A DNA stretch of 64,000 bases, from the NCBI RefSeq assembly GCF_964213995.1, contig NW_027590198.1:124001-188000 (forward strand), written 5' to 3'. Under the pieces are notes generated by a model that made no database searches, was not told where the DNA came from, and saw only the letters and a program-made list of their open reading frames with translations. Shown piece after piece: positions 1-64,000 of this stretch. The stretch comes from Mustelus asterias (lineage: Eukaryota). Made by a program: the position numbers and the translations under genes. The first letter of the stretch is position 1. Each line of letters opens with the position of its first letter.

Positions 1-879
1 ATGGCAGGAAATAAATGTTTGTACTGTTTGTACATATATTCGCAACTCGTTCAGTCCGCAACAAAATTTAGTGCGTTTACCGGTGCAGACTAACAGATTT
101 ATAAAATCACCATCTGAAACATGTCTACCAGTAATGCGGGCTCATAAAGACAGACACAAGTGAAACTGTAACTGAACTAGAGGAAATGGCACACATTGCT
201 TCGAAGCTTATTTTTAAAATCGTTCTTCCGAATAAAGAAAAAGGAAAAAGCACTCAGACAGATGAGGAAATCGAGAATCAGTGCGGAACTGCTGGGCCTC
301 CTGTCGATGAAAGATATTTAAGCGCCAGAATGTTTCACACACCGAATAAAGAAGGATCACGTATAACTAACAGATCATTCTTAAATCTCTTCCCTTGAAA
401 GATATTTGCTTTTGTTTGAAAGCTGACTTTGGTCAATTTCAAAAAGTACCATGGGATGTGTATTTCCCAGTGACTCGCGCTCTTTTGTTGATTCGCCATG
501 CTTGCAATTCAATGTTGTCTATTTCAGAGATATTCAATTCAGAATGAGGACATTTGTGTTAAATAAATGTATTGAAGTTAAAGGTTGAATCAAAAGAACC
601 GGGAAGATACAATGTGATGGGATGGGATTTATTTTCTCCGCCCATTTGCATATCGGCAAATATTCACTTTCTGCAAAAAGATGCCATGATTTTCGGTAAG
701 CGATCAGAGAGCGCCCTCCGTGGACAGTACAACAGCATTGGAAACAGACGGAATACCAAGAGCCCACAAATGTACACTCAGAGACATATCCAGTGCAGCT
801 ACAACATTGGACAAGAGGAATCATCCGCTCAACATCCACACTGTTGGCACCCCTTCGCGTTTTAAAGCTTTCAGTCAAT

Positions 880-2400
880 TTGCCTCTTACTCTTCTGAAC
901 TCCCGTGGATACAAACCTGACGTCAACATCCTTTCCTCATCAGATCACCCGCTCAGAGCTGGTGATGGTTTCGTAAAACTCCTCTGAACTTTTTCTCATG
1001 CATTAACATATTTCTTAAGATAAGGAGACAAGTAGTGTGCACAATATTTGATATATATCCAATGCCCTCGCCAATGCCCAATTTTACGATCTATCCTTGT
1101 GTCGTCAGCAGATATAACATCCATATCTTCACTGCCTTCATCACTGCAGAAATCATCCCACTTTAATGCTTTTTGACAAATTCAGCCAGAATGTATTTGT
1201 TCAGATCAAATCGTTTTTCGTCAACTTGCTTGAGTTTAATGCTGAACAACAGAGATGGTTTGTGAGGGTATTTCTCTTAATGGGCGTCCAAAGGTCATGT
1301 GATATGGTGCTACATCACAGCTTGTGAGTAAATGTGGAGATCAGAGAATAAAATGGATAGGAGCAACACGGATAGGAAATTGGCTGAGTGCCAGGAAACA
1401 ACTCATAGCTGTTTTTCGGACTGGAACAAAGTTTGCAGTGAAGGTGCCAGGAACAGGTTATATGACTCTTGATCTTCCCGGCATAGTAATGGCCGAGAGC
1501 TTGGTATGGAGGTCAGACTTTCAAAATCTGTGTATAATGCAAAACATGGAAACATTGCCAACCATCAGAAGACCGAGCAGAACTTCAGAACGAAAAAAAA
1601 ACTAATTTGTGGAATTGTCCTGCAATTAGGAGATTTAATTGATTGCATGTAAAGTTACATGATTAGTTTTGTTAAGCAGAATGCGAAGTGACAAAGGGAA
1701 ATGATGAAAACGCTATGAATGTGGCGGTAAGACGCCGAGGGACCTGAGTGAATATGTGCATAGATCATTCATGGTGGAAGATAGTTTGAAAGAGCGGAAA
1801 AGAAAATAGTTAACAGTCTTTGTTGGGGAAAAGAATACAGAAGCAAGGAAGTTATGCTAAATTTGTAAAAAGCACTGGAAAATAGTCAACTGAAAAATTG
1901 CGTCAAATTCTGGGCACCAAACGTAAGGAGAAATGTAAAGCTAATAGGCTGGATGCAGGGGGAAAATACGAGATTAGTTCCAGAGATCAGAAACTTCAGT
2001 TCCGAAAATATATTGGTGAGGTTCAGACTGATTTCCTTGACAGGAAGTTGCTGATGTGATCCCATTGAGGCCTTCAAAATCCTGAGGGGTCTTGACAGAG
2101 TAGATAGAGAGTAATTGTTCAATAGCAGATGGATTTTGTAACAGAGGGCGCGGGTTGAAGTTAATTGGTGAAAGAAGCATGGAGTCATAACGAAAAACAT
2201 TTTCGGACAGTGACTGATTCAGACCTGCAATCTGCTGTTTCAGAGTACGGTTCAGGGAGCGCCAATTGATGGTTTCAAAATGGGATTGGATTATTGTCTG
2301 GAATTGAAAAAAATGCTGGACTGTGGGCTATAGAGTGTTATTGGATGAATTGCTCCTTTAGAGGACCAGCACATACATGATGCTTCAAAATGGCCTGCTT
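880..2400. mobile_element. Ancient degenerate CR1 LINE fragments (- at ~880-1150, + at ~1250-2400)
   Basis: Remnant RT motifs: WIGNWLSARKQ, LKNCVKFWAPNVRRNV, and CR1-like 3' sequence. Confidence 0.6.
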
Positions 2401-3613
2401 CTCTCCTGTAAATAGTCTATCAGTGTGGAAAATGAAGTCAGTGGCAAAGTGGTAATATCACTGGGAGAGGATTTCTGAGGGGAGGCAGTTTGCTCAAGGT
2501 ATATGTTCAAATCTAACTGCAAAAGAACGTGGGTTTTAAAATGCAATTGCAATTTTGAATTTAAACCTCGTTCCGTAATTGCAGCCAATACAAGTAATAT
2601 AGCAGATCCTCTAATGCCCAGCAGAAAAGGAAACCATCCATCATTTCCCAGTTTGGCCCATAGCTGACTCAAGGCCCACACGTGTTTGGCGTTTACATGC
2701 GTTCTGTGATGATCTAGGAAACCAATGAATTCAGAGTACTCGCGATTGCCAAATTATGCTGGCCTTGCCAGCTGTGTATACAGCCCATGAAAGAATACGA
2801 AACAGCAACGAAAATCAGCATTTCACAACATCTGCAATAGCAAAGGACGTCCAGGAGATGGCAGTGAAACCGTGCTCTTTGGCACGACGCGAAACAGAAC
2901 GTCTCAGTTATTGCTGCAATCGATGTAGTCTTTATTCATCCTAAACTAGACCCAGTTTATGTGACACAAAATCATATTTCTGATTACGTGACAATAATTC
3001 TCAATTGATTCTCTACTCAGCAAAATCCCAGTTGTCACTATACCGCACCAAGCCTCATTTGATATTACATTGCTGGAACCTGCAACGTGTAAAGAAACCT
3101 CGACGATACCTCAATCACTGCTGCACCAGTCCACCTCCCTGTTTATACCGAATAATATCCTGTCTCTAATTATTGTTCTATTTCATGACTCGTTTATTGC
3201 TCTAATGTCCCTGTCAAATCTTTTATCAATCTGAAGCCTTAGTTTGAAATTATTGCATCAGCTTTGTCTCAGTTTATATCATACAATGCCCAGAATCAGA
3301 TTCAACAGCATTTGAACCGATTGAACAGGTGGAGTTTTATTGCGCTAGCTGCTGTGTCCTTTATTAATGCGCCAAACCATACCACTGTTCATTTTACACA
3401 TTATCCTCTCTCAATTATTGCTTTACTCTGCATTGCCACACTTTATATCACACTAGATTATATCCCTATATTCTAATAGCGTCCATGTGAGACTACATTA
3501 CACTAGAACCTGTCTCAGTTTAAATGTCTCTGCTTACATTGGAATGAACCTTGACTTTGTTACAGTTGCGTAATTCATGTTTCTGTCTATTTGAGAAAAC
3601 ATCACGCTGGTTA

Positions 3614-4418
3614 GTACGACGCTATAGAAATTCCGGACAAATGTGAGGTAATGCATTTTGGAAGGTCTCGTACAGATAGGAAATTTACAGTAAATGGCAG
3701 AACCCTTAGGACTATTGATAGGCAAAGGGATCTGGGTGTACAGGTACACAGGTCACTGAAAGTGTCAATGCAGGTGGAGAAGGTCGTCAAGAAGGCATAC
3801 GGCATGCTTGCCTTCATCGGCCGGTGTATTGAGTTTAAAAATTGGCAAGTCATGTTGACGCTTTATAGAATCTTAGTGAGGCCGCACTTGGAATGTACGG
3901 TCAATTCTGGTCGCCACACTACCAGAAGGATGTGGAGGCTCTGGAGAGGGTACAGAAAAGATTTACCAGGATGTTGCCTGGTATGGAGGGCATTAGCTAT
4001 GAGGAGAGGTTGGAGAAACTTGGTTTGTTCTCACTGGAGCGACGGAGGTTGAGGGGAGACCTGATAGAAGTCTACAAGATTATAAGAGGCATGGACAGAG
4101 TGGATAGTCAGAAGCTTTTTCCCAGGGTGGAAGAGTCAATTACTGGGGGGCATAGGTTCATGGTGCGAGGGGCAAATTTTAAAAGAGATGTACGAGGCAG
4201 ATTTTTTACACAGAGAGTGGTGGGTGCCTGGAACTCGTTGCCGGGGGAGGTAATGGAAGCCGACACGGTAGTGACTTTTAAGGGGCGTCTAGGAAAGTAC
4301 ATGAATGAGATGGGAATAGAGGGATATGGTCTTCGGAAGCGTAGGGGGTTTTAGTTAAGTCGGGCAGCATGGTCGGTGCAGGCTTGGATGGCCTGTGCTG
4401 TAATTTCTCTTTGTTCCA
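3614..4418 (+). mobile_element. CR1 LINE 3' fragment (RT C-terminus)
   Basis: RPHLE..QFWSPHYQKDVEALERVQKRFTRMLPG...RRLRGDLIEVYK...FFTQRVV. Confidence 0.92.
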
Positions 4419-4996
4419 TACCCGCTCTCAGTAATCATTGAACTGGACCCAGTCTGCATTCATATTAGTACAAGTGCTGTATCAATAATTGGTGCACTCG
4501 ACACTGTCTCTGTATTACTGCACAAAACCCGTCCTTCGTTCATAATAGAACAGATTGTATTAGATGGATTGGCTATGCAAAATTACCCGTTATTGTCCAT
4601 AGGGTATGTGGATTCGCCATGGTAAATGTGTGGGGCTAACGGGGATAGGGCAGAGGGGAGGGCCTGGGTGGGATGCAAACTCGGAGAGCCAGATGGTCTT
4701 TTTCTGAACTCCAGGGATTCTATAGTTCGATGTCTAAGAATTATCATATCATACCTTGCTTAGACATACGAGTGCTTATTTCTTTTAAATATTCTTTTTT
4801 CCGATTACCCCCTTTGGAGAAATGATTTCTTTCAGCAATTTCCCTTCAGCTTTCCAAGTGATAACCTTCAGTCCATCTCTGCCTTCCATGAGTGTATGAA
4901 AACACCAGACAGTCCTGTATTTCAACTGAAGAACATTTAATATGCAACTATTTATTGACAACCATTCTGCTGTGTGCTCTTGCACACAAAACGATT

Positions 4997-7487
4997 TCCA
5001 TAGAACCATAGAAAATTACAGCTCAGAAACAGGCCTTTTGGCCCTTCTTGTCTGTGCCGAACCATTTTTTGCCTAGTCCCACTGACCTGCACTTGGACCA
5101 TATCCCTCCACACCCCTCTCATCCATGAACACGTCCAAGTTTTTCTTAAATGTTAAAAGCATTTACCCCTTTATCCGGCAGCTCATTCCACACTCCCACC
5201 ACTCTCTGCGTGAAGAAGCCCCACCTAATATTCCCTTTAAACTTTTCTCCTTTCACCCTTAACCCATGCCCTCTGGTTTTTTTCTCCCCGAGCCTCAGCG
5301 GAAAAAGCCTACTTGCATTCACTCTATCTATACCCATCAAAATCTTATACACCTATATCAAATCTCCCCTCAATCTTCTACGCTCCAGGGAATAAAGTCC
5401 AAACCTATTCAATCTCTCTCTGTAACTCAGCTTCTCAAGTCCCGGAAACATCCTTGTGAACCTTCTTTGCACTCTTTCAACCTTATTTACATCCTTCCTG
5501 TAACTAGGTGACCAAAACTGTACACAATACTCCAAATTCGGCCTCACCATGCCTTATATAACCTTACCATAACACTCCAACTTTTATACTCGATACTCCG
5601 ATTTATAAAGGCCAATGTACCAAAGGCACTCTTTACGACCCTGTCCACCTGTGACGTCACTTTTAGGGAATTCTGTACCTGTATTCCCAGATCCCTCTGT
5701 TCAAATGCACTCTTCAGAGTCCTACCATTTACCCTGTACGTTATTCTTTGGTTTGTCCTTCCAAAGTGCAATATCTCACACTTGTCTGCGTTAAATTCCA
5801 TTTGCCATTTTTCAGCCCATTTTTCTAGTTGGTCCAAATCCCTCTGCAGGCTTTGAAAACCTTCCTCACTGTCCACTACACCTCCAATCTTTGTATCATC
5901 AGCAAACTGCTGATCCAATTTACCACATTATCATCCAGATCATTGATATAGATGACAAACAACAATGGACCCAACACCGATCCCTGCGGCACACCACTAG
6001 TCACAGGCCTCCACTCAGAGAAGCAATCCTCCACAACCACTCTCTGGCTTCTTCCATTGAGCCAGTGTCTAATCCAATTTACTACCTCCCCATGTATACC
6101 TAGCGACTGAACCTTCCTAACTAACCTCCCATGAGGGACCTTGTCAAAAGCCTTGCTGAAATCCAGGGAGACAACATCCACCGCCTTCCCTTCATCCACT
6201 TTCCTGGTAACCTCCTCGAAAAACTCTAATAGATTGGTCAAACATGACCTACCACGCACAAAGCCATGTTGACTCTCCATAATAAGTCCCTGTCTATCCA
6301 GATATTTGTAGATCCTATCCCTTATCACACCTTCCAATAACTTGCCCACCACCGACGTCAAACTTACTGGCCTATAATTTCCCGGATTTCTTTTGGAACC
6401 TTTTTTAAACAACAGAACAACATGAGCCACCCTCCAATCATCCGGCACCTCCCCCGTAAATACTGACATTTTAAATATGTCTGCCAGGGCCCCTGCAAGT
6501 TCAACACTAGCTTCCCTCAAGGTCCGTGGGAATACCCTGTCCGGTCCTGGGGATTTATCCACTCCGATTTGCCTCAAGACAGCGAGCACCTCCTCCCCTT
6601 TAATCTGTAAAGGTTCCATGACCTCCCTACCAGTTTGCCCTATTTCCGTAGACTCCATGCCCGTTTCCTCAGTAAATACGGATGCAAAAAAACCATTTAG
6701 TATCTCCCCCATCTCTTTTGGTTCCATACACAGTCTACCACTCTGGTCTTCAAGAGGACCAATTTCATCCCTCACTATCCTTTTGCTCCTAACATACCTA
6801 TAGAAGCTCTATGGATTTGCCTTCACTCTGTCTGCCAAAGCAACCCTCATGTCTTTTTTTAGCCCTCCTGATTTCCCTCTTAAGTAGCTTCTTGCACTTT
6901 TTATACTCCTCGAGCATCTGATCTGTTCCTTGCTGCCTGTACATTTCGTACAACTCTCTCTTCCTCTTAATCAGTGTTACAATCTCCCTCGAGACCCAAG
7001 GTTCCTTATTCCTATTTACTTTGCCTTTAATCCTGGCAGGAACATACAAACTCTGCACTCTCAAAATTTCTCCTTTGAAGGCCTCCCACTTTCCATTTAC
7101 ATCCTTACCAGAGAACAGCCTGTGCCAATCCACACTTCCCAGATCCCTTCTCATTTCATCAAAATTGGCCTTTTTCCAGTTCAGAACTTCAACCCGAGGA
7201 CCAGATCTATCCTTATCCACGATCAGGTTGAAACTAATGGCATTATGATCACTGGATCCAAAGTGTTCCTTCGCACTCACATCCATCACCTGCCCTAACT
7301 CATTTCCCAATAGGAGATCCAGTATCGCATCCTCTCTAGTTGGCACCTCTATATACTGATGTAGAAAATTCTCCTGAACACATTTTACAAACTTTACCCC
7401 GTCTAAACCTTTAACAGTATGCGAGTCCCAATCTATATGTGGAAAATTAAAATCCCCTACTATCACAGCTTTGTGTTTCTTGCTGTT
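4997..7487 (-). mobile_element. CR1 LINE, 5'-truncated, frameshifted ORF2 (APE end + RT)
   Basis: [51 protein letters not shown]. (CATAGAAC)n tail at ~4998. Confidence 0.95.
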
Positions 7488-8880
7488 TCAATCTGACTAT
7501 TTTGCTGCCAACATTGACTTATCTGTCTTTAAAAATCTGTTGGAAAATGGATAAATCGCATCTCGAATGACGAGGAGATTACTGGAAATTGATCTTCTTC
7601 GTGTCTCACTAAAGTTCCTGATTTTCGACTCAATTATGTGCTGATTTGTGAAAATGATGGCGGAAGTGACCGTGGATATATAGCCGACAGGAGATAATTA
7701 CATCTGTAATTCTCAGACTTCTTATTCCTATTAATGCAAAGGATTGAAACATCTGCTGTTCTCCAGAGATCTGTTTAACCGTTACATTCGCCAATTCCAT
7801 GGTAACCATCCTAAGTATTTTCTACTGTGGAAAGGTTGTACAATCTCGGTAACACGACGAATCAGGATCAGGTATATTATGAGGGTGGCCAGACCTTGTG
7901 TGATACAAACAGTGATATTGCCTGGTGAACATGGACAGTAGCTGTTCAAGATGGCAGCTCATCATCACTTTGTCAGGGCAATTAGGGAAGGGCAACAGAT
8001 GCCAGTGATGCCCACATCCCATAAATGATTAAAAATTATGCAGTAACAACAGAGACAGAATCTAATCTAATATAGACAGATATGCTGGCGCAATGATAAC
8101 ATAAACTGGCCGGGAGAGTCATGTAAGCTAATGCATTAGATATATAGAATAAGAGAGACAGAACATGATATAACATTTAAATAAACAGTTTGTTCCGTGT
8201 GATCATTCTAGAAAAAAGTAAATTGTCCAATAATAATTGGCAGGCGTCAAACGTAGCAAAACCAGATATAGGTTCCAATTCACAACTGATTGGGTAACGG
8301 TTTCGAAAAATAATCATAGAGAATTAGAATATTATAATTTGAATGGCCGGCCCCGGTGTTTCACTAACAGAGACAGCTGGGCCCGGAGTCAGACTGGGAC
8401 CTGATATAAGGAAGCATATCTTTTCGAGGGCCTTGTGCAGGTTTCCTTGTCATGACGAGTGATGCAGTGATTTGTGTGGCAAACACGGATTGGAAACCGA
8501 TGACAGCCGCAAGAATGACTGACTCCACCTGACAAAGAGCTGTTATTCCCATGGGGGGGGGGGGGGATCAATCATGGTGGACTCCAAAAAATTCTGTCAT
8601 CTGAGGTAACAATGGTGAATCTGTTAGAGGAACAGAAAATAACATGCTCCTTCTCATTCTTACAAACAGTTCCACATTTCTAGTCAGAATTGGGACATGT
8701 GAAGACTGAAAAGACGAAGTATGAAAATATCATCGGAGGCAAAACGAATAGTGCAATAACTGTTAAGGATTATTGCACTTTTCCGAAACAAGTTCGATCC
8801 AATGCTAATTTGTTCAAAGTGATGGCTTGTAAATAGAATTGAATAATTAAATTTCGGCATCGTTCCTGGCAAATGTCCAC

Positions 8881-8953
8881 CACCAACCCTCCCATCCCCC
8901 CCTCCCCCACCGCGCACACACACGCACGCACATACACACACACACACACACAC
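8881..8953. repeat. C-rich tract plus (CA)n microsatellite
   Basis: Direct inspection. Confidence 0.85.
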
Positions 8954-10929
8954 GTGTTGCCAAAAGATAAGATTAGCACAAGACGACAGCTGTATAAATA
9001 TTGCATCTTATTCAGTCTCAATGAAGGACAGGGGGAGACTCAAAAACGATGCTAGGACAATGGTGCATAAGAATCATTAAAATGGACCTGTTCTCGAAAA
9101 TCCTTCACATTTTACTCCATGAAGGATATATCTCATTTATTTTCAAAGTTACTGTGAAATCTGATTCGACCACCCTCTGAAGCTGTTCATTCCAGTCCAC
9201 AACAACTCTTGTGTAAAAGTAAACAATCACATTTCTGTCTCTCTGCTCAATAAAATAAATCTGTGCCCACTGGTTGCTGACCGTCCTCCCAGTTGAAATA
9301 TTCTCTCTTTAATTACCCCACTCAAAACGTCATGATTTTGAACACGAATAAAAGTGTTCAAAACACTGGCAAGGAGATAGAGAGAGAGAGACACCGGGAG
9401 AGTTAGGAGAAAGAAAAACGGGGTGCTGACAGATAAAAGCTGAAGAACAAAAAATAAATAGCAGATGGAGAGAAAATGATCGAACAATGCAAGATAACAG
9501 CGATCATTTCCTTTCTTCACGAAACCTGGGAGAGCTCAGTGACTGATCCACTGACCATCCAGTTCTGTCCTGGAATGGAATCTCTGAACAGATCACAACA
9601 GACTCATTTGTAAATGTCACCACAATGTGATCTTTATAACTCTGCCCTGGCTCTGTGGACAGATATAGGCCGCACTGACAGATGTTCTCGTCAGATTGTG
9701 GCCCCTGGATTTATTTTCTGCTCAGAAGTGAGATGTGTGGTTTGGAACTGGCAACAAGAATCAGGAAGTTATATTACCTGAGAATGAAACAAACGGGGCC
9801 AGTTTAATGTTATCACCGTGAACAGTCTTCCTGCCTGCGAGGGTGAACTCATTCTGAAAGCTTCAAGAACAGTCACAGAATTGCTGCCGGTCGCAGCATT
9901 ACATTCACTTCGATTGCCATGTTAATGAATCAAGAAAATGATCATATTTGGGGTTTAGGTAGGTTAATTGAAAGGAAGATGGATTGAAGATTATCGCTGA
10001 GAGAAAAGAGTGAAAATTAAAGCTACATTTTTCCCCGCACAGGTGTTCTAAAATAGAAAGTTTAAGTGTGTTAGGTGTTGTGTGAGTGAAATCGAGGAGA
10101 GCGTATAAAAGAGTGAACTGGTCTGTTTCCGGCACTGAATTTTCCTCTGTTGAGATTGTTGTGTTTCATCTTTTCAGTCACAAGTTGCCTTAAGCATGAA
10201 AGTTAAACATTTTTGAACGAGTAGCCAGATCCGGCTCATGGGTACCTGTGTAAGTGAGCTAAAGGAGATTGAGAGAGAGAAGAGAGGTTTTCCGATTTAG
10301 GTCTTGTCTGAGACAGAGAAAGAGAGGAGAGAAGTTCAGTGAGTCATTTGAAAGATGCAATGCCTTGGCAGTGGAATGGCCAGCTGTATATCACATTCAA
10401 GAGCGTCCAGAGCAGTTCATTAACTTTAGGCATTGACTGAGGCAAAGAATGTGCAAGTAAATACTGAACAAATTACCATAAAATGCTTAAAACTAATTGC
10501 AATTATTTACATAGGAGTTATGACTGGTACCTCACATTGTTATGGGCATAGGGTCCACTTCGGCCTTGTGTAACTGTCTGTCTGGTTTTTGCAAATTGTG
10601 TGCATGGGTTTCCGCCAAGTTTACCGCTTTCCTCCTGCAGTCCAAAGATGTGCAGGTTAGGAGGAGTGGTCATGCTGAATTGTCCCTGAGTATCCATTTG
10701 CAGTCCAACGTGGCATACTTTTATTGTATTCCTCAATTTCTTTTGAACAAGAGGATGTTACAAGATTCATCCCAAGCTTTCAACAAATTATTGCACACAA
10801 TACGTGAGCAACTAGATATGATGTGCAACACCGAACATTTATTAACAAGATGAAATGCATACTTCCAACCCCTTTCATCCACACGAATACGTTTCATTTC
10901 TTAAGTTAGTATCTATTTATTCAAAGTTA

Positions 10930-11205
10930 ATTTATTAGTCACATGTCGGCTTGCACTAGCACTGCAATGAAGCGGCTCTGAGAATCCCCCAGTCGCCACA
11001 CTCTGGCAGCTGTTCGGGTACACTGAGCGAGAATTTGACATTCCCAATGCACCTCACGAGCACAGCTTTGGAATGTGGAAGGAAACCGACACAGACACAG
11101 GGAGAACGTACAAACTCCACACATATAGTGACCAAGCCAGGAATCGAACTCGAGTCCCCAGCACTGTGAGGTAGCAGTGCTAACCACTGCTAACCACTGC
11201 GCCAT
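10930..11205 (-). mobile_element. tRNA-derived V-SINE (HE1-like)
   Basis: GGCGCAGTGGTTAGCA A-box, GTTCGATTCC B-box, and V-domain GTGTGGAGTTTG..CATTCTCCC. A partial copy lies at ~10540-10690 (+). Confidence 0.85.
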
Positions 11206-14200
11206 CCAGCTAGCTTGGTCTTCCTCTTTTTCCATCCATCAGAAGCATTTTATAGAAAATTAGTAACTGCGGCAGTGCCTGCTTTTTTATTCGGACCCAA
11301 TGTAATGCAACGTGAGGTACGGGTGTGCTCAGTAGTGCATGACATACAACCTACCAAAAATAATATCTGAGATGGAACCTAATGTAACATATGTGGACTA
11401 TTGACTGAGCAACAACAGCTCAGAAATGATTAATTGTAGCATATGTCACGGCATGTCTTCATGTAATATAAAGGAAGCGGCATGTAATGTAATGTAAACT
11501 GATACAAGGTATATTGCAATAATGATTCAAGTGAATCAAATGCAGTATATGAAGAGGCATGGCCTAGTGCATTACTGTATACGACTGCACCAAATGGGTT
11601 ATTGCAGCGAACATCGTCAAGTACAGTACTAACTGAGACAGGGTTAATTGTAGCCCTTATAGATCAAGGCCCAGTCCGTTAATAAATTAAACTTCAGGTT
11701 GCGTTATATAGTGCAGAAAGAAAGATAAAACGAGATATGGTGGCGTACAGACATGACTGAGACAACTCCTGTGCAATAAAAAAAATTACATGGTGAAATG
11801 CAGTAATAACAGAAGGAGGGGCAGTGTAATAAAACTAAACTCAATATATAGTGAAATTTAAGCATATACATCGTCGTACCATAGTAAGCAATAGAACAAA
11901 AATGGCCATTAATATGTTCCTCGGAATCATAACCTAATTCAGTAATAACGATATGTGATCTAATGCTATGAATCCTGGAGGATGAACTGCAGTGTTGACT
12001 GAGGGAGGAGAGAGAGAGAGAGACAGACAGATGGACAAGTGCACTAATATCACTCCATTTATGATGAATGATCTGCTGAGTGTTTCTGGCAGTTCATTTT
12101 TCAGATCCCATGCATCCGCAGTATCTTGTTTTTGAGCAAGGAGATATTTGAACAGATTACTAAAAGGACGATCAATACAGGGACAGTTTTATGCATTGAT
12201 TTAGACGAGGAAAGTGAGATAAGGAGATTTAGGGAGGGAATAACAGAGCTTAGGGCCTGGGCAGATTAACACATCCCAAACTGAAAAATAATTTTGAAGA
12301 TAAGAATGGAAATTGCAGAAAATATATATATTTAAATTCTATTCAAACATAACTTGTTCTGCGGCCATTTCGTTTTATTTCTCTCTGAAACAGATGAACA
12401 ATTAACCATTGGTTAGAAAATTGGCCTGTGAGAGCCCATCTGGCGATATTGTGAGTACAAAATTCTGTCTCATACCGCCAGTGTATCAGTTGAATGCTAT
12501 TAATAAAATACGACAGGCGAAACAATCTTTATCGCTAACATCTGCAGCAAATTGACATTGTGCAACACAATCTACAACGAATAAAATGCATCATAACAGA
12601 GATTCCTAAATATATTGCAAAGAGCACTGCACTATTGTTCATATTGACCTATCCCTCAATGCCAGTTTATCACTGAGAAATTGTTATAACTTTCACGCTA
12701 AATATTACCCACACAATAGCAGAGTGATTAGACGTTTCTCACAGCTACTTATAAATATTAGCAAAAAATAAACCTACTGTTTCAAACAAGAATGATTGGT
12801 ATCGGACAGGCACACCCACATATATCGTGATTGATAATATCTCGACAGGCAACATATTCATGGTCGCATGTTGGACTAACAGAGACAGGCTCTGATGTAA
12901 TGTAAAGAGACAAATCCTGTGTAATGTAAAAAGAGATGGGATCCGACGTAATGTAATCAGATCTGTGGTCCACTGTAGGACTAATTGAGAGGACCTGATG
13001 TAGCATAAATAGAGAAATGGCTGAGTGTAGCATAACGAGAAAAACGACCGAATGTAGTATAAAGAGAGACAGGGTCCACTGCCATATCATTAAAGACTGG
13101 GTCTGGTACAACATAAATAGAAGCATGGACCAGTGTAATGTAATCAGAGGATTGATTCAGTGAATTAATAACCAATAAAGCAGGGTCTTCTACATACTGG
13201 CCCTATTGCCAATGGATAGCGTTTTCTTCCGAATGAGCAAAACATGCTCATTCATAACTTTGAACTTCTGTACTAAATCTCCCATAAACTGCACTGTTCT
13301 AAAGGAAAGAAACTCTGCGTTCAGCTGTTCTGATAGTGCAGCTCATGCATGATGAACGTCAAGCTCCACACCATCTTCTGCCTCGCATATTTCCCGATGT
13401 CATTTTAGGAATTGATGGAACTTTCACATGGATTCTCATTAATCAATGGCATCGTGTCAGAATAAGATTCAAGGCCAAGAAAAGACTTGCTTCTGACAAT
13501 TAAATGCATCAGTGAAATATTGGACACAGATCTCAGAGTTTAGACACACTGAGCTCAATGTTATGTCAAAACACAAAACTGTGATCGGTTAACAGTCTTA
13601 TCCCAGTGGAATCAACATCATTTTTGAGTCAATTGGCAATGTGCTCAATTCCCACAACAGATACCTCAGCTCATAATACAACCTGTGACCAAGTGCTGAA
13701 TGTTCAGTTGTTCCATTATTGGATGTGATGATATTGCAGTCCAAGGCGTAGCATACAATATTATTATTAAGCTTGTATTCCAGAAGCTTGAAGTAATGCT
13801 CTGCGGGCAAGGGTTCAAATTCCACCCCAGCAACTGGGGAATTTCAATTCAATTAATTGATTAAGCTGAATCAAACATCGGTGTCTAATTAATAACAATC
13901 ATATTTCGGCAAAGTTCATCTTCTTCTCTGATGTATTTTTGGAGAGGAAATTTTACTTCTTACTTGTAAGACATATAAAATTGCCAGAAGAAGCAACAAG
14001 CCTGAGGGTTTGGAATGTTTTAAAATTCAACAAAAGAAGACACAATGTGCGAGGGGGGAAAGAGAGAATGAAAGTATAATGGCAGGAAGCAGAGAAACTA
14101 ATTGTACAAGCTTCTCTGAATATCTGAAGAGACAAAGATTAGTTAAGACAAATTCGGTAGCTTCCAGTCAGAATCCAGGGAAATTATAATGGGGAACAAA

Positions 14201-14763
14201 GAAATGTTGGATGAATAGAACACAAAGTTTGACTCCATCTTCACAAAAGGGGACACAAATATCCTCCCAGAAATGTTAGGGAACCAAGAGCTGGTTGGCA
14301 TTGAAGAACACCAGTGTTAGTAGCAAAATCATGCTGGGGAAATTAATGGGGTGAAATGCTGATAAATCACTAAGGCCTGAGAATCTACATCCCAGAGTAT
14401 GAATGAAAATGTCCCTCAAAATATTGGGTGCATTGGTGTCATCCTCTAAAATTCTATACACTCTGGATCAGTTCCTATAGATTACAGGGTGACAAATGAA
14501 ATCCCAACATGTAGAAAGGAAGGGAGAGTAAAAATGTTGAATTACAGCCTGACTTTAGCATAAGCGAAGATGTTAGAGACTGTTATCAACGACATGATAG
14601 CAAAATATTTGGAAAGCATTAACGGAATTTGATGAAGCCAGCATGGGCTTAAGGAAGATATGTCATTCTTAACAAACCTACTTGCATTTTCTGAGGCTGC
14701 AAGTAATAGAATAGTGAGGGGGGGCGGGGGGGGGGATGGAGGGAGGGGGGAGGGAACCAGGGT

Positions 14764-17700
14764 ACATAGAACATAGAAACATAGAAAGAAATACAGTACA
14801 AACAGGCCCTTCGGCCCACAAGTTGCGCCGGTCATGCCGCTACCTACCTAGGTTTATATATAGGCTTATCTATAACCCTCAATCCTGTTAAGTCCCATGT
14901 ACTCATCCAGAAGTCTCTTAAAAGACCCTATCGAGTTTGCCTCCACCACCACTGATGGCAGCCGATTCCACTCGCCCACCACCCTCTGAGTGAAAAACCT
15001 ACCCCTGACATCTCCTCTGTACCTACTCCCCAGCACCTTAAACACGTGTCCTCTCGTAGCAGCCATTTCAGCCCTGGAAAAAAGCCTCCGAGAATCCACC
15101 CGATCTATACCTCTCAACATCATGTACACCTCTTTCAGGTCACCTCTCAGCCTTCATCTCTCCAAGGAGAAAAGACCGAGCTCCCTCAGCCTATCCTCAT
15201 AAGGCATGCCAACCAATCCAGGCAACAGCCTTGTAAATCTTCTCTGCACCTTTTCAATCATTTCCACATCCCTCCTGTAATGAGGCGACTAGAACTGAGC
15301 ACAGTACTCCAAGTGGGGTCTGACGAGGGTCTTATAAAGCTGCATTATTATCTCCTGACTTCTAAACTCAATCCCTCGATTGATGAAGGCCAGCACACCA
15401 TACGCCTTCTTAACCACCCCCTCTACCTGCGAGGCCGATTTAAGAGTCCTATGGACCTGGGCCCCAAGGTCCTTCTGATCCTCTACACTGCTAAGAGTCG
15501 TACACTTGATATTATACTCCTTCATCCCATTCGACATGCCAAAATGGACCACTACACATTTTTCCTGTTTGAAGTCCATCTGCCACTTCTCTCCCCAGTC
15601 TTGCATCCTATCAATGTCACACTACAGCTTCTGACATGCGTCCAACCTATCCACAACACCACCAACCTTCGTGTCGTCGGCAAACTTACCAACCCATCCC
15701 TCCACTTCCACATCCAGGTCATTTATGAAAATGACAGACAGCAAGCGTCCCAGAACAGATCCCTGGGGTACTCCACTGGTGACCGACCTCCATTCAGAAA
15801 ATTACCCGTCTACAACCACTCTCTGCCTTCTGCAGGCAAGCCAGTTCTGAATCCACAAGGCAACAGCCCCTTGCATCCCATGCCCTCTCACTTTCTTGAG
15901 AAGTCTTGCATGGGGTACCTTATCGAACGCCTTGCTGAAGTCCATGTAAACCACATCTACCGCTTTTCCTTCGTCAATGTGTTTCGTCACATTTTCAAAG
16001 AACTCCACCAGTTTCGTAAGGCACGATTTGCCTTTGACAAGGCCGTGCTGACTACGTTTGAGCATACGAAACTTCTCTAAATAAATCCTGTTCCCCAGGA
16101 TCTTCTCCATCAACTTACCATCCACTGAGGTTAGACTCACCAGTCAGTAATTTCCTGGGCGATTCCTATTCCCTTCCTTGAATATAGGAAACACATCCGC
16201 AATCGTCCAATCCTCCAGAACCTCTCCCGTCTCCATCGACGACGCAAAGATCATCACCAGAGGCTCTGCAATCTCTTCCCTCACCTCCCACAGTAACCTG
16301 GGGTACATCCCATCCGGTCCCGGCGACTTATCTATCTTGATGCTATTCAAAATTTCCAACACATCCTCTTTCTTAATGTCCACATACTCAATCTTTTCAG
16401 CCCACCTCAGTCCTGTAGTACAACCACCCAGGTCTTTTTCCACCGTGAATACCGAGGTAAAATATTCATTAAGCACCTCTGCTATTTCTTCCGGTTCTGT
16501 ACAGACTATCTCACCTTCACCTTTTATAATTCCTATTCCATCACATCTCATCCTTTTCCTCTTCACATATTTATAGAATGCCTTCGGGTTCTCCTTAATC
16601 TCACCTGCCAAGGCCTTCTCGTGACCCCTTCTGGCTCTCCTAATTTCTTTCGTTCCGACAAGCCGTCTACTCATCTAGATCCCTATCATCGCCTAGCGCT
16701 CTGAAGCTTTTGTACGCTTTCCTTTTCTTTCTCACTAGGTTCAGCGCAGCTTTCGTGCACCATGGTTCCCGTAACCTACCAACACCTCCCTCTCTCATCG
16801 GAACGTTGTCATGCAGAACTCGAGGCAAACATTCCTTGAAAATCTGCCACCTTACTTCAGTACTTTTCCTCGAGAATGCCTCCTTCCAATTTACGCATCT
16901 AATCTCCTGCCTGATGGCTTCATATTTCCCCTTACTCCAGATAAACACTTTCCTAGCTTGCCTGATCCTATCTCTTTCCAATGCTTGCGTAAAGGAGATA
17001 GAGTAATGATCACTATCCCCAAGATGCTCCCCCACTGAGAGATCCGACATCTGGTACTGGCTCATTAGCCAGTACCAGGTCGAGTACAGCCTCTCCTCTT
17101 GTAGGCTTATCCACATGCTGTGTCAGGCAACCCTCCTGAACACACCTAACAAACCCCTCCCCATCCAAACCTCTTACTCTATGGATATTCCAATCGATGT
17201 TTGGGAAATTAAAGTCTCCCATCACGACAACCCTGTTATTCCTACATCTCTCCAGGATCTGTTCCCTATCTGCTCCTCAACATCCCTGTTACTATTGGGC
17301 GGCCTGTACAAAACACCCAGCAAAGTTATCGACCCCTTCCCGCTCCGAACTCCCACCCACAGAGACTCCGTAGACAATCCCTCCACGGCTTCCACATTCT
17401 CTGCAGCTCTGACACTATCCCTGATCAGCAGTGCCACTCCCCACCCCCCTCTTTTGCCTCCCTGTCTGTCCTTTCTGAAACATCTGAAACCCGGCACCTG
17501 AAGTATCCAGTCCTGTCCCTGTCCCCAAGTCTCCGTAGTGGCCACCACATCACACTTCCAAGCATCGATCCACACTCTAAGCTCATCCACTTTATTCAGT
17601 ACACTCCTGGCATTAAAATAGACATATCTCAAACCTTTGGTTTGAGCTCTCCCCTTCTCCATCACCCGTCTATTCTCCCTCTTACACTGTGTACAATCCT

Positions 17701-18091
17701 TCTCTATTTGCGGGCTAGCCTCCTCGCTCTCAGTCACCTCATCACGATTCCCTCCCCCCAACCTTTCTAGTTTAAAGTCTCCCCAGTAGCCTTAGCCAAC
17801 CTTCCTGCCAGGATATTTGTCTCCCTAGGATTCAAGTGCCACCCGTCGTTTTTGTACCGGTCACACCTTCCCCTAAAGAGGTCCCAATGATCCAGGAAAC
17901 TGAATCCCTGCCCCCCGCTCCAGTCCCTCAGCCACACATTCATCCTCCACCTCACTCCATTCCTGCTCTCACTTTCCCCTGGCACAGGCAGCAATCCTGA
18001 GATAACAACCTTTGTGTTCCTCCTTCCCAACTGTCTACCTAACTCCCTATATTCTCTTTTCATTACCCCTTCCGTCTTCCTACCTATGTCA
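14764..18091 (-). mobile_element. CR1 LINE with ORF1 esterase C-terminus and near-complete disrupted ORF2
   Basis: ORF1 VVISGLLPVP...DGWHLN (SGNH-like), APE YFNARS...TETW...YRPP, RT motifs, and a (CATAGAA)n tail. It splits an older CR1. Confidence 0.95.
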
Positions 18092-18313
18092 GCGTGCATG
18101 TACGTGGTGCATTTGCACTTTCAGAAGACATTTGAGACGGTTCCTCGTAAAATATTAGTAGGTCAAATTAAAGCACGTGGGATAGGGAATAATGTATTGA
18201 CATTTGTGTAGAATTCGTTGACAGATAAGAAACAGAGAATGGAAATACATGGGTCTTTTTCCGAGTGGCAGTCAGCGACTGGTGGGGTACTTCAGGATCC
18301 CAACTTATATTAT

Positions 18314-18575
18314 TTATTAGTCACATGTAGGCTTACGGTAACACTGCAATGAAGTTACTGTGAAAAACCCCGAGTCACCACACTCCAGCGCCTGTTCGGG
18401 TGCACTGAGGGAGAGTTTAGCATGGCCAATGTCCCTAAGCTGCACGTCCTTCGGATTGTTGGAGGAAACCGGGCACCCAGAAGAAATCCACGTAAGCACG
18501 GGGAGAATGTGCAGACTCCGTACAGAAAATGCCCCAAGCTGGGAATCGAACCCGGTCCCCAACGCTGTGCCACCG
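18314..18575 (-). mobile_element. V-SINE (HE1-like)
   Basis: Same head and V-domain, inserted in the CR1. Confidence 0.85.
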
Positions 18576-19093
18576 TGGGATCTGGATAAGGAAATCAAAT
18601 GTAAAATGTCCTAAGCGGCTGGCGATGCATAACTGTGAGCTATGAGGAGGATACAGTGACTTGTGAGCTGAGAGGAGGATGCAAGGGTCTTCAATGTGAT
18701 CTGGACAAGTTGTGTGAATGGGTGAACATGTGGCAGATGCAATACAACGTGGCTAAATGTACAGTTATATGCGTGTGTAAAGCACAAAACAATATATATT
18801 TGGAAGTGTGATGTACAAATTGATCTGGGTATCCTTTTACACCAAACAATGAAATCGGAGAGGTATGTACAGCAAGCAATTGGGAAGGCCTTCGTTGCAA
18901 GAAGATTTGAGTTCGGAATTAGTGAAGTCTTACTGCAGTAATGCCTGGTCTTCATCAGACCACATCTGGAGTAATGCGTATAGATTTGATCTCCCGACCT
19001 AAGAAAGGGTCTCTGGCGAGTGCAGCTGATACACGGATTGGTGGGACTGTCCTATACGGCGAAATTGCTTCGACTGGGCCTGTATTCACTTGA

Positions 19094-19218
19094 CTGATCT
19101 GATGAAGGAGCAGCGCTCGGAAAGCTCGTGATTCCAAATAAACATGTTGGACTTTAACCTGGCGTTGCGAGACTTCTTACTGTGCACACCCTAGTGCAAC
19201 GCAAGCATCTCCACCTCA
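19094..19218 (+). mobile_element. Older PLE family A-related solo arm with a degenerate hammerhead
   Basis: CTGATGAAGGAGCAGCGCTCGGAAAGCTCGTG...AATAAAC.TGTTGGACTTTAACCTGG...GCATCTCCAC, flanked by TGTATTCACTTGA / TGTATTCATTCGA, inside a CR1. Confidence 0.75.
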
Positions 19219-19304
19219 TGTATTCATTCGAGTTTAGAAGGATGAGAGGAGATCCGATTGAAATACGTAAAATTGTGATTGCAACATTCAAAGCATAAAA
19301 AATG

Positions 19305-19600
19305 AGGGCGATGCAGTGGAACAGTGGCTAGCACGGCTGCCTCACAATGCCAGGGACCTGGGGTCGATTGCCAACTTGGGTCACTGTCTGTGCAGAGACT
19401 GCACATTCTCCCATTATCTGCGTGGGTTTCCTTCAGGTGCTCCCTTTTCCTCCCACAGTCCGAAAGACGTGCTGATTCGGTGCATTGGCCATGCTAAATT
19501 TTCCCTCAGCGTACCTGAACAGGCGCTGGAGTGTGGCCATAGGGCCTTCTCACAGTAACTTCATTGCAGTGTAGTCTACTTGTGACATTGATAATCAATG
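19305..19600 (+). mobile_element. V-SINE (HE1-like)
   Basis: CAGTGGCTAGCACGGCTGCCTCACAATGCCAGGGACC...CCCACAGTCCGAAAGACGTG. Confidence 0.85.
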
Positions 19601-19974
19601 AACTTATGAATAATTAAATGAATTCTAACAGGGCTGGGCAGGCGAGATGAAGGAAGGACGTTTTCGCTGGTTAGGTAGTATCAAACCAGGGATGCAGTCT
19701 CAAGACATAGGGTAGCCAAGTTAGGACAGAAATGAGGAAATATTTCTTCACTTCAGAGACTAGTGAACATACGGAGTGCTCGAGCACTGAAGGCTTAGGA
19801 CGTCATGCCACTGAATAGATTCAAGAAATAAATTGATTTGTGATTAGATTTTAATGGTATCGGGGGTGTGAGCAGAATCCAATAATGTGGCCTTGAAATA
19901 GGAAATTAATCAATGATCATGAAGACTGGTGGATCAGGCTCGAATGGCCTCCTCTGGCTCCTAATTTCTATGTC

Positions 19975-20295
19975 ACTAATGTTCAGTCAATGTTCTGAGG
20001 ACCTGAGTTCAAATCCCGCCAGAGCAGATGGTGGAACTTGAAATCAATAAAAAATAGCTGGAATTAAGAATCTATTGATGACAGTGAGACCATTGTTGAT
20101 AGTTGTAAAAACCCATCTTGTTTACTAATGTCCCTTTAGGGAACGGAATCTGCCGTTCTTACCTTGTTTGACCTACATGTGACTCCAGAGTCACAGCAAT
20201 GTGGTTGACTCTCAACTGCCCTCCAAGGGCAACTAGAGATGGGCAACAAATGCTGGCCAGCCAGTAATGTGCAAGGCCCACGAATCAATAAAAAA
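19975..20295 (+). mobile_element. SacSINE1/DeuSINE-like SINE (related copies ~2440-2790, 32820-33180, 45078-45430 on +; 34710-35045, 61770-62080 on -)
   Basis: GAGTTCAAATCCC...GGAATCTGCCGTTCTTACC...GTGACTCCAG...GGCAACAAATGCTGGCC...AATAAAAAAA. The family name is from recall, not from a search. Confidence 0.65.
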
Positions 20296-21699
20296 AGCTA
20301 TGTTTAGCCTGTTTGTCCTACATGTGACTCCAGTTCCACAGTGATGAAGCTGACCCTTACGTGCCTCTGAAATTGACAAAACAGCCATTCAGGTGTTTCA
20401 AAGTTGCTGCAGAAAGTCAAACATAAATAAAACCGACCAGAGGGCAATTATTACAAAAAGGTAGTTCACAACCGCCTTCTCAGTATGGGCAATTAATGCT
20501 GACTTTGTCAGTGATGCCCATATCCAGAGAATGAATAGAACAGTGCAAACTACTGCGAATTCCGGAAATCTAAAAGTAATACAACAAAAAAGGCAGGTCA
20601 GTGGGCATTAGCAGTGGGTGAAACAGATTCTCATTTCAGGCCGATGACAGAATGTAAAATCTCATTGATAAAATTCGATATAACAGGACTGTTCTGCCCA
20701 GTATCCTGGCCACTCATTCTTCAACTAAAATCACAAAATTACTGTTCATTTATCACATCTCGCTTTGTGGGAGCTTGTTGTGCACCAAATACTTGTATGT
20801 CCAACATTACAGCAGTGAATAACTTCAGCGAAAATATATCAGTGAGTTGTAAATGGTTTGGGACGACCTAACGTCAGGTAAAGCGCTATGAAAATGCAAG
20901 GCCTTTCCAAATGTTAATATTATAAAATGCAAGAATTGATATGTTAAAAGCTCTGAGATTCATGCGATTATCGTCACTCCTCTGCCTGATGTTTTAGTTT
21001 AGTGTCTAGTTTTAGTAGATTAAATCATCAATCAAATTGACATTCAGTGGAATACCAGTCTTTTCAGACATGTTTTATTTATTCTGACATCAGAACTTTC
21101 AGAACAAATTCTTGATTAGAGGGTATTTTTTTATTTGAATTAAATAGCGTCTGGTCTAATGGGTATTCACGAAGTTTCTATTGATTTTGAACCTGCTGTC
21201 AATATACTTAAAATAAACCGCTATTTTGAATTGAAACTAATGAATAAATGACGGTTTATCTGGTTTTGCTGCCATGAACATCTCATTGTAACCAGTGAGG
21301 TGTTTATGGAAATAAACACAGAAATAGAAATCCCAGATTAGATTTATTGATTGACAAAAACGCAACAAATATTTCCCCATCAACACAGCACAGAAATAGA
21401 GGCAAACATGCAAATCAATCATTGGATTCCAGTTGTGATTGTTTTTTGGGTATATTTTTTCATCAGTTTTCTGCACAAAACAAGCTATGATTATCAATGT
21501 TCAAAATTAGGAAAGATTCCCTCTAATCACAAAATATAAGGACGCGGCGATTTAATGTGCTTTATCTCTCTTTGTCTTTCTCCTCTCTGATTCTGTGTCT
21601 TGTTTTGTCTCTCCACGATGGGTCATTGTCTTTACTCAACAACATCAAGTCAAACTCCAGCAAATGTATTCTCTCAGGACTATTTTCAGGCCTCTAACT

Positions 21700-22010
21700 A
21701 AATGGATTTAATTCAATCTATAGAGGGAGCTTTTCTCCAATATGTATCTTGATCATTCCCTGTATCTAACCCTTTCTGTCCCAGCGTCCCATTGTTTCAA
21801 TGGACAGTGTAGAGAGGTTTTTACTGTTTCTAAACAGTCTTCATTTGCTGGAAATGCTTGATTGAGATAGTGTGGATGGAGTTTCACTTTTTATCTATCC
21901 CGTGCTACACCTGCTTGGGAGTCTTTAATGTTGCACTGTGGAGGGAGCTTTACATTCGGTGCCTAAACACATGCTACACCGGCCCTTGGAATGTTTGATG
22001 GGACACTCGG
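21700..22010. repeat. Degenerate ~65-bp minisatellite (longer duplicate at ~38300-38960)
   Basis: Repeated GGACAGTGTAGAGGGAGCTTTACTCTGTATCTAAC...GGGAGTGTTTGAT. Confidence 0.7.
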
Positions 22011-23520
22011 CCCTGTCTCTATATTGCACTCATCTGTGACCCTACTCTGCTGATGTTAAATTAACTAATCCCTGTTTCGGTTTATATTAAAGAAGATTTT
22101 GTCTCTGTTCACATTACACTAGACGTACTTTCTGTTTATAATAAACTAGATGCTGTCTCTGTTTATATTATACGTCACCATGTCTCTGTTCATATTGAGA
22201 TCGACAATGACTCTGCTTTTATTAATGTAGACCTGTCTCTGTACTAAACTGGATGCACTTGGCCATGTCCATGTTCATTTTATATTGGGCACGGACTCAG
22301 TTATTACTGCACTAGACATTGCACAATAATGTGAAAAGTGGCTATGGGAAAACGATTCTCTGCATCCTCCTACAGGTACAACTCTGACGGATGGAGACAA
22401 GTCTTGGGAACTGGAAAAGAAGAAGTGATATTTGAAAGCTCATTCTACTGATGCATTGAAAATAGATATCAAACCCTGCGCAGCATACACTGTCGATCCA
22501 AGATTTTCCGTTTCAAGATCCTGCTGAATACAGATGTTTATAGCCCAGCATATTTATGCATTATATTATCTCTCTACCTCACAGAACCGTGGAGTAATGT
22601 TCATGGAGCCATAGTTCAGACAGAGGATTACTATAGTGCAGTAATAACAGTGACCTGGTCTCGCGAAATATAGACAGAGTCAGGATCAAATGTCATATAA
22701 ACAGGGATTGGGTCTAGTGCATCATAAACTAAGCTCTGGTCAAGCAGAGTATTAACAGAGACAGGATCTATTTTAATATAAACAGAGGCCTTATGCAGTG
22801 AAATAGAAATGAGGTCGTGCCGAGTGCTTTGTGGGAAGTTAAAGGCAAAATACTGGCCTTACGAGAGACACCCACAGCCCATGAAAGAAATATTTTAACA
22901 ATATGGATGACATCAACGAGTACAAGAAAAACTGAGATGGTGTCCAGTGCAATTTAACCGAATGCAGTTACTTGCGCGATATAAACTGAGACACATAGTG
23001 TCAATTACTGATACAGGCCTGAACCGATATTAACTGAGGCAGAGCTTAGCGCATTAGCAGTAATTACTGATACAGATTCTGGACTGACATAAACTGAGAC
23101 AGAGTCCAGTGTGTTAGTGGTCATTACTGATGCAGTACCGAGACTGATAAAAACTGAGACAGAAATTAGTGTGTTATTAATGATTAGAGATACGCTATTT
23201 AGAGTGATATGAACTCAGAAATTGGATAGTGCATTGGTAATAATGATTAATATGTGATCTAGACTGGCATACACTGAGATATGGACAATGCAGCAAATTA
23301 GAGGGATCACATGTGCAATAATAACAGAGGCAGGGCATAGTGTTGAGTAAACAAATACATGCACTTGTGCAGCATTAACTAAAACAGTGTCGAGTTTATT
23401 AGATCGAATGAACCATTAGAGTAATGACAGTGACCGAAACTTTTGTAACTCAAGAAGGATGTTGCTCCAGTGTAGGAGTCACAGATAAAGGTTCTGATGC
23501 AGTAGGAATTGAGACACAGT
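22010..23520. repeat. Degenerate 27-bp satellite in two opposite orientations plus a ~60-bp higher-order unit
   Basis: TGTCTCTGTTTATATTACACTAGACCC-like units recur at 22155, 22182 and 22209. Reverse-complement units start at ~22620. ~60-bp AAACTGAGACAGAG units lie at 22980-23290. Related arrays at ~2940-3600, 11300-12000, 12870-13200 and 38990-41200. Confidence 0.7.
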
Positions 23521-23545
23521 CTCTTCCCAGATTGAAGATTTAAAG

Positions 23546-23826
23546 CTTATTTATTGGTGTCATAAGTAGGCTTACATTCACACTGCAATGAAGTTACTGT
23601 GAAGAACCCCGAGTGGTCACACTCCGGCGCCTGTTTGAGTACACTGAGGGAGAATTTATCATGGCCAAAATGCACCAAACCAGCACCTCTTTCGGACAGT
23701 GAGTGGGAACCGGAGCACCCAGAGGAAACCCACTCAGACACAAGGATAACGTGCCGACTCCACACAGACAGTCACCCAAGTTGGGAATTGAACCCGGGTC
23801 CCTGGCACTGTGCCACCGTGCCGCCC
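23546..23826 (-). mobile_element. V-SINE (HE1-like)
   Basis: GGCGGCACGGTGGCACAGTG...GGTTCAATTCC on the - strand. Confidence 0.85.
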
Positions 23827-24049
23827 TGATTAACTGAAACATATTTCAGCACAGTCATAATTCAGAAACCATCGTTAGAACAGGCCTTGGCTTCACTTAT
23901 GAACAACTGATAATGAGCCGAGTAGAGAAACAACAGAGACAGGACATGCTGTAATGTGGCTGGGACATGGCCTGTTGCAATACAAACAGACGTGGGGGCC
24001 AGTTGAACGTAAGCAGCGATATGACATGTTCAAAATCATTTAATGAGGT

Positions 24050-25900
24050 TTTGCTGTCACTGGTAAAGTAGGATTTGTTGCCACTTCTATTTTTTCATCT
24101 GAGAATGTGCGAGTGAGCCCTCTTCTTAAATCATTGCATTCGATATGAGTAAGTACACATACAGTGCTGATAGGAAGGGAGTTGCAAGATTTTCATCCAT
24201 TGACACTGAAAAAATAGTGATACAGATCCCAGTCAAGACGGTGTGGAGGTTTTATGGGCATTTGCAGATAATTGTGTTCTCATGCATCTGCTGCCCTTGT
24301 CATTTTAAGTGTAAGAGTTAATGTGTTTGGAAGTTGCTACCAAAGCATTATTTTGCTCCGATACAAGTTGTATATGGTTCACACGGCTAGAGTTGTACAT
24401 CTGTGATGCAGAGAGTGAATGTTTAAAGTGGTTGGTGGGGTGTCCATCCAGCCGCCTGCTTTTTACTGGGTGGTTTCGAGCTTTTTGGGTGTTGGTTCAG
24501 GACCATACGCCAGGCAAATGGAGAATATTCAATCACAATCCTGACTTTTGCCTTTATATGATGGATAGGTTTGGGAAGTCAGGAGGTGAGTTACTCAACG
24601 CACAATTCCCAGCCTCTGACCTGCTTTTGTAGCAATATTATTTACATGACTGTCCCAGTTCAACTTTCCATCGATGGTAATTCCCAGAATGATGATAGTG
24701 GGGTTTCAGCTGTCGTCATTCCATTAATGGCAAACTCCCCTACCTGAAAGGGTCATTGGGTGTCACTTGGGTGGCGCGAATGTCACATGCCACTTTACAG
24801 CCAAAACCTGAATGTTTTCTAAGTCTTTCTGCTTACGGACACGGATAGCTTCAGTCTCTGAAAAGTTGTAAATGTGCTGAACATCGTGCAATCATCGGTG
24901 AACATCCCACTTCTGAGCTTGTATTGAAGCGTGAATATTAGGCCGAGGGCACTATCCTGAGGAGTTCCTTCAGCAAATGCCCTGTGACTGAGATGATTGG
25001 CTTTCAACAGCCACAACCATCTTACTCTGTGCTCGGTATGACTGAAGCCAGTGGAATGTTTTTTTTCCCTGGATCCCCATTGACTGCAGCTTTGCTCGGG
25101 CTTCTTGATGCCACAATCGGTCCAGCGCTGCGTTGATGTCGAGAGCAGGCACTCTCACCTCACCTCATTAAAGCAGCTATTTCCACTATATTTGGACTAA
25201 GCTTCAGTAATTTCTGGAGTGCTCCGAGTGGGACCCAAACAGAGCGTCATTGAGCAGAATACTAGTATTTGTAGTTGTAGCAGCATTGTTATTATTATAT
25301 GATTATTATTTTTTTATATGATCCTTCATAGTTCCCATTACGTTGATCGAGTGAGGACGCATTGGGCGGTAGTTGGTCGGGTTGGGTTTGTCCTACCTTC
25401 TGAAACAGGTCATGTCTGCCAATTTTCACACTGTTGTGTATGTGACCGTGATGTAGTTATACTTGAATAGATTGGCTAAGGCTCAGCGAGCTCCAGAGCA
25501 CAAATCGCTATTATTATTGCTGAAATATTGTCAGGATCCATAATCTTTGCAGTATCCAATGCTTTCAGCACAGGGTTAGGCCACAGATCAATCATGATCA
25601 TATTGCATGGCGGAGCGGGCTCCAGGAGCTGAATGGTCTACTCCTATTCCTATCCTCCATGTTATCATGCTGAATGAGTTGACCTCCTTGGAGACTGGCA
25701 TCTGTGATGTTCGGGGCACCGGGAGAGGCCGAGATGGAACATCTTCTGGCTGAAGATGGTAGCAATTGTTTCAGTCTTGTTTCTTTTCCCTTTTGCAGAG
25801 CTCCCCCATCATTAAGAATGGGGCTTTCGTTTGAGACTCCTGCTGCAGTTACTTGTTTAAATGTCCATCACCATTCAGGACTGCATGTGGCAGAACTGCA
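24050..25900 (-). mobile_element. Degenerate L2/CR1-group LINE RT (duplicate at ~41570-42180)
   Basis: ALDINAALDRLWHQ...WLQSY, GTPQDSALG, FTDDCT motifs. Confidence 0.75.
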
Positions 25901-26179
25901 AAGTTAGGGTCCAGTGTAGTATTTATTGAGGCAGTGCCTTCTTCATGTAATGTAAACCATCAAGGTGCCAATTCCATCTGCTGGCAAAATTCTGCAATTA
26001 CAGTTACTGTAAATATATCGCTGTCAGGTAGGATTTATGACAGTAATATACAAAGAATTCACATTCATAAATGTAAGATCACATCTCCTTCTGCGGAAAG
26101 TGCTCAAATTTAAGGTGCAACGAATTATAGATTAGATGTACGTTGCTGAATAATACAGGTTAAGTTGTGTCCCGCAGGA

Positions 26180-27000
26180 ATCTGTCTTGAGGTCTCAATT
26201 ATTTACAATAATCATAACGGCTTAGATAATGCCATAAAAAGTCAAATAATCCAAATGGTAGATCAAGGTAGTTTTTAGAAGGCAGAAAGTAAAATTTAGT
26301 GGATGCCCAGCGAGATTTGGGTGTTCAAGTGAATAGCTTCTTAAAATGCCACGAACTGATGCAGAAAATAGTCAAGCAGGTCAACGGAATTCTGGCCTTT
26401 GTATCTACAGGACTGGAGTATAGGGATGCAGATGTTATGCTGCAATTATGCAAAATCCTGGTTAGAGTCCACCTGGAGTACTGTGCACAGATTTGGGCAC
26501 CACACCTTTGGAAAGATTTTGGCTTTGGAAGGAGTTGAACGCAGGTTCAGAAGAATTATATCTGGCCTTCAGGGGTTACGTTGCGAGGAGAAATTAGACA
26601 AATTGGGACTTTTTTTCTCGAATTCAGAAGGTTGAGGGGTGTTCTGACAAAAATCTACAAAATATTTACGGGGTAGGATAGGGCGGATAATTTTTTTTCC
26701 ACCAGTTGAAGGCTCTAGAATAAAGGGCCATAATTTAAAAAAAAACAGGGCCAAGTCGTTCAGGAGAGTTGATAGAAAGTATTTCTACACCCAGAGAGTG
26801 GTGGACTTGAGGAACTCTCTTCCGCAAAGGCCAGTGGGTGCTGGTTCAATTCTTAAATTTATGTCTGAGATCGATTTTTATATTGAACAGGGATATCAAG
26901 GGATATGGGACAAGGGCAGGTACATAGAGTTTGGCGACAGATCAGCGATGAACTTATGAATGGGGGGCGAGTTCGAGAAGGTGAATGACTTGCATCTGCT
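26180..27000 (+). mobile_element. CR1 LINE 3' fragment
   Basis: QRDLGVQV...LVRVHLEYCAQIWAPHL...LEGVERRF. Confidence 0.85.
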
Positions 27001-27619
27001 TTTTGTATTCATTCTTGGGACATGGGCGTCGCTGACTGGTCAGCATTTATTCCCCAGAGCAAGTTGCCCTTGAGAAGGTGATGGTGAGCTGCCTTCTTGA
27101 ATCGATGCAGTACATGTTCTGTGGGTAGATCCACAATGCCGTTAGGGAGGAAATTTAAGGATTTTGACTCAGAGATTGTGAAGGAACGGCGACATATTTC
27201 CAAGTCAGGATGATGAGTGGCTTGGAGGGGAAATTCTGCTCCTCTGTTCCTATGTTGCCAGGTCAGCATCAGAGCATAATGCCTCAATCCATGGTAATGT
27301 ATATTTGTTCATTTTGGTTAGAAGGAGGAATGCTGACCAGGGCGCTGTTGGAGACAATAGGGCCTTTAATGTTCAGCTCAGCAAACATGGTGCTGGGGAA
27401 AATGTATTTGTTCTTCATTCCATCTGAAAGATAGTTGGGGTAATTGTCTCCTAAACCCCCCAGGAAGCAAAGGTGGAGTCTTAAGTTGAAGGAAAATGTG
27501 TGTGTCTGTGTGTGTGTGCGTGCGTTGTCTGAAAAACGTCATATTGTTTACAAATCAATTTCACAATGATAACCGACGTCCTTCCATTTAAAATAAAAAA
27601 TAGACGCAGAGTAAACACA

Positions 27620-28100
27620 TCAATTTCAGAATGGTTTCTTTTTCAAATGTCACCTTTGTTGATGACTGAGAAGGACAATTTTTGAGAGGTTGGCTCTGTT
27701 ACAAGTGCTGCCCATGAAGCTACCAATTGTGGTTTAATGTTGTCGTTTTCTGTGTCATGAATGAGACCGAGGAGTTTTGATGGAGTGCGACTTTTTCCCA
27801 AGTATGGTAGTCCCTGCTCTGCTACCGGTGTTAAATGTCTTGATGAGGTTGACGAGGGTAAAGCTAAGTACATAGGGCATATAAAGCAGATATTTTCCAG
27901 AGTCAATCTTCCATTAAAAACACAACATTGTGCTTCATGATAATCCGGATCTTCAAACAGATGAATGTTTTCAGATGTGTCACTGGCAATGATGTATATA
28001 TATCTGTAGTTGTTGCAGTGTCCTCTGCCGGCTTTTGTTTCCCGGTAGTGTTGTGCTTTTGAATCATCCATCTCCGGTGGAGCGCATCCTATCTTCCATT
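27620..28100 (-). mobile_element. Ancient RTE-clade (BovB-like) LINE RT fragment
   Basis: GRGHCNNYR (~GDRSDCNNYRG), EAQCCVFNGRLT (~ESQCGFRAGRST), and in another frame VNLIKTFNTGSR (~VDLTKAFDTVSR). Confidence 0.65.
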
Positions 28101-29374
28101 AAGAAAGAGAAGGTAATAAATGTTCATAGTTGGTATTTATTTTCACCAATTGCCATCCATTCACAAAGTTGCATACTTTTGTTCACCAGTTATCAACCAT
28201 TCATAAACATTAATATATTTACGTTTTAATTTAAGGGATGTGATCGTTGCTGGCTCGGTCAACATTTGTTGCCTATCCCTAATTGCCCTTAGTAAGCTGG
28301 TGGTGAGCTAACTTGGTGAATTGCTGCGAAGCCTGTGGTGTATGTACTCACACAGTGCAGTTACAGAGGGTGTTCCAGGATTTCAATCGAGCAACAGTGA
28401 AGGAAAGGCGATATTTTTCCAAGTCAGTTATATGACTGACTTGGAGTGGAATTTACAGGTGATATTCCCAGGTAACTCTTACCCCTGTTCTTCCAAATGG
28501 TAACAGTCCTGTGGTTGGAAGGTGTTGCCTAAGGAGTCTTGGTGAGTTCCTGAAGTGAAACTTGTAGATGGTGTATAATGCTGCTGTTGTTTGTCGGTGG
28601 TGGAGGGAGTGAGCATTTGCAAATGCTATGCCAGTCAAGCCGCCTGCGTTGTCCTGAATGCTATAAAGCTTCTTGAATGTTGTTTGAGCTGCACTCATTC
28701 AAGCAAGTGGAAATAACTCTATTACACTCCTGAGTTGTTGTTTTGTAGGTGGTGGACAGGTTTGGGGAGTCTGAAGGTGAGTTACTCACAGCAAGCTGAC
28801 CTGATATTCCAGCCGGAGCATTTAAACATCCAGTTAATTCAGCGATTAGCCAATGGTAACCCCGACGATGTTCATAGTGGGTGATTCAGTATCGTAATAT
28901 AATTGAATGACAAGGAGCAATGGGTAGATTCTCTCTTTTTGGAGATGGTCATTTCCTGGCGCTCATATTACTAATAATCTGCAAATCACAAAAATAAATA
29001 AATATTTCACAAATTATTTTCAGCATTTTGTTTGGTACAAATATAATTGCAGTTTATTTATTGTAGTTTATTGAGATTCAAATTTATTGAGGTCATTTTG
29101 GCCTTTCTGTCACCAAAGAATCAAATCTGTCCCAGAATTCACTGGGAAGTTGAATTAAATCCGACCGAGGATAATAAGCAGCTACCCAGCAGCCTCTGCG
29201 CTTTATTGACACGTAATCACCTCATTATCACACATGAACCCCTGATATATAACTGGAGTGTGTAACCATTTTGAAAGTGACTGTATAACTGAAAGGACGT
29301 GTATCTAATGTTATATATAATTTATAATATCTAATGTGACGGTATAGAATCTTAAGATCCAGATTAATTATTCA

Positions 29375-29700
29375 TAGAACAAAGAATCTACAGTGCAGAA
29401 TGAGACCATTGGGCCCATCGAGTCTGGAGCGACCTCAATCCTACCCAGGCCCTATTCCAGTGACCCCTCATATTAACCCCACTAATACCCCTGACACAAG
29501 GGTTAAATCAGCATGGCCAATCAACCTGAACTGCATATGTTCAGACTGCAGGAGGATACGAGAGTACCCGGAGGAAATCCACACAGACAAGGAGAGAAAC
29601 TGCAAACTCCACAAAGACAGTGACCTGAGGACGGAATTGAACCCGGGTCCCTGGCGTTGTGAGGCAGCAGGGCTAACCAATATGACAACGTGCCGCCCTT
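29375..29700 (-). mobile_element. V-SINE (HE1-like) with CR1/HER1-type tail
   Basis: Head GGGCGGCAC, V-domain, and a tail ending TTCTATG. Confidence 0.85.
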
Positions 29701-29919
29701 GCACACTGACACAGTACTGGAAAGTCATTTACCACTTGGATCTGTCCAGTGAGTTTCACAACATTTCAATTGCCTCATTATTTTTTTAGCCTGTTACCTT
29801 CGCTAACTTAGGTGATGATATGTTGAGTGATTTGTTGCACTAGAAAGGGCCATATGTTCCAAATATTACAATCCTCCCCCCTCAACCTAATCCCTCTTTC
29901 CATCTTGGATTTGAAGATT

Positions 29920-30493
29920 CTGAAGACATCGGTGAGGCTACACTTGGAATGCTGTGTACAGTTCTGGTCACCCTATTATCGAACGGATATTATTAAACGA
30001 GAAAGAATGCAGAAAAGTTTTACTAGAATGCTACGAGACCTTGATGGTTTGAATTGTAGGGAGAGGCTGGATAGACTGGGACTTTTTCTCCGGAGCATAG
30101 GAGGCTTGAGCGGATCTTATAGAAGTCTATAAAATAATGAGGTGCACAGATCAGCTCGATAGTCAATATATTTTCCCAATGGTAGAGGAGTCTAAAACGA
30201 GAGGGCATAGGTTTAAGATGAGAGTGGAGAGATACAAAATGGTTCAGAGGGGATATTGTTTCACACAGAGTGTGGCACGTTTCTGGAACAGGCTGCAGAG
30301 GTAGTGGTAGAGGCGGGTACAATTTTGTCTTTTAAAAAGGGTTCAGACAGTTACATGGGTAGGATGGGTACAGAGGGTTATGGGCCAAACGCGGGAAATT
30401 GGGACAAGCTTAACGGTTAATAAAAAGGGCGGTATGGACAAGTAGGGCCGAAATGCTTGTGTCCATGCTCTCAACCTCTATGACTCTATGACT
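29920..30493 (+). mobile_element. CR1 LINE 3' fragment
   Basis: VRLHLECCVQFWSPYYR with a (CTATGACT)n tail. Absent from the duplicate block at ~44720. Confidence 0.85.
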
Positions 30494-30599
30494 CGAGTCA
30501 CCATCAGCAGATGGAAAAAAAATCAGACTGCTCTTAGTTCATTTGTTCCCGATATCTCGGGGATTGGATTCACCGAGAAAATCTGGAAGGACTAAAGGT

Positions 30600-32616
30600 T
30601 GTCGCACAGCATAAAGGTCAAGCACAGCATTAAAGCAAAAGTTAAAGCATACAAAGCGGCAAAGATTAGTGGGAAGCCAGAGGATTGGGACGCATTTAAA
30701 AGCGAGGAGAGGACAAGTAAAAAAGCAATAAGGGGGGAGAAGATGAAATATGAGTGTCAGCCAGCTAGTAATATAAAATAAGACATGGAGAGTTCTTTTC
30801 AATATAATAAAAGGTAAGAAAGACGCAAAAATTGACATTGGACCACTGGAAAATTAGACTGGAGAAGTAATAACAGGAAACAAAGCAATGGCAGAGGAAC
30901 TGAATAGTTACTTTGCATCAGTCTTCACGGTGGAAGACACCAGTGGAATGCCAGAGCTCCAGGAGAGTCCAGGGGCACAGGTGACTGTAGTGGCCATCAC
31001 TAAGGAGAAGATTCTGGGTAAATTGAAAGGTCTGAAGGTGGATAAATCACCTGGACCGGAAGGACTACACCGCAGGGTTCTAAAAGAGATAACTGAGGAA
31101 ATTGTGGAAGCATTGGTGGTGGTCTTTCAGAAATCACTGGAGGCAGGGACTGTACCAGAGGACTGGAAAGTAGCGAATGCAACACCATTGTTTAAGATGG
31201 GAGGGAGGCAGTACACGAGAAATTATAGGCCGGTTAGCCTGACTTCGGTCATTGGCAAGACTTTAAATTCCATTATCAAAGATGAGACCGCAGAGTACAT
31301 GGAAGGGCATGATAAAGTAGGAATGAGTCAGCACAGTTTTGTGAAGGGGAGGTAATATCTGACAAATCTGTTAGAGTTCTTGGAGGAGGTAACAAGGAAG
31401 TTAGATAAATGAGAGCCAGTGGACATGATTTATTTAGATTTCCAGAAGGCCTTTGACAAGGTGCCGAAAAGGGGACTGTTAAATAAGTTAAATGCCCATG
31501 GTGTTAAGGGTAAGATCCTGGCATGGATAGAGGATTGGTTGATTGGCAGAAGGCAGAGAGTGGGAAAAAAGGGGTCTTTCTCAGGATGGCAGCCGGTGAC
31601 TAGTGGTGTGCCTCAGGGGTCAGTGCTGGGACCACAACTTTTCACAGTATGCATTAGCGATTTGGAGGAAAGAACTGAAGGTACTGTTGCTAAGTTTGCA
31701 GATGATACAAAGATATGTAGAGGGACAGGTAATATTGAGTAAGCAGGGGGGCTGCAGAAGGGCTTGGACAGGTTAGCAGAGTCGGCAAAGATGTGGCAGC
31801 TAGAATACAATTTGGGAAAGTGTGAGGTTACGCGCTTGGAAGGAGGAATGGAGGCATAGACTATTTTCTAAATGGGAAAATGCTGAGGAAATCAAAAATA
31901 CGAAGGGACTTGGGAGTCATTGTTCAAGATTCTCTTAAGTTTAAAGTGTAGGTTCAGGAAGGCAAATGCAATGTTAGCATTCATGTCGAGAGGGCTAGAA
32001 TACAAGAGCAGGGATGTACCTCTGAGGCTGTACAAGGCTCTGGTCAGACCCAATTGGAGTATTGTCAGCAGTTTTGGGCCCCATATCTAAGGAAGGATGT
32101 GCTGGCCATGGAAAAGGTCCAGTGGAGTTTCACAAGAATGATTCCTGGAATGAAGACTTGCTGTATGAGGAACGGTTGAGTCCTCTGGATCTGTATTCGT
32201 TGGAGTTTTGAAAGATGAGGGGAGATCTTATTGAAACTTTCAGGATACTGCGAGGCCTGGATAGAGTGGGCGTGGAGAGGATGTTTCCACTTGTAGGAAA
32301 AGCTAGAACCAGAGGGCACAACCTCAGACTAAAGGGACGATACTTTGAAACAGAGATGAGGAGGAATTTCTTCAGCCAGAGTGTGGTGGATCTGTGGATC
32401 TCTTGCCGCAGAAGGCTGGAGGCCAGGTCATTGGGTGTTTTTAAGACAGAGATAGATGGGTTTGTGATTAATAAGAGGATCAGTGGTTCTGGGGAAAAGG
32501 CAAGAGAATATAGATGAGAAAAATGTCAGCCATCATTGAATGGCGGGAGCAGACTCGATGGACCGAGTGGCCTCATTCTGCTCCTCGTTCTTATGTCTTA
32601 TGGACTTATGGTCTTA
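30600..32616 (+). mobile_element. CR1 LINE, 5'-truncated, disrupted ORF2 RT
   Basis: [40 protein letters not shown], with a (TCTTATGG)n tail. Confidence 0.93.
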
Positions 32617-34433
32617 TATACTGACACACTTGGAATAAAGGACCTGCTTCGATTTTTGAAGTAATAAATCACAAATATGCGACTGTCGAACAGCAAATTT
32701 TAGGACCAGCTATCATCACATCCATCCGTCCACTCACTGATTTCTCAATCAAAACATTCAGGCATCCAACTATCGTTCATCCCTGCATCAACTCAAGCAT
32801 TCCTTTATTTTTGGGTCGATGGTGGCGTAATATTAATGCCAGTGTACCAGTAATCCAGAAGCCCAGGCCAATGATGTGGAGACACGAGATTAAATCCCAC
32901 CCTGGCAGCTGGTGGAATTTGAATTCAATCAATAAATCTGGAATACATACTGACAGCGACCAGATAAACCTCTCTGATTCCCCAATGAAGGAAATCTGCC
33001 ATCCCTACCTGGTCTCATCAGGATGTGACTGCAGATGGACAGCAATATAACTAACTGGGCAATGCCTTCTGAGATGCCCTAGCATACCACTCAGTTCAAA
33101 AGAAATTAGGCAAAGGGAATAAATGTTGGCCTTTCCAGAGATTCTCACGTCCCATGGAAGAATGAAGTGAAAGAAAACACAAGCATACATGTTTATCTAG
33201 TATAAAATATATCACCTCTCTGAATCAACTCTCATAATCTGCCTGTATTTTTCTTAATATCCATCCATCAATGTTTTGTTGTGTTGGAGAGATCATTATT
33301 GTTGCTAACAAGGTGCCGGAGAAGCTGAATACTTTCTTTTCAGAAGAAATGGGAAACATTCATAGATGTTTGCAACTTAAAAATAATTAAATTGCCTCCA
33401 GTACTGTTGCTGGGTAGATTTGTTTATAAATAGGCCCCATTGACAATGCTGAGAGTTTGACGTTGGCTTGCAGCCAAGTGTTCAGTACTGAGGAAACAGG
33501 TTTTTGATTTACTGAACAAACACCCTCAGATGCTTCCTGTAAATATTTTTGGGTATTTGGCAGCAGGCTGGACAGTTGCCAAATACTGCGTAGGACAGAT
33601 TAACGTGAATCTGTAAGGATAACATGGGACTTCGTCAGTTATACAATACATGTCTTATTCCCAAAAGAAAGGCACATTTTAAATGTTTTTTCTTCGAAGC
33701 AAATATTTTAAATGAATGCACTTTTCATTATGTGATTAAAAAGTATCGGAAACTAGTCAATTGACTTGATGCTATTTCATTTGTATAGCTTCCAATGAAA
33801 TGTCCTTCCAACAATTAAAGCCTCTTTATGAACAACGTATGCTGATGTCCCCAATCCCTCAGTCCCATGAGATCAGTGTAAAGGCACAAAAATGAAAATA
33901 ATTAAAAGTAAAAGAAAATCATATATCTACCTTGAACAGCAGGGATTTCTGGAATATTCTCAATGTTCTGCACCTCATTAAAAACTTATACCTGATGTAT
34001 AACGTGTTCTTTTGTCCAGCATAATCTGATTTCAATTATTTAACAGTCCCTCTCATAACTGCCAATGAGTGAAGAAATGACCAGTTCATAACCTGCTTCA
34101 GTGAAAGATAAAATATTTATTCTTGTGATATTGTGCATTATGCCGCAAAGTCCTGATATCCTGTGTTCCCAATACCAGCTGCTCGCCAATACAATGATCT
34201 GTCATGATTTGGATGCTGAAGGAGAACTTTCCTGATTGCCGTGTCCGTTCTAATTCATTAGCTTCTTTGTCAAAAGTCAATGTCAATTTTATGTTTCTCT
34301 GTCAACTCAATGCTTAATTGTAAGTCAAGAAGTTTTCTTTCACCGTTAATTTTCACAGGGTTAAGGAGCTGTTGGGGAAATATATGGTGTAACATTGTAT
34401 CAGATACGGAGTTTATTTTGTTAATTTATTAGT

Positions 34434-34710
34434 GGGCGGCACGGTGGCATAGTGGTTACCATTGCTGCTTCACAGCATCAGGGACCGTGGTTCAATTCCC
34501 GGAATGGGTCACTGTCTGTGTGTAGTCTGCACATTCTCCAATTGTCTGCCTGTTTATTCCCATTGTCCAAAGATATGCCGATTAGGTTGATTGGCGATGA
34601 TGAATTGTCCCATAGAATCAAGTGAATTAGCAGGGATGGGAATAGGGCCTGGGTGGGAGCGTTGTCGGTGTGGGCCCGATATGCTCCTAATGCACTGCAG
34701 GGATTCTATG
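34434..34710 (+). mobile_element. V-SINE (HE1-like)
   Basis: GGGCGGCACGGTGGCATAGTGGTTACC...GGATTCTATG. Confidence 0.85.
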
Positions 34711-35439
34711 GATATGGGTGCCGCTGGCTGATCAATATTTATTGCCCACTCATTGTCGAGGGCAGTTGAGAGCTAAACACATTGCTGTGGCTCTGTAATC
34801 ACATGTCGGCCAGATGAGGTAAGGACGGCATATTTCCTGCTTGAAAGGACATTAGTGAACCAGATAGGTTTTTACACAATCGACAATGATATCATGGTCA
34901 TAAGTAGATTCTTAATGCCAGACGTTTTTACTGAATTTAAATTCCACCATCTGCCGTTCCGGGATTCGAAGCCGGGTCCTGAGAACATTAGTTGAGTTTG
35001 TGGATTAATTGTCCAGCGATAAAAACGCGAGGCCACTGCTTCCCTTCTTCTTATATCCAGTCCCAAATTACAATGATAGCTATCCACACCTGAAACACAA
35101 TCATCCCAGCATTAAGTTACATAAATCGATAATAATTCTTCTAATGAATTATATTTCGCTGTAAAGTGTTAGAGACACAGAATTATTGCAAATCAGACTG
35201 ACATCTTTACCCTGATAAGGTAATGTCATCTGTGTATGTCCATTCCCTTGTGAAGGGGTGACGAAATAAAGGCACTTAATTTACAATGAAATTGTTTCTT
35301 TTCTCTAACAGATGCTCAAATGCAATTTCACTCTTGGACTAGCAGAGACATGACAATGGATTTCACTGTTACTCCCTCGGTGTCAGTCTGTCTCTGGAAT
35401 GTTCCAGTGTCAGCAATCAATTCACCGGGAATAGTCCTT

Positions 35440-35760
35440 GGTGTTTTTGATATATTTTATTTGATTTCATTTGACTTATTATTATCGCATATATTAGTAC
35501 ACAGTGCAAATTATAGTTTCTTGCGCACTATACAGTCAGAGCATAACGGATATAGGGAAGGAAGGGAGAGAGTGAATATGTAATTTTGCAGTCATAGCTG
35601 TTGTGTAGAGAAAAATGAACTTAATGCGACGTCGGTCCATTCAAATGTCTGATAGCAGCAGGAAATAAATTGTTTTTCAGTCGGTTTATACGTGTCCTCA
35701 GACTTTTGTATCTTGTTCCCGATGTAATAAGGTGAAAGAGTATGTCTGGAGTGCGTGGAG
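35440..35760 (-). mobile_element. Rex1/Babar-like LINE 3' end replacing the promoter/leader region of the pseudo-VH
   Basis: (ATTTG)n tail and GTCTGATAGCAGCAGG...CTCAGACTTTTGTATCTT resemble a Rex1 3' end. No homologue in the functional V upstream region. Confidence 0.5.
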
Positions 35761-35794
35761 TTTTATTTTCATAGGATCTTAGATATTTTTACAA

Positions 35795-36330
35795 GTGTGG
35801 AATCGGAGGTTGTGTTGAGCCAGCGAGAGGCAGAAAGTGGGCGCCCCTGAAACTCTTTGAGACTGACCTGCAAAGCCAACGCATTCAATGTTGGCAGAAA
35901 CTGGATGGTCTGGGTCCGACAGGTCCCTGAACAGTGTTTACAGTGTCTTCTTCAGTACGATAGTCTTGGGTCAACCTACAATTCCTCCGCCCCAGGATTC
36001 AGGATCAATTTACTCCGCCCAAAGACACTTCAAACAACGTCAAGAGAAAATGCTGGAAAATCTCAGCAAGTCTGGCAGCATCTGTAAGGAGAGAGAAGAG
36101 CTGACTTTTCGATTCCAGATGACCCTTTTGTCAAAGCTTTGTCAAAAGGTCATCTGGATTCGAAATGTCAGCTATTTTCTCTCCTCACAGATATTGCCAG
36201 GCCTGCTGAGATTTTCCAGCATTTTCTCTTTTGGTTTCAATTCCAGAATCCGTAGTAATTTGCTTTTATACTTCAAACGACATCGTCTCTTTGGAAATAA
36301 CTGAAAACCGAAGATTCCTATCTTTACCCT
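35795..36330 (+). pseudogene. IGHV: VH pseudogene, interrupted by a palindromic insertion, with no leader and no RSS
   Basis: VESEVVLSQREAESGRP*NSLRLTCKANAFNVGRNWMVWVRQVP. Defects: mutated acceptor (CAA|GT), TGA at 35848, frameshift near 35998, insertion at 36039-36269. FR3 resumes (ATCGTCTCTTTGGAAATAACTGAAAACCGAAGA) and is lost before YYC/RSS. Confidence 0.9.
36039..36269. mobile_element. PLE family B palindromic insertion inside the VH pseudogene
   Basis: Imperfect palindrome 36042-36230 centred on CAAAGCTTTG, plus a right-hand tail. TSD ACTTCAAACAAC (36027-36038) / ACTTCAAACGAC (36270-36281). Decayed hammerhead-like core AAGGTCATCTGGATTCGAAATGTC. Confidence 0.75.
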
Positions 36331-37014
36331 GTCTGTTCTGCCTCGACTCCAATTCCACTATGATGAAAATGACTCTTAGCCACTACTGAAATTGCCGGGC
36401 AGGCCATCCAGTTGTATCAAAGCTGCTATGGAAAAACAAATAATAAAATCATCCAGAGGGCAGGTTTCAACAAGGTGGTTCACAACAGCCTTCTCAGCAG
36501 GGACAACTAAATGTTGGCTTTGTCAGTGATGCTCACATCCAGAGGATCAATAACAACAGTGTAAAGTGCTGCCGATTCTGGAAATCTAAAACTAAAGTAA
36601 CACAAATGCTACTCAGCAGGTCAGTGTACATCAGCAGATAGAGAACCAGATTCACATTTAAAATCGATGCCAGGATGCAAAATCTCATTGATTTAATTCT
36701 AAAGAGCAAGGCTGTTCTCCCCAATATTCTACCTTAATACTGATTCTTCAAACAAAATCACAAATTTACTGGCAATTTATCACATCTCGGTTTGTGGGAG
36801 TTTGTTGTACGTACATTACCTGTTGTATTTGCAACGTGATAGCAGTGACTAAATTCAGCAAAGGTACATCAGTGAGTTTTAAGAACTTAGGGACTACATG
36901 AAGTCGGGTAAAGGGTTCTGTAAATGTAAGCTCTACCAAAATGAAAGTTGTAATACGTTGGAAGTGCTGAGAGATTAATGCGAATATATTCATTCCTCTG
37001 CTGATCATAGCAGC

Positions 37015-37500
37015 ATAGAATCATAGAATCCAGTGCAGTGCAGCAGGAGGCCATTCGGTCCATCAAGTCTGCAGCTGCTCTCCAGCAGAGCATCCTATCC
37101 AGGCCCAGCCTTCACCCTATCCCGACAACCTCACATATTCAGAGGCTAATGTCTCTAACCTACACATCGTTGCACACTAAGGGGCAATTTAGAATCGCCA
37201 ATCCACCTTGGGCCTGGGAATGATGCCCTGCTGGACAGCTGGTTCGGACTTGATAAAGCGATGGTCTCCTTCTGCACTGTAGGGATTTTGTGATTCTACG
37301 TTGCTCATCCTTGGACTCAAAGGAGCAATTTATCGTACCAATCCACCTAACCTGTACATGCTTGGACTGTGGAAGGAAACCGGAGCACCGGAGGAAACTC
37401 ACATGGACATGGTAGAATGTGAAAAACCACACACAGTCACCCAAGGTTGGAATCGAACCCGCTTCCCTGTCACTGTGAGGCTGCAATGCTACTTGTATCA
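37015..37500 (-). mobile_element. V-SINE (HE1-like) with an inverted tail fragment at ~37210-37300
   Basis: Minus-strand tail and body, interrupted by a plus-strand tail copy. Confidence 0.7.
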
Positions 37501-40034
37501 CTTAGTGATAACCACACTGGATTTTTTATTCTTCCCTCGTGTGAGTCTGATCACTAATTATGACAGGAATATTTCACACATCAGTTCTATTTGTTTTAGC
37601 TTGTCTAGTTGAAGCAATTTAGATCATCAATCAAATTAACATTCAATGGAATACCAGCCTGTTCACAGATACTTTATTTATTGTGACATCAGAATTTTCA
37701 GAACAAATTCTTATATAGAATGTATTTATTCATTTAATTAAATAGCATCTGCTGTAATGTATGTTAAAAAGGTTTCTATTCATTTTGAACCAACTGTTAA
37801 TATTCTTAAAATAACCGCTATTTTGAGTTGAAACGAATGAATAAGTGACGGTTTATCTGTTTTTGCTGCCATGAACATTTCATTGTAAACAGTGAGGTAT
37901 TTATGTAAATAAACACAGAAATAGAAATCCCAGATTAGATTGTTGACTGACAAAGAGACAACAAATATTTCCCCACCAACACAGCACAGAAATAGAGACA
38001 AACATGCAAATTGATCAACGGATTCCAGAAATGATTGTTTTATACATTAGTTATTCATCAATTATATGAAGAAAAAATATCATGACAATATCTATGTTAA
38101 GAATTAGCAAAGAATCCCTCTGATCCCGAAATGTGATAACACGGCAAATGTGTTCATGGAAATTCCCTGTGTTTCATCTCTCTCTCTCTGTCTTTCTCCT
38201 TCTGGTTCTAAGTCTTGTCTCTTCACGATAGTTCATCGTCTTCCCTCCACAATCTGAATTCAATGTTGCCCAATGTATTCTCTCAGACAGAGTAGTAAGG
38301 AATGCAACGCAATGAATTGGAATCCATGAGGGAGATTTACTCTAAAAGATCTCTTGAGCATTCTATGATCTTGGGATATTGTATACATTTCCCTCTGTAT
38401 CTAACCTGTGTTGTACCTCGTAACAAGGATTCGATGTGGCAGTACCAAAGAAATTTTCCCTGTATTTATCCCTGCCCTTGGACTGTTTGACTGGACAGTG
38501 TAGAGGAATATTTAGTCTGCATCTAAACTCACGTACCTGCCCTTTGAATGTTTGATATTACTTGTAGAGGGATATTTAATCCGTATCTAATCTCTGCTGT
38601 ACCTGACCTGAGTGTATTTTATGGGACTGTGCCGAGGCATCTTCCCCCTCTACCGAACACCAATTCAAACTTGCCTCCCGATTCTCTGATGGAAAAATGC
38701 AGAAGTGGTTTTACCGAGAAGAGAGTCCCTGGTCTGTATGCCTTCATTGTGTTTGAGCAGACTTTGTAGAGGGAGTTTCACTCTGTTTCTAGACAATCTA
38801 CCTTTTCCAGGAATGTTTGATTTTGATAGTGAGAGGGAGGTTCACTTTGTATCTAAATCATGCTATTCCTGCCTTGGGAGTGTTAAATTTGGCAATGCAT
38901 GGGGGAACTTTACAGCTAACCCCATGTTACTCCTGTCCTGTGAATTTTTGATGGGGCAGTAGGCCGTCTCTCCAAATTTCATGGGGGTTGAACCAGTCTC
39001 TTTATTAGACAGTAAATTTACCCTGCGTCAGCTTCTATTATATAAGGTCATGCCTCGGTTAATGTTGCACTAGACCCGATCTCTACACATATTAAACGAG
39101 ATGCTTTCTCTGACTATACTAAATTAGACCTTGTCCTTGTTTATATTATGCATCACCATGTTTCAGTTTATTTCAAACTAGACGCTGTGTCAGTTTGTAT
39201 GAATTTAGACCTGTCTGTTTGTATTAAAATAGATGGAGTCTTATTCCTGCACTTGACCTTATCCACGTTTATATTGCATTGGACATGGTCTCAGTTTTTA
39301 TTGCACTGGACAATGCCAGTAATGAGGAAAGTGTTTAGGGGGACACAATTCTCGGCATCCTCCTGAACATGGAATGTTATGAGGTCTTGAGCACTGGAAA
39401 AGAAGCAGTGTTATCTGAAATCTACTTCTGCTGACTGCATTGAAAATGGATACTAAGACCTGTATCGCATGCACTGTCAACACAGAACAAAGAACAAGAA
39501 AAGTTACTGCAGAGGAACAGGTCCTTCAGCACTGGAAGCCCACACCGTCCAAATACTGTCGATCCAATACTGCCTGTTTCAGAATCCTGCCAGAGACCAC
39601 TGTTTTTCATCCAACATAATATCTCTTCTTCTCGTAGAACCGCGGAGGAATGCAGACATAATTCAAATCGAGGCAAAGTTAAGTGCAGGCATGACACTGA
39701 CACAGTCTCGTGAAATATGTACAGGGTCAGGATCAAATATTACTGAACCAGAGAGTGTGGCTCGTGCAATATAAACTGATTTCTAGTCAAGCAGTGTATT
39801 AACAGAGACAGACTCTAATTTAACATAAACGGGGTCCTGATCCAGCAAAATAGAAATGGGTTCGCTCCGAGTGCCATGTGGGGATGTTCAAAGGCCAAAT
39901 GCTGATCTTTTCAGTGACACCCACATCCCATGAAACAAACATTTCAAAGATATATGACAATGTCGAGGAAAATAAAACTGAGACAGTGTCTAGTGCGGTT
40001 TTACTGGACATAGGAGCTTGTGCATATAAACTGA

Positions 40035-40621
40035 TGTGGAGATGCCGGCGTTGGACTGGGGTGAACACAGTAAGAAGTTTAACAACACCAGGTTAAAGTC
40101 CAACAGGTTTATTTGGTAGCAAAAGCCACACAAGCTTTCGGAGCTCTAAGCCCCTTCTTCAGGTGAGTGGGAATTCTGTTCACAAACAGAGCTTATAAAG
40201 ACACAGACTCAATTTACATGAATAATGGTTGGAATGCGAATACTTACAACTAATCAAGTCTTTAAGAAACAAAACAATGTGAGTGGAGAGAGCATTAAGA
40301 CAGGCTAAAAAGATGTGTATTGTCTCCAGACAAGACAGCCAGAGTTTCACTGGCTGTCTTGTCTGGAGACAATACACATCTTTTTAGCCTGTCTTGATGC
40401 TCTCTCCACTCACATTGTTTTGTTTCTTAAAGACTTGATTAGTTGTAAGTATTCGCATTCCAACCATTATTCATGTAAATTGAGTCTGTGTCTTTATAAC
40501 TCTGTTTGTGAACAGAATTCCCACTCACCTGAAGAAGGGGCTTAGAGCTCCGAAAGCTTGTGTGGCTTTTGCTACCAAATAAACCTGTTGGACTTTAACC
40601 TGGTGTTGTTAAACTTCTTAC
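40035..40621. mobile_element. Penelope-like (PLE) derived inverted-repeat insertion, family A, with hammerhead motifs
   Basis: Near-perfect palindrome: arms 40070-40342 and 40350-40621, 7-nt loop, ~35-nt extra tail on the left. 12-bp TSD CATATAAACTGA (40023-40034 and 40622-40633). Confidence 0.85.
40521..40565 (+). ncRNA. Minimal type-I hammerhead ribozyme motif (mirror copy on - strand at 40126-40170)
   Basis: CAC-CTGAAGA-A-GGGGCT(tag)AGCTCC-GAAA-GC-TT-GTG: CUGANGA core, 6-bp stem II, GAAA, palindromic AAGCTT stem III, stem I CAC/GTG. Confidence 0.75.
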
Positions 40622-42399
40622 CATATAAACTGAGACAGAGCCCAGTAATGAATGAAACTGGACCTAAATTTCTTTAGGCTGAGACGGAGTCAAGTGCATT
40701 AATAATAATTACTAATAGATACAGGACAGTGACAGAGTCCAATGTATTAGTAATGATTACTGATACAGTACCTAGAATGATGTAAACTGAGACAGAGCCC
40801 AGTTTATTTGTAATAATTACTGGTACAGGGCCTAGACTGATACACACTGAGATACGGACAATGCAGCAATTAGGAGGTATTGCAAAATGCGATTATAGCT
40901 GAGACGTGACATAGTCTTAAATAAATAAACACATGGACGGGTGCAGCTTTAACGTAAACAGGATCTAGTTTATCAAAATCTAATGAACTATTACCATAAT
41001 ATCTGTGACAGAACCATGTGTCATGCATGAAGCAGTTGCTCCAGTTTAGTATGCAGTGGCAAATGTTCTGAGGCAGTAAGAATCGAGACACGGCCTCTTG
41101 TCAGATCAGCAGAAGCATGGCTCAGTACCGCCATAACTTAGAAATTATAATAAAAACAGGGCCTGTCTCTCATTTCCGAACACCTGTTATTGAGCCAAGT
41201 GCAGAAAATAGCTTAGACATGACCTCCTCGAATATGACCCAGGCACAGCCTACTGGAATAGACAGAGGCAGAAGCTAGTTGAATATAGGCAAAGATATGG
41301 TATGTTTAAAATTGTTGTGATTTTGATGTCACTGGGAAAGTCAGCTTTTGTTGCCAAATCATGAATTCTTTTGAGAATGTGGTGGCAAGCTTTGGGAAGC
41401 TGGTGGGTGGGGTGGTTTTCGAGCCAGCTACTTTCTCCAGAATGACATTGAGCTTTTGAGTGGCACAAGTCAGGCAAGGAGAGAATAGTCAATCATCTGT
41501 GTCGGCACAGACTTGGTGGGCCGAAGGGCCTGTTCCCGTGCTTGACTGTTCTGTGATATTTGTTCATACTCCTGTCTTTTGCCTAGTAGATGATGGATAG
41601 GAGTTGGGAATTCAGGAGGTGCGTTGTTCACAGCAGAACTCCGAGCGCCTGACCTGCTCCTGTGGCCACATGATTTAAACGTCTGTCTCCGTTCAGATTT
41701 TCACGAATTGTAATTCCCAGGATGTTGATAGTGGGCGAATTCAGCGATGGGTAATGCCATTTAATGTCATGGGGAGTGGTTTGGAATCTCCCTCATTGGA
41801 GACTGTCATTGCCTGCCACTTGTGGTGCATTAATGTTCCTTGTCATTCATTAGCCAAAGACTAAATGTTTTCGAAGTCTTACTGCATATGGACACAGACT
41901 GTTTCAGTATCTGAGGAGCCGTGACTGGTGCTGAACTTTGTGCAATCACCTGTGAAAATCCCACTTCTGAACTTTGATAAAGGGTGAAGTTTGGGGCTTG
42001 GTCACCAACCTGAAGAATTCCTGCTGCAATGATTGGCCATCAACAATCCTTTGTGCTCAGTATGACTCAGGCAGTGGACTCTGTTCCCCCTGATTCCCAT
42101 TGACTGCAGTTTCGCTCGGGCTCCTTGATGCCTCAAACGGTCAGACGCTGCGTCGGTGTCAAGGGCAGGCACTCTCTATTCACCTTTTTAATTTATTTTT
42201 TTTAATCCAAATTTGGACTCTTTCCAAATCATTTCTGGAATCGAGTGCTCCTTGATTGCTCCCAAATTGACCATCTTGGTGTGTGTGTGTTGTGTGAAAT
42301 ACATCGTGTTTTATACAAATTAATTCCACAATGATCACTTGCATCCTTCCATTTCCACTACATGATGGACACACAATAAACACATCCAATTCAGATTGG

Positions 42400-42870
42400 C
42401 TTCCTTTACATATGTCACCTTTTCTAATGATTGAGGAGGCCAATTTTTGAAAAGTTAGTTCTGCCACAAGTGCTGCCCATTAAGCTACCATTCGTCATTG
42501 TGTGTTATCGTTTTGGTATCATGAATGGATATTAGGAGCTTTGGCGTAGAGCCAGTTATCACCAAAATCCTGTATTCCTTGCCCTGCTGACGGTGTTGAA
42601 TGACTTCGCGAGATTGGCCGAAGTACGTTAAAGATATGGACACATATGGAACATGGAGAAGTTGTTGGCTGGAGTAAATGTTCCAACACAGTCACTACAC
42701 TGCACATCAGGAACACCCGGTCTGCAAGTAGATGATGTATTTCAAGTGTGACCCCAGCAAAGATCTTACCCGTGATGTTATGACTGAGGTATGTTGGTAG
42801 TTGTAATAGTCTCTTCCATCGGTTTACTTTGCAAAAAGTGTGATAAATTTGAATCATGCCTGTCTTATGG
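42400..42870 (-). mobile_element. Duplicate of the RTE-clade LINE RT fragment
   Basis: ITGKIFAGV (~IVGKVFARV) and NLAKSFNTVSR. Aligns to 27640-28080. Confidence 0.65.
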
Positions 42871-42877
42871 AATGATG

Positions 42878-43180
42878 GGTGCCATGGTGGCACAGTGGTT
42901 AGCTCTGTTGCCTCACAGTGCCGGGGCCACTGGTTTGGTTCCGGCTTGGGTCAGTGTCTGTGCGGAGTCTGTACTTTCTCCCCGTTTATGCGTGGATTTC
43001 TTGTGGGTGGTCCAGTTTCCTGCACAGTCCGAAAAGGCATGCTGGTAATGTGTACTGGCCAGGCTAAATTCTCCCTCAGTGGACCCGAACAGAAGCTACA
43101 GTGTGGCGACTCAGGGATTTTACAGTGACTTCATTGCAGTGTTAATGTAAGCCTACTTGTGACATTAATAAATGAACTAC
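42878..43180 (+). mobile_element. V-SINE (HE1-like)
   Basis: GGTGGCACAGTGGTTAGC...CCTACTTGTGACATTAATAAAT. Confidence 0.85.
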
Positions 43181-43743
43181 AAACCTTAAATCTTCCAGCA
43201 AATAAGGAGAATGTCATAAATGTTCAGAAAGATAGTAATTATTTTCACCAATGACCATCCATTCGCAATTTAATAAATGCATTCACCAATTCTCATTCAT
43301 TCACAAAGGTTAGTCTATTTAAAATTACTTGATGGAAGGTGGGCGACTGTCTAAGCTATAATTTAATAGAGTCAAAGTTTCGAGTCGGGATGACCCTTTT
43401 TTTTATTTGGGGGAAATTGAAGAGGGTGAGGACATTGGGAAATGATGAGGTGGAAAGGGATTAGGATATAGTTAGCGATTGAGATGTTGATTAAGTTCGT
43501 TAGCATGGAGAAGTTGATGATTTTTGGGATCGGTATGTAAATTGATGAAACTTGTGTGTGGCTCGAAATAGTGCATATAATTAAACAGTATCTATTTGAA
43601 CTATTCCCATTTCACAGGAAAGTTATGCAGCTTCTCTGACACCTTGTTAGAAACAATGATGATCTCTCCAACGCATCAGGAATTCTCTGCCGAAGCGTCA
43701 TCCAGACTCGAAACGTTGGCTCTATTCTGTCTCCACAGATGCT

Positions 43744-44190
43744 AGTCATGATGTGGAGATGCCGGCGTTGGACTGGGGTAAACACAGTAAGAAGTTTAAC
43801 AACACCAGGTTAAAGTCCAACAGGTTTATTTGGTAGCAAAAGCCACACAAGCTTTCGGAGCTCTTAGCCCCTTCTTCAGGTGAGTGGGAATTCTGTTCAC
43901 AAACAGATTTTCACTGGCTGTCTTGTCTGGAGACAATACACATCTTTTTAGCCTGTCTTGATGCTCTCTCCACTCACATTGTTTCGTTTCTTAAAGACTT
44001 GATTAGTTGTAAGTATTCGCATTCCAACCATTATTCATGTAAATTGAGTCTGTGTCTTTATAAGCTCTGTTTGTGAACAGAATTCCCACTCACCTGAAGA
44101 AGGGGCTAAGAGCTCCGAAAGCTTGTGTGGCTTTTGCTACCAAATAAACCTGTTGGACTTTAACCTGGTGTTGTTAAACTTCTTACTGTG
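43744..44190. mobile_element. PLE family A inverted-repeat insertion, nested in an older PLE family B remnant
   Basis: Arms ~43782-43907 and ~44066-44191, near-identical to the 40035 element. 12-bp TSD TCCACAGATGCT (43732-43743 and 44191-44202). Confidence 0.85.
44086..44130 (+). ncRNA. Minimal type-I hammerhead ribozyme motif (mirror copy on - strand at 43843-43887)
   Basis: CAC-CTGAAGA-A-GGGGCT(aag)AGCTCC-GAAA-GC-TT-GTG. Confidence 0.75.
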
Positions 44191-47100
44191 TCCACAGATG
44201 CTGTCAGACCTGCTGAGATCTTACAGCATTTTCTGTTTGTTTCCAGTATTTCCTTCTATACAACTTTGCTTTGAATAATTTATTGATATTAACATTTATT
44301 GACACCTTTTTGTCACCAAGGATAAAATCTGTCCCAGAATTCAGTTGGAAATTGAATGAACACAGACCGAGTATCATGAGTAGCGACCCAGCAGACTCTG
44401 CGCTTTAAACTCCTGAATCATAACTGGTGTGATGATTTCCAAAGTAATCATACTAATTAAACCACCTGCACCAAATATGATTTTACTGAATCTTTAAATC
44501 CCGATTCATTATTACACAGTTTTGAGAAATAATGTAACACTTGTAGTTCCAGTGAGTTTCACAATATATCTGTTGCCACATTATTTATTTTACAGCTTGT
44601 TACCTTCACTAATTTGGGTGAGGGCATGGTGAGTGATTTGCTGCACATGTTTCAAATATTACAATCCTCCCTCCTCAGCCAAATCATGTTCCCTCTTTCG
44701 ATCTTGGATATGAATATTCAGCATCAGCAGAGAAATGAACCATCCGTGCGGCAGGAAAATCCCCTCTTCTTTTCGTGAGGATCAGCTTGCTAACTCCCTC
44801 GAAAATCGGGTTTGATTTCACCCAGACCTTCTGGAAGTATTGAAGTTATTAGACTGACAGAAATGGAAACAAGGAACTGTTTCAATTTATGAACCAGTCA
44901 AGTACAAATATGGGAATGTGGAACAGCATCTTTCAGTTCCATTTAACAATGCATCCATCAATCCGTTCACTGATTCCTCAATCAAAATATTCAGGCATCC
45001 AACTGATATTCATATCATTCATTCAACGGTCATTCATTCCTGCATCAACACAGTCATTCATTTATTGTTTGCGCAGATGGTGACGTAATATTAATTTAAT
45101 TGGCCCAGTGATCCAGGGACCCAGGACAATGATGTGGGGACAGGATTTAAATCGGAGCATTGCAGCTGGTGGAATTTGAATTCAATTAATAAATATGGAA
45201 CAGATACGAATGGCGACCATCGGACCCTCTCTGATTCCCCAATGAGTGAAATCTGCCATCGCTACCTGGTCTCACAAGGATGTGACTCCAGATGGACAGC
45301 AAAATAGCTGACTCCTGAATATCTTCAGAAGTGGCCTAGAAAACCACTCAGTTCAAGGGAATTTGGGAAAGACAAAAAGTGCCGGTATTTGCAACCAAAC
45401 ATCCCATGGAAAGATAAAGGGAACGAAAATACAAACATACATGTTCATGTATCGTCTCTCTGAGACATCTCTCAGTTTGCCTGTAATTCTTTCTATCCAT
45501 CTATCACCATATCCTGATGTGTTGGAAAAATCATCATTGTTGCTAACAGGGTGCCAGAGAAGCTGCATGACTTTCCTTTCATTAGAGATGGGAAAAATTC
45601 ATCTAGATTTACAACTTTTAAAAATTAAAGTGCCTCCAGTACTGTTGCTGGGTAGATTTGTTTATAAATAGGCCTCATTGACAATGTGAAGGGTTTTAAG
45701 TTGGCTTGCAGCCAAGCGGTCAGTACTGAGGAAACAGGTCTTTGTTCTGCTGCGCAACGCCCCCAGATGCTTCCTGTCAATAACTTTGAGCATTTGACAG
45801 CAGTTTGGATTGCTGCCAAATACTGTGTGGGACAGATTAGCGTGAACCTAAATGGACAAAATGGGATTCAGCCACTTAAACAATAAATGTTTCATTCCCA
45901 CAAGAATGACACATTTTAAATCGTAATCATTCTAATCAAATATTTTCATTCAATGTCCTGTTCATTATATGAGTAAATAGTATCGCAAAACAATAAAGTG
46001 ACCAGATGCTTTTTCATTTGTATAACTTCCAAGTAAATGCCATTCCACTAATTAAAGTCTGTTTATTAACCACTTCATGAAATGCGAGAGAGAGATGTTG
46101 ATGGTCCCAATTCCCCAGTCAATTGAAATCAGTGCAATGGCATAAAATGCATCGAAATATAATATGAAGAGAACAACATAAAACTGACATGAACAGCGGG
46201 AATTCCTGGAATATTCTGAACGTTCTGTATCGCATTTAAACAGCAGCGTCTCTTGTACCTGATTAACACCCTATTCTATTGTACAGTATAATCTGATTCC
46301 TGTTCTTGAAGAGTTCCAATCATAGCTGCCAATGTGTGGAGAAATGATCAGTTCATAACCTGATTCAATGGAAGATAAAACATTTATTCTTGTGATATTG
46401 TGCAATGTGCCGCAAAGTCCTGATATCTTGTGTTCGCAATACCAGCGAATGTTAGACAGCCGGTGGCCGATAGAGTGACCTGCAATGATCTGGATGCTGA
46501 AGGAGAACTTTAATGATCTCCGTGTCCGTTCCATTCATTAACTTCTCTGTCAAAAGTCGAGGTTAATTTTATGTTTCTCTGTCAACTCACTATTTAATTA
46601 TCAGGAGGGCGGGATTCTTATTATTTTCAAAGGGCTGTCTTCAAGATTGGGGTCGTTTGACAAATATAAGGAGAAACATTGTATTGTGTGAGAGTTTCTT
46701 CTCATCTCCAAACCCAAATTGTACAGTGATAGCCATCCACACTGTAAATGCAATCACTTTGTTCATACCTCCTCATTTAGTTACAGAAATCGGTAAAAAT
46801 TCTTCTGATAAATGATGCTTTATTATTGTAATGTGACAGAGACCCGGAATTGTTGACACGTAGACTGACGGTCTCTTTATTTTCCACAAATGTTATTTCA
46901 TCATTTTCAGATTTGTGTTCTTCTTGGGGGCGTGGTAATAAAATCACCATATTTACAATGGAATTAGTTATTTTAAATAAAGAAATGATGAACTGCAATA
47001 TCACCATCAGAAATAATGGAGACAATACAATGAACATACTCAGCCAAACAAATATCCCGACACAGATAAAATGTCCATTTTAATATTAACCGATTGTAAA

Positions 47101-47208
47101 TCTGGAAGTCCATTCTGTTGGGGTGTGGAAGGTGGGACCTGGATCCAGTCGCCGCCTCCAGCAGGGAATCAACAGGCGGCGCCTGGAAAGCCGCCCCCTT
47201 CTGCCGGC

Positions 47209-47216
47209 TATTTAAA
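47209..47216 (+). promoter_or_regulatory. VH promoter TATA-like box (TATTTAAA)
   Basis: TATTTAAA lies ~98 bp upstream of the leader ATG, after a GC-rich patch. I saw no ATGCAAAT octamer in the proximal region, which fits shark VH promoters. Confidence 0.7.
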
Positions 47217-47306
47217 TACCGCTCACCAGACCGGAATCCAACAGTCCGGGAGCTGGTTTGTTCACTGAGTTCCTGACACAACCATTTCCCCCAAATCACC
47301 AGAAGG

Positions 47307-47352
47307 ATGAGGTCGGCGATTTCTCTCAGTTTGTTGCTGACTTTCTTATCCG
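47307..47352 (+). CDS. IGHV: IgH V leader exon (MRSAISLSLLLTFLS-G)
   Basis: ATG at 47307, hydrophobic signal peptide, phase-1 donor G|GTGAGT at 47353. Confidence 0.95.
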
Positions 47353-47483
47353 GTGAGTAGTTTTTTTTTCATTGTCTAAGTCTCCCAGTTACTGTCTCAG
47401 TTTTAGTCCATCTCTGTAATATTCCAGAGTCAAAAATCATTACACCAGGATTAATCCTCGTGTTTTTTGATCTACTTTTACAG

Positions 47484-47788
47484 GTGTCCAGTCGGAGGTT
47501 GTGTTGACTCAGCCAGAGGCAGAGACCGGGCGTCCAGGAGGCTCCCTGACACTGACCTGTAAAACCAGCGGCTTCAGTCTTAGCAGCTATAGCATGCACT
47601 GGATCCGACAGGTTCCAGGACAGGGGCTAGAGTGGCTGCTGAGGTACTATAGTTCATCTAGCAACAACTACGCCCCAGCAATTAAAGATCGATTTACTGC
47701 GTCCAAAGACACTTCAAGCAACATCTTCTCTTTGGAAATGACGAGGCTGAAGACCGAAGACACCGCCATCTATTACTGTGCAAGACAC
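47484..47788 (+). CDS. IGHV: Immunoglobulin heavy-chain VH exon (IgM cluster), intact, germline unrearranged
   Basis: Acceptor TTTTACAG|. Translation [31 protein letters not shown]...[12 protein letters not shown]...[10 protein letters not shown] has the canonical Cys, Trp and YYC. Confidence 0.97.
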
Positions 47789-47827
47789 CACAGCGAGAGG
47801 AACTAGGGATGGACCCGAACAAGAACA
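47789..47827 (+). promoter_or_regulatory. VH 3' recombination signal sequence, 23-bp spacer
   Basis: CACAGCG (47789-47795), 23-bp spacer, ACAAGAACA (47819-47827). Confidence 0.93.
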
Positions 47828-48198
47828 GCTCGAGAGGGAATTCAGCAACTTCCATCATAACCTGAAGGTCAGTGCTTGTTTTAAATGTAGTATTAACGAC
47901 AGTGACCAGAACAAAAACACAAACCGCTTCTGACAAACCCAACTTAGTGAAAATTAAACATTAAACCAAGAAAACACACAGACATAATGGGCTGAGCTTT
48001 TCACTCTGTTTATATTTACTGTTAACAGTTTCAGCAATTACACACCTGGATATAATGCTCGTTTTAATATTTCTGATACTTGGAGGAGATGTTTCTAGAT
48101 TGTGTTTTGTGAACTGCTGCATAAATTGTAAATTACATCGAAATAATGGTCTATTTGAAGTGAATATTGAGCGGCAGTACTGAACAGAGACTGAGTGC

Positions 48199-48278
48199 AG
48201 TTTTTGTGCGAGTGTCTGTCACTGTGATACAGCAGTGGGTCACTGTGCTGAGCACAGCGACATCCTCATACAAAAACC
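48199..48278 (+). other. IGHD: DH1 segment (coding 48227-48240, ATACAGCAGTGGGT) with 12-RSS and 22-RSS
   Basis: AGTTTTTGT-12-CACTGTG [14 bp] CACTGTG-22-ACAAAAACC. This is the typical shark D1 12/22 layout. Confidence 0.93.
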
Positions 48279-48578
48279 TCATGGAAAGAGATTGCTCAAA
48301 TTGGTGATCAGTACCACAGCAGGATTTTCAAAGTAAACGAGGCTTCAGTGAAATAATGTGTGGAAGTAATATTAGTTTGTGAAAAGGTATAAAAATCTTC
48401 CCATAAAATCTATATTTACCGATCTGCTAAATCGACACAGAGAGTTTAAAAGCATTCCGATCCCCTTTATAAATACAATGACCAGGACAAGCTGAAATAT
48501 CTCACTCATTCGCTCGTGGATGAGGCAGAATCAGATTTTTGAGACAGCAGTGAAATTAAACAGTTAGCAGTCGGGCAC

Positions 48579-48645
48579 AGTATTTGTCATGCTGTGTCTC
48601 ACTGTGATACAGCAGTGCACAGCAATTACTGTCGATACAAAAACC
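48579..48645 (+). other. IGHD: DH2 segment (coding 48607-48617, ATACAGCAGTG) with 12-RSS on both sides
   Basis: AGTATTTGT-12-CACTGTG [11 bp] CACAGCA-12-ACAAAAACC. This is the typical shark D2 12/12 layout. Confidence 0.93.
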
Positions 48646-48972
48646 CCTCAGCATTAATTGACCGAGACTGGGGCAGTGCTCTGTTTTCCAATCCAGCATT
48701 GTTTACAGTGCTGTATTATTTATGTCCCAGCACTACACAAATAGCGAGAATTAATATGGGAAATTTATGATAACTATTTGATTATCAGTTGGTGTTTTCA
48801 ATACCTTGATCATGTGATCCTCTATGAAATATAAAACATTAAGGTTATTTATGTAGAGCGAACGGTATCCACCAGTACAATAATAATTTCATGAAAATGC
48901 AGTGATTTGCTTTCCCTCTGGCTTGTGACTTTTTAAAATACTGATGGATTTCTGTCTATTTTGTGCAGAGAT

Positions 48973-49011
48973 GGTTATTGTATGACCCAGCCTAGAGAAT
49001 GTGACACTGTG
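48973..49011 (-). promoter_or_regulatory. JH 5' recombination signal sequence, 23-bp spacer
   Basis: GGTTATTGT (48973-48981), 23-bp spacer, CACTGTG (49005-49011). Confidence 0.92.
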
Positions 49012-49059
49012 ACGCCATGGGCTACTGGGGACAAGGGACCATGGTGACGGTGACTGCAG
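49012..49059 (+). CDS. IGHJ: JH segment (AMGYWGQGTMVTVTA)
   Basis: WGQG motif and phase-1 donor G|GTAAG at 49060. Confidence 0.96.
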
Positions 49060-52000
49060 GTAAGAACCATGCATTTATTTAGTCAGTGTTTTATTTGAGT
49101 TTTTGTTTTATACTTTTTCTCGATTTTATTAATTCATTCGTTCAATGTAATGTGGTTTGGTGGATTCTGTGCTGAAAATCTTTACAATGTTTCATGTGAT
49201 CCTGCTTAAAATGGGGGTTATAGAATTCTACTGTTAATTGACAAAAGGTGATACTGAGTGATTCAGTCTCTTGTTGTGATTTGGTGTGTATCTGCTGAGG
49301 ACATTGTGTGGCTGGGTTACTTTAAATTCCTTCCTTTTGTTAAGCAGTTCGGCGTTTCTTCAATGTTTAATCTCGGTGACATCTAGTGGCTGCGAGTTGC
49401 ACCATCTACTGCACAAGTGTTTGAAATCTAACCCAATATTAACAAAATGTGTTAAAGTTTCTGCTTTAATGTTGCAAACATGTTCCGCTTAATCACAATC
49501 TGGTTTTGTTATGTAATTGTTGTGCTCATTTTAATTATTAGTTGCTTTGGTGATGGTTAGATTGGCTGGATTTTAAATTGAGATTTTCTGCCAATGTGAA
49601 ATTTGATTCTGTTGCAACTGTTTGTAGAATTGAGCTGCTTCTGCATGAACCGGGGTTCAGTCCCTCAGTGCTGCGTGTTTCTGGTGAGGAGGTTGGCTGT
49701 CTGGGTGACTTTGAATAAGTAAAATTTGTGAAATGGTTCGGAGATTCTGCATTGTTTACACTCGGTGACACTGAGCTGTTACACATTTTGTGATTGAATA
49801 CAAACAGTCTGCGGGTTTTAAACTACTTGACGTGTGCCTGCAGACAGAAATTAGGCAGGCTTTATTGTATTTGTATTTTTTAAAATCGTAGCTGATAATT
49901 GCAGGTTAAACCAAACCACGGTTTATGCCACTCATCCAAAACATAGTTTGCCACTGCATTCACAATTTGGGATACATGCCATGTTTAACCTCGGTGGCAT
50001 CTGACGGCTGCAGCTTTTACCCACCCAATATTTTAATATGTTTGAAATCTGTTTGAAATATGACACAATATGAATAGAATGTGGTAAAATTTCAATATCA
50101 ATTTGTTGGACATATTCCACCTCCTCGCAATGCTATTGCTCTTATTCCAAATTTCTGTTTAGTTCAATCATTCATATATTTGGTGACGAGCTGTTTTGCC
50201 GGATTGAATATTGAGATTTCCTTGCAATCATATTTTTGATTTTGTTGAATGGATAATTGAGTTGCGTCCCCGTGAAACGGATTCATTCCCTTATTGATGT
50301 GTTTTGGTGTGTTTCTGTTGAGGAGGTTCTGTTGTTGGGTCACTAAGAAGGTTTAAAATGTGTGAAATGTTTTGGTGTTTCTGCATTGTTTAAACTCGGT
50401 GGCACTGAGCGGTTACACGTTTTCTGGTTAAATGCAAATAATCTATGAGTTTGAAAATCCTTGTAGGGAGAAAATAAGCAGGTTGTGAAAGAAATAAAAT
50501 AAAGGTATTACAGCATTTTTATAAATTTTAACTGACTCTTAGAAATTAAAATAAATCATGTCTTACAACGCTCAATCGGACACTAAGTGGTTGCTGTTAA
50601 AACAAACTTCTCATTAACAAGTTTGATAATAAAATTAATATAAATCAAACTGTTATTAATCGGTAACATAACTACATATTCACAAAAGATTACTTTCTAT
50701 TAATATCATTTCGCATTAATCGGCTTTAATAGTTCTGCTGTGCTTTGCATACAATTAACATGACCAAAAAGGTTTCTCGGCTGAAAATATTTTGTGGTAA
50801 TTCCAGAAACAATTTCAATGATAACATGCTGTTTCCACAGCAGCGCTCAGTTCAACAAGGTACTTTGCATTAATTGTTATATCCCCGATGAGGTTCGCAT
50901 TCACTTAAATATGAGTTTGGAGAATAATTGGCAATAAAACGCTATTTGGAAATTTTTGTGCCCGATTATTACATTGTTTCTGTGCAGGCGCAGCATTCCT
51001 TCCAAGTAATTTGTAGTTGGATGCAGAGGTAATTAATCACTAATCTCATCTCAAAATTTGTGAAATGGTTTGGTGTTTCTCAATTGTTTCTGTATTGTTT
51101 CAACTCGGTGATCCTGAGCGGTTACACTTTTTCTAGCTAAATGAAAAAAACAAACTGCGTTTAAAGATCCTTGTCAGGATAAAACAAACTGGTATCGGAA
51201 AAAATAAAATAAATATATATTTGAGCATTTTATTCATGTTAACTGATGCTTGCAGATTAAAGTAAATCATGAATTACAATTCTTACTGTGTCACTGTATC
51301 TCTGTTAGGGACATTACACTACACTGGATCTGTTATATCTGATGTGCTCATTTTCAGAAAAAAAAATATTTTTTCCCTAGTTTTCGAGATTTGAGATAGA
51401 CAGGGAGAAATAGTTAAAAGTCGAAGGGAATTTTGAAATGAATATCAGTTTAATTTAAAAGAAGTTATTGATTTTTGTTGTTGTAGTTTGAAAATTGATC
51501 AATTAGAATCCCACAGTTTGAATAAATTTGACAGAGTAAACACAGTTTTCTGACAGGTGGAATTCGCTAACACTAAACAATTGTTCATATAACGGTGTTT
51601 GAATTGTCGTAAGGTGTCAACAGAAACTGGCTAGAGATTTACAATTTAATACTTGAAATTCAAATAATTAATTTTTTATAATATTATAATATTTTTATAT
51701 TAGTAATATTTGCTCTGCATTTAATAATAACATCCTGTCTCCCATTACTGCTGAACATAGAATAGAATTATTGGATGAATAAATGACAGAATAGAAGAAT
51801 TGATTCTATTTGAGCATTATGTTTAATTAGTATTAAATATTATACGAAGAAAAAGTCTCGACTTATTTTGTGCATCATGTTTCAGTGTTGCAGAGGATTT
51901 GAATCAATTGTCCTCATTGTGTTTTTCATTGTTTAATTCAGAACTTCTTAATTTAAACAATATGTTCAGTAATTAAATTATATGGATGGTCCAAATTATT

Positions 52001-53474
52001 AAATCTAGGAAGCAGCTTCATTGACCTCAAACTGCCAGGCCGTTACAGTGTATACAAATTCAGAAACATGCATTCTTAACACGTTTGCAGGTTATAATAG
52101 GGCATTTGGAGTAAAAGTGGAAATGAAAAAACATGACAATGTTATTCGATTGAAGCAAATGAATTACAGATGTCTGAATCTTTCCATTCAGTAATTTGAA
52201 GTTTATTGTTTAAGGTTTAATTGGAACCTAATTACGTCACAATGTTAGAGGCAGGGAAAGTTTTGAATGATTGAAAACTGATTTTATTTCGGAGTACAAA
52301 TCAGCTAACAGGAAAAGTAACCGGCAATTAACAAAACAAAATATAATATTGGTGCCAATTAATTCAAAACAAAATACCTTGAATAATGCACGGGCGTGCA
52401 AAGTATCATCCCGTTTCAGAGAATGTTTAATTGTATCGAAAATGAATTCAGAAACAAAACCTTTCTTTCATCAGCTATGCTTAGCTCGATAAGGTGTTTT
52501 ACCTCGAATATTTTGTTGATTACATTTAATTAAGAAATTAGGTCGAATCAGGTAATGATTGTCAATGTAAATGTTTCTTGGTTTATTTAACCCTTACTGT
52601 GTCACTGTATCTCTGTCGGGGACATTGAACTGTCCTGAATCTGTTATTTTTGATTCCTAATTTTCAGCGAAATTACATTTTTATATAGTTTTCGAGAAGT
52701 GAGACAGACAGAGAGACATAATTAAAAATCGACAGGAGTTTTGAAATGAATATCAGTTTTATTTAAAAGAGGTTATTGATTTTCTGCTGTAAATTGATCA
52801 TTGATCAATTCGAATCAAACAGTTTGAATTAAATTGACAGATTGAACATACCTACCTGCTGGGGAATCGATTGTTGCACCGTTTGTGTCTGTTCTGTTTC
52901 TGCGCGCGTGGTCACTGTGTTGGGACAGGAAACTGCCTGACTGGTTGTAAATCTTCTGGTTCCTTCTGCTGTATTTCAGGGAGTGAAATTTGATTTATTT
53001 CTTCAATACACTTGTATCAGTGAGAAATGTGGCAGTTTGACTTGATGTTTGACTCGGCGTCTCAGAAATGAGATCCCTACAGCATATTGTGACCACCAGA
53101 GAGAGCAGAAACGTCAGATTGTAGAGGGAGAATTGGGTGATTTTTAACCAGTGATGAACCGGCCTTGGGAATGTTCGATGAGCAAATGCAAAGTGAGATT
53201 TACTATATTGTGCTCCGTAGTAAAGCAGTCCATGACCTGTTTGGTATGACAGTTGAAGGGTCAAATTCATTTGCATCTTATTTTTAATCTTCTAAAGGCA
53301 TTTTAGAGTCATTTGCTCGGCCAGAATTTTTAATCATCAATAACTGTTCCTTGAGAAAGTGTTGATATGAAGCATCCTTTGAATAACTGCAGTCCATATG
53401 CTGCAGGCATCCGCCGTGCTGTTAGGCGGAAGTTCCAGGATTTTGACCCAGGAGGAACTGAGGTATTGTTTCAA

Positions 53475-53635
53475 TGATGTGGAGAGGCCGGCGTTGGACT
53501 GGGGTAAACACAGTAAGAAGTTTAACAACACCAGGTTAAAGTCCAACAGGTTTATTTGGTAGCAAAAGCTACCAAATTATTTTGCTACCAAATAAACCTG
53601 TTGGACTTTAACCTGGTGTTGTTAAACTTTTTACT
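53475..53635. mobile_element. Short PLE family A palindrome in the J-C intron, truncated before the hammerhead
   Basis: Arms ~53510-53567 and ~53580-53637, same tail ATGTGGAGA.GCCGGCGTTGG. 12-bp TSD GTATTGTTTCAA (53463-53474 and 53636-53647). Confidence 0.85.
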
Positions 53636-54099
53636 GTATTGTTTCAAGTCAGGATGGTGTGTGTCTTGGAGGGGAGCTTGCAGGTGGTAGTGTTCATATA
53701 TGGCTGTTGCCCTTATCCTGTTAGGATATAAAGGCAACGGGTTTGGACAGTGTTTACTATGGAGCCTTGGTGAGTTGCTGTAGTGCATCTTGTATATAAT
53801 ACACACCGCTGTCACTGCTTGTTAGTGATGGAGAGAGCGAATAGGGTGAATGAGGGGGCGGATAATCTTGTGGGTGGCTTTGCCCTGGATTGTGTCAAAT
53901 TTCTTGAGTTTTTACAGGTTTCCCTCATTGAGGAAAGGGGAAATTATTCAATTGCGACTGATTGCGAAAGATTTAAATGTTTTTCCAACTCTTGGCCCGC
54001 GCTCCGTATTGTGCTCACTTGTCACTCCCACTTACTGTGTGAATGGGTGAGTGTGTGTGGAGTGAGTGGCTTTTCCAGACTGAATCAGCCAGATAGAGA

Positions 54100-55687
54100 C
54101 TTATACACATCACACACTCTCACACACATAAATACACACATACACACTCTCATATGCTCTCACACATGCACACACACACACACACACATACATACTCACA
54201 CTTACTTTCTCTCTCATAGGGTATCTCTTACACACCCATACACATTCTCTCTCTCACGTTACACATACACTCTCTCAAATACAAATACATACATAGTCTC
54301 GCTCTCTCCATCAATCTCCCACACCCCCATACACAAAAGCGCTCACATCCCCACACACCCACCCATTCTCTTTTATACAGAGACACACACTCTCACATAA
54401 GCACAGTCTCACACTCTCGCACACGCACTCTCACATGCACTCTCTCTCCCACTCTCTGTCACACACGCTCAAGCTGTCTCACATTTATTCACACGCTCTC
54501 TCACAATTCCTCGTGCACACGCATCTCTCTCTCTCTCTCACACAGACGCACATACTTCTTTCTCTCTTGCACACACTATCTCACACCTCTACATTCTTGA
54601 TCTCACACACTGACTCTCTCACAAACACTCCCTCACAAACATAGACACATGCACACACTCTAACACACACTCTTACACACCGACACAGTCTCTCACATAA
54701 GCACAGTCTCGCGCACACATTCTCTCTCTCTCACACACACACATGCACTATGCCTCTCACATTCCCTCTTCCGTACACTCTCACTTCGTCTCACACACAT
54801 TCCCATGCCCTCTCTCTCTCTCTCTCTCTCTCTCATACGAACACTTGCACATGTATTCTCTCACACAGGCACATATTTCTCTCTCTTTCACACGCTCACT
54901 CCCTTAGACATTATCTCACACATGCACAATCTTGCTCTCAAACACTGTCTCTCACAAACACCTTCTCTTTCACACGCACACAATCTCGCACACAGTTTCT
55001 CCTTCTCTTACACACGAACACACATGTATATACAATGTATCTCTCTTTAAACACTCCACCTATCACAGACACATGTTCTCTGAACAGTCAATTCACTCAC
55101 ACACACTCACGCATTCACTCTGTCTAAGTTTCACACTTTTTCTCGCTCACACACACTCTCCCCGCCCCTCCACACACACACACACATACACTCAAACACA
55201 TTGCTTCTATCTCCCACACAGATTGTACATATCTTTCTCACTCACACGCCATCCCATGCACAGTTTCACACACTGATGAACATATTATTTTGCTTTCCAA
55301 TAGGCACTCCCTCTCACACACACTGTCTTTCACATGAACACAACACTCTCCCACACACATCACCTCCCTCTCAGACACACACACTCTCTTTCACAGACAT
55401 CGTGTATCTCATATAGACACACTCCCTTTCACATCAACATACACACAATCACACACAGAAGTACTCTTCCACACAGACTCCCCACACACACTCTCCCCGC
55501 CCCTCCACACACATACATTTTCAAGACACACTCTCACACACAAAGAATAACCCTTCAAACACACATTCTGTCTCTCACACACACATTACCTCACACACCC
55601 TTTCTCTCACGTGCACTCTCCCCTCTTGCAGGCACAGCCCACTGTCTCACACATGTGCAAACACAGTCTATCACACACAGGCACCCT
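54100..55687. repeat. Degenerate (CA)n/(CT)n low-complexity tract
   Basis: Direct inspection. Very G-poor top strand. Confidence 0.9.
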
Positions 55688-55847
55688 NNNNNNNNNNNNN
55701 NNNNNNNNNNNNNNNNNNNNNNNNNNNNNNNNNNNNNNNNNNNNNNNNNNNNNNNNNNNNNNNNNNNNNNNNNNNNNNNNNNNNNNNNNNNNNNNNNNNN
55801 NNNNNNNNNNNNNNNNNNNNNNNNNNNNNNNNNNNNNNNNNNNNNNN
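55688..55847. other. Assembly gap (160 N)
   Basis: Run of n. Confidence 1.
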
Positions 55848-55874
55848 TACGTCAGAGTGTCTGTCCTTGACATC

Positions 55875-56195
55875 ATAGAATAGAATCATAGGATGCTACA
55901 GTGCAGAAAGAGGCCACTCAGCCCATCGAGTCTGCACCAACAGCAATCCCACCCAGGCCCTATCCCCATAACCACATATATTTACTCTAACTAGTCCCCC
56001 TGACACTAAGGGGCAATTTAGCACGGCCAATCTACCGAACCCACACATCTTTGGACTGTGGGAGGAAACAGGAGCACCCGAAGGAAACCCAAACAGACAC
56101 GGGGGGAACTTGCAAACTCCACACAGACAGTGACCCAAGTCGGGAATCCAACTCTGAGGCAGCAGCGCTAATCACTGAGCCACCGTGCCACCGCC
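55875..56195 (-). mobile_element. V-SINE (HE1-like) in the J-C intron
   Basis: GGCGGTGGCACGGTGGCTCAGTG...CCCACAGTCCAAAGATGTG...TTCTATG on the - strand. Confidence 0.88.
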
Positions 56196-56849
56196 CCCAC
56201 TCCCCCCCGACCGCCCTCCCGCCAGCCCCCCCCCCCACCCCCCCCCCTGCCCCCCCCCCCACACCCCGACCCCCCCGGCCCCGGTAGCATTTGAATGAGG
56301 GTGGGATCAAGGAGCCCGAGTAAAACTCAAGTCAGTAAGAATGGGCGGGAAATTCTTCTCTGTTCGGAGTCATACTTAGCACAAAGCAACATGGTATTGG
56401 TGGTTGGAGGTCAAACATCTAAGTTCAGATTTCACTGCAGGATTTGGGCAGGGGAGTGTTCTGGGACCAACAATCTTCTACTGCTTCAACAGTGACATTC
56501 CATCCAACATGAGGTCAGAAGTAGGGATTTCCATGAGTTACACCAGACACAAACACCCAAAAAATAAGAAGGGAATTGGCTGAGACCAAGGCCGCCTGGC
56601 TCCCCAATACTGGTGTAAACTTGGTGTTTGATTCCTGTGCGACCCATCCTAGTTTTGCTGTCAGCTTCCCTACAGCTCCCTCAGTCTGACTATTTGTTCA
56701 CTGGTACGTGTTTCTTAAAGAAAGGCACCGACATTAAAGCAGCTACCCGGTGATCTACCCTGCTGCCTGACTTTACACAGCCCTGTTACAGAAAGCTGAT
56801 CAATGTGGAGAATCGGGAAAAGATCGATGGAGAGGAAGAGGAGGATGTG

Positions 56850-58360
56850 GCTCACTGACTCTCTCACCCTGGCCCACACTTTCTGACTCACCCTCAATCT
56901 CTCATCCTCACTCAAAGAACTTCACTCCCTCACCCTCACTTACCCACCTTCCCTCGCTGACCCACTCTCACTCATTCATCCCCACTCACTCATCCCAACT
57001 CACTCATCCCAACTCACTCATCCCAACTCACTCACCCTTGCTCACTCATCCACCCTCACACGCTCAATTTCACACACTCAACCTCACACACTCAACTTCA
57101 CACACTCAACTTCACGCACTCAATCTCACGCACTCAACCTCAGAAACTCACTGATCCTCATTCACCCCGGGTCACTCACCCTCACACCCTCACTCACTCA
57201 AAATCACTCACACACATTCGCTCTCTCACTCTCACCCATCCTCACTCACTCACCCTCATTCACTCACATTCACATCTTCATTCACTCACCAGCACTCACT
57301 CACTCACACTCACTCGCCCTCACACACCCTCACTCACTCATCCTCATTCACTCACTGTCACTCAGTCACCCACACTCACACGCTATCACTCACTCAACCT
57401 CACTCACTAACCCTCATTCACTCACTCAGAGCCTCAGTCACTCACCAACACTCATAGTCACCTTCGTTCACTCATCCCACTAACCCACCCTCACTCACCC
57501 AGTCTCACTCACTCTCACTCACTCAGCCCACTTACCCACCCTCACTTATCTAGTGTCACTCACTCTCACTCACCCTCACTCACCCCACTTACCCACCTTC
57601 ACTCATCCAGTCTCAATCACTCTCACTAACTCACCGCCCTTACCCTCCCTCACTCATCCCGTCTCACTCACTCTCACTCACCCTCATTCACTCTCCCCAC
57701 TTACCCACCCTCACTCACCCAGACTCACCCCCACACACTCAAGCTCAGTTACCCTCTCTCTCTCACGTACGCCACCTGACCCATTTAAACTCACTGAGAC
57801 TCACGCACCTACATTCACTCACACACCCTCACATATTCACCATCACTCAAGTTCACCCACCCTAACTCACAGATCTTCAATCACTCATCCTCAGTCAAAC
57901 GCCTTCACTCACTCATCCTCACTCATCCACCCATCCGTATTCATTCTCCCTCACACACTCTCACACACCACCCTCAATAACACACCCTGACTCACTCACT
58001 CTCTCACCCTCACTTATTAAGTCACATTCACTCCTCACCCTCATTCACTCGCTCTCACTCAACCACCTTCACTAACCTTCATGCATCCTCACTCACTCAC
58101 CCTCATTCATTCTCTCTTACCGACACTCACTCACCCACCTTCACTCACCCACCCTCTCTCACACACCCTCATTTACTCACGCTCTCTCACCCTCACCCAC
58201 ACTTACTCACTCACCCTCAATCACTCATCCTCACTGAAAGAACTTCACTCACTCACCCTCACTTACCCACCTTCCGTCACTCACACACCATCACTCATCC
58301 ACTCTCACTCCTTCAATCACTCACCCTCACGCACTCACATTTTCTCACTCACACTCGCTA
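56850..58360. repeat. (CACT/CTCA/CACC)n low-complexity tract
   Basis: Direct inspection. Confidence 0.9.
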
Positions 58361-58489
58361 AACCTGTGTGTGGAGGCCTGCAGCGAGAGAGAAGAAAGAT
58401 CTCAAGCGGCAGTTTGGTGTTCAAATGTGGGAGCTGCCCTGCGAATATGGAGAGCTGGGGGGAATCCCTGGGGGCTCAGGGCCAAGGAC

Positions 58490-59062
58490 AATGGCAAAGA
58501 GCCGGGGAGAACAGGAGGCGTGCTAAAGGGCAGAGAGCCGAGGGGGAAGGGCAGAGAGCCTGAGGAAAGGGACCACAGCCGGGCAACAGGGCAGAGAGCC
58601 GGGGGAAAGAGTAGAGAGTCAGGAGAAAGGGCAGAGAGCCAGGAGAAAGGGCAGAGAGCCAATAGAAAGGGCAGGGAGCCAGGTGAAAGGGCAGAGAACC
58701 AGGAGAAAGGGCAGAGAGATGGGGGAAAGGGCAGAGAGACCAGGGAAAGAGGAGAGAGCCAGGATAAAGGGCAGGGAGGCCGGGGAAAGGACAGAGAGCC
58801 GAGGAAAAGGGAAAGCGAGCCCAGAGAAAAGGGCAGAGAGTCAGGGGGAAAGGCAGAGAGTCAAGGGGAAAGGGCAGAGAGTCGGGGGAAAGGCTACGGA
58901 GTTGAGGGAAAGGGCAGATAGCAGGGGGAGAGGGCACAGAGCTGGAAGGAAGTGTAGCGAGCCAGGTGGAAGTGCGGAGTGCCGGGTGAAAGGGGAAAAG
59001 AGCCACAGGGAATGGCAGAGAGCCAGGGGAAAGGACAGAGAGCCGGGGAAAATGGGCAGAGA
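58490..59062 (+). repeat. G/A-rich 20-bp minisatellite (GGGCAGAGAGCCAGGAGAAA)n
   Basis: About 28 degenerate 20-bp units, almost T-free on the top strand. Confidence 0.9.
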
Positions 59063-59389
59063 GTGGGTGATCGACAGGCGAAGTGAGGAGGTGCAAAATA
59101 GAGCGAGCACCACAACCAGATCATCTGTAATCTCGGTGAATAATGGAGGAGACGTCAGGTCCCGAATGGCCAACTCTTGCTATTAATGTATGACCCTTCA
59201 ATTAGTCAATGTTGCAATTATTTGAATTTGTAATCACATTTAGAGCTTCCTGGTCATTCAGTATGTATTCATTCCGGAGATATTTTTGAAGCAAAGTCAC
59301 TAATCTTCGTTTTGTGGATTGAGGGACAGTGAGTTGGAGAGAGGAAGGGGTATATGTCAGTTTGAACACAGCCAATTTCCAAAACTACA

Positions 59390-59512
59390 ATGTGGAGATG
59401 CCGGCGTTAGGTTGGGATGGGCACAGTAACGAGTCTGACAACACCAGGTTAAAGTCCAACATGTTTATTTGGAATTGCGAGCTTTTGGAGCTCCTTCATC
59501 AGGTGAGTGGAT
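59390..59512 (-). mobile_element. PLE family A-related solo arm (hammerhead stem II partly deleted)
   Basis: ATGTGGAGATGCCGGCGTT...ACAACACCAGGTTAAAGTCCAAC...CCTTCATCAGGTGAG. Confidence 0.75.
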
Positions 59513-60036
59513 GATATGAATGAAGAGACAACTTCTTCATCACAAAGTGCTGTTGTTTGAGAAATAAATAGCAGTTGCAATAATGGAGAAAATCTTTGCT
59601 CTTCTCTGTTAATCCAATGAATGATATGTCATTTTGAGGAGCAGAATGTTTTTCTTTCTAATCTGATAGAGGTGGAGACAGGGATATGAGTTTCTACAGA
59701 GATGACGGATCTCAGATGATAGAAATAACAGAATCACAAAGGTGGATGTACGTTTTGATCGGGAAATATTAGGATTAGTTCATAATTCTAGACAAAGTTT
59801 GAGATAGAAACATAGAAAATAAAGCAGGAGTAGACCATTCGGCCCTTTGAGCCTGCTCCGCCATTCACTTTGGTCAGAGCTCATCAATATCCTGATCACA
59901 CCTACTACCCATATCCCTTGGTCCCTTTAGCCCCAAGAGCTTTATCTAATATAGAAACATAATGGTAAAAACAGGTTTGATGACTTAATAAACGCAAGTA
60001 AGAGTCTAACTTGTTCAATCGACTATTCTTTCCCAG

Positions 60037-60330
60037 CGACACCGTCTCCGCCCACTCTCTACAGCCTGGTCTCCTCCTGTCAGCAACACAACTCCGCTGG
60101 CTCCATCACCTACGGCTGTTTGGCGATGGACTACTCTCCAGATGTCACCAAACTGACCTGGAAGAAAAATGGGCAGCCGATCACCAATGGGTTTAAGACT
60201 TACCCGTCAGTGAGAAACACGAAGGGAACCTACACCCTGAGCAGCCAGTTGACCATCACCGACTCAGAATGCCCCAAAATTCACTGTGAGGTTCGACACA
60301 GCGGCTCAGTCAAGAGCATTGGAATGCAAT
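60037..60330 (+). CDS. IGHM: IgM constant exon Cmu1 (CH1)
   Basis: Acceptor TTTCCCAG|. [14 protein letters not shown]...[10 protein letters not shown]...LTWKKNG...HCEVRH is a C1-set domain with the light-chain-pairing Cys. Donor T|GTAAGT. Confidence 0.95.
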
Positions 60331-60479
60331 GTAAGTGTTGTGGAACCTGGGAAAGACAGGGACGCTGTGATTGAACTGTATAAGGCTTTAGTTATAACTG
60401 ATCTGTAGCACTCCGAAAAATTGGAATTGTGCAAAATCCAGGTAAGTGTCTACTGACTGAAAAGTTGCTCAGAACCAGA

Positions 60480-61190
60480 GGGCCATAGAAATGTTACTGT
60501 ACAGAAGGAGGCCATTTAGCCCATCATATCTGTACTAGCCAAAATGGAGAACAAATAAACTATCCAGTCATTTTCAGCCCATTTTCCAGCCCTTGCCCTG
60601 TAGCCTTGCAGGTTAAAGCACTCGAGATCCAGACCCAGATACCTTTTAAATGAGCATGCTCCCTGGTAATTGAGCCCTCCACTTGGGGAATGAATTATTT
60701 CTGTCTACATCATGCCTCAGCCTCCTCTTTTGCTGAGGAGAACAACCCCTCCCTATCCAATCTCGCCTCATGGCTGCAATTTTCAGGCCCTGGCAACATT
60801 CTTGTAAACCTCATCTCTCTTCAGAGTCATTATGTCATTCCTGCAACGTGGTGACGAGAACTGTACAGCAAACTCCAACCGTGGCCTAACTAGCGTTGTA
60901 TGCAGCTCCATCATTGCATCACTGTTTTTGTATTCAATACCTCACATAATAGAGGAACTAATCCGATATGCTTTCTTGATCAATTTGTCCAGCTGCCCTA
61001 CCATCTACAAGGACCTGTGGACATGCACTCTAAGGTCTTGCATTTCCTCAATCCCTCTTAACCTTCCAGTTTATTGCCTTGCGTTGTTTTCCCTCCCTAA
61101 ATGCATTGTGTGGCACTTTTGACGGTTGAATTCCATTCGCCATTTCCCTGCCAATTCAACCAAACCATGGATATAATTCTCAAATCGGCA
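60480..61190 (-). mobile_element. Degenerate CR1 3' fragment in the Cmu1-Cmu2 intron
   Basis: Reverse strand reads VRPRLEFAVQFSSP, with a CATAGAA tail near 60484. Confidence 0.7.
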
Positions 61191-61273
61191 GCGATGGTGC
61201 TAAAATAAAAGAACTAATTTTAATTGTTGTCAATTGAATCTTCAAGTAACGTCTAAACATGTGTTTGTTGAAG

Positions 61274-61594
61274 GCGACACCACCCCAGCCGTTATCCGCC
61301 CAACCGTTATCCTCACCGTGAGTTCCAGAGAAGAAATCACAAGCAGAAAATTTGCAACCATCGTCTGTTCAATCATCGATTTCCAGCCAAAGTCAATGAC
61401 GGTGAAGTGGCTGAAGAATGGACAACCCATGGATTCAGGAATTGTCACCTCTCCCGCCTGTGAAGTGAATGGGAACTTCTCGGCCAGCAGTCGGTTGACA
61501 GTCTCCGCTCAGGAATGGATCAGCAAAGCGGTCTATACCTGCCAGGTCACTCATCAAGAATTCACTCAGAGTCAGAACATCAGCGGATCTCTGG
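61274..61594 (+). CDS. IGHM: IgM constant exon Cmu2 (CH2)
   Basis: Acceptor GTTTGTTGAAG|. PTVILT...[12 protein letters not shown]...VKWLKNG...YTCQVTH. Donor G|GTAAGA. Frame is continuous with Cmu1. Confidence 0.92.
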
Positions 61595-62512
61595 GTAAGA
61601 GACTCAAACCGAGGATAAAATATACCAATCCGATGTTAATCAGAATTAGGGGTCTATTAAAGTTAGTACAAAACACAGAACAACTTCTAATTTACTGGCA
61701 TGTGGTTTGCTGCATTAGGACAGTGCCCCATTCAGAATTTCATCACAACAGCAATTTTTGTTATTCCTTCATGAGATGTGCATTTATTTCCCATCCCTGA
61801 GGTCACTTAAGTGTCAACCACGTTGCTGTGGACCTGGAGTCACATGCATGCCAGGCCAGATAAAGACAGCAGATTTACTTTTTTGAAGGGCATTCGTGAA
61901 CCAGGTGGGCTTTGACAACAACGGCTTCATGATGATCATTTGACTTTTAATTATAGATTTTTATTGAATTCGAATTTCACCATCTGCAGTGGTGAGATTC
62001 GAATCCGTGTCTCTTCAATTAGAGTCTTGTCCTCGGTCTCTTGGATTACAAGTCCATTGACAATCCCACTGCCTCCCCTTGAAAGAGTGTTTCTTTCTAT
62101 TTTGAAGTAACACAGTGAGCGAGATGGCCTTGATGTCAGCTTTTTTCCTGAGACGGCTGGTAAGATTTGGAGAAACAGTTGGTGTTGGACTGTTTCACAG
62201 GTCACAGCGTAGGGCTAAAATGTTGGAAAGTGCATTCACCCTAATAATTAATCAATGACAAGTGCTGTGTTCCTGAGTTGGGGCATGGTTGGGAATGCTG
62301 CAATGCTGATTCATGAGAATGATACCGCTGCTAAAATATTTTAATAAAGAGAATAATTTCACAGAACAAGCTGGTTTTCCATCGTCTATAGAAGTTTAAA
62401 GGCGATACTTAGAGGTTAATATCACGAAAGCGACTTTTTCTGCTTTAGGGTGAATACTGCTGTCCTGCTTCTGAAGAGGGAACTTGGGTTGATTTTCATT
62501 TGTCATTTACAG

Positions 62513-62821
62513 ATCCTTCCCAGTGCCATGATCAAACAGTGACGATACAGCCACCACCAATAGAACAGGTCCTACTGGAGGCAACAGTGACCTTAACCTG
62601 CATCATTTCTAATGCTCCTTATGGAGTCAACGTGTCCTGGATCCGAGACAGGAAGTATTTGAAATCAGAGATTGCCGAAAAGCCAGGAGCGGATCCTGAC
62701 AGCGTGGTCAGCAAATTAAACATCTCGACAGAAGCCTGGCTGAGTGCGGCTGTGTTTCACTGTGTGGTGAGCCATCAGGATCTACCGACTCCTTTAAGAA
62801 AATCCATCCACAAGGAAACAG
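62513..62821 (+). CDS. IGHM: IgM constant exon Cmu3 (CH3)
   Basis: Acceptor CATTTACAG|. [17 protein letters not shown]...VNVSW...[13 protein letters not shown]. Donor G|GTGAG. Confidence 0.95.
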
Positions 62822-63317
62822 GTGAGCTGAGAGATTGAAGCAATAAATGCGTCACTGTGTCTATTTCCAGTGTCAGTGTACTGGTCAATATTCAGTATTC
62901 AGTGCATTAATGGTGTCCCCTGAGTGGAAACTCCACTAACTAAAGACTCTGGTCCTGCAGATAGTTTTACGGGGAAATTTGATGTGTTGATGAATGAAAA
63001 GTGAACTGAAGGCGATGTTATTGGATTTAGATCGAATAAGGAGGGAGGAGCCTGATGTGGAGCATGAAAACCAATAAAAAAGCAGATCAGTTGGGCCGAA
63101 GAGCCTGATTCAGTGCTGTAAACTTTCTGAAACTTTCCCAGTCCAACCCGCTGAGTTATTTGAGAAAACAATTGCGTTCACCTCTCCTCCAAGCTGGAAG
63201 TCAAAAATGGAAACATTTAAAATCGAAAGCGAAGCACATTTTTCTGATACCCAGCCAGCAGTTTCATTGTCTCCAGAATCCTCCAGTTTATTGACATTTA
63301 TTGTACTTTTTCTGCAG

Positions 63318-63709
63318 ATCCAAATCCGCGGGAACCGTTCGTCTCTGTCCTCCTGCCCTCGGCAGAAGAAGTCTCCGCTCAGAGATTCGTCTCCCTCAGC
63401 TGCTTAGTGAGACGTTTCTCCCCGCGAGAGATCTTCGTCAAGTGGACCGTCAACGACAAGCCGGTGAATCCTGGGAACTACAGGAACACCGAGGTGGTCG
63501 CGGAGAGCGGGAATAGCTCCTTCTTCATGTACAGCCTGTTATCCATTGCAGCAGAGGAGTGGTCCAGCGGTGCTTCTTACTCCTGTGTGGTGGGACATGA
63601 AGCCATCCCCTTGAAGATCATCAACAGAACAGTTGATAAATCCAGCGGTAAACCCAGTTTTGTGAACATTTCCCTTGCACTGATGGACACCGTTAATTCA
63701 TGTCAATGA
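63318..63709 (+). CDS. IGHM: IgM constant exon Cmu4 plus secretory tailpiece
   Basis: Acceptor TTTTTCTGCAG|. [13 protein letters not shown]...LSCLV...VKWTVN...[11 protein letters not shown], then tail [20 protein letters not shown] with an NIS sequon and penultimate Cys. Confidence 0.96.
63645..63653 (+). promoter_or_regulatory. Internal Cmu4 splice donor for the membrane (TM) isoform
   Basis: AGCG|GTAAAC with GT at 63648, at the domain/tailpiece junction (SSGK), the conserved position in mu genes. The TM exons lie outside the window. Confidence 0.8.
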
Positions 63710-63736
63710 GAATCATTCGCGAACATTAAAAACTTC

Positions 63737-63751
63737 AATAAAAATAATAAA
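63737..63751 (+). terminator. Secretory mu poly(A) signals (two AATAAA)
   Basis: AATAAA at 63737 and 63746, ~30 bp after the stop, with a T/GT-rich tract at ~63793-63812. Confidence 0.8.
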
Positions 63752-64000
63752 ATATTTTTCCTCTAACGATAAATGAAATAGCCAAACGCTTAATTGATTG
63801 TTTTTCAGTTTTACTTCCATTAGATATCTTTGGTTTGAGTCAGATATTTTCAGGTCTCAGGCCCAAGTCTTGTTGAACCAGTGCACCCAGCTCAGATACA
63901 CCCTGTGTTCGAGACAGAGTAGAGCACATTCATTACAAGATTCTGCAAAATATCTTCACCGACTTTCCTCCCTGAGGAAAAATCCGACAATTTGAACATT

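Follow-up and report, generated by a model that had tools for sequence, protein, structure and literature searches.

The palindrome at 40023-40633 of the window (the whole 64,000-nt stretch of Mustelus asterias DNA analysed here) is almost certainly a single copy, inverted and truncated at its 5' end, of a young autonomous Penelope-like element (PLE), and its head-to-head layout with a single tail is the usual form of the family. The locus itself is ordinary, being one among many thousands of stubs. Many sister copies have 5' ends that pile up at -99, the predicted ribozyme cut (unit numbering, in which 0 is the A of the parent ORF ATG), and this suggests that the hammerhead ribozyme carried by the family likely cuts in living cells.

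The arms, the 35-nt one-sided tail and the 12-bp target site duplication (TSD) reported in the preliminary description were all recovered (Table 1). The arms align over 273 columns with one mismatch and one one-base gap, the tail is attached to the left arm only, and the TSD, CATATAAACTGA, is exact, with a left boundary uncertain by up to 3 nt because its last three bases also match the element end. Against the family locus L072, the inverted arm with its tail shows 305 identities and 6 mismatches, and the sense arm 278 identities, 4 mismatches and 1 gap. The right arm is 10 nt longer than the left, and the two are joined via a 3-nt overlap, CAG. The 7 nt between the arms (40343-40349), described previously as a loop, are parental element sequence and no spacer. 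The 40023-40633 palindrome itself has no ORF.

Table 1. Features of the palindrome and related sites in the window (unit positions count from the A of the parent ORF ATG)
Feature	Position	Strand	Remarks
Left TSD	40023..40034	+	12 bp; last 3 nt shared with element end
PLE tail, 35 nt	40035..40069	-	in intact elements, lies directly before the ORF ATG
Inverted arm, 3' UTR/pLTR of the autonomous element	40070..40342	-	unit -38 to -310
Junction	40340..40349	+	3-nt microhomology CAG (40340-40342) plus 7 nt of parental sequence
Sense arm, tailless pLTR	40350..40621	+	ends at unit -38; parental match from 40340 (-320)
Right TSD	40622..40633	+	12 bp
AATAAA, candidate polyadenylation signal	40578..40583	+	inside conserved downstream box
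TATA-like TTTATAA	40493..40499	+	mirrored on minus strand at 40193-40199
Likely family transcription start (inferred), A40523	40523	+	unit -136; mirrored at 40168, minus strand
Minimal type-I hammerhead motif	40521..40565	+	predicted cut 40559/40560 (unit -100/-99)
Minimal type-I hammerhead motif, second copy	40126..40170	-	predicted cut between 40132 and 40131
Empty paralogous site, single ATATAAACTGA	22979..22989	+	within older duplicated upstream block
Sister insertion, independent	43749..44191		arms 0..-158 and -320..-33; own 12-bp TSD
Short sister insertion, independent	53475..53637		own 12-bp TSD; ends of the arms at -94 and -92, slightly within the predicted cut

An autonomous partner with RT, GIY-YIG and the same pLTR had been proposed, and it is present in the same genome. 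In sister copies the arm sequence directly follows the stop of a GIY-YIG ORF, and complete RT and GIY-YIG ORFs of 892-893 aa, starting at the tail-adjacent ATG, occur in 8 of 15 loci chosen for long open frames. The intact-ORF loci are 98.7-99.96% identical in DNA. Pfam domains in the 893-aa parent ORF are RVT_1 (E=6.3e-10) and, C-terminally, GIY-YIG (E=5.3e-5), with a CX2-5CxxC linker, CHSNLCKTC (residues 754-762), between them. In L064-L069, L071 and L072, pLTR copies flank the ORF on both sides as a partial tandem. Genome-wide, the hammerhead pattern has 23,282 exact matches and its reversed control none, though family counts may contain duplicated or allelic contigs; sister arms range from under 100 to about 2,800 nt. 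The preliminary description of a young, non-coding PLE derivative was therefore right as to a young PLE insertion and wrong as to a dedicated non-coding family, since the palindrome is a copy of an autonomous element.

As far as the sections drawn on here go, EN+ PLEs (Craig et al. 2021, PMC8557442; Arkhipova et al. 2013, PMC3846280) share with the shark family partial tandems, an inverted truncated copy, a one-end tail of 30-40 bp, TSDs of about 8-12 bp, the order RT then GIY-YIG, and a TATA and Inr-like sequence in the pLTR; the inverted layout with a one-sided tail is already published for PLEs. Unlike the EN+ PLEs described in those sections, the shark insert consists in each arm of nothing but pLTR. 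Its family is of great size and very recent, many of its ORFs are intact, and its TSD is sharply 12-13 bp. The CX2-5CxxC linker is named for Neptune and Nematis in part of PMC8557442, a likeness to the Neptune clade, and the shark TSDs listed show no evident microsatellite targeting. With Poseidon of Anolis carolinensis, in the portions of Frangieh et al. 2024 (PMC11167929) used here, the shark family shares two element ends about 35 nt apart that define the tail, extension of both target strands (inferred for the shark) and a hammerhead upstream of the RT starts. In Poseidon the hammerhead contains the beginning of the ORF, and RT starts lie 111-118 nt downstream of that beginning, whereas the shark tail ends at the ATG.

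The layout was surveyed in 72 regions around the first 100 hammerhead-pattern matches. Of 52 head-to-head junctions, 47 carry exactly one tail, and a 12-13-bp TSD accompanies 32 of the 47 one-tailed insertions. Arms equal within 20 nt or less are enriched (23/47, against 8.7 expected by shuffling), also among long-armed cases (6/19 against 1.4, p=0.001), while about half of the two-armed insertions (24/47) are asymmetric. Arm lengths and junctions differ at almost every locus inspected: the -310/-320 junction is shared by no other inspected copy, and many junctions hold inserted or locally copied bases. As for a possible preferred end at -320, just 2 of 114 sampled arms end at -316 to -325, plus 2 in the window.

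We consider it highly probable that the palindrome is a head-to-head, 5'-truncated Penelope-like insertion, likely formed as follows. The element protein would cut the target with a 12-bp stagger, and each nicked strand would serve as primer for a reverse transcript that begins at either of two internal sites, about 35 nt from each other, a step drawn from Frangieh 2024 and the family statistics; two such start sites would leave a tail on one side only. The same RNA would likely be copied twice and the two copies joined end to end by microhomology, both cDNAs stopping near the same point (-310/-320) because the same RNA end was reached or because of a stall. Such twin priming on the same RNA is probable, with less confidence than the insertion itself.

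A single cDNA that snapped back on a CAG/CTG stem, copied itself and was integrated after resolution of the hairpin is a less likely origin. The junction does provide a perfect 3-bp stem with a 7-nt loop, near-symmetric arms are enriched, and fold-back has been proposed for Adineta PLEs in the part of PMC3846280 consulted, but the loop belongs to the tailless arm, so that a copy of that strand cannot contain the tail. Furthermore, the longer inner end belonged to the tail arm ten times and to the tailless arm ten times, unlike the prediction of a single fold-back, and the inserted or locally copied bases at many junctions point the same way, as does the independent extension of both target strands by the Anolis protein in vitro in the data taken from PMC11167929. 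The fold-back reading could be saved by supposing a free hairpin that receives its nick afterwards, on one strand or the other.

A palindrome that propagates in its own right as a non-autonomous element, of MITE-like or retrozyme-like type, would explain the long terminal inverted repeats, the TSD and the high copy number of the arm. It is very improbable, given that arm lengths and junctions vary by locus, that no inspected copy has the -310/-320 junction, and that the arm forms the 3' terminus of a unit with an RT ORF, such units lying head-to-head and not in tandem. A DNA transposon TIR, the alternative named in the preliminary description, is ruled out for the arm: its sequence is that of an RT unit, its outer ends are unequal and its length varies, where such a transposon would have fixed TIRs and a uniform length. 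Non-LTR retrozymes (bioRxiv 10.64898/2026.07.22.740005) likewise resemble the palindrome, in the portion of that preprint seen, as non-coding PLE-derived sequence with a type-I hammerhead; they are head-to-tail tandems with motifs on one strand, whereas the shark units are head-to-head with motifs on opposite strands, and this class is ruled out as well.

Palindromes assemble poorly, and among contigs from four sequencing runs none spans the locus, so that neither the junction nor an empty allele was confirmed in them; flank contigs from those runs differ at several sites and resemble paralogous Ig clusters. An assembly fold-back is nevertheless the least probable of the explanations, as the flanks are unique and collinear with the empty paralog, the TSD is exact, the arms differ at two sites, the tail is one-sided and the same layout recurs with different TSDs.

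The hammerhead motif, claimed for each arm together with AATAAA, was located as CAC-CTGAAGA-A-GGGGCT(TAG)AGCTCC-GAAA-GCTT-GTG at 40526-40562 on the plus strand and mirrored on the minus strand, where the predicted cut lies at 40132/40131 by standard hammerhead numbering. It comprises stem I, CUGAAGA, a bulged A, a 6-bp stem II and GAAA, with a palindromic GC (15.2-16.2) where stem III would be, so that the CUGANGA/GAAA/UH core, stems I and II and the palindromic 15.2-16.2 of the minimal type I are all there. A recognisable motif is present in 206 of 247 family copies, core conservation being partly built into the search. N7 and H17 vary among these 206 copies (H17 is U in 168, C in 24, A in 14 and G in none), stem II pairing is maintained, and the first pair of stem I is C-G in 193 and T-A in 5, giving one compensatory pair; pairs were counted by anchored positions, as MAFFT misaligned the stem I 3' strand.

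An Rfam match, the check proposed earlier, did not materialise: at E<=10, neither 39500-41200 nor 40480-40640 gave a hit to any hammerhead model, and hammerheads lacking stem III may lie outside these models. Hairpin-type miRNA and other weak matches, all below gathering scores, were rejected as matches to the palindrome or chance. The minimum-energy fold of the motif is predicted to be a non-ribozyme one, no more stable than shuffles (z=0.11), at -13.0 kcal/mol against -11.3 kcal/mol for the predicted ribozyme-like fold. The young family has U at hammerhead position 17, and U17 triplets are poorly cleaved by hammerheads. With the two motifs on opposite strands, any single transcript has one of them in sense and the other in antisense, the two would presumably pair, and a cis dimer is impossible.

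The minimal type-I hammerheads of metazoan PLEs (Cervera and de la Pena 2014, PMC4209133) share the long stem II, the bulge after A9, the G10.1-C11.1 pair, the palindromic 15.2-16.2 and the lack of a real stem III, in the sections compared. These sections note motifs in opposite orientation 100-700 bp apart, report low in vitro activity with in vivo evidence absent, and do not name sharks.

Family 5' ends, counted with three non-parental bases demanded upstream, number 1,024 at -99, 268 at -98 and 103 at -105, six bases upstream. With a purine-only filter, about 800 remain at -99 (from a hand count of 78/100 of the ends listed) against 27 at -107. All 32 inspected -99 ends are true truncations with their own flanks; a partner arm is present in 29 of the 32 and passes -101 in none, whereas background partners are longer in 23 of 69 (Fisher p=1.3e-4). 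In contigs of independent sequencing runs, joints close to the cut rank with those that have the best support. The count at -100 (483) is inseparable from -99 ends followed by a chance pyrimidine, and -94 also scores high (752), mostly via palindromic overlap, so that sequence context can create peaks.

A second peak of 861 copies lies at -136, 37 nt upstream of -99; the controls for it are the counts at -105 and -107 and a sample of 114 arms, 22 of which end within the 18 nt from -140 to -157. A G precedes 81 of 100 listed ends at -136 against 46 of 100 at -99, by hand counts under different filters, and -136 is a likely transcription start with a cap-like G.

We favour hammerhead cleavage in vivo, at the level of the family, as the source of the -99 peak. 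The competing reading, in which reverse transcription stalls at stem I or at an AAGCUU dimer duplex, or a second transcription start is used, and no cleavage occurs, is less likely: U|G is compatible with a pyrimidine-purine start, the AAGCUU duplex (-4.3 kcal/mol) starts right behind -99, and the older C17 subfamily (GTGATTCC) lacks a clear peak. In that subfamily the -99-type peak was not reproduced (62 against 34), and none of 15 inspected matches has both arms ending at the cut; 8 join a longer partner via a GTG overlap, and the other 7 resemble intact copies altered by mutation or deletion. Against stall or start, the peak coincides with the base where the cut is predicted, stalling should occur near -93, where stem I has its 3' edge, the cap-like G belongs to -136 and not to -99, the filter removes AAGCTT-palindrome joints, and the inspected junctions are varied.

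With cleavage as the preferred reading, family transcripts would likely start at -136 and be cut after -100, and the cut 3' product would likely be the template for copies of about 100 nt. The full sequence of a capped -136 start, a germ-line cut after -100, retrotransposition of the cut RNA and synthesis of both arms from one RNA by a dimeric RT is somewhat favoured. The palindrome itself was copied from uncut RNA, as it continues past the cut site for about 210-220 nt in the upstream direction, and its hammerhead is a passenger.

In vivo cutting by animal PLE hammerheads is an open question in the field, and the origin of PLE inverted repeats is described as undefined in part of PMC8557442. 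For the Anolis element, cleavage is dispensable in vitro and no RNA-seq reads end at the cut in the material from PMC11167929, whereas shark genomic 5' ends peak at the predicted cut. No published report of such a peak at a PLE hammerhead cut was found in a literature search covering few subscription papers and no supplements. With a roughly 10-fold peak on the predicted cut base, and no partner arm extending beyond it, both cleavage and the origin of the inverted repeats become directly testable, and near-identical intact ORFs are on hand for testing the cleavage reading. If it is true, the hammerhead would form the first 45 bases of the -136 transcript, the family would preserve the Penelope cycle as a fossil record resolved to single bases, and the genome would testify to in vivo cleavage by a minimal PLE hammerhead, with the cut determining where insertions have their 5' end.

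The empty paralogous site placed earlier near 22971-22992 was confirmed as one copy of the target: the segment 22489-22989 is about 71% identical to 39555-40034 and runs on into the right-flank paralog. The reported distance to an IgM gene also held, the V leader ATG (47307, with V-set and C1-set domains confirmed) lying about 6.7 kb downstream of the palindrome. The IgM neighbourhood is not a special setting, and no support was found for a role at the IgM gene or another host function. The palindrome may possibly form a cruciform or dsRNA, which, if real, would hold for thousands of sister copies too. Two further young insertions and two older ones lie in the window, matching the genome-wide density.

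The arms of the palindrome (40070-40342 and 40350-40621) pair across 273 columns, interrupted by a single mismatch and a one-base gap, a 35-nt extension occurs on its left side only, and CATATAAACTGA stands at both ends of the insert (40023-40034 and 40622-40633); arm alignment and flank comparison thus bear out the inverted arms, one-sided tail and 12-bp TSD of the preliminary description. Its empty paralogous site was recovered in the older duplicated upstream block of the window, where a single target copy (22979-22989) is collinear on both sides, and the 12 bp were therefore duplicated upon insertion. The same collinear block rules out an assembly fold-back, which had been raised as a possible artefact. 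The neighbourhood, first described by its IgM promoter, is an IgM cluster with the V leader ATG at 47307 and V-set and C1-set exons. The 7-nt "loop" of the preliminary description matches parental element sequence: in unit coordinates (0 is the A of the parental ORF ATG, negative values lie upstream), the palindrome runs from 0 to -310 inverted and then from -320 to -38, joined via a 3-nt overlap.

Elsewhere in the Mustelus asterias genome (3.68 Gb), copies were found in which the arm comes straight after a GIY-YIG ORF and its stop codon. Searching at the protein level yielded 23,550 candidates, and 150 of these were scored. Complete ORFs of 892-893 aa between pLTRs, the terminal units at both sides of the ORF, were present in 8 of 15 loci chosen for long open frames, with a mutual identity of 98.7-99.96%, and Pfam identified RVT_1 and GIY-YIG domains. 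The autonomous partner sought earlier, with intact RT + GIY-YIG ORFs and the same pLTR, therefore exists in the same genome. The palindrome is, and behaves as, a truncated inverted copy of an endonuclease-bearing Penelope-like element (PLE); identity as a MITE, against which the position of the arm beside the ORF stop speaks, or as a retrozyme is rejected. The linker of the parent ORF contains the CX2-5CxxC motif shared with Neptune/Nematis, which suggests that the element is probably Neptune-type. Among named proteins, the closest to the parent ORF product are uncharacterised ones from sharks (Mustelus asterias 94%, Scyliorhinus torazame 86%, Heptranchias perlo 84%).

A very young subfamily (L064-L069, L075-L078) is marked by a duplicated 63-bp stretch close to the ORF stop, and the stem II wobble of its hammerhead is shifted (GCCTC for GCTCC) with pairing retained; six complete ORFs compared in L064-L069 are 99.6-99.96% identical. 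An 845-codon open frame beside a full-length PLE (L066:6467-9004, +) resembles LTR-retrotransposon pol by eye.

Layout was surveyed in 72 regions around the first 100 hammerhead-pattern matches. One arm ended near 0 and the other near -35 in 47 of 52 head-to-head junctions, and 32 of these 47 one-tail insertions had a 12-13-bp TSD. The palindrome and its sister copies share this layout with PLEs for which PMC8557442 and PMC3846280, in the sections concerned, describe a truncated copy in inverted orientation together with a terminal tail of 30-40 bp on one side. Captured pieces occur in individual junctions: part of the ORF start in L171, a 47-bp segment that recurs several times in L094 and, in L105, a tail continuing into 227 bp of ORF. 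Four arms (L093, L104, window 40340 and about 43904) start between -320 and -322, close to CTGCAG; this may be a further preferred arm end.

Features of the window related to the palindrome or its setting
Feature	Position	Remarks
Young sister insertion	43749-44191	12-bp TSD of its own; inserted into an older repeat, which has its own degenerate hammerhead-like motif near 43688
Young sister insertion	53475-53637	12-bp TSD of its own; its ends (-94/-92) fall slightly inside the predicted cut
Older related-subfamily copy, C at position 17	19093-19214	about 76% identical
Older related-subfamily copy, C at position 17	59392-59510	about 76% identical; intron upstream of first constant exon
Older palindrome, 189 bp	36042-36230	88% self-complementary; different repeat, which may be a stub from some other PLE family; directly after the degenerate V segment
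Degenerate VH-like segment	35773-36041	stop and frameshift; paralog of V at 47473-47725; within an older duplication of 14 kb (about 20.3-34.3 kb vs 36.3-46.6 kb, identity 67-78%)
IgM heavy-chain cluster	47307-63709	leader, V, four constant-type exons, secretory tailpiece; Pfam covers V and constant exons 1 and 2

The Anolis PLE offers a model for how such insertions form. Frangieh et al. (PMC11167929), in the part concerned, showed both target strands to be cut and extended and reverse transcription to begin at two internal sites bounding the tail; these two start sites fit both outer ends of the palindrome. The inner ends of the two arms are coupled, differing by ≤20 nt in 23 of 47 insertions (8.7 expected) and in 6 of 19 long-armed ones (1.4 expected). 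The other 24 of the 47 are asymmetric. The longer inner end lay on the tail arm ten times and on the tailless arm ten times. A simple snap-back, in which one cDNA folds and copies itself, cannot be reconciled with the tail, because the longer inner end of the palindrome belongs to the tailless arm. A free hairpin that was nicked on one strand or the other is a possible source. We consider it fairly probable that two cDNAs would have been copied from one RNA and then joined by microhomology.

The motif of the palindrome shows the features of minimal PLE hammerheads set out in the relevant part of PMC4209133. The hammerhead pattern had 23,282 genome matches and a control pattern none. Among 247 copies the motif was recognisable in 206. 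In these, N7 and H17 vary, without G ever occurring at H17, pairing of stem II is kept, and the first pair of stem I changes from C-G to T-A in five copies; how conserved the core looks is partly dictated by the search itself. The Rfam check proposed earlier did not recognise a hammerhead in the palindrome, and the predicted free fold is unremarkable. U17, the base in this young family, makes a weak triplet for hammerhead cleavage. The two motifs lie on opposite strands and the template reached 210-220 nt beyond the predicted cut (between -100 and -99); the ribozyme therefore had no visible part in making the palindrome.

If cut RNA serves as template, 5' ends are expected to accumulate at -99. 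When a copy was counted only if none of its three upstream bases matched the parent, 1,024 ends fell at -99, 268 at -98 and 103 at -105, and this filter keeps joints made through a palindrome out of the -99 class; a purine-only filter gave 27 at -107 vs about 800 at -99, the latter resting on a hand count of 78 of the 100 matches listed. All 32 inspected -99 matches were real truncations. An inverted partner, the opposite arm of the same insertion, was found in 29 of them, ending at or inside -99 in 26 and at -100 or -101 in three, vs a background in which 23 of 69 partners were longer by >5 nt (p=1.3e-4). Position -94 scores 752, mostly via palindromic overlap, and -100 scores 483 and is inseparable from -99. 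The older subfamily with C17 gave only 62 vs 34, and both arms ended at the cut in 0 of 15 inspected matches. For the Anolis element, the RNA results in the part of PMC11167929 concerned include no ends observed at its hammerhead cut. The literature searched, a partial coverage of main texts, yielded no description of PLE 5' ends falling on a hammerhead cut. Because of the -94 and -100 scores, the C17 result, the weak U17 and the Anolis RNA result, we only lean towards cleavage of the family hammerhead in vivo, as the genomic ends suggest.

A second peak, at -136, comprises 861 ends and follows TTTATAA by about 25-30 nt. In 81 of the 100 matches listed the base before the end is G, part of this being contributed by a G-rich partner arm. 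None of the 21 partners found at 30 loci passes -141, a count that missed at least one further partner. Of 831 joints in contigs from independent runs, those near -99 and near -136 are among the 15 best supported. Position -136 is read as a putative capped transcript start and -99 as a putative uncapped cut.
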